Source: Gammaproteobacteria bacterium (GTDB lineage: Bacteria > Pseudomonadota > Gammaproteobacteria > Pseudomonadales > Pseudohongiellaceae). Taken from it: 64,000 nt of DNA. The position numbers were made by a program, and so were the translations under genes. Shown one piece after another: positions 1 to 64,000 of the stretch. The notes under the pieces are model-generated. The model did not search any database. It saw only the letters and a list, made by a program, of their open reading frames with translations, and had not been told where the DNA came from. Position 1 is the stretch's first letter; every line of letters starts with the position of its first letter. Where the stretch lies: contig JAURWS010000044.1 of the NCBI GenBank assembly GCA_030654835.1, forward strand, positions 4,964-68,963, written 5' to 3'.

Positions 1-1935
1 GATAAACGGGCGACCCTGCACAGGTGTTGGGGCCAGGAAGCTCTCCCCCCACGAGGCGCGCAATGCCAGCCCGTCCATGGCCTCCCAGCGCAGCGCCACT
101 TTCGGTGTTGTGGCCTTCAGCCCAAAGTCAGTAAACTCTTCATGGCGTACCGCAGTCTGCATCGACAATGATTCCAGAATCGGCACCTCCACTTCCAGGA
201 ACACCGCCCTGACCTGACTGAAATAAGTAGCGTCCTTGCGCACCGGTGTCGTTATATCAACGTTGTAATTGAGTCCAACGTTCGACAAGGGATTGGCGAA
301 GTCTTCGTTGGTCGTGTCTCGCCACTGGTAGCCCGTTGCCATTGAGACCGCGCCAGCAGGTAGATTAAACAGCTCACCAGTTATCGTGAACTCCGCGATA
401 TCAAGGTAATCACGGCTGGTAACCAGCTTGATCGGTTCATACATCCAGTCCATCATCTCCCGCGTGTTGCTGGTGACGCCTTCTTTGTACAAGGGGGAGC
501 GCGGATCAGAGCTGCCGAACGGGTTGAACCATTGATTGCCGGCGGGGCCGCCTTGGCCCATCAATGCAAGCTGCAGCTTTGCCAGATGCAGAGTACCAAC
601 CTTTGTGCGCGAGCGAGAAGCGCGCTGCTGCCTGGAGTAATAGGCATACCCCGTCCAGGTATCGGTCAGATCAAATGTTGTCCCCAGCTTGATGCGGTTG
701 GAGTTGGTAAGCGTGCCACCGGAGGTCTCTCCGAATTCGCTGATCCCGGGAGGGGTCACGCCCAGACCGGACGAAGGGCGCCACAACCACGGCGTCACAT
801 CGAAGCCGAAGGTATTTGCGGGATGCTTGGCGGGTATGAACAAGACGTTCCGATTGTTCGGATTCAACGCGGTGACCACCCCCATGGAACCCTCGTTCAT
901 CAGGTAGTTCAAATTGGCGGAAAGTTCGAAACGCAGCGAGTCTGTGGCTTCCCAGGTCAGATTCTGATACAGGTTGTACTCATTCATCCCTGTCGCATAA
1001 GGATAGGTCTGAGTGTAGTTGTACCAGCACGTTCTGTTGTTGCCAGTGCCAGTGATGATCCCACTGGGGATGGAGCCACGCTTGGTCCGATCCTCAAGCC
1101 CCTGATTGAATGTCCCGCAACTTGGATCTGGCAGGTTGCCTCCCAGTGAACGTCCACCGTGCAGCGCTCCCAGTCGTGGCGTAGCTCCTGTCACACGTCG
1201 ATAGGTGCCCGGGTTGCCCGAGCCGGACGAGCCGTCGGCCATCTCCCACTCTCTGGGGCGTTCATAGTACCCCAGTCGCGTGCGCTTGCGAGCATCGAAC
1301 GCGCCAACGTAATTGATGCCGTTGTCGAAACTTTTGCCCCAGAGCAAGGCGACATTGCCCTCTTCCATGCCGCCCTCTTCCGGCGTCTGATAATAAGCAC
1401 GTATGCGCAGTCCATCGAACTGCTTGATGGGAATCATGTTCACCACACCTGCGACAGCATCCGATCCGTACAATGCAGAGCCGCCATCGAGCACGATCTC
1501 GACGCGAGCAATGGCGATGTCTGGAATCATAGCGGTCACAGAGTTGTCAACGCTGCGCAAGCCGTCCACCATGCTCAGTGTGCTGTTCTCGCCAAGGCCG
1601 CGCAGATTGAAGGTCGCACCCGTGCTGCTTTGGGCCCCGTCATTGCCGCCCAAAACGTTCAGTACAACGTTGGTGTTCTGCGTAAAGCTCAAGTCCCGGA
1701 TGTAGTTCGCCATGCTTGGCGCCCCAGACTGGTAGAGTTCATCCTGGTTGATGGTCGCCACGGGCGAGTTCTGCGCGAACGCAGAGTTGCGGATGTAGGA
1801 GCCAGTTACCACTACTTCCTCTACCTCGGGGTCAGCAGCAGCCTGCGCCTGCACAAGCACGGGAAATGCGATGGAAGCAACAAGACAGGAATGAATCAGA
1901 TGACGCAGTCGCCCGCGCCGGGTGAAAGTATGCAT
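1..1935 (-). CDS. TonB-dependent receptor (C-terminal part runs off the left window edge)
   Basis: Absent from the ORF track because it has no stop in the window. My minus-strand translation from the ATG at 1935-1933 reads MHTFTRRGRLRHLIHSCLVASIAFPVLVQAQAAADPEVEEVVVTGSYIRNS..NLRGLGENSTL..DGGSALYGSDAVAGVVN.. It has a signal peptide and plug motifs, and the frame stays open to base 1. Confidence 0.85.
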   Translation of the reverse strand, partial: MHTFTRRGRLRHLIHSCLVASIAFPVLVQAQAAADPEVEEVVVTGSYIRNSAFAQNSPVATINQDELYQSGAPSMANYIRDLSFTQNTNVVLNVLGGNDGAQSSTGATFNLRGLGENSTLSMVDGLRSVDNSVTAMIPDIAIARVEIVLDGGSALYGSDAVAGVVNMIPIKQFDGLRIRAYYQTPEEGGMEEGNVALLWGKSFDNGINYVGAFDARKRTRLGYYERPREWEMADGSSGSGNPGTYRRVTGATPRLGALHGGRSLGGNLPDPSCGTFNQGLEDRTKRGSIPSGIITGTGNNRTCWYNYTQTYPYATGMNEYNLYQNLTWEATDSLRFELSANLNYLMNEGSMGVVTALNPNNRNVLFIPAKHPANTFGFDVTPWLWRPSSGLGVTPPGISEFGETSGGTLTNSNRIKLGTTFDLTDTWTGYAYYSRQQRASRSRTKVGTLHLAKLQLALMGQGGPAGNQWFNPFGSSDPRSPLYKEGVTSNTREMMDWMYEPIKLVTSRDYLDIAEFTITGELFNLPAGAVSMATGYQWRDTTNEDFANPLSNVGLNYNVDITTPVRKDATYFSQVRAVFLEVEVPILESLSMQTAVRHEEFTDFGLKATTPKVALRWEAMDGLALRASWGESFLAPTPVQGRPFI

Positions 1936-2326
1936 GCTTATCTCCAGATGTTGGCCTTTGCCGTGTGGACGACTCGGAACCTTTATTATTTTTGATATCA
2001 ACTGTTGCGCGCTTGCAAAGGCACTACTTGATTATCACTGGATGACTGCATGCAGGTCGCATATCCGGTACGTCGATAGACTACCACTACACCTTGTTCT
2101 GCAAGATGTGTACAGGAGTCTGCGGCAAAAGCAAGCTCAAAAACCTTCCATTCTATTTTTTCAGGGCATGCAGAAGGGAAATTCCTGTTCACAACAGTGA
2201 CTTTCAGAATGAGAAAAGGGGCGTCGACGGCTGCAACTGCCCCGCACCAAGGTTGGACGTGCGTGAAATCCACAATGGTTACTGGGTCACATCAACAATA
2301 CGGTCGGTTGGGACAATGTGCTGCGC

Positions 2327-2461
2327 TCATCGCCCACTACCGGCATTAATGTCCTGCATATCCATCAAACCCCGCGTGTCGAGGCGTTTGATGTGATTGA
2401 TTTCCTTGGTACACAATGGACACAGCCCATCGTAGTAGACCCGCAATGCAGACATCGACAT
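2327..2461 (-). pseudogene. N-terminal remnant of a DCC-family (DUF393) thiol-disulfide oxidoreductase
   Basis: A 44-codon ORF, MSMSALRVYYDGLCPLCTKEINHIKRLDTRGLMDMQDINAGSGR*, carries the family signature YYDGxCPLCxxE. It stops at about one third of the usual length of roughly 130 aa. Confidence 0.45.
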
Positions 2462-2529
2462 TTACCTCATGATTTCGAATATGCCTGTTCGATACGATCA
2501 GAGTAGTGGAAAGGATTACATTTGGGCCG

Positions 2530-2985
2530 CTACGAGTGGTTTTGCTCCGAAGGCTGCGCAGGCTTCTGCTCCCGGCGATGCCCTCCGAAAAGGTTGATCC
2601 TGCGATCCGTTTTCCTGCCAAACAGCATCATCTGGCGATGAAAACTGTCCGCCTCGTCGGGTCGCAGCACCACATCGAGCAGGAAGCAGATGACGCTGAT
2701 CGGACTCATCACCACATCACGGATGGCGTCGAGAGCCAGCTTGATCTGAAAGCGCAACAGGTGACGCAGCGCCGTCCAGAAGCGAACTTTTTTTGTTGTT
2801 GGAGCCTGTTTTGTTGTTGGCAAAGCCTGTTCAGTTGTCAAAGCGCAGTCCTCATGGTTGAAGCCCGAGTATGTCTCAAGGTCAGGAAAATGGACATTCC
2901 CCTGCGGCGAAGCTGGCTCTGGTCTGGTTCGGTCGAACAGTCCCTGCCACGCAGCAGTAAGCCAGTGATTCAGTTCTGTAAGCAT
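2530..2985 (-). CDS. hypothetical small membrane protein
   Basis: 151-aa ORF with a hydrophobic helix (MSPISVICFLLDVVL) and a short PTTK repeat. It lies directly upstream of, and co-oriented with, the DCC remnant. Confidence 0.5.
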   Translation of the reverse strand: MLTELNHWLTAAWQGLFDRTRPEPASPQGNVHFPDLETYSGFNHEDCALTTEQALPTTKQAPTTKKVRFWTALRHLLRFQIKLALDAIRDVVMSPISVICFLLDVVLRPDEADSFHRQMMLFGRKTDRRINLFGGHRREQKPAQPSEQNHS

Positions 2986-3032
2986 GCTGACTTACAGGAT
3001 AGAATCGCCGCAGAGCTGCTGAGCACCGTGTA

Positions 3033-3782
3033 ATGCCTGCCTCTAACCAGCAGCCTGCCGACACCATGACACTAAGATCGCCAATTTCCTCGATAGCCAC
3101 ACTCAGAGCCTTTCCATTCCGGGTCGGCATTGCCTTGCTGGCATTGCTGCTCTGCACCGTGAGTTTTGCCGCCGACGAGCCGGGTAGTCCAATCAACCCG
3201 GTGCGCCCCAACTTCGCGGGCAGCTGGGAGAAGGACTTTGCGCGCAGCGACAAGTGGGAAGCCGAGCTGCAGCGCACCATCGACGAGCTCAACCGGGACA
3301 TGCAGCGCGGGGGCACCGATGCCGGTGACTACAGCATGAGCGGCTCGCGGCGCCGGGCCGGGAACATCATCGCCAATGCGCGCCTGGCCGAGCTCATCAG
3401 TCGCCAGACCATCATGCGGATCACGCAGACCGGGGGCGAGGTGCGCATCGAGCGTCAAGGTGACGCGGCATTGATCTGCAGCACCGCCAACAATGTCGAC
3501 GACACCTTCAAGAGCGTGCACGGCACCGAATACTGTGGCTGGGATCGCCAGCAGCTGGTGTTCGAAATCATGCTGGCCGAGGGCGTGATCATCGAGCATC
3601 GCTTCAGCCTCGACACCGATGGCCAGACCATCAGCATGCTCACCAGCGTGTACGATCGCAACTCCACACCCTTCAATCTGATTACCTTCTTCAATCGCTA
3701 TGAGGCGCCGCCCGAGGGCTACAACTGCGTGCAGACACTCAGCAGAGGGCAGGTTTGCAGCGCGGCGGATCCCCAGCCATGA
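3033..3782 (+). CDS. hypothetical exported protein
   Basis: 249-aa ORF with an N-terminal hydrophobic signal-like segment (VGIALLALLLCTVSFAADE). Its stop overlaps the next start (ATGA). The true start may be the internal M at about 3066. Confidence 0.6.
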   Translation: MPASNQQPADTMTLRSPISSIATLRAFPFRVGIALLALLLCTVSFAADEPGSPINPVRPNFAGSWEKDFARSDKWEAELQRTIDELNRDMQRGGTDAGDYSMSGSRRRAGNIIANARLAELISRQTIMRITQTGGEVRIERQGDAALICSTANNVDDTFKSVHGTEYCGWDRQQLVFEIMLAEGVIIEHRFSLDTDGQTISMLTSVYDRNSTPFNLITFFNRYEAPPEGYNCVQTLSRGQVCSAADPQP

Positions 3783-4960
3783 GGTTCGCAATATTCCGTC
3801 ATCTCTGGTCTCGCGCCGGCGCCACGCCCCTGATCGCGTTGCTGACAATGCTGCTGACAGCCTGCGCGCAGAATCAGCCAGCGGAAGTCGTCGGCCCGCC
3901 TCCGGTCGGCAACGTGCAGCTGAACGTCGCGGCGCAGACTCCCAGCGAGGAGCGGCTGCTGAACATCGGCGTGCAGGTCTTCGACACTCGCGCCACTGAC
4001 GAACAGATCACCCAGGCCGGTGCGGCCATATTCGCCGAGATCCGCAGAGTCGAGACTCACTATCTCCCCGTAGTGCTGCGCAACACGCTGGTGGCCTCCA
4101 ATCAGTGGGGCGTCGTGCGCGTGCTACCCGAGACCGACCCCTCGGTAGACCTGCTGATTCAGGGCACCATCCTGCGTTCCGATGGCGCCAATCTCATTCT
4201 GCAGGTGCGCGCCACCGACAGCAGCGGCAAGGAATGGTTGAACCAGACCTACGTGGATACGGCGGGCAATGTCGACTATCCAGACTTCGTGCCCTCGCTG
4301 CGCGACCGCAGCACCACCACCAATCTCGAAGATCCCTTTCAGGACCTGCACGCGCAGATCGCCAACGACCTGCTCGCCGTCCGGGAAAGCATGGACTCGC
4401 AGGCACTGCTGGCGCTGGCGCAACTCACGCAGATGAAGTACGCAGGCGATCTCTCACCCGAGGCTTTCGGCTCGCTGCTGCAACCAGACGCGCAAGGTCT
4501 GCTGACGCTGCAACGGCTGCCCGCCACGAACGATCCGCTGCTGGAGCACGTGGCACAGATTCGCGCGCGCCACCACGTCTTCATCGACACCATCGACGAG
4601 TATTACGACGCGCTGCACCACGACCTCAAGCCGACCTATGATGTCTGGCGCCAGTACTCCCACGATCGGGTAGTGGAGGAAGAGGAGAGTGCTGCGAGCG
4701 CGGCCGCAGGGGGCACGTTGAGTGGCAGCGGCAGCTTCGAAGCGCTCAGCCAGAACTACAACCGCTACAAATGGGCGAAGATTTTCGAACAGGAATTCGT
4801 CGCGCTAGCCTCGGGATTCGTCAGCGAGACGGCCCCGGCCGTGTTGAAACTCAGTGAAAATGTCAATGGCCTGACCGGGCCGGTGGAAGAGCAGTATGCA
4901 CAGTGGCGAGTGCTGCTGCGCGAGCTGTTTGAGGTGGAGACGGCGGGGCTTTCTCAGTGA
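3779..4960 (+). CDS. hypothetical lipoprotein
   Basis: Begins MRFAIFRHLWSRAGATPLIALLTMLLTAC with an L-T-A-C lipobox. The ATG at 3779 overlaps the upstream stop. No family recognised. Confidence 0.65.
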   Translation: MRFAIFRHLWSRAGATPLIALLTMLLTACAQNQPAEVVGPPPVGNVQLNVAAQTPSEERLLNIGVQVFDTRATDEQITQAGAAIFAEIRRVETHYLPVVLRNTLVASNQWGVVRVLPETDPSVDLLIQGTILRSDGANLILQVRATDSSGKEWLNQTYVDTAGNVDYPDFVPSLRDRSTTTNLEDPFQDLHAQIANDLLAVRESMDSQALLALAQLTQMKYAGDLSPEAFGSLLQPDAQGLLTLQRLPATNDPLLEHVAQIRARHHVFIDTIDEYYDALHHDLKPTYDVWRQYSHDRVVEEEESAASAAAGGTLSGSGSFEALSQNYNRYKWAKIFEQEFVALASGFVSETAPAVLKLSENVNGLTGPVEEQYAQWRVLLRELFEVETAGLSQ

Positions 4961-5643
4961 CAACAGGATCAGTGACAACGAGAGGAGTGACAGCGGGAGC
5001 TAAGACGAAACGCCGAATTCTGCTAACCGGTTTCGAGCCTTTCGATGGCCGCGAGCACAACGCTTCGTGGATCGCCGTCAGTGCCCTGGCGCAACAACAT
5101 CCCCCTGGCGTGGAGCTGCGGGCAGCACTGATTCCCGTGTGCTGGGGTGCGCCGCGCCGCGTGCTCGACCCCATCATCGCCGAGTGGCAACCGCACGTCA
5201 TCATCGGCATGGGCGAAGGCGAAGCGGGCGTGTTCCGTCTGGAAACTATGGCGAACAACACGCGCCGTGAACGTGCCGATTACGACGGCAGGTTTCCCGA
5301 AGGCCGCGTCATTGACCCGCACGGTCCGCTGTGCCGAACCGCAAGTGCGGACTGTTCAACGCTTTGCAGGGAGCTGGCGGAGCGATGTATTCCCGTGCGC
5401 GTGTCGACAGATGCCGGCGCCTTCCTGTGCGAAGAATTGCTGTATACACTGGAGGGCATGCGCGCTGCGCAGGAGACGCTGGACACCGTGCTGTTTGTGC
5501 ATGTGCCGCCGTTCGGAACAGCGCTGGAATTTCGAGGTCAGCAGCGTGTGTGCGACGAGGCACTGCTGCTGGAATTTGCCAGCCTGTTGCTCGCCTGCGT
5601 GCAGGCGCTGCCGCATAAAAGTGTCAACTATCTATCCGAGTAG
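4957..5643 (+). CDS. pcp: pyroglutamyl-peptidase I (peptidase C15)
   Basis: Motifs ILLTGFEPFDG, DAGAFLCEELLY (catalytic Cys context) and FVHVP (His). The start is uncertain because three GTG codons sit inside a 15-bp tandem repeat. Confidence 0.8.
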   Translation: MTTGSVTTRGVTAGAKTKRRILLTGFEPFDGREHNASWIAVSALAQQHPPGVELRAALIPVCWGAPRRVLDPIIAEWQPHVIIGMGEGEAGVFRLETMANNTRRERADYDGRFPEGRVIDPHGPLCRTASADCSTLCRELAERCIPVRVSTDAGAFLCEELLYTLEGMRAAQETLDTVLFVHVPPFGTALEFRGQQRVCDEALLLEFASLLLACVQALPHKSVNYLSE

Positions 5644-5648
5644 TTTCA

Positions 5649-6074
5649 ATGCCACCGTCATCAGCAACATCAACAAACCCATCGACAAGACCCTGCCCCT
5701 GCGACAGCGGCAAACCCTTCGCGCGCTGCTGTGAGCCCTTCCTCACAGGCAAGGAAGCGCCGCGCACCGTCAAGCAGTTGATGCGCTCTCGCTACACCGC
5801 TTTCGCGCTCGGCGGGTATGGTAATTATCTGCATGCGACCTGGCATCCCAACACCGTGGGTATGGTGATGGCCGAGGATCTCGATGTCGCAGAAATACCC
5901 TGGGTTGGGCTGACGATCCTCGATGACGAACAGAAGGGCGATCGCGGGCGAGTGGAATTCAAGACACGTTACCGCGATGACGATGGCGTGGAGCATGTGC
6001 ACCACGAACACTCGGCGTTCCTGCGCGTGAACGGCAAATGGCTCTATCTCGAAGGCAAGGTCAGAGAAGAGTAG
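5649..6074 (+). CDS. ychJ: YchJ-family protein (SEC-C motif, UPF0225)
   Basis: N-terminal CPCDSGKPFARCC SEC-C metal-binding motif, followed by RSRYTAF. Confidence 0.8.
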   Translation: MPPSSATSTNPSTRPCPCDSGKPFARCCEPFLTGKEAPRTVKQLMRSRYTAFALGGYGNYLHATWHPNTVGMVMAEDLDVAEIPWVGLTILDDEQKGDRGRVEFKTRYRDDDGVEHVHHEHSAFLRVNGKWLYLEGKVREE

Positions 6075-6100
6075 AAAGGCCAGAGAAAGCCAGTGGCGAC

Positions 6101-7192
6101 CTAGCGCGCCGCCGCCAGCCCCGCGCTCTTGTCGGCGATACGCTGCAGCAATTGTCGCCACGACTTGACGAACGCCTCGGCGCCATCGCTTTGCAACTGC
6201 AGAGCCAGCGCCGCGATATCGATCCCTTCACGCTCGAACAAGGCGATGGTCGCTTGTGCCGCTGCAGCATCGGCGTGCATCACACCTCTGACATGGCCAT
6301 GATCGGCAAATGCCAGCAGCGTTTTTTCCGGCAGCGTGTTGATCGAGTCGGGTGCCACCAGCGCATCCACATACAGCGTGTCGGAAGCCGCCGGATCTTT
6401 GGTCCCAGTGCTCGCCCACAACAGCCGCTGCGGCCGTGCTCCCGCCGCACTCAACGCCTGCCAGCGTGGCGAACTCAACATCTCCTGCGCCGCCGCGTAA
6501 ACCTCTGCGCACACCACCAACCCGAGACGATTGTTAAGCGCTGGGGACACCTTGTCTTTCACCGCTGCATCCCAGCGGCTCACAAATACCGAGGCCACCG
6601 ATGCCACGTTTGCATCCAACCCCGCCTGCACACGACGCTCGATGCCGCGCAGATACGCCTCAAGCGCCGCACGATATTGCGCATAGGAAAACAGCAGGGT
6701 GACGTTGACGGGCACGCCTGCGAAAATTGCCTCTTCGATAGCTGGCAGACTCCCGGGGGTGCCAGGAATCTTCACAAACAGATTGGGGCGGGCGGCCTGC
6801 GTGTGAATCTGTTGCGCGGCAGCAAGACTGCCCTGCGTATCGCTGGCCAGCAACGGCGATATCTCCATCGACACCCAGCCATCTCTGCCCTGGGTCGCGG
6901 CGAACACAGGTGCGAACAGATCGGCGGCTCGCCGCAGGTCTTCCAGCGCCAGCTCGGTAAACAACGCTTCGCCGGACTTGCCCTCGGCACACTTGGCACG
7001 AATGGCGGCGTCGTAGGCCGTGCCACTGCCGATGGCGGCATCGAAGATACTCGGATTGGAGGTCAGCCCGGTGACGGAGAGTTCGCGGATGTAACGCGCC
7101 AGCGTGCCACTGTCCAGCAGGTCACGCGTGATGTTGTCGAGCCACAGACTTTGTCCGCTTTCTGTAGCCTGTCTGATTGCTGCTGTCGTCAT
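6101..7192 (-). CDS. tal: transaldolase
   Basis: 363 aa with LWLDNITRDLL, GLTSNPSIFD and FVKIPGT (Schiff-base Lys context). Confidence 0.9.
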   Translation of the reverse strand: MTTAAIRQATESGQSLWLDNITRDLLDSGTLARYIRELSVTGLTSNPSIFDAAIGSGTAYDAAIRAKCAEGKSGEALFTELALEDLRRAADLFAPVFAATQGRDGWVSMEISPLLASDTQGSLAAAQQIHTQAARPNLFVKIPGTPGSLPAIEEAIFAGVPVNVTLLFSYAQYRAALEAYLRGIERRVQAGLDANVASVASVFVSRWDAAVKDKVSPALNNRLGLVVCAEVYAAAQEMLSSPRWQALSAAGARPQRLLWASTGTKDPAASDTLYVDALVAPDSINTLPEKTLLAFADHGHVRGVMHADAAAAQATIALFEREGIDIAALALQLQSDGAEAFVKSWRQLLQRIADKSAGLAAAR

Positions 7193-8424
7193 GATGTTTT
7201 GCTCACTCGCATGTCGGCACCGCTCGGATGCTGGAACACCCGCAGGCCGAATTCCGGAAGAATCGCCAGCAGATGATCGAAGATGTCGGACTGGATGCGC
7301 TCATAGTCCGGCCACACCGTCGTATTGGTAAAGCAATAGACTTCCAGCGGCAGGCCGTCCGACGTCGGGTCCAGCTGGCGCACCAGCAGGTGCAGATCCT
7401 GCCGCACGCCGGAATGGTTGCGCAGATAGCAATCCACGTAGGCCCGGAAGGTGCCGATGTTGGTGATGCGCCGGGTATTCACCTGATCTCTGCCGCGCTC
7501 GGGCAGTTTGCTGTTCCACTCGGCGATCTCCGCCTCCTTGCCCTGCAGATAGTCCTGCAGCAGGCTGAAGCGATATAGATGCTGCAGCTCGTCGGCATTC
7601 AGGAAGTGGATACTGTTCTGATCGAGCAATACATGGCGCTTGATGCGCCGCCCACCCGCATCGCGCATCCCGCGCCAGTTCTTGAAGGAATCGGAGATGA
7701 AACGCTTGGTGGGAATATTGGTGATGGTCTTGTCAAAGTTCTGCACCTTGATGGTGTGCAGTGCGATGTCGATGACGTCGCCGTCGGCGTTGAGCTGGGG
7801 CATCTCCACCCAGTCGCCCACTCTGACAATGTCGTTGGAGGATATCTGCACGCTGGCCACCAGCGACAGCAGGGTGTCCTGAAAGATCAGGATCAGGACG
7901 GCAGCCATGGCACCGAGGCCCGACAGCAGAATCAGCGGCGAGCGGTCCAGCAGTGCGGCGACCACCAGAATCAGTGCAATCAGATAAATGATGATCCTGA
8001 CGACCTGCACATAGCCCTTGATCGGCTTCACGCGCGCCTTGGGTCGGCGCTCGTAGAGAGTTCCAATCAGCGACAGCACGCCACTGAGGGCCATCGCCAC
8101 CACCAGCGTGATCACACTCTGGCAGACATTGCGCACGACGATGACCAGCTCGTCCGGCAGCCCGGCGATGAAACCGATGCCCAGCGAAATGATCACCGAG
8201 GGAACAATATTGGCGAGGCGGGCAATGATGCGAGAATCGAACAGCGCCGAGTCGTCCCCCATCGGCGTGGCGCGCAAGGCGCTATACAGGCCGCGCACCA
8301 GAACGCGCTTCACGATCCAGTTGGCCAGCCAAGCTGCTACCAGCAGCAGGAGCACACTGAGCAGGGTATAGAGCTCTGGATAGCTTTCCAGCCATTCCAG
8401 AGCCGCATCGTATTGCGCTTGCAT
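7189..8424 (-). CDS. mechanosensitive ion channel (MscS family)
   Basis: N-terminal TM helices followed by the MscS beta-domain motif GDWVEM..GDVIDIALHTIKVQNFDKTITNIPTKRF. The ATG at 8424 is preferred over the TTG at 8439. Confidence 0.85.
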   Translation of the reverse strand: MQAQYDAALEWLESYPELYTLLSVLLLLVAAWLANWIVKRVLVRGLYSALRATPMGDDSALFDSRIIARLANIVPSVIISLGIGFIAGLPDELVIVVRNVCQSVITLVVAMALSGVLSLIGTLYERRPKARVKPIKGYVQVVRIIIYLIALILVVAALLDRSPLILLSGLGAMAAVLILIFQDTLLSLVASVQISSNDIVRVGDWVEMPQLNADGDVIDIALHTIKVQNFDKTITNIPTKRFISDSFKNWRGMRDAGGRRIKRHVLLDQNSIHFLNADELQHLYRFSLLQDYLQGKEAEIAEWNSKLPERGRDQVNTRRITNIGTFRAYVDCYLRNHSGVRQDLHLLVRQLDPTSDGLPLEVYCFTNTTVWPDYERIQSDIFDHLLAILPEFGLRVFQHPSGADMRVSKTS

Positions 8425-8442
8425 CCTGTTACCTGGCAATGA

Positions 8443-10617
8443 CTAGAAGGTACCGTTGACCCTCAGTGACATGACGCGACCTCCGCCACCACACTGATCC
8501 TCGTATTCTTCTATGATGCCACTTGTGATAGGACCAAGATAGCGATGTCTCTCGCGGCACTGACGGTTGTCAGTGACGTTGCGGGCATCCAGACGGAAGG
8601 TGATGCCGTTGAAGGCGACCATTTCCACGAAGGCCTGCACGTTGGGGTCACCGGCCGTCAGCTCGATGTCATCGACGTCGTAACGCTTGCGGTTGCCGTC
8701 GAAACGGTTATTCCAGTTGAGCCCATAGTTCAGACGCAAGCTGGGGATGTCGTGACGGAAGCCAAGCATGAGGCGGCCACGATCGAATTGCGAGAAGCGT
8801 CGATCAATCCCGAGGAACGGGTCCTCGATTTTCGAGTCCTGCACGTTGAACTGCGAAGTCAGCAGCAGATTCGGCATGTTGATCATCTTCATGCGGATGC
8901 TGGCGCTCAGGTTCATACCGTACATGATGCCGTCGCCGATATTGCCGTTGGCGGACTGCAGATTGGTTAGCGAAGGCGACACATCGATACGCTCAATCAC
9001 ATCCAGATGCTTCATCCAGTTCACGTCGCCTTCGACCACGCCGATGTCGTCGGGCAGGCGGTATTCGAAGCCCAGTTCAGTCTTCAGCACCTGCTCCTGC
9101 GTCAGGTTGGCATTACCCGCCTGAGTATTGGCGTCGTTGTCCTGATTGTCGCTGGCGGCCACGAAGTCGTTGAAGCTCAGCTGCCGCACCGATTTCTCGG
9201 CATTCCAGGTGAGCTGGAAAGTGGGCGTCACATCGAAACGAAAGTCTACTTTCGGTTTGACGAAGCTGAAGTCACGTTTATTGAAGACGTCACCAGTCTG
9301 GGTAATTTCAGACATTTCGTACAACAGCGTACTTTCCAGCGACATGCGCGAATTGATCTGCCAGTTGTGCACCAGGAACGGTTCGACGCGGACCTCCTCA
9401 ACAACGGAGTTCGCATTCGAGACATTTTGTGGAACCAGACCACCAAAGGCCGCTGACGGCGTTCCCGTGGTGGACGGCGAGCCCAGTCGCAGCCCGGAAT
9501 CCAGCGTAGTCTGAGCGCGCTCGACACCGAACTCGATGTCCTGACCGCTGACCAGCCCCATGGTATAGGAGCTGCGCACGATGCGCTCTTCGGTGACGCT
9601 GCTCGTCTCCAGAAACAGATCTTTGTAATCGGGAGTATTGGCAACCACGTCGAAACGTTCGCGCACCGTCAAATCGTTGTTCTGGTTGGAGATAAAGAGC
9701 ACCTTGAAGCGGTGTCCGTTATCGAAGTTGTATTCGTAGTCGCCGCCGATTTCCCAGTTGTCACGCTCACTCGGGATATCCTCGCGCTCAATGCTCACCT
9801 TGTTGGGACTGACTCGCAGGTTAGTGGTGTAGCGCATGACGTCGGTGGGGCCATCGTTCATGCCGTAGAGGCCATTCAGGCGCACACTGCTCTTCTCATT
9901 GATGTCATAGCCGAGGTTGGTCGTAAGGTTCTGGCTGGTGATATCGCGAATGCGGTCCTCGCGCACCTCATCATTGAAGGACCAGTCGCCCAGACGGCTG
10001 GTCTCTTTGCTGACATAGTGGTCATAACGCGGCTCAGCCTGTGCGCTGAACAGAAAACTCAAGGCGCCATACGAGCCGCTGTACGCCACCGAGCCACCGG
10101 GCTTCACGGTATGGTCGGGATGACGATCGGCATTGACCTGGTAGGAAACGCTGGTGGTATCCAATGCTTCAAGCAGAACGACGTTGATCACCTGGCTGCT
10201 GCCACGCACGTCCAGTTCGCCAGAAGTTCCCCTGATGATCTCGATGTACGCGACCTGCGAGGCGCTGATGCGGGAGAGCTGGCTGCTGGCCTGATTACCC
10301 TTGCCTGCCATGCGCTTGCCGTCGATCAGAATCTGGTCGCCGCCACCGGCACCCAGCCCGCGTCCGCCGCCACCGCCGCCAAATCCTCCACCACCGCCGC
10401 CGGGGCCACCTGGACCTCCGCCACCGCCAGAATTGACGCCGGGAATGCGGCTCAACATGTCCTGTGCTGTGGTAGGGGCCCACTCCTGAAAGTATTCAGC
10501 CGGGTAACGAACAGTAGAGTCGGTGTTTGCATCCTGAGCCAGCGAGGAAGCTGAAAAGCCTGCCAATGCCATCAGGATAGATGCGGATAAGATCGATTTG
10601 CGGACGTTCAATGCCAT
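8443..10617 (-). CDS. TonB-dependent receptor with glycine-rich plug insert
   Basis: MALNVRKSILSASILMALAGFSASSLAQ signal peptide, plug motif ..DQILIDGKR.., a beta-barrel body and a terminal ..LRVNGTF. It is a paralog of 22112-24274. The internal ATG at 10617 was chosen because a signal peptide follows it. Confidence 0.85.
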   Translation of the reverse strand: MALNVRKSILSASILMALAGFSASSLAQDANTDSTVRYPAEYFQEWAPTTAQDMLSRIPGVNSGGGGGPGGPGGGGGGFGGGGGGRGLGAGGGDQILIDGKRMAGKGNQASSQLSRISASQVAYIEIIRGTSGELDVRGSSQVINVVLLEALDTTSVSYQVNADRHPDHTVKPGGSVAYSGSYGALSFLFSAQAEPRYDHYVSKETSRLGDWSFNDEVREDRIRDITSQNLTTNLGYDINEKSSVRLNGLYGMNDGPTDVMRYTTNLRVSPNKVSIEREDIPSERDNWEIGGDYEYNFDNGHRFKVLFISNQNNDLTVRERFDVVANTPDYKDLFLETSSVTEERIVRSSYTMGLVSGQDIEFGVERAQTTLDSGLRLGSPSTTGTPSAAFGGLVPQNVSNANSVVEEVRVEPFLVHNWQINSRMSLESTLLYEMSEITQTGDVFNKRDFSFVKPKVDFRFDVTPTFQLTWNAEKSVRQLSFNDFVAASDNQDNDANTQAGNANLTQEQVLKTELGFEYRLPDDIGVVEGDVNWMKHLDVIERIDVSPSLTNLQSANGNIGDGIMYGMNLSASIRMKMINMPNLLLTSQFNVQDSKIEDPFLGIDRRFSQFDRGRLMLGFRHDIPSLRLNYGLNWNNRFDGNRKRYDVDDIELTAGDPNVQAFVEMVAFNGITFRLDARNVTDNRQCRERHRYLGPITSGIIEEYEDQCGGGGRVMSLRVNGTF

Positions 10618-11037
10618 TGTTCTGGTGCCTGTGCTAAAAAAATAAGTGCGTACGCTATTTAAAAACTCTTTCAAATGCAATTTATTAGCATTTGTGCAAC
10701 ACAAAATGACCTTTTCGCCATACTTTTGACATAAGTTCTGGCATCGGTACTGACAAAAGCGGAACTCATGTGCTGCGAGGGGTGACGATGAGATCTTCGG
10801 GGCGATGCGTCAGAGATGCACCTGCCCCCCCTCTGCGACAGTAATTTGAGGAAGCGCAATAAACTCGTAAATATGAGCGCTTGCTCGAAGTGATTGCTTA
10901 ACAATCCCAGTCGACAGGAGTAGATTCCAAAAAGAGAGACCGGGGAAACTGCCGCTGCTTTCATGTTGGCGGAAATTTCTACCGGTTGTGTCAACGGCTT
11001 CACCCCGTGCTCCGCAATGGACAGGGGGCCTTAATGG

Positions 11038-12594
11038 ATGAAACGAATGACTGATCAGAGTTCTGGAAGTTCAGAATCCCACCCGAAGACAATTGCAGCA
11101 GGCAGCACTTCGCACTCCTTTTACAACTCCAGGTTTTACAACTACAAGGTAGTTCATCAATTCTCCATCATGACCGTGGTCTGGGGCATCGTCGGCATGC
11201 TGGTGGGAGTATTGATCGCCGCACAACTTGCCTGGCCTGCACTCAACTTCAACATTCCCTGGCTCAGCTTCGGACGCCTGCGCCCCTTGCACACCAATGC
11301 CGTAATCTTTGCCTTCGGAGGCAGTGCGCTGATGGCAACCTCGCTGTTCGTCGTGCAGCGCACCTGTCAGGTGCGACTGATCTCGGACAAACTTGCGGCT
11401 TTTGTGTTCTGGGGCTGGCAGACGGTGATCGTCGCCGCAGCAATCACACTGCCGATGGGGCTCACCACGTCCAAGGAATATGCAGAACTGGAATGGCCAA
11501 TCGATATTCTGATCGCCGTGGTATGGATCGCCTACGCAGTGCTTTTCTTCGGCACCATCATGAGACGCAAGGGCCAGCACATCTATGTGGCCAACTGGTT
11601 CTTTGGCGCCTTCATTCTGGCCGTGGCACTGCTGCATATCATCAACAGCCTCGCTCTGCCGGTGACGCTCACCAAGTCCTACTCTGTCTATTCCGGCACG
11701 GTCGATGCGATGGTGCAGTGGTGGTACGGCCACAACGCCGTGGGCTTCTTCCTGACAGCGGGCTTCCTGGGCATGATGTATTACTTCGTGCCCAAGCAGG
11801 CAGACCGCCCCGTGTACTCCTATCGCCTTTCGGTAGTGCATTTCTGGGCGCTGATTGCCATCTACGTGTGGGCGGGTCCGCACCACCTGCACTACACCTC
11901 GCTTCCTGACTGGACTCAGAATCTGGGCATGGTCATGTCGCTGATCCTGCTGGCACCGTCCTGGGGTGGCATGATCAACGGCATCATGACGCTGTCTGGC
12001 GCGTGGGATAAGTTGCGCACCGATCCGATACTGAAATTCCTGGTGGTGTCGCTCTCTTTCTACGGCATGTCGACCTTCGAAGGCCCGATGATGTCGATCA
12101 AATCCGTCAACGCGCTCTCACACTACACCGACTGGACCATAGGCCACGTGCACTCCGGGGCGCTGGGCTGGGTCGCGATGATTTCCATTGGCGCCATCTA
12201 TCACCTGATTCCATTGATGTACAACCGCAAGGCCGGAGACATGTACAGCGTCAAACTGATCGACCTGCACTTCTGGCTCTCCACCATCGGCACGGTGCTG
12301 TACATCGTCTCCATGTGGGTCAACGGACTGATGCAGGGCTTGATGTGGCGTGCGGTCAACAGTGACGGCACTCTCACCTACAGCTTCATCGAGTCGGTCG
12401 AGGCCAGCTATGCGGGCTACGTGGTGCGTTTCATCGGCGGGGCTATCTTCTTCTCTGGCATGCTGGTGATGGCCTGGAATATCTGGAAAACCCGACAACT
12501 AGCACTCTCTGGGGACTATGGCAACCATGACGCCCTCGAAATACAGTCGAGTTCTCATGCGGGCAAAGCCGGATCTGACGAGGTGCTCGCATGA
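11038..12594 (+). CDS. ccoN: cytochrome c oxidase cbb3-type subunit I
   Basis: Polytopic protein with haem-copper oxidase His motifs ([30 protein letters not shown]), followed by ccoO, ccoQ and ccoP. Confidence 0.93.
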
Positions 12595-13196
12595 ACAACT
12601 TCATCGAAAGAAATATCGGCTTGATGATTGTACTGACCATCCTCGCCGTGAGCTTCGGCGGCTTCGTCGAGATCGTGCCGCTGATGGCGCAGCGCACGGT
12701 GACCGAGCCCATCGACGGACTCAAACCGCTGACGCCGCTGCAACTGGAGGGACGCGACATTTACATTCGTGAAGGCTGCACTGTCTGCCACTCGCAGATG
12801 ATCCGTCCGCTGCGTGCCGAGGTGGAGCGCTATGGCCACTACTCAGTGGCAGGCGAACTGGTTTACGACCATCCGTTCGTGTTCGGCTCCAAGCGCACCG
12901 GCCCCGATCTCGCCCGCGTGGGCGGACTATACAGTGACGACTGGCACCGTGCGCACCTGTTCGACCCGCGCTCCGTCGTACCCGGTTCCAACATGCCCAC
13001 CTACGCATGGCTGTTCGAGCGGCCTATCAAACTGGAAAACCTGCCGAAGAAACTGGTGGCACTGCAGACGCTCGGCGTGCCCTACACCGACGAGGATATC
13101 GCCAACGCCACCACCGGGCTGGAAAACAGTACCGAGGCCGACGCCGTCATTGCCTACCTGCAACAGCTTGGCACGCTCATTACCGAGAGACGCTGA
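12591..13196 (+). CDS. ccoO: cytochrome c oxidase cbb3-type subunit II (monohaem)
   Basis: TM anchor plus the [11 protein letters not shown] haem-c motif. The start overlaps the ccoN stop. Confidence 0.93.
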
Positions 13197-13215
13197 GCCT
13201 GGAGAGTCACCTGAC

Positions 13216-13401
13216 ATGAACCTGGATATCACTGATTTCCGCAGTATCGCGACCGTGCTGTGCTTCGTCGCCTTCCTGGGCGTCACCTGGTGGGCCTATG
13301 CCCCCGGTCGTCGCCAGCAATTCGACGAAGCAGCCCGCCTGCCCTTTGCAGACGGGTCTGCAAACGAGAATGACCCGAAGGAGAACGCCCATCATGAATA
13401 G
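13216..13401 (+). CDS. ccoQ: cbb3 oxidase subunit IV
   Basis: 61-aa single-TM peptide, MNLDITDFRSIATVLCFVAFLGVTWWAYAPGRR.., lying between ccoO and ccoP. Confidence 0.8.
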   Translation: MNLDITDFRSIATVLCFVAFLGVTWWAYAPGRRQQFDEAARLPFADGSANENDPKENAHHE

Positions 13402-14323
13402 CGCCATCCTCAGTTCCGGCTGGAGCTGGTTTGTGATCATCGGCACCTTCGGCTCGCTGCTGTTTTATTTCCTGCTCCTCTTCCTGAACCGCAAGACCTC
13501 CAATCCGGGCAAGACCACCGGACATGAGTACGACGGCATCGAGGAGTATGACAATCCGCTGCCCGCGTGGTGGTTCTGGGGCTTCCTCATCAGCATCCTG
13601 TTTGCGATCGGCTATCTGATCTACTACCCAGGGCTCGGCAACTTTGCGGGGATCGGGGGCTGGAGCCAAGTCGGTGCACTGGAAGAATCGCAGGAGGCGG
13701 CCGATGCCCGCTACGGGCCGCTGTTCGCCCAGTATGGAGCGGTCCCGATCGACGAGTTGGTTGAAGACGAGACGGCCATGCGCATGGGGCGCCGCCTGTT
13801 CGCCACCAACTGCGCCGTCTGCCACGGTGCCGCTGGCACCGGCAGCGAGGGCTTCCCGAATCTTGCCGACGAGCAGTGGCACTGGGGCGGCGGCGCGGAC
13901 CAGATCAAGACCACCATCGCCAATGGCCGCAACGCCATGATGCCTGCATGGGAAATCCCGCTGCAGGAGGCCGGGGTTAAGGAAGTGACCGAATATGTCC
14001 TGCAACTGGCAGGACGCGAGGTGGATGCCACGTTGGCAACAGCAGGACAGGCGCGTTACGCCATGTTCTGTGCTGCCTGCCACGGACCGGATGGAGGCGG
14101 TCAGCCGATGCTGGGAGCGCCATCACTGAACGACGAGGTGTGGCTCTACGGCAATTCGCGGCTGCGCATCGAAGAGTCGATACGTCACGGCCGTAATGGC
14201 CAGATGCCCACCTTCACCGAACGGCTGGGTGTCGACAAAGTGCACATCCTCAGCGCCTACGTGATGAGTCTGCGACAGGATGACGATGAAGACGAGGATG
14301 AGCCGGACGAGACCGAACAGTGA
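13394..14323 (+). CDS. ccoP: cytochrome c oxidase cbb3-type subunit III (dihaem)
   Basis: TM anchor plus two CxxCH motifs (CAVCHG, CAACHG). It has an unusual acidic C-terminal tail. The start at MNSAILSS overlaps the ccoQ stop. Confidence 0.9.
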   Translation: MNSAILSSGWSWFVIIGTFGSLLFYFLLLFLNRKTSNPGKTTGHEYDGIEEYDNPLPAWWFWGFLISILFAIGYLIYYPGLGNFAGIGGWSQVGALEESQEAADARYGPLFAQYGAVPIDELVEDETAMRMGRRLFATNCAVCHGAAGTGSEGFPNLADEQWHWGGGADQIKTTIANGRNAMMPAWEIPLQEAGVKEVTEYVLQLAGREVDATLATAGQARYAMFCAACHGPDGGGQPMLGAPSLNDEVWLYGNSRLRIEESIRHGRNGQMPTFTERLGVDKVHILSAYVMSLRQDDDEDEDEPDETEQ

Positions 14324-14330
14324 TACCAGC

Positions 14331-15791
14331 ATGAACAGAATTCCTTCTCAGGAGATTATTCCCGAAGACGTCGATTCCCGCGTTTTCAATCTCTATGAGA
14401 GGAAGGAAAAGATCTACATCCGCAAAATGGAAGGTCTGTTCCAGACCGTGCGGCAGTACACAGGCTGGCCTCTTTTACTCGGCTATTTCCTCGTCCCATG
14501 GCTGCATGTCGACGGCCATCAGGCCATTCTCTTTGACCTTCCGGAGCGCAAGTTCCACATCTTCTGGCTGACATTGTGGCCACAGGATTTCGTGCTGCTG
14601 ATGTGGGTGCTGGCCATCGCCGCCTTCGCGCTGTTCTTCGTCACCACACTGTGGGGGCGCGTGTGGTGCGGCTATACCTGCCCGCAGACCATCTGGACGG
14701 CGATCTTCATGTGGGCCGAGCAGATCACCGAGGGCGAGCGTCACCAGCGCATCAATCTCGACAAGACCCCGTCAATCTTTCATCGCGACGGCCGCAACCG
14801 GGCCGGGTGGAACAAGTTCTGGAGGCGCGGCCTCAAACACGGCATGTGGATGGGCTTCGCCCTGCTGACCGGCGTCACCTTCATCGGCTATTTCTATGGC
14901 ATGCGCGAATTGGTTGGAGAAGCGCTGAGCTGGCAGCTGCCGCTCACAGCAGCCTCGTGGAGCGTCTTCTTCACCCTCGCCACCTACATCAACGCCGGAT
15001 GGCTGCGCGAACACGTCTGCATCTACATGTGTCCATATGCACGCTTCCAGTCCGCGATGTTCGATCGTGACACGCTGATCATCTCCTACGATGAGAAACG
15101 CGGGGAAACGCGGGGCGCCCGCAAACGCAACGTCGACTACAAGGGGCTGGGGCTGGGCGACTGCATCGACTGCACACTGTGCGTACAAGTCTGCCCGACC
15201 GGCATCGATATCCGCGCTGGCCTGCAGTACGAATGCATTGGCTGCGCACACTGCATCGACGCCTGCGACTCCATCATGGAAAAGATGGGCTATGCCAAAG
15301 GGCTGATCTCCTATACGACCGAGAACAAACTCGCCGGTGGCAAATGGACGTGGAAGCGGCCCAAGCTGATCGGCTATGGCGTGGCGCTGCTGGTCATGCT
15401 GCTGTTGTTCGCTATCGTATTGCTGACCCGCACGCCGCTGCGCCTGGATGTGTTGCGGGATCGCGGCCAGCTCTTTCAGCAGGTGGAAGGCGGGCGCATC
15501 GAGAACGTTTACACGCTGAAGATCATCAACATGGATCGCGTGGACCACGAGTACCAGCTGAGCGTAAATGGCCTTCCCGATGCCACACTGGTTCCCAACA
15601 CGCCGATCCGCGTGGTAGCCGGTGACATCAACGATGCCTTGGTGCGGGTGCGGGTCGACCCGGACCAGCTGGAGGATTTCGTGACCACTTTCGAATTCGA
15701 GATCGAGGCACTGACGGACGAACAGGATGGCAGCACACTGCGCGCCCGTGCCGAGAGCCGCTACATCGGCCCGCGCCCGTTACCGAACTGA
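14331..15791 (+). CDS. ccoG: cbb3 oxidase accessory 4Fe-4S protein
   Basis: Ferredoxin-type cysteine clusters CIDCTLCVQVCP and CIGCAHCIDAC plus TM segments. Canonical position after ccoP. Confidence 0.9.
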   Translation: MNRIPSQEIIPEDVDSRVFNLYERKEKIYIRKMEGLFQTVRQYTGWPLLLGYFLVPWLHVDGHQAILFDLPERKFHIFWLTLWPQDFVLLMWVLAIAAFALFFVTTLWGRVWCGYTCPQTIWTAIFMWAEQITEGERHQRINLDKTPSIFHRDGRNRAGWNKFWRRGLKHGMWMGFALLTGVTFIGYFYGMRELVGEALSWQLPLTAASWSVFFTLATYINAGWLREHVCIYMCPYARFQSAMFDRDTLIISYDEKRGETRGARKRNVDYKGLGLGDCIDCTLCVQVCPTGIDIRAGLQYECIGCAHCIDACDSIMEKMGYAKGLISYTTENKLAGGKWTWKRPKLIGYGVALLVMLLLFAIVLLTRTPLRLDVLRDRGQLFQQVEGGRIENVYTLKIINMDRVDHEYQLSVNGLPDATLVPNTPIRVVAGDINDALVRVRVDPDQLEDFVTTFEFEIEALTDEQDGSTLRARAESRYIGPRPLPN

Positions 15792-15835
15792 GGCAAGAAC
15801 CAGGAACCATTTTCAGGAACAAGCGGATACGCCCT

Positions 15836-16354
15836 ATGTCACAGACCACAGCCACCGACCCCAGGCCACACTGGTACCAGCACCGCTGGCCCTGGGTCCT
15901 GATGAGCATCCCCTTTGCGGCGGTGCTGTTCGGCATATTCATGGTCGTGACCGCCCTGCGCTATCCGGACGATGTCGTTGCCGACACCTATTATCGCGAC
16001 GGGCAGGGCATCAATCAGTTGCGCGCACTCGACGAGATGGCGCACACCCTCGGCTTGAGTGCCAGCCTGATCAGCTCGGCGGAGGACGGGCGCAGCCAGT
16101 TGCTGCTCGGCGGCGGCGAAGAAGCGGTGCTGCAGCTGTTCCTCTATCACGTCACCGACAGCAGCGCCGACCGTCGCTACCTCTTCTCGCCAAGGGCGCA
16201 GGGTGTCTATGAGGGTATCTACGAGAGCGACGACGGCACGCTGCCCGCCCTGCTGGCGCAACGTGGCGTCTGGTATCTGGAGCTGCGCGGCGAGCAGGAC
16301 AACTGGCGTCTGCGCAAGCGCGTGGAAACCCCCTTCACGAGGCTGGAGTTCTGA
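15836..16354 (+). CDS. ccoH: FixH/CcoH-family assembly protein
   Basis: 172 aa with one N-terminal TM helix (WPWVLMSIPFAAVLFGIFMVV), lying between ccoG and ccoI. Confidence 0.75.
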   Translation: MSQTTATDPRPHWYQHRWPWVLMSIPFAAVLFGIFMVVTALRYPDDVVADTYYRDGQGINQLRALDEMAHTLGLSASLISSAEDGRSQLLLGGGEEAVLQLFLYHVTDSSADRRYLFSPRAQGVYEGIYESDDGTLPALLAQRGVWYLELRGEQDNWRLRKRVETPFTRLEF

Positions 16355-18816
16355 TGCTGGACAAAGTCAAACACTGCTTCTGCTACCACTGCCGCGCGCT
16401 GATGCCGACAGCCACCGCCCTGACGCTTGAGGTGGACGGGCATACTCGCCTGTTGTGCTGCTCGGGCTGCATGGCCGCCGTGCAATTCATCAACGCGTTG
16501 GACCTGCAGTCCTACTACGATTTTCGTGACAAATGCGCGCCCGTCGCCGGACTGACGGCGCACGCCGCTGGCGCCGGACAGACACTTCCGGAGTTGGCCT
16601 TCGCCGATGCCATCGAGGAGTTAGCGGACGGACGCCGGGCATTGCGCCTGCTGATTCCAGACCTGCGCTGCGCCGCCTGTGTCTGGCTGCTGGAACAGGT
16701 GTTGGGCCGCCAGCGTGGCGTCGAGCAGGTGCAGGTCAGCTTCGCCTCGCGGCGCCTGCGGGTTGAGTTCAACCCGGCCGAAGGCACGTCCGTGCCCGCG
16801 ATCGCACATCTAGTGCAACGCCTTGGCTATCAGCCCGAGCCGGATCTGCCCGATGCAGGCAGGCAGAGTTTCGCCAGCCATCAGCGCAACATGCTGATCC
16901 GTCTGGGCGTGGCTGGCATCGGCATGATGCCAGTGATGATGTTCGCGCTCCCGGCGTACCTGGCAGGTGGCGCAGCCGAGGTTGCATCAGCAAGTAACGC
17001 AGCGGCGATGGACCCCCTTAGCGCGGCGCTGTTGCGCTGGGCCAGCCTCGCCCTCAGCACCCCCGTAGTGCTCTACAGCGCCTTTCCATTCCACCGGGGC
17101 GCCTGGTACGCGCTGCGTCATCGCAGCCTGAGCACGGACTTGCCGGTGTCTATTGCCATTCTGGCAGCCTTCCTGCTGAGCGTGGTCAACACTTTGAATC
17201 AGGTGAGCGAGGTATACTTCGACACGGCCTGCATGTTCACGTTTTTCCTGTTGCTGGGTCGCTATGCTGAATTGCAGTCCCGGCGCCACTTCCAAGAGAG
17301 TCAGGATCTCATGTCGAAGCTGCTGCCGCTGACCGTGCGACGGGTGAACAGCAGCAACGAGGAAACCGTCCCGCTGCGGGACGTCGACGTCGGCGACCTG
17401 CTGCGCGTGCTTCCCGGAGAGACGATTCCTGCCGATGGCGTCGTCGTGAGTGGCCGCAGCAGCGTCAGCGACAGCGCCTTTACCGGCGAGCCGCTGCCCA
17501 GCGTCCGGCAGCCCGGCGCACGGGTGCTGGCGGGCGCCACCAATCACGACGGCGAACTCGTGATCCGCGCCCGCACGCAACCGCAGGACTTTGTGCTGGC
17601 ACAGATCAACCGCCTGTTCGAGCAGGCCTCCCAATACCGTCCACACTGGTCCCGCCTCGCGGACCGGGCAGCGTCCTGGTTCATCGGTGCCGTGCTTGTA
17701 CTCGCAGCTGCGGCCGGCATTTTCTGGGAACTGCGCGGTGCGGACAACGCGCTGATCATCGCCCTGACCGTGCTGGTGGTGGCTTGCCCTTGTGCGCTGT
17801 CGCTGGCGACCCCAGTCGCCAGCACCGTTGCCACCACCACACTGCGTCGACGTGGTGTGGTCATTCGCAACGGAGCCTTCCTTGAGCGGGCGGCGGCGAC
17901 CACCGCCGTGGTCTTTGACAAGACCGGCACGCTCACCGAGGCCCAGCTCCACATCGACAGGATCGTGCCGCTGCATACGCTGGACACGCAGGCCTGCCTC
18001 GCCATCGCGACCGCGCTGGAGCGCCACAGTCATCACCCGATCGCCCGCGCCTTTGCCTGTGACACGGCGCTGACTGCCAGTGCCGTAGTGACGGTGCCAG
18101 GCCAAGGCGTCGAGGGCGAGATAGCAGGCGTTCACTACCGCCTCGGCATAGTCGGCTTCGCATGGCCAAATATCGGCAGCCGCAGCACCACTCTCTCACC
18201 GCCCGAGCAGGATGATGGCCTGTGGGTACTCCTGGCCGCCGAGACACCACTGGCTTGGTTCCGGCTGCAGGATGTCCTGCGCGACGACGCCGCGCAAACC
18301 GTAGACGCCCTGCGGAAACAAGGCATCACCACGGCCATTTTCAGCGGCGACTCGTCAGTGGCGGGTCGACACCTGGCCGAGACACTGCGTGTGGACCAGT
18401 TGCGCACCGGCCTGACTCCTGAACAGAAGATTGCCGCCGTGCGGGCGCTGAACGCCGGGACACCTGTCGGCGGACAGCGGGTCATGATGATCGGGGACGG
18501 TGTCAATGACGCGGGGGCCATGGCGGCCGCAGACACCTCCATCGCCATCTCCCCGCGCGACGTGCTGGTGCAGAACAGTGCCGATGCGACCTTGCTCAAC
18601 CCGAACCTCACCCTGGTGCCGGACGTTCTGCGCTTCGCCAGACGCACGCGCCGCATCATCCGCCAGAACATCGGCTGGTCGCTGGCCTACAATCTGAGCG
18701 TGATTCCCGTGGCGCTGCTCGGCCTGCTGCCTCCGTGGCTCGCCGCGCTCGGCATGAGCCTGTCATCGCTGCTGGTGGTCATGAACGCCTGGCGTCTGCG
18801 TCGGATGGAGGACTGA
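16354..18816 (+). CDS. ccoI: copper-translocating P-type ATPase (FixI/CcoI)
   Basis: CPC TM motif, DKTGTLT phosphorylation site and GDGVNDA hinge. 820 aa. Confidence 0.92.
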   Translation: MLDKVKHCFCYHCRALMPTATALTLEVDGHTRLLCCSGCMAAVQFINALDLQSYYDFRDKCAPVAGLTAHAAGAGQTLPELAFADAIEELADGRRALRLLIPDLRCAACVWLLEQVLGRQRGVEQVQVSFASRRLRVEFNPAEGTSVPAIAHLVQRLGYQPEPDLPDAGRQSFASHQRNMLIRLGVAGIGMMPVMMFALPAYLAGGAAEVASASNAAAMDPLSAALLRWASLALSTPVVLYSAFPFHRGAWYALRHRSLSTDLPVSIAILAAFLLSVVNTLNQVSEVYFDTACMFTFFLLLGRYAELQSRRHFQESQDLMSKLLPLTVRRVNSSNEETVPLRDVDVGDLLRVLPGETIPADGVVVSGRSSVSDSAFTGEPLPSVRQPGARVLAGATNHDGELVIRARTQPQDFVLAQINRLFEQASQYRPHWSRLADRAASWFIGAVLVLAAAAGIFWELRGADNALIIALTVLVVACPCALSLATPVASTVATTTLRRRGVVIRNGAFLERAAATTAVVFDKTGTLTEAQLHIDRIVPLHTLDTQACLAIATALERHSHHPIARAFACDTALTASAVVTVPGQGVEGEIAGVHYRLGIVGFAWPNIGSRSTTLSPPEQDDGLWVLLAAETPLAWFRLQDVLRDDAAQTVDALRKQGITTAIFSGDSSVAGRHLAETLRVDQLRTGLTPEQKIAAVRALNAGTPVGGQRVMMIGDGVNDAGAMAAADTSIAISPRDVLVQNSADATLLNPNLTLVPDVLRFARRTRRIIRQNIGWSLAYNLSVIPVALLGLLPPWLAALGMSLSSLLVVMNAWRLRRMED

Positions 18817-18819
18817 GCC

Positions 18820-19068
18820 ATGGAGACCTTCCTCATATTGATCCCCGTCACCCTCGCGCTGGTCGCGCTGTCACTGTGGGCCTTCGTGTGGTCCGCCCGC
18901 AACGGACAGTTTGAAGATATTGATCGGCAGGCCTGGTCCATCCTATTCGACAATACCGAGGAGGAGCAAAAACAGGAGTTGCAAAAGGAGAGGCATGAGG
19001 AAGCGCGCCAAGACATTGAAGCAGGGGCGCCACTGGATGAGGCCGAGCGCGACGGCGGGATGCACTGA
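18820..19068 (+). CDS. ccoS: cbb3 oxidase maturation protein
   Basis: 82-aa protein, METFLILIPVTLALVALSLWAFVWSARNGQFED.., typical of FixS/CcoS. Confidence 0.85.
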   Translation: METFLILIPVTLALVALSLWAFVWSARNGQFEDIDRQAWSILFDNTEEEQKQELQKERHEEARQDIEAGAPLDEAERDGGMH

Positions 19069-19739
19069 TGGACTTGCTGGCCGCCTTCCTGCTCGGGCTG
19101 TTCAGTGCCCCGCATTGCCTGGCCATGTGCGGAGGCGTGGCCTCGGCGCTGCTGCTGGGCAGCGACGCGGCAGATGAGCGAGCGGCGCGGCGCCCGACAC
19201 CCATCGTCAACGCCTTATGGTTCGGCACCGGCAAGTTACTTGGCTACGGGGCGCTCGGGGCGCTGGCCGGCCTGACTGGAGCCGTGCTGAGTTCGTCGGG
19301 CACGGCTGCGGGGGCAGCGCTGCACTTACTCGCGGGGCTGCTGATGATCGGACTCGGTCTCTACATGACCGGCTGGTGGCTGGGCATTCGCCGCCTCGAA
19401 GCTCTGGGCGGGCGCCTCTGGCAGCCCGTTCTGCGCCTGCTGCGCGGGTTGCAACTGGGCAGCACCGGCAACAAACTCGCTGCCGGCCTGTTATGGGGCT
19501 TTCTCCCCTGCGGCATCGTTTACAGCATGCTGGCGCTTGCTCTCAGTGCAGGCAGCGCGGCGGCCGGCGCCGCCATCATGCTCAGCTTCGGCCTCGGTAC
19601 CCTGCCCTTCGTGCTGGGCAGCGGCGGCGTTCTGCTGGCAGCTGTGCCTCTGCTGCGTCAACAGCGCTGGCGCACGGTGGCGGGGATAGGGCTGATATTG
19701 TATGGCGCCTATGGCATTGCAATGACGCTAAAGCCATGA
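19068..19739 (+). CDS. TauE/SafE-like (DsbD_2-type) membrane protein
   Basis: Polytopic protein with an N-terminal HCLAMCGG motif. Found after ccoS, as in other gammaproteobacteria. Confidence 0.7.
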   Translation: MDLLAAFLLGLFSAPHCLAMCGGVASALLLGSDAADERAARRPTPIVNALWFGTGKLLGYGALGALAGLTGAVLSSSGTAAGAALHLLAGLLMIGLGLYMTGWWLGIRRLEALGGRLWQPVLRLLRGLQLGSTGNKLAAGLLWGFLPCGIVYSMLALALSAGSAAAGAAIMLSFGLGTLPFVLGSGGVLLAAVPLLRQQRWRTVAGIGLILYGAYGIAMTLKP

Positions 19740-19834
19740 ACAGAAAGAGTGTGGGCACAGCGATAACAATCACAAGAACAGACTTTCAAGAACAGACTTT
19801 CAAGAACAATAAGCAGTGAACAGGAGAGACGATA

Positions 19835-20434
19835 ATGAAGCACCTGATTGGCATGTTCAGCAACCCCCAGCAGGAATGGTCCAATATCCGCGACCGCAAT
19901 GATTCGGTGACTGGCCATTATTTGCACTATCTGGCGTGGATGGCTTTGTTGCCCCCTCTGGCCTGGTGGTATGGCGCGAGCCAGATCGGCTGGGAAATCG
20001 GCGGCCGAGTTATCCTGCTGACGCCGGAGTCTGCAGCTCAGATCATGAGCCTGTTCTATGTCGCCATTCTACTCAGCATCGCCTTCCTGGGAGCCATGAT
20101 TCACTGGATGGCCAAGACCTATGACGCCCGCAACGACGACGTCGCTCACGGCATCGGCGTGGCTGCCTACATGTGCGCGCCGATGTTTCTGATCGGGCTC
20201 ACCGGGCTTTACCCGGTGCTGTGGCTCGACATGGTGCTCGGCACGCTGGCGGCAGCGTATACGCTGTACCTGCTGTACATCGGCATTCCGATTGTCTATG
20301 CCATGCCGAAGGAGCGCGGCTTCCTGTTTGCCAGTGCCACGGTGGCGGTGGGACTGGTGTTGATGGTCGCCCTGCTCGGCGCCACGGTCATTCTCTGGGA
20401 GATGGGCGCCATGCCGGTCTTTACCGACGGCTGA
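19835..20434 (+). CDS. Yip1-family membrane protein
   Basis: MKHLIGMFSNPQQEWSNIRD.. followed by five hydrophobic helices. It closely resembles the Yip1/YohC-like proteins I recall from Pseudomonas. Confidence 0.75.
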   Translation: MKHLIGMFSNPQQEWSNIRDRNDSVTGHYLHYLAWMALLPPLAWWYGASQIGWEIGGRVILLTPESAAQIMSLFYVAILLSIAFLGAMIHWMAKTYDARNDDVAHGIGVAAYMCAPMFLIGLTGLYPVLWLDMVLGTLAAAYTLYLLYIGIPIVYAMPKERGFLFASATVAVGLVLMVALLGATVILWEMGAMPVFTDG

Positions 20435-20456
20435 ACCCAGACTAGACTCGCACGCC

Positions 20457-20957
20457 ATGAACCTGCTCGAATTCGAACACATCATCCAGATCAATGATCC
20501 GGACCAACCACTCGTCCCCCTGCTCAGCAGGCAGCAGCTGTGGGAGTGTCTGTTGTTCCGCGCCCGACACCCGGGTCATTTCAATCCGGCACTCAACAGT
20601 CGGCTGGAAAACATTTCCACGGCAGGCTTCGTGCGCTATCTGCAATTCGGCAAAATGGAGCTGAGGGACGAGGTGCTTCTGGTGCCGGGGCACGAGATTC
20701 GCACCAGCACGGCGGGCTCGGATCAACCTCTGTTTGCAGAGAGCATCACCCGTATCGAGGAACCGGCGCCAGAACAGTTGTTTGTGCGCTTCCTGTACCG
20801 TCGGGACTCTGCGAATAGAACAGGGAATGGACCCGACGGCATCGACGTCGACGAATACCTCAAGGCTGCCTATGTGCAGAACGATCGCGACGCCGTGTGC
20901 CTGATGCGTGAAATTGTCGGCAACGGCCTGCTCAGCAGCGGATCATGGCTCCAGTAG
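20457..20957 (+). CDS. hypothetical protein, tentatively DUF1857/SRPBCC-like
   Basis: 166-aa soluble ORF. The family assignment rests only on my recollection of the N-terminal pattern (..QLWECLLFRARHPGHF..). Confidence 0.5.
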   Translation: MNLLEFEHIIQINDPDQPLVPLLSRQQLWECLLFRARHPGHFNPALNSRLENISTAGFVRYLQFGKMELRDEVLLVPGHEIRTSTAGSDQPLFAESITRIEEPAPEQLFVRFLYRRDSANRTGNGPDGIDVDEYLKAAYVQNDRDAVCLMREIVGNGLLSSGSWLQ

Positions 20958-21575
20958 AACGCCCAGCGTATCGACGTAGCGCTGTTCGTTGATGGTCAGT
21001 GGTGTCAGGTAGCCCTCCAGCAGCGCGCGCACATCGGCATGGATCTGCGTCAGCGCGGCAATGCGGGCCTGTGAAGCGAAGTCAGCCTGCATCACCGCCC
21101 CCCACAGACTCAACATGGCCGAATCGATCAGTCGCACGCTGTTGTCCTTGGCCCATTCGGCTGAGATCAGGGCGCCCAGCTCCGCCATCTGCGCTGTCAC
21201 CAGCGCGTGCTCCTGCTCTGTGAGATCAAACAGCATATTCTCTTCAATGTCCTGCCACCCCGTCGGCATCAGCTCCCAGCCTTCGTAGAAACGCAACACC
21301 CAGGTCATGTATTGGACATCGGTCTGGACTACCTGATTGTCAGCGTCATCGCGGTAATAGTGCAGGAAATGGTGCTGCTCCGGCAAAGCTTCCGGCCAGC
21401 GTTCCAGCACGCGTGTACTGCTGCAGGCGGAAAGCATGGAAAGTGTGGAAAGTGTGACGGCCAGCAGCCTGACAATGGCGTGCCTGCACGGCTTGATAAG
21501 CGCCGAATGATAAAAGGTGATGCTGGGCGATGACGGCATGCGCGACTGACTCTCCCGCAAGGTGACAGAGGACAC
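20943..21575 (-). CDS. hypothetical lipoprotein
   Basis: Lipobox LSMLSAC after a hydrophobic segment. The start may be an internal M near 21539. Its 3' end overlaps the convergent upstream gene by 15 nt. Confidence 0.55.
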   Translation of the reverse strand: MSSVTLRESQSRMPSSPSITFYHSALIKPCRHAIVRLLAVTLSTLSMLSACSSTRVLERWPEALPEQHHFLHYYRDDADNQVVQTDVQYMTWVLRFYEGWELMPTGWQDIEENMLFDLTEQEHALVTAQMAELGALISAEWAKDNSVRLIDSAMLSLWGAVMQADFASQARIAALTQIHADVRALLEGYLTPLTINEQRYVDTLGVLLEP

Positions 21576-21588
21576 GATGATAACAGAG

Positions 21589-21921
21589 TCAGACGGATTC
21601 GATGATGCCCAGTCGAATGGCTTCCAGGGTAACCTCGGAGCGATTGGTCACTTGTAGTTTCGCATAGATGCTCTTCACATAACCCTTCGTCATAATTTCC
21701 CTGATGTTTTTCGCGCCCAGCGCGCGCTGGGAGGGGTCAATCTTCTTCGCGCACTTCGGCATCCCGCTGCTGTTCATGATCTTCGCAGGTTCCTTGCTGA
21801 GCCGATTCACCAGTGCGCTGGAGACTGCCGAAATACCGGCGGTGATCATTCCCTCGACTGCGGCCTTCAACCTGAACAGGATTCTGAAGGAGATTGTCAG
21901 CAACATCATCCATCGCGCCAA
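21589..21921 (-). pseudogene. possible remnant of a NarL/FixJ (LuxR-type HTH) response regulator
   Basis: The C-terminus GAKNIREIMTKGYVKSIYAKLQVTNRSEVTLEAIRLGII resembles a GerE/LuxR HTH but is several residues short in the helix-turn-helix. No receiver domain lies upstream. Confidence 0.35.
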
Positions 21922-21983
21922 AGAGATTGGTGCCAGCGTGAGCTGGCACTCAGAGCAGCATACCTGAGGGCATTGCAGCGCTT

Positions 21984-22097
21984 ATCGCGAGCGGGCTTTT
22001 ATGCCCTCGGGTACGCTCCCACGGGGTTAGGTGTGGGAGCGGGCCCTGCCCGCGATTGAATTCAACGGCAATCAATCGCGAGCAGGCTCGCTCCCAC
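21984..22097. repeat. cluster of three REP-like palindromic units
   Basis: The units are atcgcgagcgggc..gctcccac (21984-22022), gtgggagcgggccctgcccgcgat (22033-22056) and atcgcgagcaggctcgctcccac (22075-22097). They alternate in orientation and each has an internal stem. Confidence 0.7.
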
Positions 22098-22111
22098 AAC
22101 GCACACACGGT

Positions 22112-24274
22112 TCAGAACGTTTTGCGGATCCTCAGCGAAATCTTACGACCGCTGCCGCTGCAGGAATTTTCGATCTCTTCCAGCACGCCTGCTGACGTTC
22201 TGCCGTCGAAGCGCGTCCGCACATTGCAGCGCTCACTGTCGAGGAAGTTCATGGACTCAAGCCGGAACGACGTGCCCCCGAATGCCCGCTTCTCGATAAA
22301 CACCATCATGTTATTGCTGGAGTCGTAGGAAACGATGTCATCAATGTCGATGCGCTTGTTGTTACCGGAGATCGGCGAGTTGTAGTTGAATCCGTAGCTC
22401 AGGCTCTGCGCGCCGACATCGTGGCGGAAGCCGACGCTGTAGAAGCCCCTGCCCCCCATCGCCAGACGCCGCTCCTGCTGCAGAAACGGATCCATCACCT
22501 CGGTGTCCTGCACCTGCAGTCCCGCCGTCAGCATTGCATCGGGCACACCGATAAAACCAAAGCGCACACTCGCATCGATGTCTATGCCGTAACGCCAGGC
22601 GTCGCCAATATTGCCCGGCGCAGATACCAGACTGGTGGGGCTGCCGGAAATATCCACGCGGTCTATTGCGTCCTGAATGTCGTGATAGAAAAAGCGTGTG
22701 TTTAGCACTCCACCATCCTGCGGCAGGCGATACTCCATGTTGAACTCGTAGCGCCAGGACTGCTCCTGCACCAGATCCGGGTTGCCGGCATCGGCGTCCT
22801 GTTCGTCATCCATATTATCGGTGCGCGCCACAAAGTCGCTGAAACTCAGTTGCGAAACGTATTTTTCCACGGAAGCCCGTAGCTGAAACGATGAGGTCAC
22901 ATCGAAGCGATAATCCGCGCGTGGCCGCAGGAAGTCGAAGTCACGACTCTTGTCGACACCCACGCCGTTCTGCGCAATCCCTGACTGTTCAAGAATCAAT
23001 GAACTCTCCAGCGTCATGCGATCGCTGAGCTGCCAGTTGTGCATGGCAAATGCTTCGTAGCGAATCTCTTCGACGGTCGATTCGGCGTTCGGCAATGTAA
23101 TCGGCGTCAGCCCGCCGTGAGCGGCGGAGCGGATTCCGGAGGAGCTCAACACGGCATAGCGCAGATTCGAATCGAGAATTGTCTGTGCGCGTTCAATGCC
23201 CAGCTCCAGCCCCTGCGTGTCATTCAGACTCCAGCTGTAAGAGGTGCGGGCAATGCGTTCGCGATCCCGGCGGGCCGAATCGATATAGAGATTCTTGGTC
23301 GCATCGACGTCGGCTACGACAAAACGCTCGCGGGTGCTGTCATTCACGCCATCGTTGACGATGAAGAGAAATTTGTAGCGGCCGCCGTTCTGGAACTCGT
23401 GTTCGTAATCGCCGCCCACTTCCCAGCTGTTGCGCTCGGCAGCGATGTCCTCACGTTCCAGTCTGTACTGAAACGGTGTGGTATTGAAGTCAGTGATTCT
23501 GCGCTCGACTGCGCTGGGTGGATTGGATTCATTCCAGGAAGCGTTGAACCGCACGTCATCAAACTCGCCCAACTGATAGCCCATGCTGGCACTGACCTGG
23601 GTCGAAGTCTCCTCGCGGATGTCGATCTGATGCACGTAATCATTCGGAGAAAAATCGCCATTGATCGCGTAGTCCTTGCGATAGCGATTCTCATAGCGCG
23701 GCTCGGATTCGACGCTGAAGCGGTAGTCCAGCGCTCCGCTCTGAGCGCCATAAGACAGTGATCCGCCTGGCTTGAAGGTGTCATCGTCATACAGATCGGC
23801 ATTCACCTCGGCAGTCAGACTGGAGCGGGATTCCGCCTCCAGCAGCACGATATTGACCACTGGTCCGGCACTGCGCACGTCGAGTTCGTTGGAGGTGCCA
23901 CGAATGATTTCAATGTAGGAAACCTGACTGGCGGAGATGCGCGACAACTGACTTGAGCCCTCATTCTCTTTGCCTGCCACGCGCTTGCCGTCGATCAGAA
24001 TCTGATCCCCAGCGCCGAGGCCACGGCTGTTGCCGCCACCACCATTGCCATTGAGGGCGAGACCGATACCGGGAATGCGATTGAGCATGTCGTTGACGGA
24101 AACCGGTGAGTATTGCGCGAAGTAGTCGGCCTCGTAGCGGACCGTGGAATCGCTTGCAGTGGCCACATCAGTCGGGGACTGCGCCAGCGTCTGGCTGGCA
24201 ATTGCGGCGGCGGACAACAAGAGGGCAAGACGGATACTGTGAACCAAGTTTTTGTGCGTTGTTCCAGATTGCAA
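22112..24274 (-). CDS. TonB-dependent receptor
   Basis: TTG start at 24274 with AAGGAG 9 nt upstream. Signal peptide ..IRLALLLSAAAIASQTLAQS, plug ..DQILIDGKRVAGK.., terminal ..LRIRKTF. The rest of the 1142-aa track ORF is antisense to the next gene. Confidence 0.85.
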   Translation of the reverse strand: MQSGTTHKNLVHSIRLALLLSAAAIASQTLAQSPTDVATASDSTVRYEADYFAQYSPVSVNDMLNRIPGIGLALNGNGGGGNSRGLGAGDQILIDGKRVAGKENEGSSQLSRISASQVSYIEIIRGTSNELDVRSAGPVVNIVLLEAESRSSLTAEVNADLYDDDTFKPGGSLSYGAQSGALDYRFSVESEPRYENRYRKDYAINGDFSPNDYVHQIDIREETSTQVSASMGYQLGEFDDVRFNASWNESNPPSAVERRITDFNTTPFQYRLEREDIAAERNSWEVGGDYEHEFQNGGRYKFLFIVNDGVNDSTRERFVVADVDATKNLYIDSARRDRERIARTSYSWSLNDTQGLELGIERAQTILDSNLRYAVLSSSGIRSAAHGGLTPITLPNAESTVEEIRYEAFAMHNWQLSDRMTLESSLILEQSGIAQNGVGVDKSRDFDFLRPRADYRFDVTSSFQLRASVEKYVSQLSFSDFVARTDNMDDEQDADAGNPDLVQEQSWRYEFNMEYRLPQDGGVLNTRFFYHDIQDAIDRVDISGSPTSLVSAPGNIGDAWRYGIDIDASVRFGFIGVPDAMLTAGLQVQDTEVMDPFLQQERRLAMGGRGFYSVGFRHDVGAQSLSYGFNYNSPISGNNKRIDIDDIVSYDSSNNMMVFIEKRAFGGTSFRLESMNFLDSERCNVRTRFDGRTSAGVLEEIENSCSGSGRKISLRIRKTF

Positions 24275-24601
24275 CGGTGTGCGCTCCTTTGAATAAGATG
24301 ATCCCTGGATACTGCTGATACCGATTCTGGTGGCGGCTTGGTGAACTGCGGGGCATGCGGGAAAACGACCCCAAGGCTCGGAGTGTAGCGCAGACCAGCG
24401 GTGCAATACCGTCACAAATTGTGAGGCGAATCTGACAGATTGGACACAATTGCCACGCTGTTGGTTATTTCCTCCGTTGGCGCCCGGCTCCCGGGGCGGT
24501 TGTTTCGATGGCGGAAAGGTGCTTGAATCCGCCCCACACGGGCCTGCCGGGCCACCGCATTCGGCCTTATCGTCAGGCCACACAAACGCAAGAGGTAGAC
24601 C

Positions 24602-26599
24602 ATGAGCGCGAGCATCCCCTCCTGCCAGCACTGGCGCAGCAAACGTGACAGCGACGACATTCTCTGGCTGTTCCTCGATCGTCAGGGAGAGTCGGTCAAT
24701 GCACTCTCCCGCGCAGTGCTGCAGGAATTCGACAGCCTCATCGCCTATGCCACACAACACCTGCCGCGCGGCGTTGCGATTCTCTCTGGCAAATCCAGCG
24801 GCTTCATCCTGGGCGCCGATATTCGTGAATTTGGTAACCTCACCGATCCCGTCGAGGTCACCCAGGCGATTTCCCAAGTGCACGACATGTTCACGCGCCT
24901 CGAACGCCTGTCCTGCCCGACAGTTGCGGCGTTCGATGGCTACTGTCTGGGGGGTGGTCTGGAGCTGGCACTCAGTTGCAGCTACCGGATTGCGCGCGAT
25001 GTACCTGCTACCAAGATCGGATTCCCCGAGATCCAGCTCGGCATCTTCCCGGGCTTTGGTGGCTCTGCGCGCTCGGTGAGCCAGATCGGCGGGCTGAAGG
25101 CGATGGAACTGATGCTTTCCGCTCGCCAGGTCAATGCCCGGCAGGCGCGGGCGCTGGGACTGGTGGACGAGGTCATCGGACGCCACGAAGAACTGTATTG
25201 GGCCGCCCGCCGCGCCATTCTGACCAAGCGCCGCAGCCGTGGGCCGAGCCTGCTGGGTAGACTCAGCAATCTGGCACCGGCCCGCAGGCTGCTGGCTCAG
25301 CAGATGCGCAAGCAGACAGCACTGCGCGCACGCGAAGCTCATTATCCGGCGCCTTATCGATTGATCGACACCTGGGAGCGGTACGGTGGTGATCGCGCCG
25401 TCATGATGAAGGAGGAGGCACGGGCCGTCGGACGGCTGATGGTGACGCCACAGGCGGCGGGACTGCGACACGTCTTCGGCCTGATGGATCGCCTGAAGAA
25501 AGAAGGCAAGCAAAGCGAATTTCGCGCCCGCCGTGTGCATGTCGTTGGCGCTGGCGTGATGGGCGGGGATATTGCCGCCTGGTGTGTGCTGCAGGGGCTG
25601 GAGGTGAGCCTGCAGGACCGCGAGATGAAGTACATCGAGCCTGCACTCAAGCGCGCAGAGACCCTGTTCCGCAAGAAACGGCTCGATCCCGCCGCTGTCA
25701 GAGCAGCGCTGGACAGACTGCGCCCGGACGTCAACGGTGACCTGGTGTCACAGGCCGACGTGGTGATTGAGGTCATCGTCGAGCGCCTCGACGCCAAGCA
25801 GGCGCTACTGCGCAGCCTTGAGCCGCGCCTGAAGGCAGGCGCGGTGCTGGCGACCAATACCTCCTCGATTCCGCTGGAGGAACTCGCGACGGCTCTGCAG
25901 CAGCCGGAGCGCCTGATCGGACTGCACTTCTTCAACCCGGTCGCGAAGATGCCACTGGTGGAAGTAGTCAGGGGCACCAACAGTGACGAGGAAATGCTGC
26001 GCAAAGGGGCGGCATTCTGCGGCCAGATCAACCGTTATCCGCTGCCGGTGAAAAGCAGCCCAGGCTTTCTCGTCAATCGCATACTCGCCCCCTACATGCT
26101 GGAGGCACTGATCATTCATCAGGAAGGCATACCTATAGAAGCCATCGATGCCGCCGCCGAAGAGTTCGGCATGCCCATGGGGCCGGTCGAACTGGCCGAC
26201 ACCGTGGGTCTGGACGTCTGCCTCATGGTCATGAACACACTGGGGCAGCGTGGCGATCAAGCTGATCGCAACCCATTGATTGCAAAGGCCACAGAACAGA
26301 TTCGCGAGCTTGCAGATAAAGGTAGCCTGGGACGCAAGACCGGTCAGGGCTTTTACCGCTGGGAGCAGGACAAAGCCAGCAAACATCGGGAAAAGGCCGC
26401 CGGGCAGGACTTGCAAGCTATCGGCGCACGGCTGATCAAGGCCTACACGGACGAATGCGTGAAAGCGCTGGCCGATGGCATCGTCACCGACGCCGATCTT
26501 CTGGATGCGGGAATGGTCTTCGGCACGGGCTTCGCGCCATTTCGCGGTGGCCCCATGCACTACCTCAATGTTTTGGCGGGAGAACATCAGCATGACTGA
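24602..26599 (+). CDS. bifunctional enoyl-CoA hydratase / 3-hydroxyacyl-CoA dehydrogenase (FadB/FadJ-like)
   Basis: N-terminal crotonase fold (..GFILGADIREF..CLGGGLELAL..) followed by an NAD-binding VHVVGAGVMGGDIA dehydrogenase domain. Confidence 0.88.
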   Translation: MSASIPSCQHWRSKRDSDDILWLFLDRQGESVNALSRAVLQEFDSLIAYATQHLPRGVAILSGKSSGFILGADIREFGNLTDPVEVTQAISQVHDMFTRLERLSCPTVAAFDGYCLGGGLELALSCSYRIARDVPATKIGFPEIQLGIFPGFGGSARSVSQIGGLKAMELMLSARQVNARQARALGLVDEVIGRHEELYWAARRAILTKRRSRGPSLLGRLSNLAPARRLLAQQMRKQTALRAREAHYPAPYRLIDTWERYGGDRAVMMKEEARAVGRLMVTPQAAGLRHVFGLMDRLKKEGKQSEFRARRVHVVGAGVMGGDIAAWCVLQGLEVSLQDREMKYIEPALKRAETLFRKKRLDPAAVRAALDRLRPDVNGDLVSQADVVIEVIVERLDAKQALLRSLEPRLKAGAVLATNTSSIPLEELATALQQPERLIGLHFFNPVAKMPLVEVVRGTNSDEEMLRKGAAFCGQINRYPLPVKSSPGFLVNRILAPYMLEALIIHQEGIPIEAIDAAAEEFGMPMGPVELADTVGLDVCLMVMNTLGQRGDQADRNPLIAKATEQIRELADKGSLGRKTGQGFYRWEQDKASKHREKAAGQDLQAIGARLIKAYTDECVKALADGIVTDADLLDAGMVFGTGFAPFRGGPMHYLNVLAGEHQHD

Positions 26600-27869
26600 A
26601 TTGAAACGGGTAGCCATCATCGGAGGCACGCGCATTCCGTTCTGTCGTTCCAATACGGCATACGCGAACCTTAGCAACCTCGACATGTTGGCGGATACGC
26701 TGCAGAACCTGGTCGACCGCTATGGGCTCACCGGCCGCAAGATCGACGAGGTGATTGCTGGCGCTGTGACCACACATTCCCGTGACTGGAACCTGGCACG
26801 CGAGGCGGTACTCAGCACCAGCCTGTCACCCGCCACGCCGGGCACCACACTGCAGATGGCCTGCGGCACCTCCTTGCAGGCCGCCATGCTCTGCGCCGGA
26901 CGGATTGCCAGCGGGCAGATCGATTGTGCAATTGCCGCCGGTTCGGACACGACCAGTGATGTCCCTCTGGTGTTCCAGCGGCGCTTCGCACAGCGCCTGG
27001 TAAAAGCCGGACAGGCGCGCGATGTCATGGGGCGTTTGCGGGCCTTCAAAGGCTTCCGCCTGGGAGAGCTCAGTCCACAGGCTCCCGCGAATGGAGAGCC
27101 GCGCACGCGCCTGTCCATGGGCGAGCATTGCGAGTTGATGGCGAAACAGTGGGGAATCACCCGTGCTGAGCAGGATCGGTTGGCACTGGAGAGTCACCAG
27201 AAAGCCGCTCAGGCCTATCAGGAAGGTTTCTTTGACGATCTCGTGAGCCCCTATAACGGTGTTGCACGCGACAACAATCTGCGCGCCGACAGCAGCCTCG
27301 AAAAACTCTCCACCCTCAAGACCGTCTTCGACCGCACCGCCAATGGCACGCTGACAGCAGGCAACAGCACACCCCTGACCGATGGCGCATCCGCCGTGTT
27401 CCTTGCCAGTGAGGAGTATGCACTGACCAATGGCCTGCAGGTCCAGGCCTGGCTGACCCATGCCCGCACGTCCGCCGTGGACTACGTGGGCGGTGAAGGC
27501 TTGCTGATGGCGCCCACTGTGGCGGTGAGTGAACTGTTGAAAGCGTCCGGACTGAGCCTCCAGGATTTTGATTTCTACGAAATTCATGAGGCGTTCGCCG
27601 CACAGGTGCTCTGCACGCTGAAGGCGTGGGAGAGTGAAGAATTCTGCCGCAACACGCTCAGGCTGAGCGGCCCGTTGGGTGCCATTGACCGCAATCGCCT
27701 GAATGTCAGAGGCAGTTCGCTCGCGCTTGGCCACCCCTTTGCCGCCACCGGAGCGCGCATTCTCGCCACCCTGTCCAAGCTTCTGCAGAATGAAAATTCG
27801 GGCCGAGGGTTGATATCCATATGTACTGCAGGGGGAATGGGAGCGGCAGCGATCCTCGAAAAGGCCTGA
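26592..27869 (+). CDS. acetyl-CoA C-acyltransferase (thiolase, FadA/FadI-like)
   Basis: MTELKRVAIIGGTRIPFCRS.., active-site contexts ..LQMACGTSLQA.. and ..SICTAGGMG.. The start overlaps the upstream stop (ATGACTGA). Confidence 0.88.
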   Translation: MTELKRVAIIGGTRIPFCRSNTAYANLSNLDMLADTLQNLVDRYGLTGRKIDEVIAGAVTTHSRDWNLAREAVLSTSLSPATPGTTLQMACGTSLQAAMLCAGRIASGQIDCAIAAGSDTTSDVPLVFQRRFAQRLVKAGQARDVMGRLRAFKGFRLGELSPQAPANGEPRTRLSMGEHCELMAKQWGITRAEQDRLALESHQKAAQAYQEGFFDDLVSPYNGVARDNNLRADSSLEKLSTLKTVFDRTANGTLTAGNSTPLTDGASAVFLASEEYALTNGLQVQAWLTHARTSAVDYVGGEGLLMAPTVAVSELLKASGLSLQDFDFYEIHEAFAAQVLCTLKAWESEEFCRNTLRLSGPLGAIDRNRLNVRGSSLALGHPFAATGARILATLSKLLQNENSGRGLISICTAGGMGAAAILEKA

Positions 27870-28235
27870 GAATCGCTTCTACCAGACAGAAATGTCCGGC
27901 AGCTTGATCTAAGTCATATAATGATCTAACAGCCTTGATGCCGCGCCAGTCTTTAATGAATAATCGCGCCACTATTCAGGAACGGCTTTAGCAAGGCACC
28001 GCCATGGAATGGTGACAAGAAGATAAATGCAGGACCCGCACGAGAGGAGAGAAACGAGCACACCTGCCTGGAAAGGAACCACGTTCCGCCGGTCATTGAG
28101 ATTGGCGCCAGGGGAGGGGGCAGAAAAGCAATAGAAAATCAGGATGCTTGCGAGAGCGCTCAAGTCCTGATTCAATTGCGCACGTGACGCTCGTTTCAAC
28201 AAGATAACGCAATGGTACTCTGGGAGAGAAAGTCG

Positions 28236-29195
28236 ATGAAAATGAACAATCGGACAGTTGCAGGCCTTACACTGGGATTTTTCCTGGTGGCGCTGGCCAG
28301 TATAATGCCCGCCCACGCCCAAACATCCCCGCTGGGAGACAAGAACCAGCGTCTGCTGGGTCTGACCACCCCTACCGGCCTGACGGTAATCCCGATATTC
28401 GAGGGAGCGTACGAAAATGAAGACGGCTCAATTTCTTATTCTTTCGGATACTTGAACCGTAACACCAGTGAAGTCATAGAAACTGCGTTCGGTGAAGGCA
28501 ACTACGTTGAGCCTGCACAGTTCGATGGCGTACAGCCCACGACCTTCCAGACCGGCCGCCACACTGGCGTTTTCACAATTACCGTCCCTGCTTCAATGCG
28601 CGACGGCGAAGTCTGGTGGCACATCAAATCCGGAGACAACGATATCCTCAAGGTACCGGGTCGCCGCGGCAAGCTGGGTTACACCCTCGACTTGAAGCCA
28701 CGTCCTGCGGGCTCCGTTGCTCCAATCGTCTGGGCAACAGAAGGCGGACCTAAAGGCACAGATCCAATGGGCCTGCACGTCGAAGAAGTCCTGAGTGTGA
28801 AAGCCGGTGCCCCAGTGACGCTGTCTGTCCACACCGAAGACGTGTCAGTGCGTGACATGACCGACGACCGTAACGCCAAAGGCATCCCCGTTCGCGTGTC
28901 CTGGAGCAAGTACCAGGGCCCGGTAGGTGCAGAAGTGGCCTTCGAGCGTCACCCCTCCTCTGAAGCTCCAGCAGAAGTGAGCGAAGCCGCTGCCCGTCGT
29001 GGCGCCCAGCCAGCTGGTCCAGACGAGACTAAAATTGCCAGCGGCAAAGGCACTGCAAGTGTCATCGCCACCTTCGCACAACCTGGTGACTACGTTATCC
29101 GTACCATGGTAGATAACTGGGACGCCACTGACAGCACAGAAGCTGACCAGTGCTGCTGGAGCAACATGTACCAGAAGATCACTGTAACCCCGTAA
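28236..29195 (+). CDS. exported hypothetical protein (P1)
   Basis: GGAGAG lies 8 nt upstream of the ATG. Signal peptide MKMNNRTVAGLTLGFFLVALASIMPAHAQ. The body looks beta-rich and the C-terminus contains ..DQCCWSNMYQKITVTP. Confidence 0.7.
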   Translation: MKMNNRTVAGLTLGFFLVALASIMPAHAQTSPLGDKNQRLLGLTTPTGLTVIPIFEGAYENEDGSISYSFGYLNRNTSEVIETAFGEGNYVEPAQFDGVQPTTFQTGRHTGVFTITVPASMRDGEVWWHIKSGDNDILKVPGRRGKLGYTLDLKPRPAGSVAPIVWATEGGPKGTDPMGLHVEEVLSVKAGAPVTLSVHTEDVSVRDMTDDRNAKGIPVRVSWSKYQGPVGAEVAFERHPSSEAPAEVSEAAARRGAQPAGPDETKIASGKGTASVIATFAQPGDYVIRTMVDNWDATDSTEADQCCWSNMYQKITVTP

Positions 29196-29239
29196 TTACC
29201 GGGTTTCAGCCAGCAATCTACAGTACTCTGCAATACCAA

Positions 29240-29281
29240 GAAGGCCCGCCAGCCCCGTGAATACGGGGGTGGCGGGCCTTC
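29240..29281 (+). terminator. 19-bp GC-rich hairpin between P1 and P2 (attenuator or processing-type, no U-tract)
   Basis: gaaggcccgccagccccgt / gaat loop / acgggggtggcgggccttc, with one mismatch. It is followed by gtcacaatt, which is not T-rich. Confidence 0.5.
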
Positions 29282-29379
29282 GTCACAATTCGTTGCATAG
29301 AATTCCACGAAGCAGTGGACAAGCGCGGGCCGTCGAATTACATTGCGGCCACTGCGTACCCAATTACGAGGAGAGAATC

Positions 29380-30765
29380 ATGAGAACAATGCAGTGTTGG
29401 AAACAGAAACAGCGCACAGGGAAAGCCATTCTTGGCTTGACAGTCCTTGCTGCTCTGGGGCTCACCGCCCAGGCTCAGGCTCAGTCCGGCGCTCTGTCAA
29501 TTGACGCGGGTCAAGTGACATATGCCGATCACGTTGCACAGATCATCACTGATAACTGTGTAGTCTGCCACCGCGAAGGCGGTGTTGGCCCAATGCAACT
29601 CACCAACTATGAGCAAGTCCGTCCTTGGGCACCGCTCATTCAGTACCGAGTTGAAAACAGGGAAATGCCCCCTTATGCATACGACCACGGCATCGGTATT
29701 CAGGAGCTGCAAGGCGACTGGAGACTTGAGCAGAGCGAGATCGACACTATCGTTGCATGGGTTCAGCAAGGCGCACCGGAAGGTGATTGGGGCGATCGCA
29801 GCCACCCAGTAGCCAACCTGCCAAACCCAGACGAGTGGACTTTCGCCGCTCAATTTGGCGCACCAAGTCTGGTCCTGGACTCCACCCCGATTGACGTGCC
29901 AGCTCTGGGTAACGACATGTGGCACCGTCCATACGTCATGACTGGCCTGACCACTGATCGCTGCATCAAGGCGATTCAAGTGAAGCCGGCCGGCAATGCC
30001 AAGGCTGTTGTACACCATGCCAACTCAAACGTGGAAGTCCTGAATGAGGAAGGCGAGTACGAAGACTATGGTATGTTCACCGAGTACGCGATGGGCAAAT
30101 GGGGCGAGATAGCGCCGGAAGGCGTATGCCGCACTCTGCCAGCCAATGCGCGCATTCGTTGGGACATCCACCTCTTCCCAGGTGGTGTAGGCGCAACTGC
30201 TCCGGGCACCGTCATTGAAGACAACGTTGTTGAAATCGGCGTATGGCTGCACCCTGAAGGCTATGAAGAAGTGGCCAAATACAAGCAGGATCTGAAGTTG
30301 TACAGACTCAACATGGGCGAGCTGATTGTTCCTCCGAATGGCACTGCCATGACTCAGGGCTTCCACTCGTTCGACCACCCTGTGCGTATCGACAGCTTCC
30401 AGCCACACGGCCACCTGCGTATGCGTCAAGCGTCTCTGGAGATTTTCTACCCAGCGACTGGACGTACTGAGCAGATCAGCCAAGTGTCAAACTGGAGTGC
30501 TACTTGGCACCACAGCCACCTGTACGAAACTGATGTCGCTCCACTGCTCCCAACTGGTGCAGTTCTGGTTATCAAGCAGTGGTACGACAACACTGCCAAT
30601 AACCCGAACAACCCTGATCCAGATTTCTGGGTAGTGGAAGGCAGCCGTACAGCTGACGAAATGACTCACGCCTGGATCGCGGTGACTCACCTCGACCAAG
30701 CAGGCTTCGACGAACTCGTTGCCCAGCGTGAAGCAGCCAAGCAGCGCTCAGTTGCTGGTCAGTAA
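29380..30765 (+). CDS. exported haem-c (CxxCH) domain fused to a PHM/DBH-like putative copper monooxygenase fold (P2)
   Basis: AGGAGA SD. Signal peptide ..LTAQAQAQS. CVVCHREGG..REMPP module. Then VVHHA, WDIHLFP, QPHGHLRM and TADEMTH in the order and approximate spacing I recall for the PHM copper ligands. Confidence 0.7.
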   Translation: MRTMQCWKQKQRTGKAILGLTVLAALGLTAQAQAQSGALSIDAGQVTYADHVAQIITDNCVVCHREGGVGPMQLTNYEQVRPWAPLIQYRVENREMPPYAYDHGIGIQELQGDWRLEQSEIDTIVAWVQQGAPEGDWGDRSHPVANLPNPDEWTFAAQFGAPSLVLDSTPIDVPALGNDMWHRPYVMTGLTTDRCIKAIQVKPAGNAKAVVHHANSNVEVLNEEGEYEDYGMFTEYAMGKWGEIAPEGVCRTLPANARIRWDIHLFPGGVGATAPGTVIEDNVVEIGVWLHPEGYEEVAKYKQDLKLYRLNMGELIVPPNGTAMTQGFHSFDHPVRIDSFQPHGHLRMRQASLEIFYPATGRTEQISQVSNWSATWHHSHLYETDVAPLLPTGAVLVIKQWYDNTANNPNNPDPDFWVVEGSRTADEMTHAWIAVTHLDQAGFDELVAQREAAKQRSVAGQ

Positions 30766-30809
30766 GCTCTAAAGACGAGCGTCAGGTGTCAAACCTGGCG
30801 CTCAGATAG

Positions 30810-30850
30810 AAAAAAGGGAGGAAGATCAGCAGATCTTCCTCCCTTTTTTT
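30810..30850. terminator. bidirectional rho-independent terminator
   Basis: A6 - gggaggaagatc - agca - gatcttcctccc - T7. A perfect 12-bp stem flanked by A and T runs, between the convergent genes P2 and P3. Confidence 0.85.
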
Positions 30851-30911
30851 ATGCCTCAACGATACAGACCTGTTGGCCAATCCTCTCTCTCTTAGCCCGC
30901 GACACTCACTG

Positions 30912-32651
30912 TCAGTGCGTATCTCTGTGATAGGTCAGGTAGCCAGTAAACATCTCATCCTCACTCGTCACCCCTGACGCGATCTCTTCCATCGGGTCCG
31001 GGTTGAAAGGATTGGACACCGAGTTGTCGAATGCGCCAGAGACTACCACGCGACTGCCTGCCGGCACCTTCACTGGGTGCTCCAGCACATAGTGCGGCTG
31101 CCACGCGTAGTTATAGGCTGGAATGCTGAGAATATCTTCCGTCGTCCCATCCGGGCGTTCGACAGAGAATTTCACATTCTTGCCGCGTTCATTCATGCGC
31201 GCTCTGACGCCAGTGATGATAACGTCTTCATTGAAGACATGCTCGGCCTGCATCGGAATGTCATTCTGATCGGCAGGCAAAACAAACTGTGCAGAAACAG
31301 TCTGCACAAGTCTCTCCTGCAGCTCACCGTCAGCATTGTCTGCGAGGTATAGACCTATTTCGGTGATGCTGTTCAGCTCCGCGCCCATTCCCACATACTG
31401 GAACTGCATCGACAGCTTGTGCCCCTTCGGAATAAACAATCCGGAGCCTTCGGCAAACTCTGCGACAATCGCGCGCCCAGGTGAATAGCTTTCGAGAAAG
31501 CGCCGCGTAGTATGAGTACTGGTGCGCTCAGCACCCCAGAAGTCCTCTCCAGGAGCCGTCACATAGGCGACCATCTGATGCAGCGCACCATTGCCCGTGG
31601 GCTGATATTGAACGGCGCGCACCCAGGTGTCCTCGGTGAATGGCAGCTCGAGGTCCAGATAAATGTCCTCAAGAATTCCGTTGACAGGCACCTTCTGCAG
31701 CGGTGTGCTGATGATCAGATCGGGCTCACCGATGAGCCACGGCTGCCGCTCCTCGAACTTGAGTTCGGCCAGCGGGTCTGTCGGGCTATCGCCGCGAGGG
31801 CCGCCCGCGTTGATCCAATGCACAACCGTTTGAATATCGGCGGTGGACAGATAGCGAGCGGTCGTCGAATGGCCTACATCAGGGTCAATCTGAGCTGGCG
31901 GCATCCGCTTGTTCAGTATCACTTCCTTGATCATCGGGGACCAGCCCAGCAATGACACATGCCGATCCATCGCGAAGGGGCCTGCGCCCCACTGGCGGTG
32001 ACACTCCACACAATTTTCAATAATGATAGGGGCGACTTCGGTGGCATAGTCCGGCACTTTCTCCTTGTGCGCGTCGCGTACCGGGAAACTCAAGGCGCAT
32101 CCATCGCCAGTGCCTGTCTTCACGGTGTCCCTTATTGGCCCAGCCAACAATCCGGCCAGCGTCTGGTCGAGCTCGCTGCTGACGGCACCGCTGTAAAACA
32201 GCGACATCCGGTCGGGGTTCAGAACCCGCACCTCGCCGGCAACAGCCAGCCCCAGTGCTTCCGATATCAACTGCCCCGAGTCCTGCAAAACCGGCAAGCC
32301 AAGGTCGAGCGCAGCCAGTTCGGCACGGCCACGACCCTGAGAGTCGATCAAGAGAAACTCTATCCCCTGCTCCGCGTAGCGTGACTGCAAGGCTTTGTAG
32401 TCCTCGACCATGGAGCCCATGTTCTGACAGGTCGCGGCATAAGACATCAACACGACAGCCTGCCTGTGCTGATAACGGCTCAACTGATGAAATTTGCCAT
32501 CACTGTCCATCAATGCAAAATCACCGGTGCGATCCAGTGCCGCATTGGCACCGTTCGCCGCCAGACCTAGCATGACGCTGAAACTGAGAAGCTTGACTCT
32601 GGTGTTCACAATATACTGCCTCGAAAAAGTGGTGATGCGACGACTCTTCAA
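30912..32651 (-). CDS. exported thioredoxin-like + haem-c (CxxCH) + degenerate PHM-like protein (P3, paralog of P2)
   Basis: The signal peptide is ..LLSFSVMLGLAANGANA. A redoxin-like segment follows (..AVVLMSYAATCQNM..). The haem module CVECHRQWG..KRMPP is also present. The C-terminal half aligns to P2 by eye. The start may be the GTG at 32609. Confidence 0.7.
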   Translation of the reverse strand: MKSRRITTFSRQYIVNTRVKLLSFSVMLGLAANGANAALDRTGDFALMDSDGKFHQLSRYQHRQAVVLMSYAATCQNMGSMVEDYKALQSRYAEQGIEFLLIDSQGRGRAELAALDLGLPVLQDSGQLISEALGLAVAGEVRVLNPDRMSLFYSGAVSSELDQTLAGLLAGPIRDTVKTGTGDGCALSFPVRDAHKEKVPDYATEVAPIIIENCVECHRQWGAGPFAMDRHVSLLGWSPMIKEVILNKRMPPAQIDPDVGHSTTARYLSTADIQTVVHWINAGGPRGDSPTDPLAELKFEERQPWLIGEPDLIISTPLQKVPVNGILEDIYLDLELPFTEDTWVRAVQYQPTGNGALHQMVAYVTAPGEDFWGAERTSTHTTRRFLESYSPGRAIVAEFAEGSGLFIPKGHKLSMQFQYVGMGAELNSITEIGLYLADNADGELQERLVQTVSAQFVLPADQNDIPMQAEHVFNEDVIITGVRARMNERGKNVKFSVERPDGTTEDILSIPAYNYAWQPHYVLEHPVKVPAGSRVVVSGAFDNSVSNPFNPDPMEEIASGVTSEDEMFTGYLTYHRDTH

Positions 32652-32654
32652 GAC

Positions 32655-33788
32655 TTACGGCATCGGGTAGTTGCTGACATGGCCTTGTTCTGTGGCAACC
32701 CTTGAACGGTTGCGTTCAGACTGCTCCATGCCGCCCAGTGCCGGACCGCCCTGATTGAAGATGCCACCACGCAATACGAACTGGAGATAGCTCATTTCGT
32801 TATCCATGTACCCTTCCTTGTCGATGAATTTCTCCAGGATCTCCTCAATGGCAGCACCACGATCCGGTACGGCTGGATGAGCAAGAACGTCGCCGATGAC
32901 AACCTTCAGGGCCGATATGTTATCAAGCACATAAGCGGCGCCAGGATGGAAGCTGTAGAGGTTGGGCGCAATCGCCGGCATGGTAGGAATGTCTGTCGGA
33001 AGAGAAATCATGCTGCCATGGGCACGGGCGATCTTGTCGATGTAAATATCGGCTACGGTCTGCATGCCCGCCTCCAAAGCTGCATCACTTGCGGCCGTCA
33101 TGGTGATTTCGAGCATTGCCAACTGCATCCACTGCGACGCCCAGGTCATGCCGCTCAGCTGCGGGAAACCGACCCTGAAGGCGTAGGCGTAGGGGTGTTC
33201 GGAGAGCAGGTCACCGGATTTTGGTGAAGCTGCCACCGACAGCTCGTCGTTGCTCAAATACTCGGTCAGCGCCTCATCAACTGCCGTGTGTTTGTCGTAG
33301 ATAGAGTTGTCGAGATAGATCTCCAGCAGGGTGTCTGCGAACTCACGACCTCTGGTCAATACTGCGATTGCCTTTGGGGGAATGCTGCCGTTGGCCTCCA
33401 GAAGCCGTTGCACTTCCTCTTGACTGAATTCTGTCCGCACCATGGCTTGCAGACCTGGCGTCGCACGACTTTCGAAGAGTCGGTGCGGCCCAAGCATCGC
33501 CAAGTGGTTTGCCGAAGTGTGGTAATGCGAGTACTGAGCTTCCTGCAGATCTACTATGGCATCGATCAAAAGCCCCTTGCCGATCTCGGCCTCGGGCGAT
33601 TGATTGGTCAGTGCCACCTCGTCGAAGACTGCCGCCTGCAGCACTTCTGCGACGTTCAGATAATTCGCCAGCTCAGGAAAGCGGCTTTGCAGAATCGACT
33701 CACTGGACTGAGCCTGCAGAGAGGCAGGCAGGACTAACCCGGCACATACAACAACCGGTAGTATTTTTTGCAATGTTTGTCTGAACAT
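32655..33788 (-). CDS. exported hypothetical protein (P4)
   Basis: Signal peptide MFRQTLQKILPVVVCAGLVLPASLQAQS. The composition looks largely helical. Its stop lies 3 nt before the P3 start, so the two are probably an operon. Confidence 0.65.
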   Translation of the reverse strand: MFRQTLQKILPVVVCAGLVLPASLQAQSSESILQSRFPELANYLNVAEVLQAAVFDEVALTNQSPEAEIGKGLLIDAIVDLQEAQYSHYHTSANHLAMLGPHRLFESRATPGLQAMVRTEFSQEEVQRLLEANGSIPPKAIAVLTRGREFADTLLEIYLDNSIYDKHTAVDEALTEYLSNDELSVAASPKSGDLLSEHPYAYAFRVGFPQLSGMTWASQWMQLAMLEITMTAASDAALEAGMQTVADIYIDKIARAHGSMISLPTDIPTMPAIAPNLYSFHPGAAYVLDNISALKVVIGDVLAHPAVPDRGAAIEEILEKFIDKEGYMDNEMSYLQFVLRGGIFNQGGPALGGMEQSERNRSRVATEQGHVSNYPMP

Positions 33789-34072
33789 TCTGTACTCCGT
33801 TAGAGGGAGGTTGATTCGGTATTCTGTTTCCCGAGCTTTCTGAATTCATGGGCGGCGACACGCCGCCACTGCGAATATGCCGGGGGCTGGAGCAAGGATA
33901 AAAGCCCCTGTCGAGGAAGTCCATCCTGTAAGTGTGTCAATTTATGAGGAGGTCTCTCGCAGGCGTTGAGCCTCACGGTCAGAGCGGGGCTGAACCAAGG
34001 AAGCCGATCAGATCGGCATGGTACTGCTCGGGGATTTCGAAGCGCGAGCTTACCATGCAGGCTGGCGGGGGA

Positions 34073-35791
34073 TTATGGTTTGGCCAGACTCATGCCGATC
34101 TTGAGAATGCGCCCGTGATCCATCTCGGCCACCGCCCAGATGAATCCCTGCCAGTCAAGCTGATCCCCTACGACCGGGTTACTGCCCATTTTCTGACTGA
34201 AGAACTCACCAATCGGCAGCTCTCCGTCACAGTCCTGTAGGGATAGCCCGTAGATCGGCGCGAGATCCCGCAATCTGGCGTTGGCGTCCAGAATGAAGTC
34301 ACCGAAGAACCAGGCGTCGAAGGCAGCGGAAGGCGCTTGACTGAAAAGCTTGCCCAGCACCGGCAGGTCTCGCTCGTGCGCGATGATGCAGAGGATGTCG
34401 TCCGCAAGAAGCCGCGTGCTGCCGCTGGGATGCAGCAGCTCACGCCCTCGAAACAACGCGGCAATGCGCGTCCCTTCGGGCATGTTCAGGCGCCGCAGTT
34501 CGGTGTTGATGCACCACTGCTCGGCGCCAAGGCGATAGACAAACATCTCCCATTGACTGGTGGGATGAATTTCAAGCCCTGATCGGGAAATAGGCGTCGG
34601 TTGCGGCGGCACCTCAACTTTGGCCAATTTTGCCGCCAGAGCCAGGGATCCGCCCTGGAGCAGTAGCGACACCAGCACGATGAAAAACGTCACATTGAAA
34701 AACAGTTGCGCCGACGGCAAGCCGGCCATGATTGGATAAACCGCGAGAATAACCGGGACGGCTCCCCGCAACCCCACCCAGGAGATAAACCATCGCTCAC
34801 GAGTTTTGAAGCGACTGAATGGTAGAAGACTCAGCCATACGGCGAGAGGCCGGACCAGAATGATGACCCAGATCGCGAGCAGCAGGCTCGGCAGCGCGGT
34901 TGGCAAGAGTTCGCTGGGGGTCAGCAATAGCCCCAGCACGATGAACATGCCGATCTGGCTGATCCATGTCAGACCATCGAAAACACTCAAAATCGATGTA
35001 CGGCTACGAATTGGATTGTTTCCCAGCAGCAAGCCGCATAAATAGATTGCCAGAATGCCACTGCCGCCCAGCATGTTGGTAACGGCGAAAATCAGCAGTC
35101 CCCCGCTCACTGCGAGCAGAGGATAGAGCCCACTTTGCAGCATGGTGCGATTGATCAACTGCAGCAGCAGCCAGCCACCTGCAAGCCCCAGGGTAATCCC
35201 CAGACCAAACTGTTTCAAAAAGCTGATCAGAAAGAACGCTGCGGACTGATCCTGACCGGACACCAGCACCGCAATCAAAGTGACGGTGAGAAATACCGCC
35301 ATGGGGTCATTGCTGCCCGACTCTATTTCCAGTGTCGCGCGCACCCGCTGGTTGATGCTGCGCGGCCCAAGCAGAGAAAACACGGCCGCCGCATCGGTGG
35401 AACCAACGATGGCGCCAATCAACAGCCCCTCCAGAAGGCTCAGGTCAAACAGCCAGGCCGCCATGACGCCAGTGAGACCAGCTGTCAGCATGACACCCAG
35501 CGTTGCCAGAGAGAGAGCTGGCCCAAGGGCAACCTTGAAGGTCTCAGCGCGGGTGCGCATCCCGCCGTCCAGCAGGATGATGGCCAATGCCAGATTACTG
35601 GCCAGATACGCCATTGAGTAATCGTCGAACAGGATGCCGCCGATGCCATCCTCGCCGGCCAGCATGCCGACACCGAGGAATATCACAAGAATGGGAATGC
35701 CCAACCGCGAGGACACTGTACTCATCAGCACGCTGAAACCTACCAGCACCGCGCCGATAAGGAAAAAATTATTGATCGTTACCGCATCCAT
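34073..35791 (-). CDS. nhaP2: K+/H+ antiporter NhaP2 (CPA1 with C-terminal TrkA-C domain)
   Basis: About 12 TM helices (..[14 protein letters not shown]..) plus a soluble C-terminal regulatory domain. 572 aa. Confidence 0.85.
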
Positions 35792-36002
35792 CCACTCACT
35801 CCGGCCTCACTACAGCAGGCATTCTGCCTCACGGCAGCAACTTACAACAAGCTCGCATCGAGGCCGGAAAATGGATTGCAAAACCAGCGGATGGATTACC
35901 CGAATACCTCCATCGTCAATTCTTCGATGAGTTCGGACTGATCCATGAGATGAATGAAACTGGCGGGAAGGCACAGAGAGGGCAACAGCAGGGCAGGTAT
36001 TT

Positions 36003-36185
36003 TCAGCGATCGGAAACTTCGCGCAAATTCTTGATTTCTTGCAATTCAGCAGCAAATTCGACCAGTCTGCTGCGGATTATCTCTTCAATCTTTTCGTGCG
36101 GTCCGGAAAATTCTTCCAGATATTGTACCGTCATGGCAGCCTCTGAATTGCATTCCACCGCTGCTGTCATTTTGATATCACTCAT
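36003..36185 (-). CDS. small acidic helical protein (possibly DUF465/YdcH-like)
   Basis: 60-aa ORF in an AT-rich intergenic island. YLEEFSGPHEKIEEI..FAAELQEI weakly recalls DUF465. A CRP/FNR-type site lies about 65 nt upstream. Confidence 0.3.
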   Translation of the reverse strand: MSDIKMTAAVECNSEAAMTVQYLEEFSGPHEKIEEIIRSRLVEFAAELQEIKNLREVSDR

Positions 36186-36242
36186 CCCACAAACGCCCCT
36201 AAAACTTCGCCACTTATAAGGGCGAAATTACAGGCGCAAAAT

Positions 36243-36258
36243 TGTGATGTCAATCACC
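36243..36258. promoter_or_regulatory. CRP/FNR-family binding-site candidate
   Basis: TGTGAtgtcaaTCACc matches TGTGA-N6-TCACA at 9 of 10 positions. The embedded gTGATgtcaATCAc matches TTGAT-N4-ATCAA at 8 of 10. Confidence 0.4.
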
Positions 36259-36506
36259 AATACGGGAAAGATTTGGGAAGACGTCGTGCTTTTCGCCTGC
36301 TTTCAGCTACGTCTACCACAGCGAAATTTTTCAGACAAAGAATAAGGTCTTTAATCTCCGTGACTTAGCGCCACAAGCCTGTGGCGGAAGAAAAATATTG
36401 CATTTCACCGCCAAAAGCATTCGCCTCAGCGCCAAAGCATACCGCTCGTTCAAACAAGGCTGAATTGCAGAGAGAAAAATGAAACAAAATGAAATAATTC
36501 CCTACA

Positions 36507-36541
36507 CTCTTGTCAGCCATATGACAATGACATGACAAGAG
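36507..36541 (-). terminator. weak hairpin downstream of purA
   Basis: ctcttgtca / 17-nt loop / tgacaagag. It starts 18 nt after the purA stop, and the downstream tract is only moderately T-rich. Confidence 0.3.
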
Positions 36542-36558
36542 CGCACAAAATTGGTGCT

Positions 36559-37884
<1,326 letters not shown>

Positions 37885-37950
37885 TTAATTCGACACGCCC
37901 AACTGCTGGCGCAAATCTGTCCAAGCCCAATGGAGCCAGAACGGCCCTTG

Positions 37951-39171
37951 TCAGCGCAGTCCCTGCACCAGCCACTGTCCATTCAATCTGACTATTCTTC
38001 TGTCGCATCCGTGTGCCGCCTGAGATATGTCACCAGCAGCGGCGAGATCAACAACCACCCGCTCACCCTCATGACGCAGCTGAGCGATCAATAGCGCCAG
38101 CGCAGGTTCGTCGTCGCAAGGTGCCGATATGCCCTTGATGGCATCGAACTGCCTGCGACTCAAACGGGCAATGACCTTGAGGTCGGAGTCAAATCCGGAT
38201 GCCGGCCGCGCCCGACCGAACACCTGACCGATGTCATCATAGCGCCCACCCTGAGCGACCGCACGACCATAGCCGGGCGTATAGGCCGCAAACACAATCC
38301 CGGTGTGGTATTCATAGCCACGCAGCTCGCACAGATCGAACCCCAGACTGATAGCGGGCAGACGCTTCTTCACCCCGATCGCGATAGCCTCCAACTCCCC
38401 CAATTCCTTACGGACAGTGCTCGGCGCATTGCTGAAGGTGTCCAGGGCCTGCGTCAGCACGGATTCGTCACCGCTGAGTCTGGACAACTCGCGCAGCATG
38501 CTGCGGATGTCATCATCGTCCACCCGGCTGTCGAGCAGTGCGTCGATCTCCTCGAAGGCCTTGCGCTGCAAGGCGTCAAACAATTCCTTTTCGCTGTCTG
38601 AGGACAATTGCGCCGCTCTGACCAAACTGCGGAAAATTCCAACATGCCCGAGCACGACATGTATGTCGCCGATATTGGCAGCGCTCAGCGTCTCGTACAT
38701 CAGACAGATCAGTTCGATATCACAGCCCACGCCGGCGTGACCGAAGAGCTCCGCGCCGATGCGAATGGGCACCCGTGAGGCCAGCAGCCCGCGCGGCTTG
38801 GTATGCAAGACATGATCGGCGTAACACAACCGCACTGGCCCTTCGCGATTGGCGTCACCCTGCCTGGCCAGACAATGGGCATCGATGCGGGCCACCTGTG
38901 GTGTGATGTCGGCGCGCACGCCCATCATACGCCCGGTCAGCTGATCGGTAATCTTGAAGGTATGCAGATCCAGATCGTGGGACGAGCCTACAAGCAGTGA
39001 ATCGAGGTATTCGATCAGCGGCGTGATGACCAGCTCATAACCCCAGCCGGAGTAGAGATCGAGCAGCTGACGGCGCAAGGACTCCAGACGGAATGCCTCT
39101 GCCGGCAATATCTCCTCTACCCCTTCGGGCAGCAACCATCGATCACTCGCAGCCATCATCAAATCCTGCAC
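37951..39171 (-). CDS. hisZ: ATP phosphoribosyltransferase regulatory subunit
   Basis: HisRS-like fold without an anticodon domain (..WLLPEGVEEILP..YELVITPLIEY..). Conserved position between hflC and purA. Confidence 0.88.
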   Translation of the reverse strand: MQDLMMAASDRWLLPEGVEEILPAEAFRLESLRRQLLDLYSGWGYELVITPLIEYLDSLLVGSSHDLDLHTFKITDQLTGRMMGVRADITPQVARIDAHCLARQGDANREGPVRLCYADHVLHTKPRGLLASRVPIRIGAELFGHAGVGCDIELICLMYETLSAANIGDIHVVLGHVGIFRSLVRAAQLSSDSEKELFDALQRKAFEEIDALLDSRVDDDDIRSMLRELSRLSGDESVLTQALDTFSNAPSTVRKELGELEAIAIGVKKRLPAISLGFDLCELRGYEYHTGIVFAAYTPGYGRAVAQGGRYDDIGQVFGRARPASGFDSDLKVIARLSRRQFDAIKGISAPCDDEPALALLIAQLRHEGERVVVDLAAAGDISQAAHGCDRRIVRLNGQWLVQGLR

Positions 39172-39246
39172 TCTGTCTTTTTGGAAACCGGCTTTTTGAA
39201 AACCAGCCTTCGTCGTCGCGGCCGGATATTGTCCACCCTGCAGACG

Positions 39247-39282
39247 GAAAAAGACCAGCAGTAAAATAATTCACTGCTGGTC
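39247..39282 (-). terminator. rho-independent terminator after hflC
   Basis: On the minus strand, gaccagcag / 12-nt loop / ctgctggtc is followed by TTTTT. Confidence 0.7.
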
Positions 39283-39300
39283 TCACATCACTCATTCGAC

Positions 39301-40167
39301 TTACTGAACGGCGCTGCCACGCAGGTACTTGAAGTACTCACTGTCAGGATCCACCAGTAACACGTCGCCCTTGTTGGAGAAACTCTCCTGGTAGGAATTC
39401 AGGCTGCGTGTGAAGGCATAGAACTCCTCGTTCTTGGTGTAGGCCGCCGCATAGGTGGCGGCAGCTTGGGCGTCACCCTCACCGCGAATGCTTTCCGCAT
39501 CCCGGTAGGCCTCGACCAAGAGCACCGCTTCCTGCCTGTCCGCGTCGGCTTCGATACCAATGGCCAGCTCATTACCACGCGAACGCAGTTGCTGGGCCTC
39601 GCGCTGACGTTCGGAGGTCATCCGCTCGTACACAGAGGAACGCACATCCAGTGGCAACTCGATCTGCTTGACGCGCACATCGATCACTTCGATCCCGTAC
39701 TCGTCCGCCGTGGAGAGGTTAAGCTCCCTCGTCAATTCTTCCATCAGGAGGTCACGCTGCCCGGAAACCACTTCCTGCAGATCCCTCTCGCCAAACTTGT
39801 TGCGCAATCCATCATTGATACGCTGGGCAAGCAGGTTGCTGGTACGCGACTCCTCACCAGAGGTGGCGGTGTAGTACTTCTGGACGTCGACAATGCGCCA
39901 CTTGGCGAAAGAATCCACCACCAGCGCCTTTTGCTCCAGAGTCAGATAACGCTGCGCATCAGCCGTCACTGTCAGTACACGAGCATCAAACTTTCTAACC
40001 GTGTTCACCCACGGCATCTTGAAATGCAGCCCGGGCTCGAGGTCAGCTCGTTCCACAGTACCGAATCTCAGCAGAATGGCGCGTTCCGTTTCCTTGACCA
40101 CAAACATGGAATTGGAGCCGCCGACAATCAACAGAAACACGATCAAACCAGCCATCATATTCTTCAT
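39301..40167 (-). CDS. hflC: protease modulator HflC
   Basis: N-terminal TM helix plus an SPFH/band-7 domain. The start overlaps the hflK stop. Confidence 0.92.
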   Translation of the reverse strand: MKNMMAGLIVFLLIVGGSNSMFVVKETERAILLRFGTVERADLEPGLHFKMPWVNTVRKFDARVLTVTADAQRYLTLEQKALVVDSFAKWRIVDVQKYYTATSGEESRTSNLLAQRINDGLRNKFGERDLQEVVSGQRDLLMEELTRELNLSTADEYGIEVIDVRVKQIELPLDVRSSVYERMTSERQREAQQLRSRGNELAIGIEADADRQEAVLLVEAYRDAESIRGEGDAQAAATYAAAYTKNEEFYAFTRSLNSYQESFSNKGDVLLVDPDSEYFKYLRGSAVQ

Positions 40168-41372
40168 TATCGACCTCCTCGCTCGGGCACAGTCTGCACG
40201 CGCGCTCTGTCAGCGGCTGTGGTCTGCAGCTCTCTGGTCACCTGGTCAGACAACTCGCGTAATTGCTGAGCAGTCAGTTGAGCAGTTCCCGCAGCACGGT
40301 TTGCTTCACTCTGCTCCATGATTTTGTCGAGCGGCACGTAGAACATGTTGTTGCCACCCTCCACATCAATCAGCACCTTGCTGCTGTTGCTCATCACTGA
40401 CTGCATGGCGTCGATATACAGACGCTCGCGAGTGACCTCGGGCGCTTTCTCGTACTCAGCCAGCAATTGTTCGAACCGTGACGCTTCACCATCTGCACGG
40501 GCGATCACCTGATCCCGGTATGCATTCGCTTGTTCGATGATGCGCTGCGCCTCACCGCGCGCCACCGGAATGACGCGGTTGGCGTAGGCCAGTGCTTCGT
40601 TCTGCACACGCTGCTCATCCTCACGCGCCTTGATGACGTCGTCGAAGGCTCCCTGCACCGCATCGGGCGGCTGCGCGTTGCGCACCGTCACCTGAGAGAT
40701 CATGATCCCCGAATCGTAAGTGTCCATGTAACGCTGCAGCCTGTCGCGCACTTCTGCGGAGACATCGGCACGCCCCTGGGTGAGGACGCGATCCATGGTA
40801 GTACCGCCAACGACATGGCGGATTGCCGATTCGGCGGCATGGTCGAGACTCATTTCCGGGTCACGAACGACCATCACAAACTTCACGGGGTCCTGAATCA
40901 GGTACTGCACATCCATGGAAACATGGACGATATTTTCGTCGGTAGTGAGCATGTCTTTCGAGTAGGAGCGGGTGTTCACACGCGACACGTTGATCTTCTG
41001 CACGGAATCGACGCCTGGCGCATTCCAGCGCAGACCCGGCATCACGACTTCCTCGCGCAGAGCGCCAAAGCGCATGACCACGCCACGCTCGGATTCATCG
41101 ACGGTGTAGAAACCCAGCGCGGCCCAGATCACTACCACGATCACAATGATCCCGCCGAACAGCCCGGAAGGCATGGCAGCACCACCTGTGCCCGAGCCAC
41201 CTCCTGTGCTGCCACCGGATTTATTGCCGCCACCGAACAAACCATTGAGTTTGCGGGTAATGGTCTTGATCACCTCGTCCAGGTCGGGAGGCCCCTGATC
41301 GCCACCGCGACGGCCACCACCTCCCCAGGGGTCTTTATCATTACCTTTATTTCCAGGTTCATTCCAAGCCAT
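40167..41372 (-). CDS. hflK: FtsH protease activity modulator HflK
   Basis: MAWNEPGNKGNDKDPWGGGG.. Gly-rich N-terminus, a TM helix and an SPFH domain. Confidence 0.92.
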   Translation of the reverse strand: MAWNEPGNKGNDKDPWGGGGRRGGDQGPPDLDEVIKTITRKLNGLFGGGNKSGGSTGGGSGTGGAAMPSGLFGGIIVIVVVIWAALGFYTVDESERGVVMRFGALREEVVMPGLRWNAPGVDSVQKINVSRVNTRSYSKDMLTTDENIVHVSMDVQYLIQDPVKFVMVVRDPEMSLDHAAESAIRHVVGGTTMDRVLTQGRADVSAEVRDRLQRYMDTYDSGIMISQVTVRNAQPPDAVQGAFDDVIKAREDEQRVQNEALAYANRVIPVARGEAQRIIEQANAYRDQVIARADGEASRFEQLLAEYEKAPEVTRERLYIDAMQSVMSNSSKVLIDVEGGNNMFYVPLDKIMEQSEANRAAGTAQLTAQQLRELSDQVTRELQTTAADRARVQTVPERGGR

Positions 41373-41428
41373 CGGCTTCTCCATACCCCAAAGAAAATAC
41401 GGGGGTGATTTTAACGAATTATTGATGA

Positions 41429-42712
41429 TTAACCCAGCTCTTCAGGAGCAAGCCCTTCTTCCGCCAGCAGTCGATCAAAATCGTGACGGGGCAGGCTGAT
41501 GTCCAGGCTCACTCCGCCGTTTTCGTCCATTGTCTCGTGACGCACGGCGCCTTTGGCATAAAGCCTGGCTCGCAGTCGGCCATGCGCGGGCAACAGGGTC
41601 AGCGTGCGCTGCACAACGTCTTCACCCAGCAGCTCGCTGATGGCGGCAAGCAGAATATCGATACCCGCTCCTGTGCGCGCAGACACCCAGATTCGCACCG
41701 GCTTGCCTTCTTCGTTGCGCTCCAGCATCGGCAGCCTGTCCGGCAACAGATCAATTTTGTTGTAAACCAACAGACAAGGGACCTGATCGGCACCAATTTC
41801 TGTCAGCACCTCGTTCACCTGCCCGGTAAGATATTCATGGTTCTCATTTGCCGCATCAATGACATGCAGCAGCAGCGCGGCCTGCGTGGTCTCTTCCAGG
41901 GTCGCCCGGAACGCTTCCACCAGCTTGTGCGGAAGGTGGCTGATGAAACCGACGGTGTCGGCGAGGATGGCTCCGCCAAAATTCGGCAGCTGTATGCGCC
42001 GCAATGTGGAATCCAGCGTGGCAAAGAGTTGGTCGGCTGCGTAAGTGTTCTCTCCAGCCATGGCATTGAAGAGCGATGACTTGCCGGCGTTGGTGTAGCC
42101 CACCAGAGAGATAGTTGGAATTTCGGCACGTTGCCGGGAGCGACGCCCCTGCTCACGCTGGCCGCGCACCTTGATCAGCGCCTTGTTGATGTTCTTGATG
42201 CGCTGGCGAATCATGCGCTGGTCGAGTTCCAGCTGAGTCTCGCCGGCACCCTTCAGACCGATGCCGCCCTTTTGGCGATCCAGGTGAGTCCAGCCCCGCT
42301 TGAGACGGGTCACCGTATGCTCCAGCTGCGCCAGCTCTACCTGCAGCTTGCCTTCATAACTGCGGGCACGCTGCGCGAAGATATCCAGAATAATCCCTGT
42401 GCGATCCAGCACACGACATTCCAGACGCTTTTCGAGATTGCGCTCCTGACTGGGCGTCAAGGCATGATTGAACAAGACAAGTTCTGCCTGATGCTCTTTC
42501 ACGGCGGCCGCAATCTCGTCGAGCTTCCCTGATCCGACGAAGTGCCCTGCATCAGGTCGTTTGCGGGTGCCTTTTATAAAACAGACGGGAACGGCGCCCG
42601 CAGAGAGCACCAGTTCTTCAAATTCGAGAGGATCCTCCTGGTCATGCTCTGCTTCCAGAGCAATATGCACGAGGATTGCGGTTTCACCGCGATCAGGCCT
42701 TTCAAAGAACAA
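41429..42712 (-). CDS. hflX: GTPase HflX
   Basis: G1 motif GYTNAGKSSLFN, DTVGF and NKID, with the HflX N-terminal domain. Confidence 0.93.
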   Translation of the reverse strand: MFFERPDRGETAILVHIALEAEHDQEDPLEFEELVLSAGAVPVCFIKGTRKRPDAGHFVGSGKLDEIAAAVKEHQAELVLFNHALTPSQERNLEKRLECRVLDRTGIILDIFAQRARSYEGKLQVELAQLEHTVTRLKRGWTHLDRQKGGIGLKGAGETQLELDQRMIRQRIKNINKALIKVRGQREQGRRSRQRAEIPTISLVGYTNAGKSSLFNAMAGENTYAADQLFATLDSTLRRIQLPNFGGAILADTVGFISHLPHKLVEAFRATLEETTQAALLLHVIDAANENHEYLTGQVNEVLTEIGADQVPCLLVYNKIDLLPDRLPMLERNEEGKPVRIWVSARTGAGIDILLAAISELLGEDVVQRTLTLLPAHGRLRARLYAKGAVRHETMDENGGVSLDISLPRHDFDRLLAEEGLAPEELG

Positions 42713-42726
42713 AAATCAACCTCACG

Positions 42727-43002
42727 TCAGGCAACATTTCCTGGCGCAGTTTCCTCGTCGTCCAGCTGGAACTCTCCCGAACTCTGTGTCGGAATCTTCA
42801 CTGAGCGCGCCGGAACAACCGTGGATATGGCGTGTTTGTAGACCATCTGATTCACGGCGTTTTTCAACAGAATCACGAACTGATCGAATGACTCGATCTG
42901 ACCCTGCAGCTTGATGCCGCTCACGAGATAGATAGAGACGGGGATGCGCTCCTTGCGAAGCACGTTCAAGAAAGGGTCTTGTAACGAATGCCCCTTTGAC
43001 AT
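42727..43002 (-). CDS. hfq: RNA chaperone Hfq
   Basis: [48 protein letters not shown].. Confidence 0.97.
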
Positions 43003-43066
43003 TTACTCTCTCCTTAACCATTTAAATACAGCTGGAAAAACCCAGCAATTTGCTTCCAAAGACTCC

Positions 43067-44032
43067 CTATATTGCGACCTGCTCTATCGATTTCAAGACC
43101 AGATCCAAAGTTTCGGGGTTCTCACTGTCAAAGTTACGCAATTCTTCCCAGCTGCGAAGCCAGGTCATCTGCCTTTTAGCCAGCTGCCTCGTGGCAATAA
43201 TACCCGTTTCCAGCATAGCATCAAAGCTCAATTCACCCGCGATGTACTGCCATATCTGACGATAGCCGACTGAACGCATCGAAGGCATACTCAGGTCAAG
43301 ATCGCCCCGCCCCATCAAGGCTTCCACTTCTTCGACAAAACCATCAGCAATCATCTGGTGAAAACGTCGCGCGATCTTTTCATGCAGCACGCTGCGTAGA
43401 CCCGGTTGGATCGAAAAAAAGTGCAGATCAAACGGAATAGTGCTCTCGGCACGCTGACCGGTTTCTTCCTGATGGAACTCGGTCATGGTTTTGCCGGAGA
43501 TCAGATAAATCTCCAGAGCACGTTGCAGACGCTGCGGATCATTCGGGTGAATGCGGCGTGCCGACTCCGGATCCACCTCCTGCAACCGCTCGTGAACGGC
43601 TGCCCACCCCTGCGCCTCGGCGATATCAAGAATATGCTGACGCACATCGGCATCTGCAGCCGGCATGCTCGCGAGCCCATCGCGCAGCGCCTTGAAATAC
43701 ATCATGGTGCCGCCAACCAGCAAGGGAATTCTGCCGCTGTCACGAATGCTGGCCATCTCGCGCAGTGCATCGTCGCGAAACTGTGACACCGAATACGCTT
43801 GGGCTGGGTCGAGTATATCGAGCAGCCGGTGCGGGGCTCTGAGCAAGGTCTGGGTATCAGGCTTGCCGGTGCCGATATTCATGCCTCGATAAATCTGTGC
43901 CGAGTCAACATTGATGATTTCACAGGGCAACCTCTGCACCAGTTCTATGGCCAGATTGGTCTTCCCGGATGCCGTCGGCCCCATAAGACAGATGGCAGGC
44001 GTACGCGCTCCATTTGTCGAAGGCGAGACCAT
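43067..44032 (-). CDS. miaA: tRNA dimethylallyltransferase
   Basis: P-loop GPTASGKT, ..[16 protein letters not shown]... The start was trimmed to MVSPS (44032), because the longer track ORF runs into the murI upstream region. Confidence 0.9.
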
Positions 44033-44250
44033 ATGAGCGGAGGAAGACGAGGCGGACATCAGCGAGCAACTCGGATTGGAACTGGGTCCACAGGATACCA
44101 GAAGCGGAGCACAGCGTTGACTCCAACGCACATTGCAGGCGGATGGCCTCGGTGAAAAACCTCTGGAGGCTGCTATACTTCTCCGCGACCATTCGCCCAG
44201 ACACCCGGACAGCCATCGGTTCAAATCACACGAATGCGCCGCAGACATCC

Positions 44251-45081
44251 ATGAGCAACCAATCAACAGGCGTTTTCGACTCCGGCATCGGAGGACTCTC
44301 AACACTCCGGGAGTTGCGCAGACAATTGCCCCACGAGCACTTTCTCTACGTCGCCGATCTGGCGTGGTCACCCTATGGCAACAAGTCTGTGGCCTTGCTG
44401 CAGGAGCGCGCCGCTCACCTCTGTGATTTTCTGGTACAGCGAGAGTCGAAGGCAGTCGTCATCGCCTGCAACACGGCGACCGCAGCAGCCGTTCATCAAT
44501 TACGCGAGCGCTACACATTGCCCATCATTGGCGTGGAGCCGGGCATCAAGCCCGCCACCACCCGAACCCTATCGGGCGTAGTGGGCATCCTCGCCACCCA
44601 GAGAACCATCGACAGCGAGAAATTCCAGACACTGGTGAGCCAGTTCAGCCACGACACCGAGATCGTCTTGCAGCCATGCCCGGGGCTGGCCGAAGCCATC
44701 GACGAGGGACAACACCAGTCGACTCTGCGCGCGCAGTTATTGCGGCATTTCACGGCTCCGCTGCTGGCACGCGGGGCAGACACCCTGGTACTCGGCTGTA
44801 CGCACTATCCGCTGATCATGGAGGAAATTCGCGAGAGCCTGGCAGCGCAGGGGCACGAGAACGTGCAATTGATCGACACCAGTGAAGCCATTGCCCGTCA
44901 GGTGGTGAGACAACTGGAGCGCAACCACTCGCTCAATCAGGAGCGCACGCGCGGTACAGTCCAGTTCTTCAGTACAGACATTGCCACGGCAGAGAATCCC
45001 GCGCAGCGCGCGAGAGTATTAAGCGAAGTCTTTTCCTATTACTGGGGAGAAAGCATCAGCGTCGCCGCCCTGCCTGATTGA
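44251..45081 (+). CDS. murI: glutamate racemase
   Basis: [18 protein letters not shown] and LGCTHYP catalytic-Cys motifs. The start is at MSNQSTG. Confidence 0.9.
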
Positions 45082-45102
45082 TGTGATGGCGCGGGTGTTC
45101 GT

Positions 45103-46992
45103 CTACTGCCCACGCAGGAACAATTTGTCCAGCTGATCGAGACTCTGCAAGACCCATGTCGGACGACCATGGTTGCACTGCCCACTGCGCTCCGTCCGCT
45201 CCATGTCGCGCAACAGCGCATTCATCTCGGCAATACTCAACTGACGATTGGCCCTGACTGATCCGTGACAAGCCATAGTGGCCAGCAATTCATCCTGATA
45301 ATTGCGGATGCGTTCGCTGCTGCCATGCTCCAGCACATCGGACAGCACGTCCCTGACCAGTTGTTCGATATTGGCCCCGGCGAGAATCACCGGAATCTGC
45401 CGCACCACGATCGACTCCGCCGCCGCACGCTCGATGCCAACCCCAAGCGCCAGCAATGCCTCGGCCTGCTGCTCGGCACAGTCGGCCTCGGCCTGACTGA
45501 CCGCGATGGACAGCGGCACCAGCAGTGGCTGCGCCTTGATGCCTTCACTCTGACAGGCACTCTTCATGTGTTCGTAAGTGATGCGCTCGTGCGCCGCGTG
45601 CATGTCGACAATGATCAGCCCTTGCGCGTTCTGCGCGAGGATATAAATTCCATGCAGCTGGGCGATGGCGAACCCAAGTGGAGGAACATCGTCATCATTC
45701 TGAAGCCGGGCATACGCAGCGACCTGTTCGGCCACCCGCTGCTGACTGACCGGTCCGGAATAGCCCGCGCTGAACGAAGAAAATTGATTCGACTGCAACG
45801 GTGTCGGCGACGAACCAAAAGTGCCTGCAAAACTGATGCGCTCCTGACCCGCAAAGTCTCCGGTGAGTTCTGCGCTGCGTTCGACTGAGGCATACCCCGG
45901 AGCAGAAACTACACCCTCACCATTCACGGACTCTCCATTCACGGACTCGCCGTTGATAGCCTCCGCGCCCAGACGATCCTGCGGACGCACGCTCGCGAGC
46001 GCCTTGTGCAAGGCCCGGAACAGGAAGTCATGCACCAGCCTGCCGTCACGGAAGCGCACTTCGTGCTTGGTCGGATGCACATTGACATCGACCAGTGCGG
46101 GCTGCAATTCCAGATACAGAACGAACGCCGGATGACGACCGTGAAAGAGTACGTCCTGGTACGCTTGCTTGACGGCGTGACTCACCAGCTTGTCGCGGAT
46201 GATGCGGCCATTGACGTAGAAGTATTGCAGGTCCGCCTGGCTACGCGAAAAAGTCGGCAGGCTCACCCAGCCCCACAGCCGCAAGCCGGAGGCCTCGATA
46301 TCGATTTGAATCGAGTTCTCCACGAACGCCGGACCACACACCAGCGCCACACGACGCTGCTGTTCCTGCACGCTTAGCGCCGCATGCAGATGCTGAATGA
46401 CCCGTTGATTGTGACGCAGGCTGAAGGCGACGTCGAAGCGGCTGAGAGCGAGCCGCTTCACCACTTCTTCGAGACGATCGAATTCGGTTTTTTCGGTGCG
46501 CAGAAACTTCTTGCGCGCGGGTGTGTTGAAAAAGAGATCGCGCACCTCTACCGTCGTGCCCTGCGGATGCGCGGCAGGAGAAACTGCTGTGCTCATCTCC
46601 TGCCCCTCAGCCTCGACTCGCCAAGCCGTCTCGTCGGTGGCCGCCCGCGCGCGCGAAATCAATTCCAGTCGCGAGACAGAACAAATGCTGGCGAGCGCCT
46701 CGCCGCGAAACCCGAGACTCGCAATATTCTCTAGATCGTCGAGATTGGCGATCTTGCTGGTGGCGTGGCGGCTGAGCGCCAGCCCGAGATCATCTTTGAC
46801 GATGCCCGCGCCATTGTCACGAATGCGGATGAGTTTGCTGCCGCCCTGTTCGATGTCGATCTCGACGCGGTCGGCACCGGCATCCAGACAATTTTCGAGC
46901 AGTTCCTTGACGACAGAGGCAGGTCGTTCAACGACCTCTCCGGCGGCAATCTGGTTCGCCAGGCGTTGGCTTAGAAGGGCAATGCGGGTCAT
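45103..46992 (-). CDS. mutL: DNA mismatch repair endonuclease MutL
   Basis: [30 protein letters not shown] and [10 protein letters not shown], with a C-terminal dimerisation domain. The linker carries an in-frame NGESV repeat. Confidence 0.95.
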
Positions 46993-47025
46993 GGTGGCTT
47001 GCGACCGGTGGTCGCCCTCGAATCA

Positions 47026-48642
47026 TCAGGGGGCAGGAATCTTCAGGACCTGACCGACGTGGATAACATCATTGCGCAGATTGTTGGCATTGCGCAGGCT
47101 GGCCAGACTGACGCGATAACGCGCGGCAATGCCCGACAGCGTCTCACCTAGAACGGTCTTGTGCTCCACCGCCAAAGGCTCCTGCACGGAGCGTGAACCT
47201 GCGCCGGGAATAGTCAGCTCCTGACCCAGTTGCACCACATCACCGCGCAGACTGTTGGCTTCCCGCAGGGCGCTCGTCGTCACCCCATAGCGTTGCGCAA
47301 TCATGGACAGACTGTCGCCGCGCACGACGACGTGGTTGCCCGCCAGATTCGATCCCGCGAGTGTCGGTGCAATATTATTCGCTTTCTGCCACGCCACCAG
47401 CGTGTCTTCCGGAGGCCTGTCGTAGAAATAGCGCATGACGCCCTGCACGACGCCATCCGCCAGACGACGTTGATAGGCGGCAGAGTTGAGCTGCTTCGCC
47501 TCGTCCGGGTTAGAGAGATAACCCGTTTCAATCAGGAGTGATGGAATATCGGGCGAGCGCAATACCCAGAGATTGCCCTGCTGGGTCTTGTCACGTCGCA
47601 GCGTCGCTACGGAACTCAGGGAATTCAGAATATAGGAGCCAGCCGTCACACTCTGCTCGATGCTCCAGGCCATGGAGAGGTCCAGCAGCGTGCGTGCCAG
47701 GTCATCCTCGATATCGCGCAGGCTGGTGTCACCCGCAACACCGCCCAGCAGGTCCGCGCTGTTTTCCTTCTCGGCCACACGGCGCACGTTTTCATCCCCG
47801 GCGATGCGCTCGGAGAGCGCGTACACCGTGACGCCCTCGGCACGTGTCGTGCTGAAAGAATCCGCATGAATGGAGAGGAAAATGTCGGCGCGATTCTGCC
47901 TGGCTATCTGCGGCCTGCGCTGCAGTTGCACGGAGTAATCGCCATCGCGCACCAGCACCGGCTGATAACCCGGCACCGCCTCCAGCCGATCAAAAATGGC
48001 GCGCGCAATGGCCAGCGCTATGTCTTTTTCACGAATGCGTTTGTCGTAGCCGAGCGCGCCGGGGTCTTCCCCGCCATGGCCGGCATCGATGGCCACGATG
48101 ATGTCACGCTGCTGGATTTCCTCCGGCCGCTCCGCCATCTCCAGATCGGGAATGGCCGGCACCACACCTGCGTCATAAAGATCGACGACCAGCCTGTCTT
48201 TCAGCTCACCATTCGCAGCCAGCATGAAACTGCTGGGGTTCACGCCGTTGGCGAGATCCAGCACGATGCGCAGATCCGCATCCGCACGCTTGCCGCTGCG
48301 CATGCCGGTCACGGGGCTGTCCTTGAAATCCAGACGCGACAGATCCGTCTGCATCGCGACACCAGTCAGATCAATCACAACGCGGTGTGGATTTTCGAGA
48401 ACGAAGACACTGTACTTGACCTGACGATCCAGATCGAAGACCACGCGCGTGTAGTCGGGGGCACGCCACAAGCGCACCTCCTGCACCTTGGCTTGCTGAC
48501 TCTCAGTCTGTTCTGCTGCGGCCGCCGACGCCTGCCCTGCGAAAAATCCGCCTGGCAACAACGCCAATGAGCAGACCAGCAGGAGCAACGCCATGACGAG
48601 GCGCTGCAACGCGGTGCTGTAGGGTTTGGCTTGCAACTTCAT
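47026..48642 (-). CDS. amiB: N-acetylmuramoyl-L-alanine amidase with AMIN and two LysM domains
   Basis: Signal peptide, amidase_3 motif IDAGHGGEDPGA, and two C-terminal LysM repeats (..VRGDSLSMIAQRY.., ..LGETLSGIAARY..). Confidence 0.9.
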   Translation of the reverse strand: MKLQAKPYSTALQRLVMALLLLVCSLALLPGGFFAGQASAAAAEQTESQQAKVQEVRLWRAPDYTRVVFDLDRQVKYSVFVLENPHRVVIDLTGVAMQTDLSRLDFKDSPVTGMRSGKRADADLRIVLDLANGVNPSSFMLAANGELKDRLVVDLYDAGVVPAIPDLEMAERPEEIQQRDIIVAIDAGHGGEDPGALGYDKRIREKDIALAIARAIFDRLEAVPGYQPVLVRDGDYSVQLQRRPQIARQNRADIFLSIHADSFSTTRAEGVTVYALSERIAGDENVRRVAEKENSADLLGGVAGDTSLRDIEDDLARTLLDLSMAWSIEQSVTAGSYILNSLSSVATLRRDKTQQGNLWVLRSPDIPSLLIETGYLSNPDEAKQLNSAAYQRRLADGVVQGVMRYFYDRPPEDTLVAWQKANNIAPTLAGSNLAGNHVVVRGDSLSMIAQRYGVTTSALREANSLRGDVVQLGQELTIPGAGSRSVQEPLAVEHKTVLGETLSGIAARYRVSLASLRNANNLRNDVIHVGQVLKIPAP

Positions 48643-49199
48643 ACTGGATTGATTCCGGTCTGCTTCCGCGCCAACAAGTCGGATAATTTTTTCACAATAC
48701 TCTCTCCACGGGGCGAACGAGGCTGCCAGTGAACAATCCTACCCGCTCCTTCATGCGACAGGCTGATCTCCAGGTCGGGCGCGGGCAGATAGCCTTTGCC
48801 CTTCTCGGCCCACTCGATGACGCACAGGTTAGTCTCGTCGAAATATTCTCCAACCCCAAGAAATTCTACCTCTTCCGGGTCCGCCAGGCGGTACAGGTCG
48901 AAGTGGTAAAGATTGCAGCCCGGCTGCTCATAAGGCTCCACCAGAGTGTAGGTCGGGCTCTTCACCGCCCCTTCGATCCCATAACCCCGAACCAGTCCGC
49001 GAGTCAGCGTCGTCTTGCCCGCGCCGAGGTCACCGGAAAGGAAAATTCTGCCGCCAAGTGTAGCACGGACATCGGGCTCGCCCGACCCGGCACTCGCCCC
49101 AGACGTGGACTGCGGCCCGCGCTGCGTAGCCTGCGCCAGCAGACGACCGAATCTTTCGGTCGCCGCTTCATCCACCAGATATCGCACTTCCTCACCCAT
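48639..49199 (-). CDS. tsaE: tRNA t6A biosynthesis ATPase TsaE
   Basis: GDLGAGKTTLTRG Walker A, ..SPTYTLVEPY.. The start is uncertain between 49199 and 49229. There is a low-complexity insert before the P-loop. Confidence 0.85.
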   Translation of the reverse strand: MGEEVRYLVDEAATERFGRLLAQATQRGPQSTSGASAGSGEPDVRATLGGRIFLSGDLGAGKTTLTRGLVRGYGIEGAVKSPTYTLVEPYEQPGCNLYHFDLYRLADPEEVEFLGVGEYFDETNLCVIEWAEKGKGYLPAPDLEISLSHEGAGRIVHWQPRSPRGESIVKKLSDLLARKQTGINPV

Positions 49200-49253
49200 G
49201 ACCGCCTTCCAACCCCTCTTGTTTCTCATCGCTAACAGGCGCAGCCCGATCGA

Positions 49254-50900
49254 CTACTGCGAGTTGTTCACCAACTGCCGTATATATTGCAGGAGATCGG
49301 TCGCCAGCATGCCGCGCTCACCCGCCGCCGCAGCGGCCAGATCTGCACTCTCACCGTGGACGCAGACAGCGCAGCGCAGGCTGTCTGCAAGGCTCAACCC
49401 CTGCGCAATGAACGCCCCGATCATGCCACTGAGCACGTCACCCATGCCGCCCGTGGCCATGCCCGGATTGCCTTCGGTGCATAATTCAATGTGCGGCGCC
49501 GCGCCCTCAACCCCAGGGGCCTCGAAGCACAACAGGCTGCCCGCGCCTTTCAGCAGACACGCGCCACCCCAGAGTTCCTGCAGACGTCGAACCGCCGCGA
49601 AGCGATCTGCCTTGACCTGCTCGTTGCTCCAACCCAGCAACCGTGCCGCCTCGCCAGGATGGGGCGTCAGCACCCAGTTCTGGTGGCGCAGCCCCGATGC
49701 ACTTGCGGGCGCGTTCGAACGACCGCTGCCACTTGCCAGCTCATTGAGCTGTGCGCGCTTTTCCGCCAGCAGATTGAGCGCGTCGGCATCGACCACCAGC
49801 GGAATCCGCTGCCCGGCCTCCTGCAACACCAACCGCAACATGGCAGCCGACCAAGCTGAACGCCCCAAGCCCGGGCCGATGACCACGACACTCGCGCGGG
49901 CGATCATCCGCACGACCACTTCGGCATCGTCGCCGTCAGGCGCTTCAATGGCGCGCACCATGATCTCTGGACGGCGCGACAGCATCGCCGTCACATGCGC
50001 GGCTCGCGTCAACAGGCTCACCGTGCCGGCACCGCTGCGCGCCGCTGCCTCTGCCGCCATCAAAGCGGCGCCACCATAGCCGACATCCCCACCAACGACA
50101 AGCACATGCCCGCAGTCACCCTTGTGGGTAGACGGGCGCCGCAGCGGCAGCAATTTCGCGACGCTATGGACGTCGATGCGGGTGGCCGACACGGCGCGCA
50201 CCGACTCGCTCTGCAGCACCATGTCCGGCAGGGCGAGATCATGGAACACAATCTCGCCCGCGCAATCCGGCCCGTCCGCCGTCAATAGCCCCTGTTTCAA
50301 GCCGATGAAGCACACCGTCACGGCGGCGCACACCACCACCTCGGCCGCAACCCCGGTGTCGCTGTTCAGCCCGGAAGGAATGTCGACAGCCACCACCGGC
50401 ACGCCAGTGGCATTGATCCAGTTGATCGCATCCCGATACTCCGGGCGCAGCTCACCACGCATGCCGATCCCCAGCAGTGCGTCGACCACAACGGTATCGC
50501 CGTGACCATCCCACAACTCAATATTCCCTGTATCAACAGCGGGCAGCGGCTCACAGGAGATGCCCTGCGCCAGCACCCGCTGTCTCGCGCTCAGCGCATC
50601 GCCACTGAGGCGCTCGACGGCGCCAGGCTCCAGTACGCGGACACTCAGGCCCTGCATGCCCGCAAGGGCGGCCACCAGGTAACCATCACCGCCGTTATTG
50701 CCAGTGCCGCAGACCACCAGCAGGCGCCGGGCCTGGGGCCAGCGCTGCAAGATGACGTTCAAGACGACACTGGCGGCACGCTGCATCAGTTCCGCGCCGG
50801 GAATGTCGGCCTGTTCGATGGCATAGCGATCGATCGCACGCACCTGATCCGCGCTGTAAAGCGCGCGAGGAAGGCGGGTCGAGGAGACGAATCGGTTCAC
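49254..50900 (-). CDS. nnr: bifunctional NAD(P)H-hydrate epimerase/dehydratase
   Basis: YjeF-N motif CGTGNNGGDG and a C-terminal carbohydrate-kinase-like GGMGDVLSG. Confidence 0.9.
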   Translation of the reverse strand: MNRFVSSTRLPRALYSADQVRAIDRYAIEQADIPGAELMQRAASVVLNVILQRWPQARRLLVVCGTGNNGGDGYLVAALAGMQGLSVRVLEPGAVERLSGDALSARQRVLAQGISCEPLPAVDTGNIELWDGHGDTVVVDALLGIGMRGELRPEYRDAINWINATGVPVVAVDIPSGLNSDTGVAAEVVVCAAVTVCFIGLKQGLLTADGPDCAGEIVFHDLALPDMVLQSESVRAVSATRIDVHSVAKLLPLRRPSTHKGDCGHVLVVGGDVGYGGAALMAAEAAARSGAGTVSLLTRAAHVTAMLSRRPEIMVRAIEAPDGDDAEVVVRMIARASVVVIGPGLGRSAWSAAMLRLVLQEAGQRIPLVVDADALNLLAEKRAQLNELASGSGRSNAPASASGLRHQNWVLTPHPGEAARLLGWSNEQVKADRFAAVRRLQELWGGACLLKGAGSLLCFEAPGVEGAAPHIELCTEGNPGMATGGMGDVLSGMIGAFIAQGLSLADSLRCAVCVHGESADLAAAAAGERGMLATDLLQYIRQLVNNSQ

Positions 50901-50966
50901 GTGCAGCTACCCCTGCATAATGTTATTGACTGCTTGTCATGGAGTTGAACAAAGCGGTCACGCCGC

Positions 50967-51410
50967 TCAACGATCAAACCGGTGGATCAGACGGCGCACC
51001 AGTTGCAGAGCCGATTCCAGCTCCGCGAGTGGCACGTCTTCCGTGCTCTCGATAGCCCAGGGATCCTGGACGGCACGCAATGCGCTGTAGGCCTCCTGGC
51101 CGACGTCGGTCAGGCAGACCAGCACCGAACGCTTGTGGTCGGGGTTGCGCTGATAGCGCAGCAGCCCGTCCTGCTCCATGACATCGGTGATGCGTTGCAC
51201 GGCTTGGCGCGATTGGCCCAGCGTACGGGCAATGCCGGGCACTGTGACGCCGGAATGGGACAGCGCGATGACGCCGATCACTTTCCAGCGGGCACTGGTC
51301 AGCCCCAGCGATTCCGCCATGCGGTCGCCTTCAGCCACCAGCAGTCCGTTCAAACGGAACAGTGACAACACCAGATCGAGAAAAGGTTTACGTTTGGGTG
51401 AATGAGCCAT
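50967..51410 (-). CDS. MarR-family transcriptional regulator
   Basis: Winged-helix core ..LTSARWKVIGVIALS..VPGIARTLGQSRQAVQRI.. GGAGG lies 6 nt before the ATG at 51410. Confidence 0.85.
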   Translation of the reverse strand: MAHSPKRKPFLDLVLSLFRLNGLLVAEGDRMAESLGLTSARWKVIGVIALSHSGVTVPGIARTLGQSRQAVQRITDVMEQDGLLRYQRNPDHKRSVLVCLTDVGQEAYSALRAVQDPWAIESTEDVPLAELESALQLVRRLIHRFDR

Positions 51411-51447
51411 GCCAGCCTCCGCCATTAACAAGCAGCATGCTGTCATC

Positions 51448-51465
51448 TTGACCCATTACTGTCAA
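51448..51465. promoter_or_regulatory. candidate MarR operator
   Basis: Perfect inverted repeat TTGAC-N8-GTCAA about 40 nt upstream of the MarR start, in the divergent intergenic region. Confidence 0.4.
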
Positions 51466-51609
51466 TCAAGAAGCACCGAAGCGCTGTTGATGCTGACGGT
51501 GAATGGTCGTGTGGATGCTGCGGCTATTGGTGAGACCGCCGTTTTGCGGTAGCTTAAGCGCCAACGTCATTCAAAATCAGCAAGCAGGACAGCAGGGTTT
51601 GCCACCATC

Positions 51610-52404
51610 ATGAGGAATGTGCTCGCGAGAATTTTCTTCCTGCCCGCGAAAGCTCTGTCCGCTCTGAGCATAATCCTGCTTCCAATACTGGCCACGGCGC
51701 AACCGCTGGCTCCTGTCGACGACACCTTGCCACAGGACATTGCAGGCGAGTTTGCCTTCGTGCGTCTGGAATACGACAACTACTACAACGATGGTTTCGG
51801 CCGTGGCACCTGGCAAACAGATTTCCCCAACGCCGATTCCAACTTCCTGCGCGGCGTCTCCCGCCTGACCAATGTGCGCGTGATGAGCGAGCCAATTGTG
51901 CTGCGTTTCGATGACCGCCGGGTGTTCGACTACCCGTTCCTCTACGCCCTGGAGATGGGCCGCAGCGGTGGCCCGCTTTTCAATTCCATCGAGAAGGAAA
52001 ACATGCGCGAGTATCTGCTGCGCGGTGGTTTTCTATTGATCGATGATTTCTGGGGCACTCGGCAGTGGGACAGCTTCTACCGCGCCTTCACAGATGTGTT
52101 TCCGGATCGCGAGATCATCGAACTGCCGACGGACCACGAGGTCTTCCACAGCTATTACGACATCGACGGTCCGCAGATGATTCCCGTCATCGGCAACCCT
52201 GACAACTATCCGGAGCAGGATGTCGACCGCGCCTCCAACCACGCGATTCTGGATGACGACGGCCGGGTGATGGTGTTGATCAACTGGAATTCGGATATGG
52301 GCGACGGCTGGGAGCACACCTACGATCCGAGCTACCCGACCCGCCACGCCAATCTGGCTTATCAGCTGGGCATCAACTATCTGATCTATTCACTGACGCA
52401 CTGA
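51610..52404 (+). CDS. DUF4159 domain protein (exported)
   Basis: Signal-like N-terminus, then FAFVRLEYD..WQTDFPNAD..YPFLY..GGFLLIDDFWG.., the pattern I recall for DUF4159. Confidence 0.7.
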   Translation: MRNVLARIFFLPAKALSALSIILLPILATAQPLAPVDDTLPQDIAGEFAFVRLEYDNYYNDGFGRGTWQTDFPNADSNFLRGVSRLTNVRVMSEPIVLRFDDRRVFDYPFLYALEMGRSGGPLFNSIEKENMREYLLRGGFLLIDDFWGTRQWDSFYRAFTDVFPDREIIELPTDHEVFHSYYDIDGPQMIPVIGNPDNYPEQDVDRASNHAILDDDGRVMVLINWNSDMGDGWEHTYDPSYPTRHANLAYQLGINYLIYSLTH

Positions 52405-52426
52405 TCTATTTATTGGCGCGCTGGCA

Positions 52427-53395
52427 TCATTGTGCACGCATGGCGGCACAGTAGTCTTCGGTGGTGACAGCGGGCGTGAACCACAGATAGTCGTAGGGCG
52501 CTGTCGCGGAAAACGCCTCAGTGTAATCCGCAGGCACATCCGACTCCGGGCTCACCTCCATGAACCCCAGCGTGACGATGTCCTCCTCCGCCGTGGCGGG
52601 CATATCCACCAGCCCGGCGGCCAGGTAGTTGGGCACTCCCAGATCACGGCGCACATGGTAATTGCCTGCGATCAGCACGCGCTTGCCAGCCGACTCCTGC
52701 GCGGCCAGCAGGCTACGCGCCATGCTGGCATCCCGGCTCTGCTGCACCCGCACCATCGCGGGGAATTGACTGGCTGGCAGCATGCCGCAATGGCTCTCGT
52801 CGATATCCTTGTTGAGCTGCTCCATCTGCACCGCATCCATCACCGCTGCAACCTCGGCATCGAGTTCACTTCCGTAAACCGTCATCATCTCGTCGCGGCT
52901 GATGTTGCCAGCCTGCACTGGTACGCCCGCACTCAACAGATCGGTCAGCACCGGGCCATAGAAATTCCAGTCCCAGCCCTCTGCGTCCCACTGCAGATGC
53001 TCTTGCAACGCCTGCGCGGATCTCAAATCCACACCGCTGAAATCATCCACCAGCGCCTGCTGACTACTGTCCAGCATCTCGAAACTGACCACGCCGAGCG
53101 TTCCTTCCGCCAGCATGCCCTGCAGGAGCGTCCTGCGCAGACGGTGATGATCAGGATTGTCGTGCTTCTCACCCAGCAGCAGGAAACGCTTGCCGGACAA
53201 TGCCAGCTGCATCTCCTCGGCGGAGATGAAACGTTGATCGCTGGCGCGCCAGATGCGGCCCACCAGCGGGTGATCCTGATGCAGCGGGGATAGCCAGCCA
53301 GATTCGGTTTGCGTGGAGGAGGAAGGAGACAAGCCCGCACAACCAGACAGAGCGAGGAGGGTGAGGCTCAATAGCAGGCGTCGGGACAAGGGCAT
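52427..53395 (-). CDS. ChaN-family lipoprotein
   Basis: Lipobox LALSGC and the motif FLLLGEKHDNPDHH typical of ChaN/PF04187-like proteins. Confidence 0.7.
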   Translation of the reverse strand: MPLSRRLLLSLTLLALSGCAGLSPSSSTQTESGWLSPLHQDHPLVGRIWRASDQRFISAEEMQLALSGKRFLLLGEKHDNPDHHRLRRTLLQGMLAEGTLGVVSFEMLDSSQQALVDDFSGVDLRSAQALQEHLQWDAEGWDWNFYGPVLTDLLSAGVPVQAGNISRDEMMTVYGSELDAEVAAVMDAVQMEQLNKDIDESHCGMLPASQFPAMVRVQQSRDASMARSLLAAQESAGKRVLIAGNYHVRRDLGVPNYLAAGLVDMPATAEEDIVTLGFMEVSPESDVPADYTEAFSATAPYDYLWFTPAVTTEDYCAAMRAQ

Positions 53396-53449
53396 GATGT
53401 TCCTGTTTGGAAGGTTCTGCTAGTCAGGGTTCTGTTAGTCAGGGCACTG

Positions 53450-53956
53450 CTAGTCCGGGTTCTTGGGATAATCGAATCGCAGCAGACGCCCCACGCCCGG
53501 CTGTAGATCAAACCAGTTTTCAACCGGCAACTGCAGAGCGACGAGGCCGCAGGTGGGGATATTGTCGATGCCCGCATGCGCCAGATCGTTGGCCAGATCA
53601 GTCAGCGCCGGGTTATGCGCCACCAGCATGGCGCTGCTCGCACTCTCGTCGAACAGGGCGATCAGTTGCTGCAGTTTGGGGCTGCCAGCGAGGTAAATCT
53701 GTCGATTCTGCACGATGCGCTCGGGGTCGATACCCAGCACCTCACAGAACAGCGTCGCGGTCGTGTAGGCGCGCAGGGCGGGACTGCTGACGATCAAATC
53801 GATCCTCTCCCCGCGCTCTTTCAGAAGTTCGACCAGGCGCTCAGCCATCTCGGGAGCATCATGGAAGCCGCGCTCATTCAGAGGGCGGTCGAAATCCTTG
53901 ACGTCGGGCGTCGCCCAGCTGGACTTGGCGTGACGCAATATATACAGAGTTTTCAT
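53450..53956 (-). CDS. histidine phosphatase family protein (SixA-like)
   Basis: MKTLYILRHAKSSW.. RHA catalytic motif. About 168 aa. Confidence 0.8.
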   Translation of the reverse strand: MKTLYILRHAKSSWATPDVKDFDRPLNERGFHDAPEMAERLVELLKERGERIDLIVSSPALRAYTTATLFCEVLGIDPERIVQNRQIYLAGSPKLQQLIALFDESASSAMLVAHNPALTDLANDLAHAGIDNIPTCGLVALQLPVENWFDLQPGVGRLLRFDYPKNPD

Positions 53957-54136
53957 AGCAGTGCTTTCGTTAATGGTATTGCGGTGGCTGGTGCTTCTTC
54001 AGGCCCAGGCATTTTACGTCATAAGCAGCGGGCACGAAATGAAAAGCGTCTTCGTGTCGGCGGCTGCCATGAGGAAATAGTTCTACCAAAAAAAATCCCA
54101 CAGCTGCCACAACAACTGCGGGAAAAAGAGCGGAGA

Positions 54137-54200
54137 GTGCCCTGCTAAAAAAGTGCCCTGCCCAAAAGGTGTCCTGCTCAAAGAGAGCACTACCCAAAAC
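54137..54200. repeat. four tandem 16-bp repeats
   Basis: gtgccctgctaaaaaa / gtgccctgcccaaaag / gtgtcctgctcaaaga / gagcactacccaaaac, head-to-tail in an intergenic region. Confidence 0.8.
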
Positions 54201-54273
54201 AAACAAGGAGTGTGGTGCGGAAGAGAGCAGGCTGCCGGCCCGGGCACGGCAGCTGCGTGTCAGGAAATCTACA

Positions 54274-55851
54274 TCAGGCGCTGGCCGACTCGGCACGCAC
54301 GCGCTGATCCAGCTCGGCAAGCGCCACGTGCGCCGCCTGCATGGCGCTTTCCATCCATGCCGTGTGCTTGCTGACCTGATCGCCGATCAGCCAGTAGCGG
54401 CCGTTGACGGAGTGCTGCAGGGTGCTGAATATCTGCTCCTCCTCCGGCGTCACGACATTCCAGCGTGCGGAGCAGCCGAGCATGTGGTTCATACGGTGCC
54501 AGGCGATGGTCACACCCTTCTCGACCATGCTGCGGTAATTCGAATGCACCTTCTCACCTTGAACAATCATTGCCTCAATGCGCTGTTCATGAGTCATGCG
54601 GGTGAAGGCCATGCCATTGCCATAGTCGTAAGCGGCAAGCACCACGCCCTTGGCCTTGTGAATGCCGTGCGGCGGGTACCAGATCTGACGGATCGGCTGA
54701 TTGGTCCAACTGATGCCGCCGTAGATGCCTTCCTTCTCCCAGAAGCGCTCTTTCCCCTGGAACGCGCCCTTGTAAGCGGTGCCTCGGCGGATGTACTTCA
54801 TCGCCTGGGTGTACTCGGTAGGCAGGTTGTTCGGGATGCCATTCATGAAGTGGCTGGGAATGGAGTTGAAGCAATAGTCGGCCTCGATGAGCTGACGCTG
54901 CCCGTCCTGCTGATATTCCACCGACACGCCATCATCGCGCAGGTTCAGCGACAACACCTGTGCCTTGTACTTGATCCTGGAGTCCAGCTGACGGGCAAAA
55001 CCTGCGGGAATCCTGTCCATGCCACCGACAGGCTGCATCAACATCGGGCCTGTTTCGCCTTCATTGTCGCTGATCACCTGGCGGACGGCATTCGCGCGCA
55101 GCAGGTTGCGAACGTCGATCATTTCCTTCTGCACCGTGTGAGTGACATAGTTGCCCGAGGCATAACCGGCGCGGTTGCTGCCCGTGTAGCGTCCCTCCGC
55201 ATTGAGGTCACCGAAGGCATGGATCATCTGCAGCACCAATTCCGCCTCTTCATCGGTAAAGGGCTTGTCGAGCTCAACCTCGGACATGGCCTTGTTCATC
55301 AGCTCTGCCATGAAGCCGCGCACGTTGGTGGTGAGCTCGGCATTGCGGATGGGCTTGCCACCCATAATATTGTCGTCCTGAATCCAGGCCATCTTGTTTT
55401 CGTTGATGAACAGCTCCAGGTCCACCCCCAGCTCTTTGCAGTAGTGCAGGACGTTGGTGTGCGTGCTGGGAATGCGGGCCGCACCGGCATTGAAGTACAT
55501 GTGCGGTTCATCGTCGAACTGGCAATACTGAGGGTTGCCGATCTCATCGATCAGGGTGCCGGCACGGACGGTGAAGACACGGCCACCGGCACGATGGGAA
55601 GACTCCAGCACGGTGCAGTCGTAACCCGCCTTGGTGAGTTCGTAAGCCACCGTCAGCCCGGAGATACCGGCACCGAGAATGACTGCTTTGCGATTCTGAT
55701 TGCTCAAACGCAACAATTCGGGAGCCGACGCGGAAGCGCTGGAGGGGATCATGCCAAGCGCGCTGGTAATACCGATGACGGCAGCCGTGCCGCCAGTAGC
55801 GGCCAGCAGATTCAGAAACTCACGACGGGAAACGGGATTTGACACTTGCAT
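54274..55851 (-). CDS. Tat-exported flavin amine oxidase family protein
   Basis: Twin-arginine signal SRREFLNLLAATGGTAAVIG. FAD dinucleotide fold VILGAGISGLTVAYEL..VLESSHRAGGR. Confidence 0.85.
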   Translation of the reverse strand: MQVSNPVSRREFLNLLAATGGTAAVIGITSALGMIPSSASASAPELLRLSNQNRKAVILGAGISGLTVAYELTKAGYDCTVLESSHRAGGRVFTVRAGTLIDEIGNPQYCQFDDEPHMYFNAGAARIPSTHTNVLHYCKELGVDLELFINENKMAWIQDDNIMGGKPIRNAELTTNVRGFMAELMNKAMSEVELDKPFTDEEAELVLQMIHAFGDLNAEGRYTGSNRAGYASGNYVTHTVQKEMIDVRNLLRANAVRQVISDNEGETGPMLMQPVGGMDRIPAGFARQLDSRIKYKAQVLSLNLRDDGVSVEYQQDGQRQLIEADYCFNSIPSHFMNGIPNNLPTEYTQAMKYIRRGTAYKGAFQGKERFWEKEGIYGGISWTNQPIRQIWYPPHGIHKAKGVVLAAYDYGNGMAFTRMTHEQRIEAMIVQGEKVHSNYRSMVEKGVTIAWHRMNHMLGCSARWNVVTPEEEQIFSTLQHSVNGRYWLIGDQVSKHTAWMESAMQAAHVALAELDQRVRAESASA

Positions 55852-55930
55852 GATCCTCTTTGACTATTGGTGCTGAATACCCTCTTCAATCCAGGGTGTG
55901 AAGACGAGTGAATTATTGCGATCGAGGCCG

Positions 55931-55966
55931 GGAAAGTCCTCCCAAAATCCTTCTGAAAACCTCCTA
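55931..55966 (-). promoter_or_regulatory. conserved box A upstream of the amine oxidase gene
   Basis: In gene orientation it reads taGGAGGttttcaGAAGGattttgGGAGGac. Three pentamers are spaced 11 bp apart, and the box is near-identical to box B. Confidence 0.55.
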
Positions 55967-56092
55967 AAGAATGGCTCTCGGCCTCGGGAGGATACTTTGC
56001 GCCACTTTGCCCCCCTCCCTTGACCTCTCCAACGTTCTGATATCTACTTGAGGCCGATTTCCAGCAAATATGCTCGATCATTTTCAACCCGG

Positions 56093-58186
56093 ATGAGACA
56101 GCCAGTGGCCTCGGACAAGCTAAACAGAATAAAGATCGGAGATTGGGAGGCATCGCTCACTACTTGCACCCTGATTCAGGGCGGCACCGAGGTGAAAGTG
56201 ACCCCCCGCAGCATGGACGTTCTCCATTACCTTGCAGAACAGGCAGGCGAGGTGGTCAGTCACGAGGAATTGCTCAATCGCTTCTGGCAGGGTTCGTTTC
56301 CATCCGATCATGCCGTCCACAAGGCCATCGCGGAACTGCGTAGCGCCCTCGGGGACGATGCTCACAATCCTACTTATATAAGGACAATCCCCAAGCGCGG
56401 CTACTCGCTGATCGCCGAGGTAGTGGTGGCCACTCCCATCACAGCTCCGCAAGCGGTTTCCGAGAAAAACCCGGCGGGGGAAGTCACCCAGGTCTCTCCA
56501 TTGAAGCTGCGCTTCAGCGCACTGCTGGACAAACGTATCATGGCCGCCGGGGCGGCCGCAGCCATCTTCCTGTCCGTGCTCATGTGGCCTGGCCAGCAGG
56601 TGTCCAGCGGCAAGGACGAGGTCGTGCGCCTCGCCGTACTGCCCTTCGTGGACCTTGAACCAAGTGCCGATAACAAATTCGTAACGGACGGACTGCGCGA
56701 ATCACTGGTGCATGGCCTTTCAAAACTCAGCCACCTGGAGGTCTTGTCCCCCTCACGCGGGCTCGATGGGGCGGAAGACAATCGTTCTGCGGAACGGGCC
56801 ATCGAACGCGCCCAGACCCTGAACGCCGATCATGTGTTGCAGGGCAGCGTGCAGTCGGCCGAGGGACGCCTGCGCGTGACGGTCCAGCTCATCCGCGCCA
56901 GTGATGGTCTTCATCAATATTCCGACCAATTTGATTTCCCGATAGAAGATCTATTTGGCGTGCAGGACCAAATCGTCTCCAACGTGGTCAGCGCCCTGAG
57001 CATTCACCTCGATGAAGAAGAGCGTTCGCAGATGCTCGACTGGGGCACCACCAACGCACTGGCCTACGAGAAATTCCTGCGCGGAGAGTTCTACTACAAC
57101 CAGTTCAGCCCTGCCGACTTCCAGCGCGCTATCGACTATCACCTCGCCGCCATTGAACTGGACCCCGAATTCCTCAACGCCTACCACGGCGCTGCCACGG
57201 CCGCCAACAACCTGGCGGTGTACAGCAGTGATGCCAGGATAGAGGAGCTGAGCCTGCTGATCGCCAACATTCACCGCGAAGTCTCGCGCATTGCGCCAGA
57301 CAGTCAGGTGCTAAGGTCTCTCAATGAAATACGTCTGCGCATGGGCGGCAACAACCAGATTCAGCAGGAAATGCAGATGCGCGAGCAGATTCTCACCGGC
57401 AATCCGCCGGAGTTCGCAGTCGCCCACTACGCGCTGTTCCTGATTGGCGCAAGGCTGTATGACGAGGCCAGCAGACTGCTCGACGCCGCCGGCGAAGTCG
57501 GCCCCTTCGAGATTTCTCCCGACGAAGTCTGGAGCTACCGCAACAACATTCAACCACCGCGCGCCATGCTGCTCGGTGCCAAAGGTCAGCTGCAGGAGCG
57601 CCCCTATCACGTCGGTTTCCTGGGAACGGTAGCAACCAACTCTGCACTGACTGGTGATTTCCGCCAAGCCGAGACCTATCTGAACCGTCAACGTGAAGTG
57701 GATACCGACGGCATCCTCGCTCATTACAGCGAGACCATCATCGGCTTCCTGAGCGGCAAAATCTCATTAGGCAATGAGGCCTACCAGGACATCATGAGCC
57801 GGGAAGGGGATTTCGCCTTCAACAAGGGCGCTCTCAGTTTCATGCTGGGTGATGTCGAGACGGGCATCACTCTGTGGCGCAACCTGACGGCGACCCAGAA
57901 GCGCCGGTTGTTCAACGTCACGCACGGCGCGGAGAAATACTTTCCGGTCTCCGTGCTGGAAGACCCCCGTTACCGGGCCCTGCTGGAAGAGCTGGGGCTT
58001 GGCAAGAGCTGGCAGCGTCAGCTCATGGAGGGGATCATGGCGACGGAGTCTGTCACCGGCGTAGGGCTGAGCGAAAAGTCTCGTCAGGCCTACGAGAGCA
58101 ACACCTTTCTTTCCCGCAATAACCTCTGGACCCCCGAACAGTGGTCCGAGCTGGATTCCCGCAAGCTGGCCATCCTGCAGCACTGA
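56093..58186 (+). CDS. membrane-anchored CadC/ToxR-like winged-helix regulator with periplasmic TPR-like domain
   Basis: OmpR/PhoB-type DNA-binding domain (..VKVTPRSMDVLHYL..IRTIPKRGYSL..). One TM helix (AAGAAAAIFLSVLMW). Then ..LAVLPFVDLE.. and a long helical-repeat region. The start is at 56093 (ATG) or 56048 (TTG). Confidence 0.8.
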   Translation: MRQPVASDKLNRIKIGDWEASLTTCTLIQGGTEVKVTPRSMDVLHYLAEQAGEVVSHEELLNRFWQGSFPSDHAVHKAIAELRSALGDDAHNPTYIRTIPKRGYSLIAEVVVATPITAPQAVSEKNPAGEVTQVSPLKLRFSALLDKRIMAAGAAAAIFLSVLMWPGQQVSSGKDEVVRLAVLPFVDLEPSADNKFVTDGLRESLVHGLSKLSHLEVLSPSRGLDGAEDNRSAERAIERAQTLNADHVLQGSVQSAEGRLRVTVQLIRASDGLHQYSDQFDFPIEDLFGVQDQIVSNVVSALSIHLDEEERSQMLDWGTTNALAYEKFLRGEFYYNQFSPADFQRAIDYHLAAIELDPEFLNAYHGAATAANNLAVYSSDARIEELSLLIANIHREVSRIAPDSQVLRSLNEIRLRMGGNNQIQQEMQMREQILTGNPPEFAVAHYALFLIGARLYDEASRLLDAAGEVGPFEISPDEVWSYRNNIQPPRAMLLGAKGQLQERPYHVGFLGTVATNSALTGDFRQAETYLNRQREVDTDGILAHYSETIIGFLSGKISLGNEAYQDIMSREGDFAFNKGALSFMLGDVETGITLWRNLTATQKRRLFNVTHGAEKYFPVSVLEDPRYRALLEELGLGKSWQRQLMEGIMATESVTGVGLSEKSRQAYESNTFLSRNNLWTPEQWSELDSRKLAILQH

Positions 58187-58298
58187 TCTTCAAGCTCTTG
58201 ACCCCAGGCTCCTTCTCAATTTCTGCATTTCATGATTCAGCAAGGCGCATAGCGCCCAACCCCTCTGCACGCCCGTGAATTGCCCCCTTCCAGAGTTA

Positions 58299-58335
58299 TA
58301 GGAGGTATTCAGAAGGTTTTGGGGAGGACTTCCCT
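58299..58335 (+). promoter_or_regulatory. conserved box B upstream of the TonB-dependent receptor gene
   Basis: taGGAGGtattcaGAAGGttttggGGAGGacttccct, with pentamers at 58301, 58312 and 58323 (11-bp phasing). Confidence 0.55.
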
Positions 58336-58508
58336 GCCCCCTCTCTCGATAATCGAAGGCGCTATCTGGTTGACTCACTTCACGACCCACTGGAGTTTAC
58401 AAAGCCCCTGCAAGTACCACCTTGCGTAGAAGGGCTGTCGTACAGGACTGAAGTAATTTAGAAACCATCCTTCGCAAATCTAGAAAATGAAGACAAGGGA
58501 ATAGAACT

Positions 58509-61052
58509 ATGAAAATTTCAAAACTGCTGACAATGTCGTCGGTTGCTGCCCTGCTGGGCTCAATCGCTGCCACCACCGCTCCCGTTGCCATGGCGCAAGC
58601 CCAGGGTCAGGATGCGGACATCGAAGAAGTTGTGGTAACCGGTTCACGCCGCGCACCCAGAACAGCGCTCGACTCCGCAGCTCCAGTCGACGTGTTCTCA
58701 GCAACAGACTTCCAGGATCAAGGCACGGCCGATATCAACGACCTGCTGCGCAACCTGGTGCCGACCTTCAACGTGGACACTCAGGACATCAACGACTCCA
58801 ACAGTCTGGTACGCCCCGCGACCCTGCGCGGCCTGCCCGCTGACGACACGCTGGTGCTCGTGAACGGCAAGCGCCGTCACCGCTCCGCAGCGGTGCAATT
58901 CGGTCGCGAGGGAACCCACTTCCCGGACATCGCCCAGATTCCTCCGATTGCTCTGCGTCAGGTCGAAGTGCTGCGAGACGGCTCTGCCGCACAGTACGGC
59001 TCCGACGCCATCGCGGGCGTGATCAACTTCATGCTCAAGGAGAACAGTGAAGGCCTGTCCATCGAAACCAAGACCGGCATGTACACCGAGACCGATGACG
59101 GTCAATTGAACTACATGGCCGCCAACCTGGGTCTGCCGCTGGGCGAAACCGGCTTTGCCAGCCTAAGCATGGACATGACCAACCAAAAGCGCAGCGACCG
59201 CAGCATTCAGCGCGGTGACGCACAGGCACTGATCAACGCTGGCAACAAAGCGGTACGTGTCAATGCCCAGCACCAGGGTCTGCCCGATACCGAGATCGTC
59301 AACCTATTCGCCAACATCGGCGTTGATCTGGGCGGCGACCAGACGCTGTACTCCTTCGGCGGCTACAGCGAGAAGGACGTTGAACTCGGCTTCTTCTACC
59401 GCAACCCGGAAAACCGCAGTGGGGTATTCACCCGTGGTTCCAATCAGCTTTTCATTGACACGACGCCCGGCACAGGCACGACCTGCCCGACCATCCCGCG
59501 CGGCGTCAACCCAGTGACCAAAGTCACCAGCTCTGTGGCAGCTGCCCAGGCAGGCCTGGCAGATCCGCAATGCTTTTCCTTCCTTGAGTGGTTCCCCGGT
59601 GGTTACACCCCAGACTTCGGCGGCCAGGTGCGCGACATGTCCAATGCCACCGGCATCAAGGGCGAGCTGGATGACGGCACGACGTATGACCTGAGCATGG
59701 GCAATGGCTTCTCGGAGATCACCTACTTCATCTCCAACACCACCAACCCATCCATGGGACCAGATTCTCCCACCAGCTTCTCGCCCGGTATCTACACCAC
59801 CATCGAGAACAACCTCAACCTGGACCTTTCCAAGGCTTTCGAAGTGGGTATGTACTCACCGCTCAACGTTGCCTACGGTCTGGAATGGCGTCGTGAGATA
59901 TTCAAAGTGGCTTCCAAGGACCAGGACTCCTACCGCGTTGGCCCCTATGCCAACCTGGGCATGGGCGTAGGCTCCGACGGCTTCCAGGGTTTCGGTCCTG
60001 ATCAGCAGGGCACCTGGGATCGCAAGAACTGGAGTATCTATGCCGACCTGGAAGTGGATGCCACCGAAAGACTGTTGCTCGGCGCTGCCATCCGCTACGA
60101 AGACTTCTACAACACCTTCGGCGACACGACCAATGGCAAGCTGACAGCACGCTATGCGCTGACAGACACGACCAATCTCCGCAGCACGATCAGCACCGGC
60201 TTCCGTGCTCCGTCACCCGGCCAGGCCAACATCTCCAACATCAGCACTGGTGTTGTGGACAGTATCCCTGTCACCCAGGGCCAGATTCCTCCCACCAACC
60301 CGATATCACAGCTGTTTGGTGGTACGGAGCTGACTCCGGAGAAATCCCGCAACTTCAGCATCGGTGTCGCCACCGAAATCGGCGGCCTGGACCTGACACT
60401 GGACTACTACCGCATCGAACTGCGTGACCGCATCCTGAACTCTGCAACCTTCGACATTACCGAAGCCATTGCACAGCAACTGGAAGCCTCCGGTATCTCT
60501 GGCGCACGCAGCATTGTGTCCTTCAACTACTACACGAACGACATGTCCACCACCAACGAGGGTGTTGAACTGGTTGGCTCGTATGCGATGGACTGGGACG
60601 ACTTCGGTCGCACCGAACTGGCGGCCTCATGGGCCTGGACCAAGCAGCAACTGGACAGCTTCACGCCAGGCCTGTTAACCCGCGCCAACGTCGCCGATCT
60701 GGAAAAAGGAATCCCTGCCAACCGTGGCAACTTCCGAGTCAACCACACGATCACTGACTGGCGCTTCACTCTGCAAGCCAACTACTACGACGAGTACTTC
60801 TCAGTCCCCGCCAACGCCAACCCAGCGCGCGATTACTGGGTAGGTTCGGAGGTGATCTTCGGTGGCGAGGCTGCTTACACGTTCCGTGATCGTTACACCT
60901 TCATTGTCGGTGCGGATAACATCCTCAACACCATGCCGGAGAAGATTCGTCCAATAGATATCAACTCAGGCACCAGCAACAAGTACGTCACGAACGCTGG
61001 GTTCGGCCCGAATGGTGCCTTCTGGTACGCACGCTTCCAGTTCAGTATGTAA
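58509..61052 (+). CDS. TonB-dependent receptor
   Basis: Signal peptide ..TAPVAMAQA, DIEEVVVTGSRR, plug ..LVNGKRR.., an 847-aa barrel and an aromatic C-terminus. Confidence 0.88.
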   Translation: MKISKLLTMSSVAALLGSIAATTAPVAMAQAQGQDADIEEVVVTGSRRAPRTALDSAAPVDVFSATDFQDQGTADINDLLRNLVPTFNVDTQDINDSNSLVRPATLRGLPADDTLVLVNGKRRHRSAAVQFGREGTHFPDIAQIPPIALRQVEVLRDGSAAQYGSDAIAGVINFMLKENSEGLSIETKTGMYTETDDGQLNYMAANLGLPLGETGFASLSMDMTNQKRSDRSIQRGDAQALINAGNKAVRVNAQHQGLPDTEIVNLFANIGVDLGGDQTLYSFGGYSEKDVELGFFYRNPENRSGVFTRGSNQLFIDTTPGTGTTCPTIPRGVNPVTKVTSSVAAAQAGLADPQCFSFLEWFPGGYTPDFGGQVRDMSNATGIKGELDDGTTYDLSMGNGFSEITYFISNTTNPSMGPDSPTSFSPGIYTTIENNLNLDLSKAFEVGMYSPLNVAYGLEWRREIFKVASKDQDSYRVGPYANLGMGVGSDGFQGFGPDQQGTWDRKNWSIYADLEVDATERLLLGAAIRYEDFYNTFGDTTNGKLTARYALTDTTNLRSTISTGFRAPSPGQANISNISTGVVDSIPVTQGQIPPTNPISQLFGGTELTPEKSRNFSIGVATEIGGLDLTLDYYRIELRDRILNSATFDITEAIAQQLEASGISGARSIVSFNYYTNDMSTTNEGVELVGSYAMDWDDFGRTELAASWAWTKQQLDSFTPGLLTRANVADLEKGIPANRGNFRVNHTITDWRFTLQANYYDEYFSVPANANPARDYWVGSEVIFGGEAAYTFRDRYTFIVGADNILNTMPEKIRPIDINSGTSNKYVTNAGFGPNGAFWYARFQFSM

Positions 61053-61079
61053 GCAAGAAAGGATAGTCAATCAAAGAGA

Positions 61080-61107
61080 GGGGTGTCGTTCGCGGCACCC
61101 CTTTTTT
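61080..61107 (+). terminator. rho-independent terminator
   Basis: ggggtgtcg - TTCG tetraloop - cggcacccc, followed by T6. It lies 28 nt after the receptor stop. Confidence 0.85.
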
Positions 61108-61125
61108 ACCCGGAGAACACATCTT

Positions 61126-61767
61126 ATGACGCGCAATGTTTTACCCATGCTGCGGGCCATTGCCGCAACAGCGGTAGTCTCAACCACAGTTTCAACCTCC
61201 ACATGGGCAGCCGTACCCCATGAGCCGGTCAACCACCGGTTCTGCTTCACCTGTCACGGCACCGATGGCGTTGGCAGCGAGGGCATCCAGGCCCCTCGTC
61301 TGGCTGGCATGGAGCCATGGTACCTGCAACGGCAGCTCGAACTGTTCCGTGCCGGGGGACGCGGCAAGCACGCGGAAGATATTCAAGGCATGGAGATGCA
61401 GCCAATGGCCGCAATCCTGACCGACGAGAATATCGCCGACATCATCGACTGGGCCGCCACCTGGGAGTACAAACCCACGGTTCCGACACTGACAACCGGC
61501 AATGCAGCCAACGGACGCCAGCTCTATCAGGCCTGCGCGACTTGCCACGGCGCGGATGCGCAAGGCAATGAGGCGATGAATGCGCCAGCACTGCGCGGCC
61601 AGAATGACTGGTACCTCGTCACTCAGCTGAAAAACTTCAAGGCCGGTTTCCGTGGCACCGACCCGCTCGACACGTTCGGTGCGCCGATGCGCGCGATGGC
61701 GGCAGGCCTTGCCGACGAGCAGGCAATCAAAGACGTCGTGAGCTATATCAATACGCTGGGACGTTAA
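61126..61767 (+). CDS. dihaem cytochrome c (c4-like), exported
   Basis: Signal peptide, two CxxCH motifs (CFTCHG, CATCHG) and two Met-containing distal segments. Confidence 0.8.
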   Translation: MTRNVLPMLRAIAATAVVSTTVSTSTWAAVPHEPVNHRFCFTCHGTDGVGSEGIQAPRLAGMEPWYLQRQLELFRAGGRGKHAEDIQGMEMQPMAAILTDENIADIIDWAATWEYKPTVPTLTTGNAANGRQLYQACATCHGADAQGNEAMNAPALRGQNDWYLVTQLKNFKAGFRGTDPLDTFGAPMRAMAAGLADEQAIKDVVSYINTLGR

Positions 61768-61794
61768 TTTTACACAACCAAGAGGACACCAATT

Positions 61795-62271
61795 ATGTCG
61801 AAGCTCATCAAGTTATTGACTCTCAGCTCTGCCCTGCTGGCAGGGTCATTCGCCATGACAGCCAGCGCTCAGGAAATTCAGCGCGAGGGCGAAGGCAGAC
61901 TCTTCTACAGCACCATCAGCATTCCCGCCGGTGCGGAGACCTTGTACCTGAGTGGCGTTGGCGCTTCACCACAAGCCGATGGCACCTACGGTGACATGGA
62001 GCAGCAGACCAACAATACCTTCGAGAAGTTCAAAGCCACACTGGAAGCCCAGGGCTGGGCCATGTCCGACATCGTCCAGGTCCGCGTGTTTGGCGTGGCC
62101 GGTGCCGATGGCAAGTTTGATTTCGCTGGCTTCAATCGCGGCTACGAAAAATTCTTCGGCACCGAAGCCAATCCCATGAAGCCAGTGCGCTCTGTCGTAC
62201 AGATCGCCGGGCTGGTGGTAGAGGGCTGGCTGGTCGAGATCGAGATCCGCGCCGCCCGCGTTCCCAAATAA
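61795..62271 (+). CDS. RidA/YjgF-family protein with Sec signal peptide
   Basis: MSKLIKLLTLSSALLAGSFAMTASAQE.. signal peptide, followed by a YjgF/UK114-like core ending ..EGWLVEIEIRA. Confidence 0.75.
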   Translation: MSKLIKLLTLSSALLAGSFAMTASAQEIQREGEGRLFYSTISIPAGAETLYLSGVGASPQADGTYGDMEQQTNNTFEKFKATLEAQGWAMSDIVQVRVFGVAGADGKFDFAGFNRGYEKFFGTEANPMKPVRSVVQIAGLVVEGWLVEIEIRAARVPK

Positions 62272-62500
62272 CCCCTGCGGGAGCGTACCCCAAACTGACC
62301 CATCGACTGCCTTCCAGCACCGATTGTCAGGCGATCTCTGTCCTGAGCCTATCTCCCCCAGAACGGCCCCAGGGCAGAGATCGCACCCTTCTCTCCATGA
62401 AGTTTGCCGTCAAAGTGAAGAATCAGCCCCAGGTGCCGATAGGGAGAGAGACGACCGATACCGAAGCCTCAGCGCCTCCTCTCACAGGACCGTTCCAATT

Positions 62501-64000
62501 ATGACCCCTGCCGTACGTTTCTTCTGGATTGTCAGCCTCGCCTGGTTGCCCCTGAGTTATTACCTGCTGATGGACGCCACCGACTGGATCGTCATGCCCG
62601 CCGCGCTGGGTGAACACCCGGCGCTGCTGACGCTGTTCCTGTTCGCGGCGGTCTACGTCTCCATCGGAATGCGCGATCTGTATTCCAGCGAGAGCAACCT
62701 GCGTCGCAACTACCCGGTGTTTGCGAATCTGCGCTATCTGTTCGAGAGTATTCGCCCCGAGATCCGCCAGTACTTCATCGCCAGCAATCTGGAAGAGGCA
62801 CCATTCAACCGTGAAGCGCGCGACCTCATCTATCGCCGCGCCAAGAACGTCAACGACACGCTGCCGTTCGGCACAGAACAGAACCTGATGGAGCAGGGCT
62901 ACCTCTCCGTGTATCACTCCATCAAGGCCGCCATCGTTCCAGACCACAAGTTCCGCGTGCAGTTCGGCGGACCACAATGCAGCAAGCCGTACAACGCCTC
63001 GTTGCTGAACATCTCCGGCATGAGCTTCGGCGCCCTCAGCGGCCACGCCATCAGCGCTCTCAACAAGGGCGCAGCCATAGGCAAGTTCGCGCACAACACT
63101 GGCGAAGGCAGCATCAGCACCTATCACCGTGAACATGGTGGCGACCTGATCTGGCAGATCGGCACCGGCTACTTCGGCTGCCGCAATCTGGATGGCACGT
63201 TCAACGACACGGCGTTCGCCAGCAATGCCAGCGATGACCAAGTGAAGATGATTGAGATCAAGCTCTCGCAGGGCGCCAAGCCCTCTCACGGCGGCGTGCT
63301 GCCCGGCGCCAAGGTCACCAAGGAAATTGCCTTGATCCGTCTGGTCGAAGTCGGCAAGACAGTCACCTCACCTGCCAATCATCCCGAGTTCGACAGCCCT
63401 GTCGGCTTGCTGCAGTTCGTGCAGCGCCTGCGCGACCTTAGCGGCGGCAAACCGACCGGTTTCAAACTGTGCATTGGCAAGAAGAGCGAATTCATGAGCA
63501 TCGTCAAGGCGATGCTCAGCACCGGCATTCTCCCCGACTTCATCACCGTCGACGGTGCCGAGGGTGGCACCGGTGCCGCTCCCATGGAGTTCTCCAACCG
63601 GCTGGGACTGCCGTGCCTGGAGGCGACCTACTTCGTGCATCAGGTGCTCACCGGCGCAGGCCTGCGCGACAACATCCGCATCATCAGCGCGGGCAAGACC
63701 GCGAGCGGCTTCGACATGCTCAGCAAGATCGCGGCCGGTGCCGACACGGTCAATGCCGCGCGCTCCATGATGCTGGCGCTCGGCTGCGTGCAGTCCAAGT
63801 CCTGCAATACCAACAAGTGTCCTACGGGCATCGCCACCCAGGACCCGGTGCGCGGCAAGGCCGTCGACATCGAAGACAAGTCGAAGCGCGTCGCCAATTA
63901 CCAGCACGGCACCGTCCATGCCTTCCTCGAACTGTGCGGCGCGATGGGCTACGACGACCCGGCAGACCTCAAGCCAAGCGACCTCTTCCAGCGCATCGAC
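62501..64000 (+). CDS. FMN-binding glutamate synthase family protein (3' end beyond the window)
   Basis: Absent from the ORF track because it has no stop in the window. My translation from the ATG at 62501 reads MTPAVRFFWIVSLAWL.. with ..KLSQGAKPSHGGVLPG.. and ..DGAEGGTGAAP.., and the frame stays open to base 64000. Confidence 0.85.
   Translation, partial: MTPAVRFFWIVSLAWLPLSYYLLMDATDWIVMPAALGEHPALLTLFLFAAVYVSIGMRDLYSSESNLRRNYPVFANLRYLFESIRPEIRQYFIASNLEEAPFNREARDLIYRRAKNVNDTLPFGTEQNLMEQGYLSVYHSIKAAIVPDHKFRVQFGGPQCSKPYNASLLNISGMSFGALSGHAISALNKGAAIGKFAHNTGEGSISTYHREHGGDLIWQIGTGYFGCRNLDGTFNDTAFASNASDDQVKMIEIKLSQGAKPSHGGVLPGAKVTKEIALIRLVEVGKTVTSPANHPEFDSPVGLLQFVQRLRDLSGGKPTGFKLCIGKKSEFMSIVKAMLSTGILPDFITVDGAEGGTGAAPMEFSNRLGLPCLEATYFVHQVLTGAGLRDNIRIISAGKTASGFDMLSKIAAGADTVNAARSMMLALGCVQSKSCNTNKCPTGIATQDPVRGKAVDIEDKSKRVANYQHGTVHAFLELCGAMGYDDPADLKPSDLFQRID

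Follow-up and report, generated by a model that had tools for sequence, protein, structure and literature searches.

A putative cytochrome c-fused bacterial relative of the animal hormone-making PHM/DBH copper enzymes, encoded with a degenerate copy and two partners outside known families

Four genes, P1 to P4, form a compact cluster within the 64,000-nucleotide window analyzed here, a stretch of a gammaproteobacterial MAG contig (Table 1). Their coordinates and strands, as given in an earlier sequence-only reading of this DNA, are confirmed as long open reading frames (ORFs) that agree with the NCBI calls for the same contig (MDO9319260-63, with products of 319, 461, 565, and 377 aa for P1, P2, P3, and P4, respectively). 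The interval 28236-33788 holds no further credible gene, the remaining ORFs being overlapping shadows, and, as had been stated, no regulator, transporter, or mobility gene lies inside the cluster. Sec signal peptides had been proposed for all four products, and each translation, judged by eye, indeed displays a charged n-region, a hydrophobic h-region, and an A-x-A-type cleavage site; export of P2 and P3 is independently required because heme-c motifs are present. The longest P3 ORF, which begins with TTG at 32651 and encodes 579 aa (the frame used for P3 residue numbers below), gave rise to the earlier claim of a 3-nt gap between P4 and P3. The lengths of homologs (561-565 aa), the 565-aa PGAP call, and a GTG at 32609 that is preceded by GAGG and yields a clean signal peptide support a start 42 nt further in, so that the gap is most likely 45 nt. 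A literature search found no paper on any of the four families.

Table 1. Features of the P1-P4 cluster, in positions of the window
Feature	Coordinates	Strand	Description and basis
P1	28236..29195	+	Exported 319-aa protein, two tandem Ig/FnIII-like beta-sandwiches; ORF; identical to MDO9319260.1 'hypothetical protein'
Hairpin	29240..29281	+	Strong, GC-rich, directly 3' of the P1 stop codon
GTCACAAnTnGTTGCA motif	29282-29297	+	Conserved in relatives
Sigma-70-like promoter for P2 (putative)	TGGACA at 29316; TACATT at 29339-29344	+	17-nt spacer; promoter scan
P2	29380..30765	+	Exported, 461 aa; class-I-type cytochrome c domain fused to a PHM/DBH-type two-domain copper monooxygenase core
P2 heme ligands	29557-29571 (C60-x-x-C63-H64)	+	C60-x-x-C63-H64 and M96-P-P; CxxCH and Met-Pro-Pro motifs
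P2 copper ligands		+	CuH: H212, H213, H264; CuM: H343, H345, M428; alignment columns
Bidirectional intrinsic terminator	30809..30850	.	gAAAAAAGGGAGGAAGATC-AGCA-GATCTTCCTCCCTTTTTTt; common to both convergent units
P3	30912..32609	-	Exported 565-aa P2 paralog; ORF; start from homolog lengths and PGAP
P4	32655..33788	-	Exported, all-alpha, 377 aa; family without a name; ORF; MDO9319263.1 'hypothetical protein'

The description of the cluster as two convergent operons that meet at one perfect bidirectional terminator stands as far as the terminator is concerned, which consists of a perfect stem of 18 bp with one additional G-U pair, a 4-nt loop, and A6 and T7 flanks. The RNA folds into a 19-pair stem, and the whole spacer has a folding energy of -57.3 kcal/mol (z = -6.35). 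However, P1 and P2 perhaps do not form a simple operon, as they lie 184 nt apart, with a hairpin, a motif, and a promoter in the spacer. The fold of this spacer (196 nt) reaches -79.7 kcal/mol (z = -4.99), and hairpins of differing sequence occupy the equivalent position in the majority of the syntenic relatives that were folded, most clearly in loci L006, L014, L016, L018, L023, L029, L030, and L032; the hairpin could be a partial terminator or an mRNA-stabilizing 3' structure. The GTCACAAnTnGTTGCA motif, both promoter hexamers, the 5'UTR element ACTGC(T)CACCCA, and the GAGGAGAGG Shine-Dalgarno sequence vary little or not at all among 12 relatives, unlike the flanking sequence. P2 thus appears, from this conservation pattern, to have its own promoter 3' of the hairpin.

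P2 alone falls below every Pfam Cu2_monooxygen threshold, and its homology to PHM and DBH is therefore shown through the family profile, which matches DBH (4zel, E 5e-9) and PHM (1opm/1phm, E 1.5e-8) over both catalytic domains and aligns its HH, H, HxH, and M ligand columns with those of the two enzymes. Among 56 diverse family members that share only 25-60% identity, the copper ligands and the CxxCH and MPP motifs are invariant or at least 90% conserved, and Cu2_monoox_C is detected in 21 of these members. The cytochrome domain of P2 scores 21.9 bits against Pfam Cytochrom_C (cutoff 21.3). The superfamily is large, with 9,755 representative clusters (at 50% identity) at E<=1e-3 and 4,121 at E<=1e-10. 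P2 shares with the copper type II ascorbate-dependent enzymes PHM, DBH, and tyramine beta-monooxygenase a two-domain beta-sandwich core whose six ligands follow one another identically (HH...H for CuH, HxH...M for CuM). Unlike the eukaryotic enzymes, which depend on ascorbate, P2 is bacterial, periplasmic, and fused to a c-type cytochrome, and it is accompanied by a separate two-beta-sandwich protein, P1, and by a paralog, P3, without the CuM histidines. A 2020 survey counts PHM and DBM as eukaryote-only cuproproteins (PMC7435645).

P3 comprises a domain of the thioredoxin/AhpC-TSA fold, a cytochrome c domain (C214-x-x-C217-H218 and R-M250-P-P), and a PHM-like domain, and is 26% identical to P2 over 399 aa (E 2e-30); at least 822 homologs exist, named merely 'redoxin domain-containing', 'peroxiredoxin', or 'cytochrome c'. 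Its Pfam matches are to AhpC-TSA (E 6.5e-7, above threshold) and Cu2_monoox_C (E 4.5e-4). The N-terminal domain resembles the AhpC/TSA peroxiredoxin fold and the Sco/TlpA-type thioredoxin-fold proteins that assemble cuproenzymes. Cys, His, and Met residues in it are invariant (C75, H55, H62, M69, M78), but it lacks the CxxC, CxxxC, and PxxxTxxC motifs, its single invariant Cys being located in SYAxxCxxM; the best PDB relative is the uncharacterized protein 3u5r. The H-x-H of the CuM site is replaced by R-x-N (RARMN) family-wide, with M567 retained, and in this clade only H358 is left of the CuH site (H359Q, H418Q). Because 4-5 of the 6 copper ligands are lost in the P3 of this window, its role may be unrelated to copper catalysis. 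The heme-c motifs of P2 and P3, the copper ligand set of P2, and the thioredoxin-fold domain of P3 support the earlier proposal that the locus encodes an undescribed periplasmic redox system.

No family had been recognized for P1 or P4, and the searches bear this out, as neither has a Pfam, NCBIfam, or PDB sequence match. None of the at least 487 P4 homologs has a name, none of the 59 family members compared with Pfam matched, and the AF2 model (pLDDT 77.9, pTM 0.79) has no fold match in the PDB (best E 0.33). The invariant positions are S87-H-Y-H90, H95, H198, H257, L263-P-x-D-I-P, and LRGGIxNxGGPA. The His motifs fall in flexible, low-pLDDT loops: SHYHxxxxH or, at the same position, MSMAQMMAMMAMM or MDMHSMHGGGMDMDMG, with Met-rich runs instead of SHYH in the subtype linked to P1-P2; a C-terminal motif, MEMGMxHxMIM, is also present. 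Copper handling is suggested by these His-rich or Met-rich loops, and P4 is a probable copper-handling partner of the PHM-like proteins. In its export and its flexible Met/His-rich stretches, as well as in the CopC neighbors of some loci, P4 resembles CopC/PcoC, PcoE, CusF, and the Met-rich inserts of CopA/PcoA, but it is all-alpha and 377 aa long, matches none of them in sequence or fold, and has a strongly conserved folded core. The invariant part of this core (H198, E227, D289-N290, LRGGIxNxGGPA) is more reminiscent of a tight interface or an active site than of a simple chaperone.

P1 has at least 239 homologs, none with a name. Its AF2 model (pLDDT 89.7) matches only generic Ig-like structures in the PDB, the best being Ig or FnIII tandems such as RbmA, and classic metal ligands are few. 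P1 adjoins P2 in 56 of 58 loci, in either order, in Gammaproteobacteria, Gemmatimonadota, Acidobacteriota, and Alphaproteobacteria; one homolog without P2 stands alone next to a ccm operon. The two are naturally fused in the order P1-P2 (P0373) or P2-P1 (P0381, P0386), and in P0389 P2 is inserted between the N-terminal and C-terminal domains of P1; no second signal peptide was found in any of these four fusions. Because of this adjacency and these fusions, P1 is probably a non-catalytic partner subunit of P2. By analogy only, it may be likened to DOMON, the non-catalytic beta-sandwich domain on the PHM-type core of DBH, from which P1 differs in having two domains, a vicinal Cys-Cys, and no sequence or specific fold match.

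Alternatively, P1 might be the substrate of P2 and be modified post-translationally, for instance by conversion of its invariant Cys-Cys-Trp into a protein-derived redox cofactor or metal site, with the finished P1 as the functional product. TTQ is made in this manner by MauG, as is, by MbnH, the kynurenine copper site of MbnP, a protein with a beta-sandwich fold like that of P1. The only two cysteines of P1 are an invariant vicinal pair, C306-C307, within DQCCWSN (alignment columns), and, besides the strict adjacency, a single P1 often accompanies several P2 copies. We nevertheless consider this alternative improbable: fusions in both orders and a split form that wraps the P1 domains around P2 fit a permanent complex better, the fused P1 domains of P0381 and P0386 lack the Cys-Cys-Trp motif, and P2 is far more conserved (58-85%) than P1 (41-50%).

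The cluster consists of two two-gene modules, P1-P2 and P4-P3, in which P2 and P3 are paralogous PHM/DBH-like proteins. Comparison across genomes gave strong co-occurrence of the four families in several bacterial phyla and in several gene orders. All four are found together, differently arranged, in the distant lineages L149, L153, L159, and L168, with the order P2-P1-P4'-P4-P3 on one strand in L153. P4 directly adjoins P3 in 38-41 of 46 loci and P2 or P1 in the remainder, and in three phyla operons without P3 have the order P1-P2-P4 or P4-P1-P2.

A function in copper homeostasis or detoxification, in which periplasmic Cu(I) would be oxidized or sequestered by the heme-copper proteins, as it is by the multicopper oxidases CopA/PcoA with CopC and PcoE, P4 would serve as a copper sponge, and no organic substrate would be involved, agrees with the Met/His-rich motifs of P4, the Cys, His, and Met residues of the P3 thioredoxin-fold domain, the CopC genes that flank P4-P3 in L008 and L011, and a ccoI copper ATPase gene about 10 kb upstream in the window. 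The cco genes, however, lie outside the conserved neighborhood, and copper efflux pumps, CusABC, multicopper oxidases, and copper sensors are all missing from the sampled neighborhoods. Moreover, P2 keeps the ligand geometry of an uncoupled two-copper site that activates O2, and diverged P2 copies stand in tandem, 2-4 per array, beside genes for TonB receptors, MFS transporters, and PQQ or GMC dehydrogenases, as is the pattern in catabolism. We therefore regard a function in homeostasis or detoxification as unlikely.

Homology to PHM also raises the possibility of a bacterial counterpart of PAM, in which P2 would hydroxylate exported peptides at their C-terminal glycine before a separate lyase completed the amidation. 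In five loci, which belong to three phyla, a gene for an exported NHL-repeat beta-propeller adjoins P1/P2 or lies close by, and the matches of its product include the PAL domain of PAM (3fvz, E 1.9e-12), although the NHL domains of TRIM71 match better. The NHL match is, however, generic to the repeat; the five loci are among about 50 distant ones, the window contains no NHL gene, and no precursor-peptide gene is evident. The residues of PHM that hold the peptidyl-glycine carboxylate, R240, N316, and Y318, correspond to Q341, H430, and W432 in P2 and are unconserved in the family, so that the PHM substrate is not transferable to P2. Such a role is accordingly very doubtful.

The codon bias of P1 and P2 that had been noticed by eye is substantiated by counts over the same codon sets, which give a minor/(minor+major) ratio of 0.587 in P2 and 0.51 in P1; the other genes of the window average 0.28 (sd 0.08), with P4 intermediate (0.41) and P3 ordinary (0.305). 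GC3 is 0.595 in P2 and 0.609 in P1 versus 0.72 in the other genes. This bias had been attributed to either very high expression or a different origin; the former is favored and the latter disfavored because the bias is common to syntenic orthologs at genome GC3 of 0.5-0.78 and inverts to extra-high GC3 in high-GC Gemmatimonadota. It suggests that P1 and P2 are highly expressed, and P2 has a conserved strong Shine-Dalgarno sequence and 5'UTR. That the two pairs are functionally unrelated or form a recently acquired island of foreign codon usage, for which the lowered GC3 and the occurrence of P1-P2 alone and P4-P3 alone in many genomes might speak, is hardly tenable given this gene-specific bias, the varied orders in which the four families come together, the replacement of P3 by P4 beside P1-P2, the lack of mobility genes, and the arrangement fadJ-thiolase-P1-P2-P3-P4-NhaP2, which relatives keep down to a P1 identity of about 51%.

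We lean toward reading the locus as two linked modules of one widespread periplasmic heme-copper system, a copper hydroxylase that receives its electrons from the respiratory chain, together with new accessory proteins. In the enzyme module, P1 plus P2, the latter would be exported, have heme c attached in the periplasm, and draw electrons through its cytochrome domain from soluble or membrane-bound periplasmic respiratory carriers, in place of the ascorbate of PHM and DBH. We infer that electrons would pass from the heme domain to the CuH site, and that the CuM site would activate O2 for C-H hydroxylation of a periplasmic substrate; electron flow could also be reversed, from substrate to heme. 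In cellobiose dehydrogenase, the electron donor of LPMO, and in cytochrome-c-fused copper nitrite reductases, a heme domain likewise feeds single electrons to a copper site, which removes the need for a small-molecule reductant; these systems differ in copper folds and heme types, and in P2 the heme domain is covalently joined to a PHM-type core. P1 would be a stoichiometric non-catalytic subunit that aids substrate binding or stabilizes the enzyme, much as DOMON stands beside the DBH core. P4 and P3 would form an accessory or derived pair, P3 having kept its heme and its Cys/His/Met-rich thioredoxin-fold domain and lost the CuM histidines, and the flexible His-rich loops of P4 (Met-rich in the sister subtype) being typical of periplasmic copper binding. 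Together, they would most likely acquire, reduce, and deliver copper, or maintain the redox state of the monooxygenase.

The interval 28236-33788 holds exactly four credible genes, as the sequence-only reading had it, and the remaining ORFs are all overlapping shadows. An exact look-up retrieves the products as MDO9319260-63 in NCBI, encoded on a 78-kb contig of a 'Gammaproteobacteria bacterium' MAG. They are P1, a two-beta-sandwich protein; P2, a cytochrome c joined to a core of the PHM/DBH type; P3, a paralogue of P2 with a thioredoxin-fold domain; and P4, an all-alpha protein. Judged by eye, all four N-termini look the part of Sec signal peptides, in line with the proposal that the whole cluster is exported, with cleavage predicted, also by eye, between LVALASIMPAHA and QT in P1, AALGLTAQAQA and QS in P2, and VLPASLQA and QS in P4. 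Only a TTG start for P3 would leave the proposed 3-nt gap to P4, and this most likely has to be given up: the length of the homologues (561-565 aa), the start called by PGAP, and GAGG upstream of a GTG at 32609 indicate a gap of 45 nt instead. Elsewhere in the window, a minus-strand ORF of 1142 aa (22112-25540) shares ~940 nt with the fadJ-like gene. The C-terminal portion alone looks genuine, with a Plug and TonB-receptor barrel starting near residue 468; the true start would thus lie well downstream of the first start codon.

Positions of the four genes and two hairpins in the window, and of NHL-repeat propeller genes in relatives' loci
Feature	Sequence	Position	Strand	Basis and remarks
P1	window	28236-29195	+	ORF; exact match to NCBI-called protein, annotated hypothetical
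P2	window	29380-30765	+	ORF; exact match to NCBI-called protein, annotated hypothetical
P3	window	30912-32609	-	ORF, longest form to 32651; NCBI 'redoxin domain-containing protein', 565 aa
P4	window	32655-33788	-	ORF; exact match to NCBI-called protein, annotated hypothetical
Strong GC-rich hairpin	window	29240-29281	+	after P1 stop, in P1-P2 spacer
Bidirectional intrinsic terminator	window	30809-30850		between convergent strands; sequence and RNA folding; predicted
NHL propeller gene	L040	6506-7624		
NHL propeller gene	L048	16403-17614		
NHL propeller gene	L063	12734-13726		
NHL propeller gene	L087	7650-8885		
NHL propeller gene	L090	17533-18663		

Family profile and ligand alignment place P2, with its full set of ligands, in the copper type II monooxygenase superfamily. 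The membership is remote and visible only to the family profile: P2 alone matched neither Pfam Cu2_monooxygen nor Cu2_monoox_C at E<=1, and single-sequence searches of the PDB with P2 and P3 returned nothing useful, PHM and DBH being reached only by the P2 family profile. Built from 56 diverse members (25-60% identity), this profile matched human DBH (4zel, E 5.2e-9) and rat PHM (1opm/1phm/1sdw, E 1.5e-8), and the matches span profile positions 156-418, which correspond to both catalytic domains of PHM. Pfam detected Cu2_monoox_C in 21 of the 56 members and Cu2_monooxygen in 3.

The only invariant or near-invariant polar positions among the 56 members belong to the heme group and to the two copper sites, CuH and CuM. 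The heme attachment motif C60xxC63H64 and the distal-ligand motif M96-P-P are invariant, as are H212 and H264 of CuH and H343 and H345 of CuM, with H213 (CuH) and M428 (CuM) each conserved in at least 90% of the members. The CuH columns align with the HH and H of PHM (H107, H108, H172) and of DBH, and the CuM columns with the HTH and DEM(C) of PHM/DBH (PHM H242, H244, M314). It is the profile match, together with the superposed HH, H, HxH, and M, that identifies P2 as a cytochrome-c-fused representative of the superfamily. The Pfam Cytochrom_C score of P2 is 21.9 bits against a cut-off of 21.3, and the CxxCH motif, distal Met, and putative signal peptide mark both P2 and P3 as predicted c-type cytochromes. 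In the most likely reading, P2 would be a periplasmic hydroxylase in which the fused cytochrome c, fed by the respiratory chain, takes the place of ascorbate, with electrons passing from heme c to CuH and on to CuM-O2.

P3 shares 26% identity with P2 over 399 residues (E 2e-30), which identifies the two as paralogues. Its heme motifs, C214xxC217H218 and RM250PP (numbered in the 579-aa frame), are invariant. Where CuM has H-x-H, 44 of 44 aligned members of the P3 family have R-x-N (RARMN or RAKMN), with the Met (M567) retained, and the CuH positions H358, H359, and H418 are all His in most members and H, Q, Q in the subclade of the window, which makes P3 a derived member. Despite this loss of copper ligands, its kinship in fold with P2 and the PHM-type core stands (Cu2_monoox_C, 20.2 bits versus a 23-bit cut-off), and P3 is probably a non-canonical relative of the copper monooxygenases. 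The N-terminal domain belongs to Pfam AhpC/TSA (PF00578; 29.8 bits versus a 26-bit cut-off, E 6.5e-7), and the P3 profile matches only thioredoxin-fold proteins (3u5r, 2ywi, and ResA). This domain has a single invariant Cys (SYAxxCxxM) along with invariant H55, H62, and M69; with no second Cys in the motif, both a catalytic CxxC dithiol and a peroxidatic Cys in PxxxT/SxxC are absent. As a ligand-depleted paralogue, P3 could act with P4 in copper or redox maintenance, or else be a derived enzyme.

The impression that P1 and P4 belong to no recognized family was borne out, with no Pfam or NCBIfam family and no PDB sequence match for either. Homologues number at least 239 for P1 and at least 487 for P4, all of them unnamed. 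Scans of Pfam and NCBIfam with the single sequences returned noise only (PKD, E 0.046; TetR_C_31, 0.15; a TMAO demethylase fragment), and scans of 59 P4 and 62 P1 family members likewise yielded no family. The P1 model (pLDDT 89.7) consists of two tandem Ig/FnIII-like sandwiches, for which Foldseek found generic Ig tandems only (TM scores 0.25-0.33); the only cysteines of P1 form an invariant vicinal pair in DQCCWSN. The P4 model is all-alpha (pLDDT 77.9, pTM 0.79), and its best Foldseek match in the PDB had an E of 0.33. The invariant S-H-Y-H, H95, H257, and LPxDIP of P4 map to low-confidence loops of the model; the core motifs H198 and LRGGIxNxGGPA are likewise invariant.

Once distant relatives are aligned, P4 separates into two subtypes. 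The P3-adjacent subtype carries SHYHxxxxH and a C-terminal ENPHxSxxPM, and the P1-P2-adjacent subtype carries Met-rich runs, MSMAQMMAMMAMM and MDMHSMHGGGMDMDMG, at the SHYH position and a C-terminal MEMGMxHxMIM. These flexible Met/His motifs are of the same kind as those in periplasmic copper-binding proteins, and P4-P3 is flanked by CopC genes at two distant loci; P4 is probably a copper-handling partner of the system. It is also conceivable, if rather improbable in our estimate, that P3 and P4 constitute a composite metalloenzyme, with P4 making up in trans for the copper ligands lost from P3. This reading draws on the R-x-N of P3, which keeps M567 and the heme, and on the invariant H-Y-H and H95 that the P3-linked P4 bears on a flexible loop; the H-Y-H subtype always accompanies P3, and Met-rich runs replace the loop H-Y-H in the subtype found with ligand-complete P2. 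If so, the locus would encode both a PHM-type active site divided between two chains and, in P1-P2, a classical bacterial PHM/DBH enzyme with a fused cytochrome, connected to the respiratory chain. A copper detoxification system, with which the Met/His motifs would also be compatible, is not favoured by the evidence. Searches of Pfam, NCBIfam, the PDB, and Foldseek revealed no likeness of P1 or P4 to the periplasmic copper chaperones CopC, PCuAC, CusF, or Sco.

Relatives of P1 in species-representative genomes lie on 467 stretches, of which the best 80, all from MAGs, were compared. These 80 derive from Gammaproteobacteria (Pseudohongiellaceae, Pseudomonadales, and OM182), Gemmatimonadota, Acidobacteriota (Bryobacterales and Terriglobia), and a Maricaulaceae alphaproteobacterium. 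Of the 58 loci whose flanks are long enough, 56 have P1 directly beside P2, in either order, and P2 is frequently present at P1 loci in 2-4 tandem copies; across phyla, P2 is 58-85% identical, versus 41-50% for P1. When metagenomes were scanned with P4, the next gene downstream was P3 in 38 of 46 loci under strict criteria, or in 41 with overlapping coordinates allowed, and P4 stood beside P2/P1-type genes in the remainder. Operons of the form P1-P2-P4 and P4-P1-P2, without P3, occur in three phyla, and one locus (L153) carries P2-P1-P4'-P4-P3 on a single strand. Co-occurrence of the four families in other genomes, set beforehand as a check on the cluster, was thus found, and the P1-P2 and P4-P3 linkage, with mixed orders across phyla, argues for one functional neighbourhood of two modules.

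Four representative proteins (P0373, P0381, P0386, and P0389) are natural fusions of P1 and P2, in the arrangements P1-P2, P2-P1 (twice), and a split form; P0389 joins the P1 N-domain, the P2 module, and the P1 C-domain in one chain. None of the four has a second signal peptide, and the fused P1 domains of P0381 and P0386 are without the Cys-Cys-Trp motif. By this Rosetta-stone evidence, P1 and P2 would form one complex, in which P1 is likely a permanent beta-sandwich subunit. The alternative that P1 is a protein substrate matured by P2, with which adjacency of the two genes would be compatible, is not favoured beside a permanent union of the kind that the fused chains suggest.

Several individual loci deserve mention. 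Six Pseudohongiella/Pseudomonadales MAGs (L062, L073, L077, L081, L082, and L087) have 3-4 diverged tandem P2 copies, ~64-70% identical to P2 of the window, downstream of a single P1, an array pattern typical of substrate-diversifying enzymes. In L004 and L005, a lone P1 homologue (8001-8921; 53% identity), with no P2 within 8 kb, has the ccmABCDEFGH operon for cytochrome c maturation on one side and a chemotaxis cluster on the other and is an exception to the P1-P2 rule. Five contigs (L017, L021, L023, L025, and L037) with a Pseudohongiellaceae-type locus and a P1 66-70% identical to that of the window are deposited as 'Klebsiella pneumoniae' or 'uncultured Klebsiella sp.' MAGs, almost certainly through taxonomic or binning mislabelling. 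On two large gammaproteobacterial contigs (L008 and L011), one or two CopC-domain genes are followed by P4-P3 and then by a gene for a separate 194-aa AhpC/TSA redoxin; L008 also has a DJ-1/PfpI-CopC fusion gene 3' of P4-P3.

Neighbourhood clustering revealed no conserved extra component beyond the four families. The recurrent neighbours are lineage-restricted (TonB receptor, Trp-halogenase-like, SapC, DUF6445, GntR, MFS transporters, PQQ and GMC dehydrogenases, a 335-aa secreted protein, and an NHL propeller), none of them lies inside the window, and they give the loci a loosely catabolic flavour. In six marine gammaproteobacterial MAGs (L042, L049, L051, L052, L053, and L072), P2-P1 lies among GntR, Trp-halogenase-like, DUF6445, SapC, and TonB-dependent receptor genes; the TonB/Trp-halogenase-like cluster hints at an imported substrate. 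The window itself contains a complete cbb3 oxidase locus at least 8.5 kb upstream (11038-19739; ccoN, ccoO, ccoP, ccoG, the copper ATPase gene ccoI, and a gene for a DsbD_2-family protein). A functional tie to ccoNOQP/ccoGHIS, including the CcoI copper pump, was considered and rejected because the cco genes fall outside the conserved neighbourhood.

At five loci in three phyla, P1/P2 have a gene for an exported NHL-repeat beta-propeller as a direct or close neighbour; the window contains no homologue of it. The propeller matches the PAL (lyase) domain of PAM with an E of 1.9e-12, and the NHL domains of TRIM71 score better. PAM-like peptide amidation by P2, with which its homology to PHM would be consistent, is not favoured. 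In the PHM substrate complex, the carboxylate and backbone of the glycine are bound by R240, N316, and Y318; the P2 counterparts are Q341, H430, and W432, in columns that vary across the family, and by this sole available test, P2 would not be a peptidylglycine enzyme. The closest known enzymes to P2 are PHM, DBH, and TBM. With the fold and ligands in common, and the single-sequence Pfam thresholds and peptidylglycine residues not, P2 represents a distant branch in bacteria and is not an orthologue of these enzymes.

The sequence-only reading had also noted that P1 and P2 prefer cca, act, gtt, cgt, gaa, and gca, in contrast to neighbours favouring ccg, acc, gtg, cgc, gag, and gcc, and had proposed either high expression or a different origin. 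With these codon sets, minor/(minor+major) is 0.587 in P2, 0.51 in P1, 0.41 in P4, and 0.305 in P3, versus a mean of 0.28 (sd 0.08) in the other genes of the window, and GC3 is 0.595 in P2 and 0.609 in P1 versus a mean of 0.72, which confirms the distinct usage of P1 and P2; the TonB receptor control (22112-24200) was read out of frame in the codon table, and its values are disregarded. Syntenic orthologues show this gene-specific shift too, independently of genome GC3 (codon fraction 0.62 versus 0.38 in L006, 0.64 versus 0.30 in L030, and 0.45 versus 0.21 in L050), and in high-GC Gemmatimonadota the sign is reversed, with P1/P2 richer in GC3 than their neighbours (0.89 versus 0.77). The order fadJ-like, thiolase, P1, P2, P3, P4, NhaP2-type antiporter is kept in relatives down to ~51% P1 identity. 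This conserved order, with the bias retained in orthologues, makes a recent foreign origin unlikely, and recent horizontal transfer was rejected on the same grounds. Of the two proposed explanations, high expression is the better reading, the P1/P2 bias being of a kind typical of highly expressed genes. The notion of unrelated neighbours or a foreign island, to which the codon shift could have lent appeal, is not favoured given the linkage and synteny.

The proposed bidirectional terminator between the convergent operons is real as a sequence element, namely, a predicted hairpin with a GC-rich 19-pair stem (18 perfect pairs and one G-U), a 4-nt loop, and A6/T7 flanks. It was found by eye and by folding; a consensus terminator scan missed this element, whose stem takes in the A/T runs, and an Rfam scan of 27-35 kb gave only chance sub-threshold matches, on this hairpin. 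The suggestion that P1 and P2 form an operon holds as to the shared plus strand and fails as to a simple junction, since the 184-nt spacer (29196-29379) contains a hairpin, a conserved motif, and a promoter-like element. The position of the hairpin 3' of the P1 stop is kept in most syntenic relatives, and its sequence varies. Next on its 3' side come a GTCACAAnTnGTTGCA motif, which is invariant and has its centre ~61 nt before the predicted P2 transcription start (near 29351), and then a conserved promoter-like TGGACA-17-TACATT (-35/-10 hexamers); the P2 5'UTR is conserved as well, with a GAGGAGAGG Shine-Dalgarno. P2 probably has its own promoter, and the combination of hairpin, motif, hexamers, and 5'UTR suggests separate transcription, possibly under an activator.

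PHM and DBH are textbook uncoupled two-copper monooxygenases, treated as eukaryotic and ascorbate-dependent. A 2020 survey lists PHM and DBM as eukaryote-only cuproproteins (PMC7435645), and a review of PAM evolution makes no mention of bacteria (PMC6529398). No relevant paper on bacterial PHM/DBH-like enzymes with a fused cytochrome came up in our literature searches, and a search on Pseudohongiella and copper yielded nothing pertinent. With a cut-off of E<=1e-3, a full HMMER search with P2 matched 9,755 representative clusters (4,121 with E<=1e-10); the P2 locus represents a very large bacterial branch (~9,750 clusters at 50% identity). Unlike PHM and DBH, this branch has a built-in reductant in the form of a c-type cytochrome, a dedicated beta-sandwich partner, and, in addition, a degenerate paralogue and a helical His/Met-rich protein without a known fold.

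The system is large, conserved, and apparently highly expressed, and its chemistry is clear and testable. It would offer a soluble bacterial setting, tractable genetically and biochemically, for the study of long-range electron transfer into CuH and CuM. Two unannotated families, P1 and P4, the latter without a detectable structural relative, are now placed in a defined context. Judging by codon bias, high expression is likely in abundant freshwater and marine oligotrophs (Pseudohongiellaceae and OM182) and in the Gemmatimonadota and Acidobacteriota of soils and lakes. The locus points to an unrecognized periplasmic hydroxylation chemistry in these bacteria, and dissolved organic matter may be its target.

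Follow-up and report, generated by a model that had tools for sequence, protein, structure and literature searches.

The dicopper enzymes listed in a 2025 review are only PHM, DBM, TBM and the plant BURP proteins (PMC12164859), and in a 2022 analysis PHM stands as the eukaryotic branch of its clan (PMC8812541). The accessible literature treats PHM, DBH and TBH as eukaryotic, ascorbate-dependent enzymes, and the protein family described here would be the missing bacterial branch. In the openly accessible full-text literature neither a bacterial PHM/DBH-like enzyme nor a fusion with a cytochrome c was found. This agrees with an earlier inspection of the same DNA made from the letters alone (the sequence-only reading), whose author knew of no characterised bacterial example.

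The window analysed here, a stretch of 64,000 nucleotides from a gammaproteobacterium of the Pseudohongiellaceae, carries a gene for a protein, P2, in which a cytochrome c domain precedes a core of the PHM/DBH type. The sequence, a structural model and the analogy with known systems suggest that P2 is a periplasmic dicopper monooxygenase that uses its own haem as electron source and works with a partner protein, and the probability of this reading is put at about 0.62. The features of the locus are collected in Table 1.

Table 1. Coordinates of P2, its domains and cofactor motifs, and the neighbouring features, numbered from the first nucleotide of the window
Feature	Position	Strand	Basis or remark
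Partner, 327-aa exported two-domain beta protein	28212..29195	+	Recurrent adjacency to P2 homologues, fusions
GC-rich hairpin between partner stop codon and P2 start	29240..29281	+	dG -44.4 kcal/mol, z -8.4 vs shuffles
P2, exported protein with a cytochrome c domain fused to a dicopper core like that of PHM/DBH	29380..30765	+	461 aa, stop codon included
Predicted Sec signal peptide, P2 aa 1-34	29380..29481	+	Sequence inspection; AQA/AQA cleavage motifs
Class-I-like c-type cytochrome domain, P2 aa 45-135	29512..29784	+	PF00034 match, conserved C60/C63/H64/M96
CVVCH codons (C60/C63/H64)	29557..29571	+	
MPP codons (distal M96)	29665..29673	+	
CuH-type beta-sandwich domain, about aa 160-300	29857..30279	+	Alignment to DBH/PHM, Foldseek, conservation
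H212-H213 codons	30013..30018	+	
H264 codon	30169..30171	+	
CuM-type beta-sandwich domain, about aa 301-440	30280..30699	+	Alignment to DBH/PHM, Foldseek, conservation
H343-G-H345 codons	30406..30414	+	
D426-E-M428 codons	30655..30663	+	
Paralogue, AhpC/TSA + cytochrome c + PHM-like core, degenerate CuM site	30912..32651	-	Similarity to P2, Pfam
377-aa exported protein of unknown family, recurring beside P2, partner or paralogue	32655..33788	-	15 loci

The P2 gene and its haem domain

Translation of the P2 gene gives 461 aa beginning with MRTMQ, as the sequence-only reading had proposed, and the ATG at 29380 is preceded, 7 nt upstream, by a GAGGAG Shine-Dalgarno sequence. An upstream GTG at 29257 is the other possible start, but the alignment with full-length homologues (446-463 aa) begins at M1 of P2, which favours the ATG. 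A Sec signal had also been proposed, and inspection of residues 1-34 (MRTMQCWKQKQRTGKAILGLTVLAALGLTAQAQA) is consistent with it, revealing a basic n-region, a hydrophobic core and AxA motifs. In the AF2 model the pLDDT falls below 50 at residues 1-12 and 30-42. Each of the haem and copper residues that had been listed was located in P2 at its given number by inspection of the sequence.

The motif C60-x-x-C63-H64 proved to be the sole CxxCH of P2, as had been claimed. Together with the distal Met (M96) and the export signal, the latter judged by inspection, it gives P2 the features of a class I c-type cytochrome. PF00034 (Cytochrom_C) matched P2 with 21.9 bits against a cut-off of 21.3, PF13442 was matched by 16 of 26 diverse relatives, and the model of the haem domain contains three helices at residues 48-59, 77-92 and 118-129. 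The idea that this domain is a cytochrome of the planctomycete type (PSCyt1) was not supported: Pfam returned only the generic models Cytochrom_C, Cytochrome_CBB3 and Haem_bd, and because PSCyt1 was absent from the P2 matches even at E up to 1 the label was rejected. A search of the PDB with the family profile gave, as the sole hint of a PSCyt1-type link, a 27-residue match to the haem region of hydrazine synthase alpha (E 2.7e-3). In sequences with an intact copper core the CxxCH motif and the Met of MPP do not vary, which argues, at the level of sequence, that the haem is an obligatory component of the enzyme.

The copper core and its conservation

The relationship of the copper core to known enzymes emerged only with a family profile and a fold search. 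P2 itself did not match Pfam Cu2_monooxygen or Cu2_monoox_C at E up to 1, an NCBIfam scan left the core unrecognised and returned weak cytochrome c matches only, and a single-sequence phmmer search of P2 against the PDB yielded nothing but a cytochrome c6 at E 0.97. Among 26 diverse members of the family, Cu2_monoox_C was matched below threshold by seven (best 1.7e-5) and Cu2_monooxygen by one. When a profile built from 26 such members was searched against the PDB, it matched human DBH (4ZEL) with an E value of 4.1e-5 and rat PHM (1PHM/1OPM) with 2.3e-3. In the resulting alignment qpHmH (P2 H343/H345) falls on DBH H412/H414 and PHM H242/H244, the CuM ligands of PHM being H242, H244 and M314. 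The vvHH of the profile (P2 H212/H213) falls on DBH H262/H263 and PHM H107/H108, and the first His of elHlH (P2 H264) on DBH H333 and PHM H172, with the copper ligands numbered according to PMC4846438 for DBH and PMC6123673 for the CuH site of PHM. Five of the six copper ligands thus lie in significant stretches of the alignment and the Met in a weak one: M428, in the motif DEM, aligns with M314 in the DEMC of PHM within a separate stretch that is not significant by itself (0.9 bits), and DEMC reads DEMT in P2.

The fold search pointed in the same direction. The AlphaFold model of P2 (pLDDT 85.8, pTM 0.80) retrieved DBH or PHM structures at all of the Foldseek ranks 1-31, with E values from 1.4e-13 to 7.8e-9, and the alignment spans both domains (about 293 columns), with a TM score of about 0.64 when normalised to PHM. 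An unrelated double-jelly-roll capsid came next, at E 8e-6. PNGase F was not among the top 50 matches; this result and the conservation of both copper sites led to the rejection of a PNGase F-like or carbohydrate-binding double jelly roll. Of the HMM and structural matches to PHM/DBH that had been predicted, those to the family profile and in Foldseek were obtained, whereas the Pfam Cu2 models gave no match to P2. The central proposal of the sequence-only reading, a PHM-type pattern of HH, H, HxH and Met, stands on the evidence of the profile alignment and Foldseek, with the Met weakly aligned. The profile alignment and the model support the assignment of P2 to the PHM/DBH fold, and the grouping of its putative copper ligands is supported by residue-by-residue equivalence to crystallographic ligands. 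The position of P2 below the Pfam thresholds argues that it is a distant branch, not captured by the current Pfam models, of the copper type II ascorbate-dependent monooxygenases (PF01082 + PF03712), as far as sequence comparison can tell. Beyond the cysteines of the haem site and the signal peptide P2 has only C195 and C250, and the disulfide staples of PHM are missing. A WYDNTxxNPNNPDPD loop in the CuM-type domain is specific to the family.

Conservation was assessed in 91 relatives, 31 of them close and 60 distant (34-55% identity for the latter). C60, C63, H64, M96, H212, H213, H264, H343, H345 and M428 are kept in all of the sampled relatives that cover them, one of the 31 close relatives being a fragment without the haem-site region, and the six copper-ligand positions are kept in 91/91. 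This is the conservation across orthologues that had been expected of the His and Met ligands, and because of it a pseudoenzyme reading of P2 was rejected. In 26 representatives drawn from 50%-identity clusters the same ten cofactor residues are invariant or conserved at 90% or more. Further conserved residues of the core are Q341, which is Gln in 90 of the 91 relatives, R347, E354, W376, D403, N404 and W432. The family comprises at least 2,746 representative clusters (50% identity, E below 1e-3) from several bacterial phyla, with at least 594 matches in GTDB species genomes, and occurs in marine and soil bacteria, where its members are currently annotated as 'cytochrome c' or 'hypothetical protein'.

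Gene neighbourhood and proposed function

In the proposed mechanism P2 would be a periplasmic enzyme with three redox centres. Sequence, profile and fold support a class-I-type c haem, with thioethers to C60 and C63 and with H64 and M96 as axial ligands, and one copper site per beta-sandwich: the first carries CuH (His3: H212, H213, H264) and the second CuM (His2Met: H343, H345, M428). By analogy with PHM and DBH, the haem would receive single electrons from the periplasmic respiratory pool, presumably from a soluble cytochrome c or a quinoprotein dehydrogenase, and pass them to CuH and from there to CuM. O2 activated at CuM would then take hydrogen from a small organic substrate, at an activated C-H bond that is benzylic or lies alpha to N or O, and hydroxylation of that carbon would follow. 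P2 would act in this together with the adjacent exported beta-sandwich partner. If the haem supplies electrons to CuH, it would replace the ascorbate used by the known members of the family, and the fusion of the haem and the periplasmic location likewise suggest a reductant other than ascorbate. We infer by analogy that P2 is independent of ascorbate; haem domains are known to feed copper enzymes, as in cellobiose dehydrogenase with LPMO and in the cytochrome-c-tethered copper nitrite reductases.

The wider gene context bears on the nature of the substrate. The window contains fadB/fadA, a TonB receptor and a Na/H exchanger as neighbours of P2, which do not indicate a substrate, and no PQQ dehydrogenase or PAL-like gene. 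Genes for a cbb3 oxidase and a CcoI copper-ATPase lie about 10 kb from the window. The absence of an evident organic-substrate pathway from the window and the closeness of the cbb3 genes would suit a reductase or oxidase of a small inorganic molecule (O2, nitrite, NO or similar), in which electrons would also run from haem to CuH to CuM. Such an enzyme might resemble the cytochrome-c-tethered copper nitrite reductases, whose logic the layout of one haem c and two coppers recalls, or a periplasmic terminal oxidase scavenging O2 or reactive oxygen species, and the Foldseek list does include PHM with nitrite, azide, CO or O2 (3mlk, 3mib, 3mll, 3mlj, 1sdw). However, P2 shares its His2Met CuM site and its whole two-domain PHM architecture with the known hydroxylases, and the proximity to cbb3 genes is absent in distant relatives. 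Within 10 kb of the relatives of P2 there are instead PQQ dehydrogenases (19 loci), PAL-like NHL propellers (15) and TonB-dependent receptors (8), which would import a substrate or further process a hydroxylated product. These neighbours and the beta-sandwich partner fit organic substrates better, and inorganic chemistry is unlikely.

The partner gene is almost always paired with P2. Of 81 related loci, 55 have a partner beside the P2 homologue, on the same strand and at a distance of less than 600 nt, and 62 have one within 3.5 kb; in other species the partner is fused to P2-like proteins in both domain orders (P0255, P0417, P0285, P0268, P0290). The N-terminal domain carries the motif FEGWxxNxDGSxxxxFGYxNRN and the PKD-like C-terminal domain ends in DNWxxxDSxxxxQCCWSN, the QCCW(T/S)N being near-invariant at the C-terminus of this family of roughly 320 aa. 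C314, C315 and N318 are invariant, W316 and D307 are conserved at 90% or more, and there is no conserved His/Met metal site. A profile of the partner found no sequence homologue in the PDB, Pfam PKD models matched 25 of 55 members weakly, and the AF2 model, made from a 5-sequence alignment, was too poor for a fold search (pLDDT 48.6). We take the partner to be a subunit that helps to bind or present the substrate to P2.

The strict pairing of the two genes, the fusions and the invariant residues of a partner with no conserved His/Met metal site could also mean that the partner is itself what P2 acts on. P2 would then be a maturase that oxidises or cross-links the C-terminal Cys-Cys-Trp region, for example by Trp hydroxylation, and the modified partner would be the end product. 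The copper-dependent BURP peptide cyclases, whose copper pair is PHM-like and whose substrate is a peptide that belongs to, or lies next to, the enzyme's own chain, provide a model for such a reaction (PMC12164859). Against this, P0285 and P0268, fused at the C-terminus, lack the CCW motif yet have all copper and haem ligands, with fusions in both domain orders a permanent one-to-one link to the substrate would be unusual for a one-shot maturase, and a cross-link between an adjacent Cys and Trp would be sterically unlikely. Maturation of the partner by P2 is thus quite improbable, and an external small substrate presented by the partner remains the preferred reading.

The paralogue encoded downstream of P2 has 26% identity to it (E 2e-30), matches Pfam AhpC-TSA and, below threshold, Cu2_monoox_C (E 4.5e-4; 20.2 bits, with the cut-off at 23), and belongs to a family without the CuM His pair. 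The pseudoenzyme reading may apply to this protein, which is probably part of the same periplasmic module as P2. The persistence of the paralogue family implies that the PHM scaffold can survive without a canonical active site, and the P2 family is without any member of known activity, but a non-catalytic role of P2 in copper handling or redox sensing, as a buffer, chaperone or electron shuttle, is highly improbable given that both complete sites are kept in 91/91 relatives, down to 34% identity, and that many further core residues, Q341 to W432 above, are conserved with them, a pattern typical of an enzyme active site.

The family of the 377-aa protein has members in 15 loci, the window included, as a rule at 0.4-2.7 kb from the P2 homologue, and had no match in Pfam, NCBIfam or the PDB. 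By inspection all four clustered products have signal peptides. The hairpin between the partner and P2 is not followed by a T-run and may be a terminator, an attenuator or an mRNA stabiliser. Neighbourhood cluster 3 was discarded as Arg-rich antisense ORFs.

A broader reading, which is tentative, is that P2 and the CCW-motif partner, possibly with the 377-aa protein, represent an unrecognised and widespread class of periplasmic copper monooxygenases whose built-in c haem would link them directly to the respiratory chain. Oligotrophic marine Gammaproteobacteria and soil Acidobacteriota and Gemmatimonadota might use such enzymes to attack dissolved organic compounds outside the cytoplasm, by hydroxylation or dealkylation. 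Some lineages might pass the product to PQQ dehydrogenases or PAL-like lyases, which would make the system a bacterial counterpart of animal PHM-PAL amidation and perhaps related to it by descent. The thousands of clusters annotated as 'cytochrome c' or 'hypothetical protein' mean that a sizeable unassigned capacity for periplasmic oxidation may exist, and it may figure in the turnover of carbon or nitrogen in the environment. The loose linkage of PAL-like propellers bears on the origin of the animal peptide-amidation machinery. Further, a large bacterial branch that combines an intact active site with a haem for electron entry would provide a soluble prokaryotic model enzyme in which the haem could drive and time the delivery of electrons to CuH, and the electron transfer from CuH to CuM, long studied in PHM, might become optically followable.

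Comparison with known copper enzymes

In mechanism, P2 resembles the pair of cellobiose dehydrogenase and LPMO and the tethered copper nitrite reductases; in these, single electrons reach a copper active site from a haem domain, so that no small-molecule reductant is needed. The likeness does not extend to the folds, which are unrelated: cellobiose dehydrogenase has a b-type haem in a DOMON-like fold, LPMO is a mono-copper enzyme with a histidine brace and the nitrite reductase is a cupredoxin trimer. PNGase F, a metal-free amidase, differs from P2, which keeps both copper sites. The BURP proteins, plant proteins without a cytochrome domain, are likened to P2 by description only, and no resemblance to them turned up in the searches. 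Their copper peptide cyclases are described as having a PHM-like coordination and separation of the sites and as acting on a protein or peptide partner (PMC12164859). PNGase F and PHM belong to the same double-jelly-roll clan, CL0612, of which PNGase F represents the bacterial and PHM the eukaryotic branch (PMC8812541).

PHM (PDB 1PHM, 1OPM, 1SDW) has the two-beta-sandwich core in common with P2 (Foldseek E about 1e-12). Its HH...H CuH and HxH CuM ligands align residue for residue with those of P2, the Met weakly and with the DEM context shared, and the ligand spacings of 51, 79 and 83 residues in P2 are, as had been claimed, similar to the 64, 70 and 70 of PHM. In contrast to PHM, P2 is bacterial and predicted to be periplasmic, carries a c-type cytochrome domain ahead of the core, lacks the PHM disulfides and has the extra loop and a separate conserved partner subunit; sequence identity is 10-13% and P2 has no Pfam Cu2 match. 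Arg240 of PHM, two residues before HxH, binds the carboxylate of the substrate's C-terminus. The Arg that marks PHM proper is Gln (Q341) in P2, as in the QLHTH of DBH, and peptidyl-glycine is therefore not assumed to be the substrate. In PAM the PAL lyase is fused to PHM, whereas PAL-like genes are only loosely linked to P2 relatives, and only to some of them.

DBH/tyramine beta-monooxygenase (4ZEL) is the best match of the family profile in sequence (E 4.1e-5) and of the P2 model in fold (E 1.4e-13). The two share the Q-x-H-x-H motif and an accessory N-terminal domain ahead of the core. In DBH this domain is a DOMON beta-sandwich without haem ligands (PMC4846438), whereas the corresponding domain of P2 is a c-type cytochrome, helical and with a motif for covalent haem. 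Unlike DBH, P2 has no dimerisation domain, and its electron donor is presumed not to be ascorbate.

The P2 protein and its copper core

P2 is a protein of 461 residues beginning MRTMQ, whose ATG is favoured over the GTG at 29257 that opens the longest mechanical reading frame, because a GAGGAG Shine-Dalgarno sequence lies 7 nt upstream of the ATG and full-length homologues (446–463 aa) align from residue 1. By inspection, residues 1–34 resemble a Sec signal, with a basic n-region, a hydrophobic core and AQA motifs. P2 contains a single CxxCH (C60-V-V-C63-H64), M96 within MPP, H212-H213, H264, H343-G-H345 and D426-E-M428; the positions listed by the sequence-only reading, which had proposed an exported haem-c domain fused to the copper ligands of peptidylglycine alpha-hydroxylating monooxygenase (PHM), are all exactly as described. 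Besides the haem pair and one cysteine in the signal peptide, the only cysteines are C195 and C250.

Pfam and NCBIfam detected in P2 a marginal cytochrome c domain alone (PF00034, 21.9 bits against a cut-off of 21.3), and a single-sequence phmmer search of the PDB gave no useful match. A profile of 26 representatives matched human dopamine beta-hydroxylase (DBH; 4ZEL, E 4.1e-5) and rat PHM (1PHM/1OPM, E 2.3e-3) in the same database. Counted along the printed profile alignments, the HH pair of the family corresponds to H262/H263 of DBH and H107/H108 of PHM, the first histidine of ..H.H (H264 in P2) to H333 and H172, and the HxH pair to H412/H414 and the HTH pair (H242/H244), respectively (DBH copper ligand numbering, PMC4846438; PHM CuH ligand numbering, PMC6123673). 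The DEM stretch, weak on its own, aligned with DEMC of PHM and was not covered in the DBH match. Sub-threshold matches to Pfam Cu2_monoox_C were obtained for 7 of the 26 representatives and for the in-window paralogue.

The AlphaFold2 model of P2 was confident (mean pLDDT 85.8, pTM 0.80; 116-sequence alignment). In a Foldseek search of the PDB, DBH and PHM occupied ranks 1–31 (E 1.4e-13 to 7.8e-9), with about 293 aligned columns and a TM of about 0.64 normalised to PHM, and rank 32 was an unrelated viral double-jelly-roll protein (E 8e-6). Because the profile alignments and the structural search agree, the proposed PHM/DBH fold and its ligands are supported. P2 is thus very probably an exported c-haem-motif protein with a PHM/DBH core in which both copper sites, CuH (H212, H213, H264) and CuM (H343, H345, M428), are complete.

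In the model, three helices (48–59, 77–92, 118–129) lie around CVVCH, consistent with His/Met ligation in a small class-I-like cytochrome c; the planctomycete label (PSCyt1) first given to this domain found no support in the Pfam scan. In the sampled alignments, CxxCH and the Met accompany every intact copper core, indicating that the haem is a fixed part of the enzyme and not an occasional fusion.

Conservation and distribution of the family

A word-indexed search returned 3,422 relatives of P2, and, when the non-haem part alone (aa 140–461) was the query, exhaustive searching with HMMER gave 2,746 representative clusters (50% identity) at E < 1e-3. Alignment of the 26 diverse full-length representatives (23–62% identity) showed that C60, C63, H64, M96-P-P and H212 are invariant and that H213, H264, H343, H345, D426 and M428 are at least 90% conserved. 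All ten cofactor residues were retained in the 31 close relatives (one a fragment without the haem-site region) and in the 60 distant ones (34–55% identity) of the 116-sequence alignment. An invariant loop, WYDNTxxNPNNPDPD, and the residues R347, E354, W376 and W432 are further features particular to the family. These alignments indicate that the residue pattern is more than chance; P2 is under strong purifying selection, with a conserved partner.

The locus set comprised 79 loci fetched from a scan of GTDB species genomes, all from metagenome-assembled genomes (MAGs), and two from metagenome contigs. The 79 belong to Gammaproteobacteria (Pseudohongiella, Pseudomonadales, SAR86-labelled), Gemmatimonadota (Longimicrobiales, Gemmatimonadales), Acidobacteriota (Vicinamibacterales, Terriglobia), Acidimicrobiia and one Nitrosomonas MAG, often with at least two copies per genome. 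In the closest fetched locus, from a Pseudomonadota MAG (L042, 96% identity), partner, P2 and 377-aa gene are arranged as in the window. In their source annotations, the proteins of this family are named ‘cytochrome c’, ‘mono/diheme cytochrome c family protein’, ‘redoxin domain-containing protein’ or ‘hypothetical protein’.

Partner protein and gene neighbourhood

Coordinates of P2 and associated features (L-numbers, related loci; all others, the window)
Feature	Position (strand)	Description
cbb3 group	11038–19739 (+)	ccoN and ccoP, ccoG/FixG, CcoI-like copper P-type ATPase (16354–18816), DsbD_2 protein
TonB-dependent receptor ORF	22112–25540 (−)	1,142 aa as mechanically listed
FadB-like/FadA-like genes	24602–27869 (+)	beta-oxidation; directly upstream of partner and P2, same strand
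Partner	28212–29195 (+)	exported, 327 aa; immediately upstream of P2
Hairpin	29240–29281 (+)	GC-rich, dG −44.4 kcal/mol, z −8.4; in 184-nt gap from partner stop to P2 start
P2	29380–30765 (+)	cytochrome c domain and PHM/DBH-like core
Paralogue	30912–32651 (−)	579 aa; AhpC/TSA (redoxin), cytochrome c (CVECH...MPP), PHM-like core
377-aa protein	32655–33788 (−)	exported
PAL-like propellers	L001:3176–4375, L002:1769–2869, L051:8259–9395, L076:17218–18342	and 12 others
Soluble PQQ-dependent dehydrogenases	L029:11502–13472, L002:6033–7835	glucose/quinate/alcohol type; and about 20 others

In 62 of the 81 loci a partner homologue shares the strand of the P2 homologue and lies within 3.5 kb of it; in 55 the gap, on either side, is below 600 nt. 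The two-domain partner module is fused N-terminally to the P2-like proteins P0255 and P0417, C-terminally in P0285 and P0268, and is split around the enzyme in P0290. Fusions in both orders are strong evidence, of the ‘Rosetta-stone’ kind, that the two proteins form a physical complex. The N-terminal domain bears the signature FEGWxxNxDGSxxxxFGYxNRN; the C-terminal domain is PKD-like and ends in a near-invariant DNFxxxDSxxxxQCCW(T/S)N, present in the window (aa 307–318) as DNWxxxDSxxxxQCCWSN, vicinal cysteines followed by Trp. C314, C315 and N318 do not vary across 55 sequences, and W316 is conserved in at least 90% of them; the motif may form a vicinal disulfide or serve as a redox element or cofactor site. 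No sequence homologue of the partner was found in the PDB, and its structure prediction, from a shallow alignment, was too low to trust (pLDDT 48.6). No T-run follows the hairpin, which lies ahead of P2 and could be a terminator, an attenuator or an mRNA-stabilising element setting the partner-to-P2 ratio.

The paralogue family has lost the CuM histidine pair in all 25 sampled members (H343 to R/K, H345 to N/S) and retains the Met and most CuH histidines; the window copy additionally has Gln in place of both H213 and H264. More distant AhpC/TSA-fused relatives, P0373 and P0387, retain every ligand. One possibility is that the paralogue is a thiol-linked, non-canonical protein derived from the enzyme.

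The cluster is preceded by fadB/fadA and the TonB-dependent receptor, and P2 is followed by the convergent paralogue, the 377-aa gene and a Na/H exchanger. The receptor and fadB reading frames share about 940 nt, so for one of them the listed start probably lies too far upstream. Within 10 kb of P2 homologues in the 81 loci, soluble PQQ-dependent dehydrogenases recurred in 19 loci (several directly adjoining), six-bladed NHL propellers in 15, the 377-aa family in 15 including the window, a ~331-aa family without assigned function in 9 and TonB-dependent receptors in 8. The propeller profile aligned with the PAL domain of PAM (3FVZ, E 9.6e-54) in a single colinear stretch over the full length, but with TRIM and Thin NHL proteins repeat by repeat only; the invariant residues in the propeller alignment include two each of His, Asp and Arg (WPHG, PH...ADRxNxR). 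The window itself contains no PQQ dehydrogenase or PAL-like gene. The 377-aa protein, whose family lies near partner, P2 or paralogue, matched nothing in Pfam, NCBIfam or the PDB, has an invariant C-terminal motif, LRGGI(F/Y)NQGGPAxG...SERNRSR, and may belong to the system as a third component. The cbb3 group, about 10–18 kb upstream of P2 and with further small ORFs between ccoN and ccoP, was not linked to P2 in distant relatives, and its linkage is therefore probably coincidental.

Proposed mechanism and comparison with known enzymes

By analogy with PHM and DBH, P2 would act as a monooxygenase (probability about 0.6). The haem would take single electrons from the periplasmic pool, replacing ascorbate, and pass them through CuH to CuM, where O2 would be activated and an activated C–H bond hydroxylated, as in those enzymes. 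Neighbouring PQQ dehydrogenases could supply the haem with electrons or oxidise a hydroxylated product, and the recurrent neighbours as a whole are suggestive of organic-substrate uptake and further oxidation or cleavage of that product. It is unlikely that P2 is instead a small-molecule reductase or oxidase. Slightly more doubtful is a maturase acting on the CCW motif of the partner: the C-terminally fused versions P0285 and P0268 lack the motif, which speaks against a role for the partner as nothing more than a substrate to be modified. That P2 is a copper or redox protein with no catalytic role is very improbable.

No description of a bacterial PHM/DBH-like member was found in the openly searchable full-text literature, where PHM is called the eukaryotic branch of its clan (PMC8812541) and one list gives PHM, DBM, TBM and BURP only (PMC12164859). 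P2 is probably a remote homologue of PHM and DBH that would work like them; it shares their fold and ligands but falls below the Pfam thresholds. The Arg with which PHM binds the peptide carboxylate is a conserved Gln in the P2 family, as in DBH, implying a substrate specificity different from that of PHM, and the disulfides of PHM are missing. The proposed feeding of a copper centre by a haem domain has parallels in cytochrome-c-tethered nitrite reductases and in the pairing of cellobiose dehydrogenase with LPMO, all of which have folds unrelated to that of P2.

Follow-up and report, generated by a model that had tools for sequence, protein, structure and literature searches.

A four-gene locus around P3

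The window, that is, the whole 64,000-nucleotide stretch of DNA analyzed here, carries four neighboring genes, P1 to P4. P1 (28,212..29,195, plus strand) encodes an exported protein of 327 aa that always accompanies P2-type genes, and is found here with P2 (29,257..30,765, plus strand), a protein made of a haem c module and a PHM-like part with a full set of ligands (HH, H, HxH, and M). Convergent with P2 lies its paralog P3 (30,912..32,651, minus strand), an open reading frame of 579 aa from a TTG codon that combines a redoxin-like domain, a haem c module, and a PHM fold with degenerate copper sites. P4 (32,655..33,788, minus strand; 377 aa, exported, all-helical) lies upstream of P3 at a distance of 3 nt; it is translationally coupled to P3, and the two likely share an operon.

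The true start of P3 is probably the GTG at 32,609, which would yield a protein of 565 aa, because a GAGG Shine-Dalgarno sequence is found 9 nt 5′ of this codon, a Sec signal peptide is encoded there, and a database homolog 95% identical to P3 is 565 aa long. This probable signal peptide (32,541..32,609, minus strand; residues 15–37, VNTRVKLLSFSVMLGLAANGANA), recognized by reading the sequence, would be cleaved at ANA/A, before ALDR.

A thioredoxin-like N-domain with an invariant cysteine pair

Residues 40–190 of P3 (32,082..32,534, minus strand) form a thioredoxin-fold domain of the 2ywi/3u5r/2cvb type. A sequence-only reading of this DNA had described an AhpC/redoxin-like segment here, and an HMM search agreed, with Pfam AhpC-TSA passing its gathering score on residues 43–136 (29.8 bits, cut-off 26; E = 6.5e-7). 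Through its N-domain, a profile of the P3 family matched PDB entries 2ywi (1.2e-22), 3u5r (7e-22), and 2cvb (2.4e-19) over ~170 residues, with both cysteines aligned. Single-sequence queries with P3 and P2 against PDB sequences yielded at most a weak match to 3u5r; the 2ywi group and PHM were reached only by diverse family profiles, and a shallow profile of close relatives found nothing.

The same reading had assigned a single cysteine to this domain and regarded the segment as gained by P3, neither of which held. Besides C75 (32,427–32,429, minus strand), at the first CxxC position, the domain contains C185 (32,097–32,099, minus strand) in a C-terminal ‘GC.I’ motif; both are invariant in 120/120 P3 orthologs versus about 60–66% in the wider family, and the two co-occur across the family (both in 78, neither in 43, one only in 13; Fisher p = 3e-22). 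As for the gain, eight paralogs in the same genome are already redoxin-haem-PHM-like. 2YWI (Geobacillus kaustophilus), 3U5R (an uncharacterized protein), and 2CVB (a probable thiol-disulfide isomerase/thioredoxin) share the active-site Cys and the C-terminal ‘GC.IKW’ Cys with the P3 family. These three were solved as stand-alone proteins, whereas P3 carries the domain within an exported fusion, and the ‘CP’ found after Cys in them is replaced in P3 (AATCQNM).

Some database names suggest a peroxiredoxin or thiol peroxidase, an identity that is very unlikely for P3. Although the AhpC-TSA match points in this direction, the match to 2ywi/3u5r/2cvb (1e-22) is far better than that to any characterized peroxiredoxin. 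Homologs are named ‘peroxiredoxin’ or ‘redoxin domain-containing protein’ in some sources, and for 2ywi a possible resolving role of the C-terminal Cys has been discussed (PMC3091736), which would suit this assignment. The conserved Cys of P3, however, aligns with the single Cys (‘NHCPFV’) of 2ywi, 3u5r, and 2cvb, at the first Cys of the thioredoxin CxxC. We take this position not to be the peroxidatic one (NCBI CDD entry PRX_like1). Read from its own sequence, P3 shows no Thr-x-x-Cys around C75 (‘SYAATCQNM’), where a peroxidatic Cys would be expected in a PxxxTxxC context together with a catalytic Arg. The peroxiredoxin name also leaves about 390 of 565 residues out of account.

A haem module and core homologous to P2

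The thioredoxin-like domain is followed by a mono-haem cytochrome c module (residues 196–290; 31,782..32,066, minus strand) that aligns to the haem module of P2, with CVECH (31,998–32,012, minus strand) as the CxxCH attachment motif and M250 (31,902–31,904, minus strand), in KRMPP, as the presumed axial Met. CxxCH was present in 133–134 of 134 family representatives and M250 in all 134, and both were found in 120/120 P3 orthologs and all 58 sampled paralogs. Pfam Cytochrom_C matches the haem module of P2; against P3 itself, none of the Pfam cytochrome models reached E = 0.1. With its CxxCH and distal Met, P3 fits a class I c-type cytochrome, and haem attachment is predicted from these motifs.

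The resemblance between P3 and P2 previously noticed by eye at the haem module, the IQTVVHWINAGGPRGD block, and the C-terminus was borne out by BLASTP, whose alignment spans all three (26% identity, 399 columns, E = 1e-30). The PHM-like part of P3 matched P2 without the haem module at E = 3e-13; homology is therefore not confined to this module, and the two proteins are true paralogs, as had been proposed. P2-type proteins thus share a homologous haem module and PHM-like core with P3, but P2 lacks the redoxin domain and retains the full ligand set.

A PHM fold with degenerate copper sites

The remainder of P3 consists of a PHM-fold N-subdomain (residues 300–445; 31,317..31,754, minus strand), in which the CuH site is degenerate, and a C-subdomain (residues 446–579; 30,915..31,316, minus strand), in which the CuM site is lost. 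Pfam Cu2_monoox_C matches residues 474–577 (E = 4.5e-4). An AF2 model built from 14 sequences, unreliable at residues 1–270, where pLDDT is largely below 50 and the redoxin and haem domains are poorly modeled, reached a pLDDT of about 80–95 in residues 300–579, and the top 31 PDB hits obtained with Foldseek for this model were PHM (E down to 3.7e-12, target TM up to 0.64), followed by DBH. P3 has the same two-subdomain beta-sandwich fold as PHM (1PHM, 1OPM, 1SDW, 5WM0) and DBH (4ZEL), but neither the three His of CuH nor the complete His-x-His plus Met set of CuM.

To set the ligand columns independently, we aligned a profile of the family to rat PHM (E ~ 4e-8); in this alignment, the family motifs HH, H, HxH, and M (the Met of DEM) correspond to H107/H108, H172, H242/H244, and M314, respectively. 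On the minus strand, P3 has H358-Q359 (31,575–31,580) at the positions of H107 and H108, Q418 (31,398–31,400) at that of H172, R483-A-R485-M-N487 (31,191–31,205) where PHM has R240-V-H242-T-H244, and M567 (30,951–30,953) at M314. Four of the six ligands are thus substituted: at CuH, Gln replaces two of the His (Q359, Q418) and H358 remains, and at CuM, Arg and Asn replace the His pair (R485, N487) and M567 remains, confirming the earlier proposal that most copper ligands are lost in P3. The by-eye pairing of ligand motifs was right in that no His occurs anywhere in the P3 segment, but the HGH of P2 aligns with R485-M486-N487 and not with R483-A-R485. Equivalents of the substrate-anchoring R240 and Y318 of PHM are present in P3, as R483 and Y571 (30,939–30,941, minus strand), whereas P2 has Q and W instead. 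P3 further differs from PHM in its covalent-haem and thioredoxin-like domains, both of which PHM lacks, and in being a bacterial, exported protein with no ascorbate system in view.

Across orthologs, the loss is uneven. None of the 120 closest homologs in the database has the CuM His pair (position 483 is R in 120/120; position 485 is R in 81, K in 36, and H in 2), and neither do 22 + 11 further sampled genes, while about 107 of the 120 retain the CuH triad; taken as a whole, the orthologous group has lost only the CuM His pair. The two extra CuH losses are confined to a small subclade including the P3 of the window, with a stepwise decay from HHH to HHQ to HQQ within the clade that tracks identity to the window protein. 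Position 567 is M in 106 and L/I/V in 14 of the 120 P3-clade sequences, compared to Met in 126/134 family representatives. No compensating new metal ligand specific to the CuM-less clade was common to both P4-linked subclades; clade-specific invariant His were found in the P3 orthogroup at H62, H261, and H520.

Progressive loss of catalytic ligands is also what would be expected of a gene decaying into a pseudogene, yet the P3 reading frame is unbroken in all sampled genomes, synteny is kept across genera, and in an alignment of 120 orthologs, conservation reaches at least 90% in 30–45% of the columns of each domain, the PHM-like subdomains being as conserved as the other domains. Compared to an ortholog 92% identical, P3 has a dN/dS of 0.026 at a dS of about 1.9, and is therefore under strong purifying selection. 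This selection analysis in effect refutes the pseudogene reading, which we consider extremely improbable. Lost catalytic residues, a retained fold, and purifying selection are together the marks of a pseudoenzyme.

P3 could, with a probability that we judge low though appreciable, be a purely ligand-binding pseudoenzyme, i.e., a substrate receptor, chaperone, or specificity subunit whose former active-site cleft would bind a substrate with a carboxylate on behalf of P2 or P4, the haem and cysteines being structural leftovers. R483 and Y571 (R240 and Y318 of PHM) are invariant in 120/120 P3 orthologs, variable across the wider family, and absent from P2, and conservation is as high in the PHM-like body as elsewhere in P3, all of which would fit such a role; these two residues were, however, inherited from sister enzymes and are not newly evolved. 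The haem motif and both cysteines are moreover invariant in every clade member, with the Cys pair at 100% in the P3 clade versus about 60–66% in the active enzymes of the family, which argues for a retained redox role.

A single loss of CuM within a large fusion family

The source genome encodes nine redoxin-haem-PHM-like genes and seven P2-type genes (P2 of the window and six paralogs). The nearest relatives of P3 are its eight same-genome redoxin-haem-PHM-like paralogs, at 33–45% identity versus 26% to P2, and most of these eight keep all six ligands. The redoxin-like, cytochrome c, and PHM-like fusion family to which they belong has a three-part architecture with a signal peptide, identical in P3, and comprises 9177 clusters at 50% identity matching at E ≤ 1e-3. 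HHH/HxH/M is complete in about 120 of 134 representatives (about 90%), which stand alone in their genomes, whereas P3 lacks this set, and the R-M-N of P3 occurs in only two representative clusters of the 134. No characterized member of this family was found, and a literature search for bacterial PHM-like, cytochrome c, or redoxin fusions returned nothing relevant. Database names in the family are ‘redoxin domain-containing protein’, ‘peroxiredoxin’, and ‘cytochrome c domain-containing protein’.

In a FastTree phylogeny rooted with P2-types, the CuM-less proteins form one clade (SH-like support 0.999) nested among full-ligand members. CuM loss has a single origin. It is this clade that combines absence of the CuM His pair with linkage to P4 and/or P1-P2, in contrast to the roughly 90% of family representatives that are fully liganded and stand alone.

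Conserved linkage of CuM-less genes to P4 and P1-P2

P4 and/or P1-P2 were adjacent to 32 of 33 sampled CuM-less clade members, versus none of 36 sampled relatives outside the clade. In the first sample, linkage was observed for 21 of 22 CuM-less genes versus 0/36 outside (Fisher p = 7e-15), with P4 itself adjoining the P3-clade gene in 18 of these first 22, and an independent sample of CuM-less genes gave 14/14. The cluster recurs across genera with P1-P2 and P3-P4 converging as in the window, and three genomes carry it as one co-directional cluster, P2-P1-P4-P3. A P2-type gene was present in all 19 sampled genomes with a P3-clade gene. The idea that P3 is a partner of the P2-type enzyme stands as far as this recurring linkage goes, but the tightest partner of P3 is P4, 3 nt upstream. 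Since P1-P2(-P4) modules are widespread without any P3, and pairs of P4 and a P3-clade gene occur without P1-P2 nearby, P3 is not an obligatory partner of P2. A further idea, that P2 needs a redoxin domain which P3 would provide in trans, is weakened by P1-P2(-P4) modules in related genomes that have no redoxin gene nearby.

P4 has no Pfam or NCBIfam match, all its database names are ‘hypothetical’, its best Foldseek hit (E = 0.34) does not amount to a fold match, and a PDB profile search was without match; for P1, PDB and Pfam searches gave nothing beyond a sub-threshold PKD hit. Invariant features of P4 include SHYH (residues 87–90), H95, H198, H257, H370, and VLRGGI.N.GGPA.

We consider it rather unlikely that P3 is still an enzyme with a different active site, which would be either a mononuclear CuH copper fed by the haem, in most orthologs, or a composite metal site with the P4 His cluster (SHYH, H95, H198, H257, H370). 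The CuH triad is whole in about 107/120 orthologs, so a mononuclear copper function is possible for those; the subclade of the window has nonetheless lost two of the three CuH His under strong purifying selection, and so function there cannot depend on CuH. In favor of a different active site, P4 is translationally coupled to P3, highly conserved, and contains many invariant His, and the loops conserved best in it are modeled with low confidence, which is common for loops that bind a cofactor or form an interface, yet P4 also pairs with a fully liganded P2. The clade-specific invariant H62, H261, and H520 of P3 point the same way, but the sister P4-linked clade has Gln or Thr at position 520.

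No conserved flanking gene hinting at a substrate was found, the neighbors being only lineage-specific: an amidohydrolase, an MFS transporter, a beta-lactamase-fold protein, an S33 hydrolase, and an unknown exported family.

Proposed role of P3

The domain architecture, the ligand loss with its single origin, the genetic linkage, and the purifying selection are established here for P3. Beyond these, we propose that P3 probably serves the P1-P2-P4 system as an accessory subunit that acts through haem and thiols and does not hydroxylate. The initial suggestion of a non-catalytic or re-purposed partner is partly supported, by the lost catalytic copper-site ligands, the paralogy, and the linkage to P2-type genes, but its premise of a redoxin gain is not, and P4 rather than P2 is the tightest partner. 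Among the roles it offered (chaperone, substrate binder, or redox relay), the present data narrow the field without singling one out.

The ancestor would have been an exported fusion that joined a thioredoxin-like domain of the 2ywi type to a mono-haem cytochrome c and a two-copper core resembling that of PHM. In one Pseudohongiellaceae-like gammaproteobacterial lineage, a family member became linked to P4 and P1-P2 and lost both O2-activating CuM histidines (H242 to R/K, H244 to N/S), after which the Met ligand and CuH histidines would have come under relaxed constraint, with two of three CuH histidines becoming Gln in the subclade of the window. Selection still preserves the haem motif, the redoxin Cys pair, and the PHM-fold body with its R240/Y318 equivalents. 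P3 would then no longer hydroxylate anything; it may relay electrons through the haem, with the Cys pair possibly acting as a gate, and/or bind a ligand that bears a carboxylate in what was once the active-site cleft. The copper chemistry of the P1-P2-P4 system would fall to P2.

A more speculative and quite improbable arrangement is that P4 and P3 make up a two-protein periplasmic redox enzyme, in which the invariant His cluster of P4 would carry the catalytic metal, and P3, having lost its own coppers, would act through its Cys pair, haem c, and PHM cleft with Arg and Tyr as the dedicated electron-input and substrate-holding subunit of P4. If so, the shell of an oxygenase would have found new use as a redox adaptor that serves a catalytic protein unrelated to it.

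To our knowledge, PHM and DBH-type two-copper monooxygenases have been studied almost only in animals. The CuM-less clade represents a natural ‘CuM knock-out’ long kept by evolution. In the accessory-subunit reading favored above, it would tie four exported proteins, P1, P2, P3, and P4, into one system and point to what is indispensable in the fusion once oxygen chemistry is gone, namely the haem together with the Cys pair and the residues that anchor the substrate. The four-gene cluster is also carried by a cultured isolate, strain LSUCC0112.

Homology of P3 to P2 and to PHM

P3, a redoxin-like, haem c and PHM-like protein, is encoded at 30912-32651 on the minus strand by an ORF of 579 aa counted from TTG. 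A GTG start at 32609 appears likelier than this TTG: GAGG lies 9 nt upstream of it, the N-terminus read from it is MNTRVKLLSFSVMLGLAANGANA followed by ALDR, which resembles a Sec signal peptide, and a database homolog 95% identical to P3 is 565 aa long. Directly upstream, the end of P4 (32655-33788) is separated from the P3 ORF by 3 nt. On the other side, P2 (29257-30765, plus strand), a haem c and PHM-like protein with full copper ligands, and its exported companion P1 (28212-29195, plus strand) are convergent with P3. The source organism is an uncultured Pseudohongiellaceae-like gammaproteobacterium, and its closest records are MAGs, several with lake names.

A sequence-only reading had described P3 as a P2 paralog with a thioredoxin-like N-domain and most copper ligands lost, an observation that alignment and profile mapping confirmed as a whole. 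BLASTP aligned P3 with P2 at 26% identity over 399 columns (E=1e-30), covering the haem module, the following block and the entire C-terminal body, which includes the three places previously matched by eye. Homology extends beyond the haem module, as the match persisted (E=3e-13) between the PHM-like parts alone. The expected AhpC-TSA domain was recovered above the Pfam gathering score at residues 43-136, and Cu2_monoox_C at residues 474-577 (E=4.5e-4). The AlphaFold model of P3 is confident at residues ~300-579 and poor in its N-terminal part; its top 31 Foldseek matches in the PDB are all PHM (best E=3.7e-12), with human DBH next.

A profile of diverse family members matched rat PHM (E~4e-8), pairing 'vvHH' with TVHHML (H107/H108) and 'lqlHY' with LQVHYG (H172) for the CuH copper site, and 'rpHmHyRgk' with RVHTHHLGK (R240, H242, H244) and 'sedEMfigY' with SSDEMCNLY (M314, Y318) for the O2-activating CuM site. 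In these columns P3 has H358, Q359, Q418, R483, R485, N487, M567 and Y571, i.e., four of the six copper-binding residues are replaced, and none of the alignments made places a His at the substituted positions. At HxH, the earlier comparison was shifted in register by two residues, which leaves its conclusion of ligand loss unaffected. P3 cannot form an O2-binding CuM site of the PHM type, and in the window's subclade the CuH site is also beyond its reach.

Family context and the redoxin domain

Searched exhaustively, 1.84 billion representative proteins yielded 9177 relatives at E<=1e-3, of which 1008 reach E<=1e-30. In the window's genome (3.84 Mb) alone there are nine genes of the redoxin-haem-PHM-like type and seven of the P2 type, and P3 is 33-45% identical to the eight other redoxin-fused paralogs vs. 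26% to P2. The full ligand set (HH, H, HxH, M) is found in six of these eight paralogs and, as HHH, HxH and M, in ~120 of 134 full-length representatives of the same architecture, among which only two clusters are of the R-M-N type, namely P3 orthologs and a sister type represented by a paralog on contig C19. Given this prevalence of both architecture and ligands, the redoxin domain is ancestral, rather than gained by P3 as first proposed, and P3 is a derived protein with few ligands left in a family whose members are probably copper enzymes. Ligand loss holds for P3 itself, but not for its family at large. P3 belongs to a conserved, copper-site-dead clade within a known kind of protein, for which no characterised member was found. 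Ligands have degenerated independently in a second redoxin-fused lineage, represented outside the window by a gene on contig C58 of the same genome (13452-15413, minus strand), with HS/R at CuH, Q-A-H at CuM and Thr replacing Met; this 'HSR' pattern occurs in about 5 of the 134 representatives.

Over ~170 residues, the full-length family profile matched the thioredoxin-fold structures 2YWI (1.2e-22), 3U5R (7e-22) and 2CVB (2.4e-19), solved for proteins without assigned function, whereas ResA/TlpA (about 1e-10) and all peroxiredoxins matched far more poorly. The database label 'peroxiredoxin' for P3, based on the N-domain alone, is unsupported. The P3 N-domain shares both the active-site and the C-terminal Cys of these structures: C75, which takes the place of the first Cys in the thioredoxin CxxC, aligns with their 'NHCPFV', and C185 ('GC.I') with their C-terminal 'GCsIKW', whose Cys in 2YWI is a possible resolving cysteine in a published analysis (PMC3091736). 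Both are invariant among the 120 closest homologs of P3, and across the 134 representatives 78 have both, 43 neither and 13 one only (Fisher p=3e-22). With this joint presence or absence the two Cys are a co-varying pair, and the segment is not really 'single-Cys' as initially read.

Single origin of CuM loss and genomic linkage

Redoxin-fused proteins were collected from the window's genome and from 40 loci within its taxonomic family; of these 58 proteins, 22 lack the CuM His pair (R/K at position 485, N/S at 487), and all 22 form one clade (SH-like support 0.999) nested among full-ligand proteins. CuM loss was a single event, coincident with a changed genomic context. P4 and/or P1-P2 adjoin 21 of these 22 genes and none of the 36 others (Fisher p=7e-15, with related genomes counted as independent); in an independent sample of GTDB species representatives, all 14 CuM-less genes (11 of them new) have adjacent partners.

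The window's arrangement, P1-P2 convergent with P3-P4, was found in at least 15 genomes from several genera, and three genomes, one of them that of the isolate LSUCC0112, have a co-directional P2-P1-P4-P3 cluster. Elsewhere, P3 is divergent from P1 and one or more P2 genes, with P4 absent, or P4 is paired with the C19-type sister of P3 without P1-P2. After this last pair there is sometimes a separate gene of ~200 aa for a 2ywi-like redoxin, which directly follows the pair in three genomes, at L027 (12921-13505), L028 (5425-6087) and L033 (6084-6719). Since P4 also occurs beside P1-P2 modules without P3, the core system looks like P1-P2(-P4), with P3 an addition attached to P4. Every one of the 19 genomes sampled that carry a P3-clade gene also has P2-type genes, vs. 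14 of the 42 others. P3 is co-inherited with P4 and in most cases with P1-P2 as well; the suggested link to the P2-type enzyme stands, but its closest partner is P4 rather than P2. In the cultured LSUCC0112 (L023/L059, SPIB01000001.1), the ends of the four genes overlap or nearly abut; this isolate is a practical organism for genetics.

Retained features and proposed role of P3

In 14 of 120 proteins of the CuM-less clade, L/I/V stands in place of the Met ligand. Loss of the CuH triad proceeds in steps on the branch that leads to P3, from HHH at 50-62% identity through HHQ at 67-71% to HQQ at 90-99% (and in one 57% relative); the C19 sister type often has HNH. CxxCH, M250, C75 and C185 are invariant throughout the clade, the Cys pair being fully kept vs. 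about 60-66% in the family at large. R483 and Y571, the counterparts of the PHM residues holding the substrate carboxylate (PHM-substrate structure 1OPM), are invariant in 120 of 120 orthologs, yet variable across the family (Q and W in P2). The PHM-like subdomains are as rich in highly conserved columns (34% and 40%) as the redoxin (30%) and haem (45%) domains. Comparison with a 92%-identical ortholog gave dN/dS values of 0.026 for P3, which rules out a decaying gene, and 0.039 for P4.

P3 is exported, retains its haem c motif and cysteine pair, and is under strong selection. We infer a non-hydroxylating accessory subunit. The earlier idea of a non-catalytic or re-purposed P2 partner is partly supported, with domain origin, family-level ligand state and closest partner corrected. 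Electron relay is our preferred mechanism, if a tentative one that we hold at somewhat below even chances: electrons would reach either P2, as the copper enzyme, or P4 by way of the P3 haem, to which the Cys pair is possibly coupled, while the old PHM cleft with its Arg and Tyr may still dock a ligand or partner. The main rival, a purely ligand-binding role, would share this cleft and its invariant residues, and would leave the equally invariant CxxCH and Cys pair outside the proposed function.

A new catalytic site shared by P3 and the His-rich P4 is less likely than either relay or binding. P4 (377 aa, exported, database relatives all 'hypothetical') is very strongly conserved, and its invariant features include SHYH, four other His and VLRGGI.N.GGPA; no Pfam domain was found in it, and its all-helical model (pTM 0.76) and profile had no match in the PDB. 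The most conserved loops of this six-histidine protein (87-99, 255-270 and 347-377) are the least confidently modelled.

For P1, no structure or family match was found, and genes flanking the cluster offered no consistent substrate clue. In some genera (L016, L021, L023, L058) the flanks encode an Amidohydro_3 amidohydrolase, an MFS transporter, beta-lactamase-fold and S33 alpha/beta-hydrolase proteins, and an exported family of ~350 aa without assigned identity, none conserved across genera. Between the window and genome G051, dS is only 0.29 for P2 (29257-30765 vs. L009 8255-9709), 1.9 for P3, 1.1 for P4 and 0.84 for P1; three P2 paralogs at 89-92% identity lie elsewhere in the genome (a divergent pair on contig C16 and one on C8), and either gene conversion between P2 copies or a recent replacement is likely. 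In two MAGs P2 is split into two ORFs (L049 7871-9379, L054 7938-9186), which reflects a frameshift or else a misassembly. P2-type genes reach 11 copies per genome, and in other genera of the family (L067-L073, L058, L062) P1 is followed by two to three of them in tandem, often with a convergent P4.

Follow-up and report, generated by a model that had tools for sequence, protein, structure and literature searches.

The sequence analysis of the window (the whole stretch of 64,000 nucleotides studied here) pointed to a five-gene regulon that is likely to deaminate an alpha-amino acid, or a compound with a free alpha-amino-acid group, by oxidation in the periplasm. In the proposed mechanism, a TonB-dependent receptor would bring the substrate through the outer membrane to a Tat-exported flavoenzyme, and an exported Rid3 protein would hydrolyze the resulting imino acid, which yields ammonium and a 2-oxo acid. 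An exported dihaem c4-type cytochrome, not O2, would re-oxidize the reduced flavin and deliver its electrons to a terminal oxidase; in this way the cell would obtain both nitrogen and respiratory energy without H2O2. A CadC/ToxR-like membrane regulator would detect a periplasmic signal and switch on both promoters by binding at three AGGAGGT-like repeats (11 bp apart), which would stand in for the -35 box. What the analysis itself showed is the gene content, the export signals, the linkage and the common promoter element. An earlier note on this DNA had suggested a coupled pathway of import, periplasmic oxidation and imine hydrolysis, and this interpretation was supported by the sequence comparisons. 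The core concept is not new, as precedents have been published (PMC5053998, PMC4433059, PMC12224317, PMC10805672); the novelty lies in the receptor, in the regulator with its predicted operator, and in the link to Rid3 in general.

Gene content of the locus

The two ends of the span 54274-62271 coincided exactly with the stop codons of the oxidase and Rid genes, respectively. The five genes named in the earlier note were all found in it, each with a significant family match in a Pfam-type profile search, and the oxidase gene was located on the strand opposite to the other four. All export signals, among them the Tat signal on the oxidase and the Sec signal on the Rid protein, were also supported by motif, hydropathy and conservation, these calls being heuristic. 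The features are as follows.

54096..54123, - strand: terminator-like hairpin 3' of the oxidase gene (12-pair stem, then T8)
54274..55851, - strand: flavin oxidase, 525 aa (PF01593, 2jae match, Tat motif)
55912..55917, - strand: AATAAT, the -10-like hexamer in the promoter of the oxidase gene (sequence; block GAATTATT conserved in the alignment)
55934..55965, - strand: operator-like element 1, toward the oxidase gene (AGGAGGTTTTCAGAAGGATTTTGGGAGGACTT)
56020..56048, + strand: inferred sigma-70-like promoter for the regulator (sequence; blocks that do not vary in the intergenic alignment)
56048..58186, + strand: CadC/ToxR-like membrane regulator ORF (PF00486, 5ju7, 8b4b, hydropathy)
58300..58331, + strand: operator-like element 2, toward the receptor gene (AGGAGGTATTCAGAAGGTTTTGGGGAGGACTT)
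58348..58353, + strand: -10-like hexamer GATAAT of the receptor-cytochrome-Rid operon (invariant in the alignment)
58509..61052, + strand: TonB-dependent receptor, 847 aa (Plug and barrel domains)
61126..61767, + strand: exported dihaem c4-type cytochrome c (two CxxCH; 1etp match)
61795..62271, + strand: exported Rid3-subfamily protein, 158 aa, predicted imine deaminase (PF01042)

The flavin oxidase

The oxidase matched the Amino_oxidase family (PF01593, E 2e-32, residues 63-507), with an additional match to NAD_binding_8, and had the FAD-binding Rossmann motif. The L-amino acid oxidase of Rhodococcus opacus (roLAAO, 2jae) gave a full-length match with an E-value of 6e-75, followed by snake-venom and ancestral L-amino acid oxidases (LAAOs; 1e-25 to 1e-33), whereas putrescine and monoamine oxidases matched at 1e-7 or weaker and at the N-terminus only. 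The structural comparison by Foldseek, whose order rests on a low-confidence model of the oxidase (pLDDT 64), also ranked 2jae first and filled the top 35 ranks with L-amino-acid oxidases, the top matches being all L-amino-acid, glutamate or lysine oxidases. The order of families was the same as in the sequence matches, with LAAOs ahead of monoamine and putrescine oxidases.

Residues R126, Y408, K361 and W499 of the oxidase aligned to the 2jae chain positions R83, Y370, K322 and W466, respectively. R126 and Y408 were invariant in 15 homologues, and K361 and W499 were likewise invariant. In roLAAO, the alpha-carboxylate of the substrate is bound by Arg84 and Tyr371. As the enzyme resembles roLAAO over its full length and keeps its substrate-binding residues, the substrate is likely to be an alpha-amino acid, and an amino acid is favoured over a simple amine. 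The N-terminus contained the twin-arginine motif SRREFLN, in which R9 and R10 were invariant in the 15 homologues. The RRxF motif was present in the oxidases of 79 out of 80 orthologous loci, the sole exception being an over-extended ORF. The intrinsic-terminator-like hairpin downstream of the gene (54096..54123) suggested that the oxidase gene is transcribed on its own.

The exported Rid3 protein

The Rid protein had the Rid fold (PF01042, E 1.7e-17), and its best solved relatives were PSPTO_3006 (E 1.5e-22) and PFL_1385 (E 9e-22), with approximately 35-40% identity over the domain. These two proteins (PDB 9bka and 9bkc) bear the label Rid3 in PMC5619798, while RidA-type proteins matched at 2.5e-8 or weaker. 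The catalytic Arg (equivalent to RidA Arg105) and the conserved Glu of the relatives were kept as R132 in KPVRS and E148 in VEIE, and both columns were at least 90% conserved among 26 diverse Rid3 sequences. In vitro, PSPTO_3006 and PFL_1385, the only two Rid3 members with demonstrated imine deaminase activity, hydrolyze the imines formed by L-amino acid oxidase and the iminoarginine made by DauA (PMC5619798).

The signal peptide was MSKLIKLLTLSSALLAGSFAMTASA, followed by QE, with predicted cleavage after ASA25. All the Rid orthologues had a Sec-type or lipoprotein-type signal, whose sequence varied but whose character was kept, and 73 of 84 representatives of the Rid3 clade passed a crude signal-peptide test. 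No mention of signal peptides was found in the consulted papers that name Rid3. The earlier note had regarded the protein as unusual, an exported member of the normally cytoplasmic RidA family. The export held, but the assignment to RidA gave way to Rid3; as a signal peptide is the rule in Rid3, the copy is unusual only when compared to RidA proper.

Conservation and gene orders

Co-conservation was investigated in 80 related loci, with loci that were cut off left out of the counts. The cytochrome was present in 72 of 72 informative loci, always with two CxxCH motifs, and the exported Rid protein in 66 of the 69 informative ones. Three gene orders were found. The oxidase gene was divergent from regulator-receptor-cytochrome-Rid in order A; order B was oxidase-cytochrome-[SDF symporter]-Rid; and in order C, seen in Microbulbifer and Haliea, the regulator gene was divergent from receptor-oxidase-cytochrome-Rid. 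The linkage was kept through three rearranged orders, in different bacterial families and in distant soil lineages, whereas the flanking SixA-like, ChaN-like and DUF4159 genes were syntenic in close relatives and lost beyond them.

Among distant Rid3 loci, a gene for a Tat-signal oxidase was located within 6 kb in 36 of 47, usually directly upstream. Of the 42 oxidase ORFs that were not cut off in the 80 loci, 41 had the RR motif. In about 14 of the 47, an ORF for a monohaem cytochrome c lay directly between the oxidase and Rid3 genes. The soil and rhizosphere loci also showed the order oxidase-cytochrome-Rid with a monohaem cytochrome. The earlier note had proposed to check whether exported Rid proteins and Tat-type oxidases occur together, and the outcome was strongly positive in both the related (66/69) and the distant loci (36/47). 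The module was spread over free-living aquatic and soil bacteria.

The regulator and the common promoter element

The N-terminus of the regulator was a CadC/ToxR-type winged helix (PF00486, E 8.5e-19, the sole Pfam match), which matched the DNA-binding domain of CadC (5ju7, E 3e-18) and also ToxR (8b4b). The hydropathy profile detected a single hydrophobic segment at around residues 149-167, followed by about 530 residues including a TPR-like stretch, and there was no receiver domain. The winged helix, the single membrane segment, the periplasmic domain and the lack of a receiver are features in common with CadC and ToxR, but the TPR-containing periplasmic domain was unrelated to their sensor domains. 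Identity with CadC itself was rejected, as the CadC model, the best NCBIfam match, scored 108 bits against an equivalog cut-off of 400 bits and matched the N-terminal domain only. The true start of the protein is likely to be ATG at 56093 or GTG at 56105, and the presumed promoter consisted of TTGACC and TCTACT separated by 17 bp. The regulator gene was divergent from the oxidase gene in all of the 33 window-type loci that reached the cytochrome gene.

A 32-bp element preceded the oxidase gene and, likewise, the receptor-cytochrome-Rid operon, with 16 bp between the element and the -10 box at both transcription units. It contained three AG[GA]AGGT-like heptamers at a spacing of 11 bp. Its pattern had two exact matches in the window against 0 expected, and the elements were invariant across 14 loci despite diverged flanking DNA. 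Most window-type loci carried the element upstream of the oxidase gene, and in loci lacking the receptor its place was upstream of the cytochrome gene. Regulators of the OmpR/PhoB/ToxR type typically have operators made of direct repeats. The CadC/ToxR-like regulator probably uses this element as its operator. The element also connects the oxidase gene to the receptor-cytochrome-Rid operon, in support of the coupled pathway suggested in the earlier note.

The cytochrome and the proposed fate of the electrons

The cytochrome had a signal-peptide-like N-terminus, two Cytochrom_C stretches in the profile search, and the motifs CFTCH and CATCH at residues 40 and 137. Its best solved relative was cytochrome c4 (1etp, E 1.9e-14), and it showed the c4 features of two class-I haem domains, each with CxxCH, and a mass of about 20 kDa. 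Neither the profile search nor the solved-relative search gave a match to cytochrome c peroxidase. We propose this cytochrome as the acceptor of the electrons from the flavoenzyme, which would then probably be a cytochrome-c-dependent L-amino-acid dehydrogenase. Some observations count against such a role. The closest solved relative, roLAAO, is a genuine O2-using oxidase, and in the window about 5 kb separated the cytochrome gene from the oxidase gene, the two being in different transcription units. In the relatives with gene orders B and C, the cytochrome gene directly adjoined the oxidase gene.

The same module might instead contain a true oxidase reducing O2 to H2O2, with the cytochrome serving as a general respiratory shuttle or in peroxide handling. 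Besides roLAAO, LAO1 of Chlamydomonas uses O2, and many distant oxidase-Rid3 pairs had no cytochrome gene between them, indicating that cytochrome dependence is not universal. Furthermore, real periplasmic oxidases exist among the Tat-exported flavin amine oxidoreductases that have no cytochrome partner (PMC12224317). We nevertheless consider a true oxidase unlikely here, as the cytochrome accompanied the flavoenzyme in all the 72 informative loci and was encoded directly 3' of the oxidase gene in orders B and C, the cytochrome operon and the oxidase gene had an operator-like element in common, and the cytochrome was a c4-type shuttle with no match to cytochrome c peroxidase. An adjacent cytochrome c was also the best predictor of dehydrogenase function in a 2025 study (PMC12224317).

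The receptor and the nature of the substrate

In the TonB-dependent receptor, both the Plug (PF07715) and the 22-strand barrel (PF00593) were found, together with a signal peptide but with no N-terminal signalling extension. Its likeness to CirA, PirA, FepA and BtuB was confined to the plug, and none of the substrate-specific NCBIfam models reached its cut-off. Linkage of the receptor orthologues with the oxidase gene was seen in three gene orders. Porins are the usual route of free amino acids across the outer membrane, which makes a TonB-dependent receptor an odd partner; it may hint at a substrate that is bulkier or of another kind.

Signal production, in which tryptophan would be converted to indole-3-pyruvate for auxin as proposed for the lao cluster of Gluconacetobacter diazotrophicus, is quite improbable as the function of the module. 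The production of indole-3-acetic acid (IAA) by G. diazotrophicus does need the same three-gene core (PMC5053998), and Chlamydomonas LAO1 also makes indole-3-pyruvate (PMC10805672). However, the link to a high-affinity outer-membrane importer fits nutrient capture better, as does the SDF dicarboxylate/amino-acid symporter of order B; the module occurs across free-living aquatic and soil bacteria, and there was no sequence sign of specificity for Trp.

The receptor might also import an amine other than an amino acid (an alkaloid, polyamine or siderophore-like compound) for a flavoenzyme like NicA2 or Pnao, which are Tat-exported and act with cytochrome c on non-amino-acid amines (PMC12224317). 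Such a scarce or bulky ligand is what a TonB-dependent receptor suggests, but the invariant Arg126 and Tyr408, aligned to the carboxylate-binding residues of roLAAO, and the far stronger matches to L-amino-acid oxidases than to putrescine or monoamine oxidases, including the top 35 Foldseek ranks, make this very unlikely. Nor was any nicotine enzyme found among the best 60 solved-relative sequence matches listed for the oxidase. Finally, the possibility that the five genes are mere neighbours, for which the opposite strand of the oxidase gene and the synteny of the SixA-like, ChaN-like and DUF4159 flanks in close relatives could be cited, was effectively refuted by the linkage kept through three gene orders and different families while the flanking genes were lost, and by the operator-like element common to both transcription units.

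Comparison with known systems

One close precedent is the lao-cccA-ridA operon of G. diazotrophicus PAL5 (GDI2456-2454), reported in 2016, in which the joint action of the three proteins at the periplasmic side was already proposed; mutants of this operon and of cytochrome maturation lost the conversion of Trp to indole-3-pyruvate and IAA (PMC5053998). Compared by description, both sets link a Tat-signal roLAAO-related oxidase, a c-type cytochrome and a Rid protein. The one-operon order was found in the order-B relatives and the soil-type loci, whereas in the window the oxidase gene stood apart as a divergent unit, followed by a terminator-like hairpin of its own. The window also differed in its dihaem c4-type cytochrome, and added the TonB-dependent receptor, the CadC/ToxR-like regulator and the putative operator. 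The role in IAA production is not implied for the window module.

Rid genes have been reported to cluster with FAD amine oxidases (PMC4433059), and Tat-signal flavin amine oxidoreductases with an operonic cytochrome c were identified in 2025 as cytochrome-c-dependent dehydrogenases (PMC12224317). The NicA2/Pnao-CycN systems resemble the window in that an FAD amine oxidoreductase exported by the Tat route has a cytochrome c, exported by Sec, encoded in its vicinity (PMC12224317, PMC9396064). The logic predicted for both is that oxidation takes place in the periplasm and the electrons flow into the respiratory chain. The NicA2/Pnao-type enzymes belong to NicA2-related clades acting on nicotine-type amines or unknown substrates, the studies on them describe no Rid partner, receptor or regulator, and the window cytochrome differs in having two haems. 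In Chlamydomonas reinhardtii, periplasmic LAO1 pairs with RidA-like LAO2 (PMC10805672). This pair, which scavenges ammonium from external amino acids, likewise combines an extracytoplasmic L-amino-acid oxidase with a Rid protein; unlike the window module, it is eukaryotic, converts O2 to H2O2, and has neither a cytochrome partner nor an outer-membrane import step.

A broader reading, which appears plausible though not quite probable, is that the Rid3 subfamily as a whole is dedicated to deaminating imino acids in the periplasm as the partner of Tat-exported LAAO-type flavoenzymes, acting with c-type cytochromes in a widespread pathway. It would represent a "periplasmic amino-acid respiration" of aquatic and soil Proteobacteria, often with TonB-dependent receptors, in which the nitrogen of amino acids would be freed outside the cytoplasm and the electrons would enter the respiratory chain with no H2O2. 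Under this reading Rid3, whose physiological role was stated to be unknown in 2015, would gain one, and the revision from oxidase to dehydrogenase among the flavin amine oxidases would reach the L-amino-acid-oxidase branch. If the mechanism proposed for the module holds, many oligotrophic bacteria of water and soil would draw on amino acids for nitrogen and for respiratory electrons while these are still in the periplasm and have yet to be taken into the cytoplasm, and the genome-based reading of amino-acid turnover and ammonium regeneration would change. The module would also be a case in which cytochrome dependence of an L-amino-acid dehydrogenase can be tested; cytochrome-dependent dehydrogenases, being O2-independent and free of peroxide, are attractive for biosensors and biocatalysis. 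Present annotations of the genes concerned read "monoamine oxidase", "FAD-dependent oxidoreductase" or "Rid family hydrolase". Cultured carriers of the module were found in Microbulbifer, Haliea, Pseudohongiella spirulinae and P. nitratireducens, and these hosts, along with the predicted operator and regulator, make the module open to experiment now.

Gene organization of the module

Two stop codons bound the interval 54274-62271 exactly: at 54274 that of a minus-strand gene (525 aa), and at 62271 that of a plus-strand gene (158 aa). The five genes that the earlier note had named there all proved real, each giving family matches.

54096-54123, minus strand: strong predicted terminator, 3' of the oxidase gene
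54274-55851, minus strand: oxidase, 525 aa; flavin amine oxidoreductase (PF01593) with an N-terminal SRREFLN twin-arginine motif
56048-58186, plus strand: regulator ORF with a CadC/ToxR-type winged helix
58509-61052, plus strand: TonB-dependent receptor, having plug and barrel domains but lacking a signalling extension
61126-61767, plus strand: cytochrome with a signal peptide and two CxxCH motifs, most like cytochrome c4
61795-62271, plus strand: Rid-fold protein, 158 aa, with a signal peptide (...FAMTASA-QE)

The gaps between the receptor and cytochrome genes (73 bp) and between the cytochrome and Rid genes (27 bp) were short and held no predicted terminator. The winged helix of the regulator matched 5ju7 (E 3e-18), and the protein continued with one hydrophobic segment and then approximately 530 residues including TPR. 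Judging from a conserved promoter and the alignment, its true start is more probably ATG 56093 or GTG 56105 than 56048. The receptor was similar to solved siderophore and B12 receptors at plug level only, so that its substrate could not be deduced from the receptor itself. A peroxidase function of the cytochrome was dropped, as this is a 21-kDa c4-type protein without a peroxidase domain.

Antisense to the oxidase gene lies a 557-aa ORF (54169-55842, plus strand), and the regulator and receptor genes likewise have several antisense ORFs, of 80-140 aa. None of these had family support; they resemble the shadow ORFs often seen in GC-rich DNA (approximately 58% G+C here). The oxidase-gene flank encoded a SixA-like histidine phosphatase (53450-53956, minus strand), a ChaN-like haem-binding lipoprotein (52427-53395, minus strand) and a DUF4159 protein (51610-52404, plus strand).

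Identity of the oxidase and the Rid protein

The oxidase matched the Rhodococcus opacus L-amino acid oxidase (roLAAO, structure 2jae) over its full length (E 6e-75), followed by snake-venom L-amino acid oxidases (approximately 1e-30), while the match to putrescine and monoamine oxidases was confined to the FAD-binding N-terminus. Residues R126, Y408, K361 and W499 aligned with R83, Y370, K322 and W466 of the 2jae chain and were unchanged in 15 homologues; R126 and Y408 correspond to the carboxylate-binding Arg84 and Tyr371 of roLAAO. The alignment and invariance of these four residues favour a substrate carrying a free alpha-amino-acid group. An AlphaFold model built from the 15-sequence alignment was of low confidence (pLDDT 64), and a fold search with it gave the same ranking as the sequence search and nothing further.

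The exported protein had been described in the earlier note as a RidA-family member. Its export was supported by the signal peptide, but the assignment to RidA was dropped, as Rid3 relatives matched with E values of approximately 1e-22 against 1e-8 for RidA proteins. The nearest solved relatives, PSPTO_3006 and PFL_1385, are Rid3 proteins that hydrolyse iminoarginine and the imines made by L-amino acid oxidase (Hodge-Hanson and Downs, PMC5619798). R132, the catalytic arginine, was kept, as was the glutamate motif.

Conservation across rearranged gene orders

A scan of one genome per species yielded 80 loci, mostly from Pseudohongiellaceae and also from SAR86, with oxidases 60-98% identical to that of the window. 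The locus L001, from a freshwater gammaproteobacterial MAG, was 98% identical with full synteny. The cytochrome was present in 72 of the 80 loci, the other eight all being cut by a contig end on the expected operon side, and every one of the 72 orthologues carried two CxxCH motifs. An exported Rid gene was found in 66 of the 69 loci having room past the cytochrome gene.

Three gene orders were distinguished. In order A, that of the window, the oxidase gene is divergent from regulator-receptor-cytochrome-Rid. In order B, oxidase-cytochrome-Rid lie on one strand, the last two usually separated by a gene for an SDF-family dicarboxylate/amino-acid symporter. In order C, found in cultured Microbulbifer and Haliea, the regulator gene is divergent from receptor-oxidase-cytochrome-Rid. 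The MAG nearest to the window holds both an A locus (L001) and a B locus (L051). The SixA-like, ChaN-like and DUF4159 genes were syntenic only in close relatives (L001-L026), and are thus probably outside the module; that the five genes were kept together whereas these were not argues for functional linkage rather than mere inherited gene order.

Three loci (L036, L043 and L079) had oxidase and cytochrome genes without a Rid gene, indicating that Rid3 is not strictly obligatory; a MaoC-like hotdog protein was encoded nearby in L036 and L043, and a 370-aa membrane protein in L079. Four type-A loci (L007, L008, L009 and L013) carried two tandem exported Rid3 copies 3' of the cytochrome gene (2712-3188 and 3586-4062 in L007). 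In Pseudohongiella nitratireducens SCS-49 (L033, 3068-4246, minus strand), the dihaem cytochrome and Rid were joined in one 392-aa ORF with the Rid signal peptide internal, which may reflect a genuine fusion of the two genes, the loss of a stop codon or a sequencing error.

On the Rid side of the window, a gene for a membrane-anchored FMN glutamate-synthase-domain protein (PF01645, E 1e-79; 62501-64000, plus strand, continuing past the window end) began 230 bp 3' of the Rid gene, and the interval held no predicted terminator. This gene was kept near the module in type-A loci including those of Pseudohongiella, among which L033, L036 and L085 had it inverted with a MaoC-like gene in between.

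Export signals and distant Rid3 loci

Export signals were judged from motifs, hydropathy and conservation. The Tat signal claimed for the oxidase was borne out by an RRxF motif in 79 of the 80 orthologues, the sole exception being an over-extended ORF. All the Rid orthologues examined likewise had a basic N-terminus, a hydrophobic core and either an AxA site or a lipobox, and the signal sequence varied freely, as expected of real signal peptides. The lipobox (e.g. LLAACG, LSACSG), with a long linker and no AxA site, occurred in a sub-group of order B (L046, L050, L051, L057, L060 and L070), suggesting a membrane-anchored lipoprotein form.

A crude signal-peptide test, negative for E. coli RidA, was applied to the wider Rid3-like clade after clustering at 50% identity. 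The test was passed by 73 of the 84 single-domain-sized representatives, indicating that export is the norm for the Rid3 subfamily. An exported Rid protein, which had been regarded as unusual, is therefore so by comparison with RidA proper but not among Rid3 proteins. The term 'signal peptide' was not used in the literature on Rid3 that we found.

A metagenome scan seeded with a 7-sequence Rid3 alignment, the seeds being only approximately 40% identical to the window Rid, added another 80 loci, which came for the most part from soil, rhizosphere and freshwater samples. Upstream sequence of 2.5 kb or more was available for 47 of them; in 36 of these 47 an oxidase-family gene lay no more than 6 kb away, almost always as the immediate upstream neighbour in the same orientation, which strongly supports the co-occurrence of exported Rid and Tat-type oxidases. 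An RR motif was present in 41 of 42 uncut oxidase ORFs from all 80 loci. The fetched locus included a TonB-dependent receptor gene in 18 of the 47, and a CxxCH ORF lay directly between the oxidase and Rid genes in approximately 14; four of four such ORFs sampled were monohaem cytochromes c (Pfam). Some distant relatives (P0250-P0252, P0257, P0265-P0267 and others) were proteins of approximately 410-650 aa with three tandem Rid domains.

A promoter element shared by both transcription units

Alignment of both intergenic regions across 14 type-A loci revealed in each one invariant block amid diverging flanks, and the two blocks were the same 32-bp element.

55934-55965, minus strand: element 1, AGGAGGTTTTCAGAAGGATTTTGGGAGGACTT, facing the oxidase gene
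58300-58331, plus strand: element 2, AGGAGGTATTCAGAAGGTTTTGGGGAGGACTT, facing the receptor gene

These were the only two matches in the 64 kb window, with 0 expected by chance. Each element contains three AG[GA]AGGT-like heptamers with a spacing of 11 bp, and an [A/G]ATAAT hexamer lies exactly 16 bp 3' of each. The geometry resembles that of an activator-dependent promoter, with putative tandem winged-helix sites in place of the -35 box, and the regulator is predicted to bind the element. The GATAAT near the receptor gene was also considered as a Fur box; this was dropped, as the hexamer stands singly and keeps the same 16-bp distance to the element in both promoters, which fits a -10 box.

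Where a type-A locus had room on either side, the element mostly preceded both the oxidase and the receptor gene; in the more distant Pseudohongiella loci it was found, with at most 4 mismatches, mostly before the receptor gene only. In the four type-A loci without a receptor, it stood directly before the cytochrome gene. The regulator gene was preceded by a separate conserved promoter, TTGACC-17 bp-TCTACT. An Rfam scan of 53900-62600 gave no family match, and the element is thus not a described RNA motif.

Proposed pathway and its precedents

The core triad of the module is like the lao-cccA-ridA cluster of Gluconacetobacter diazotrophicus, for which cooperation of the three proteins on the periplasmic side was already proposed (PMC5053998). 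Niehaus et al. (PMC4433059), who stated the in vivo substrates of Rid1-3 to be unknown, noted a clustering of FAD amine oxidase genes with those for RidA and in some cases Rid3. In Chlamydomonas, a periplasmic LAO1 is paired with a RidA-like protein. The coupled import, periplasmic oxidation and imine hydrolysis put forward in the earlier note is hence well supported but, given these precedents, not new. [quoted passage not shown] A literature search for a characterised cytochrome-dependent L-amino-acid oxidase or a receptor-linked cluster found none beyond the 2016 paper (PMC5053998); a Caulobacter Fur paper was set aside as a parallel, as the gene concerned is of the D-amino acid oxidase family.

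From the gene identities, export signals, linkage across rearranged orders and common promoter element established here, we infer a pathway of import, oxidation, hydrolysis, electron transfer and activation. The receptor would bring the substrate in, the oxidase would turn it into an imino acid, and Rid3 would hydrolyse this to a 2-oxo acid and ammonium. The flavin would be re-oxidised by the c4-type cytochrome, feeding a terminal oxidase, and both promoters would be activated by the regulator.

The choice of the cytochrome rather than O2 as the electron acceptor rests on precedent. Stull and co-workers (PMC12224317) showed that flavin amine oxidoreductases which have both a Tat signal and a cytochrome c encoded in the operon act as cytochrome-dependent dehydrogenases, the adjacent cytochrome gene being a better predictor than the Tat signal. 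IAA production was lost in both lao and cytochrome c maturation mutants of G. diazotrophicus (PMC5053998). On the other hand, roLAAO is itself a genuine oxidase, the oxidase and cytochrome genes of the window do not lie next to each other, and many distant oxidase-Rid3 pairs have no cytochrome gene between them. A TonB-dependent receptor is likewise unexpected for a small amino acid; it may allow an oligotroph to take up substrate at very low concentrations, or the substrate may be bulkier.

The SDF symporter of order B would serve to import either the 2-oxo acid or the amino acid. The genes 3' of Rid3 in type-B loci varied, encoding a signal-bearing amidase (L041, 14405-16336), a DUF6498 membrane protein (L044 and L059) or a 2OG-Fe(II) oxygenase (L080, L083 and L084), which may hint at substrates that differ between lineages.
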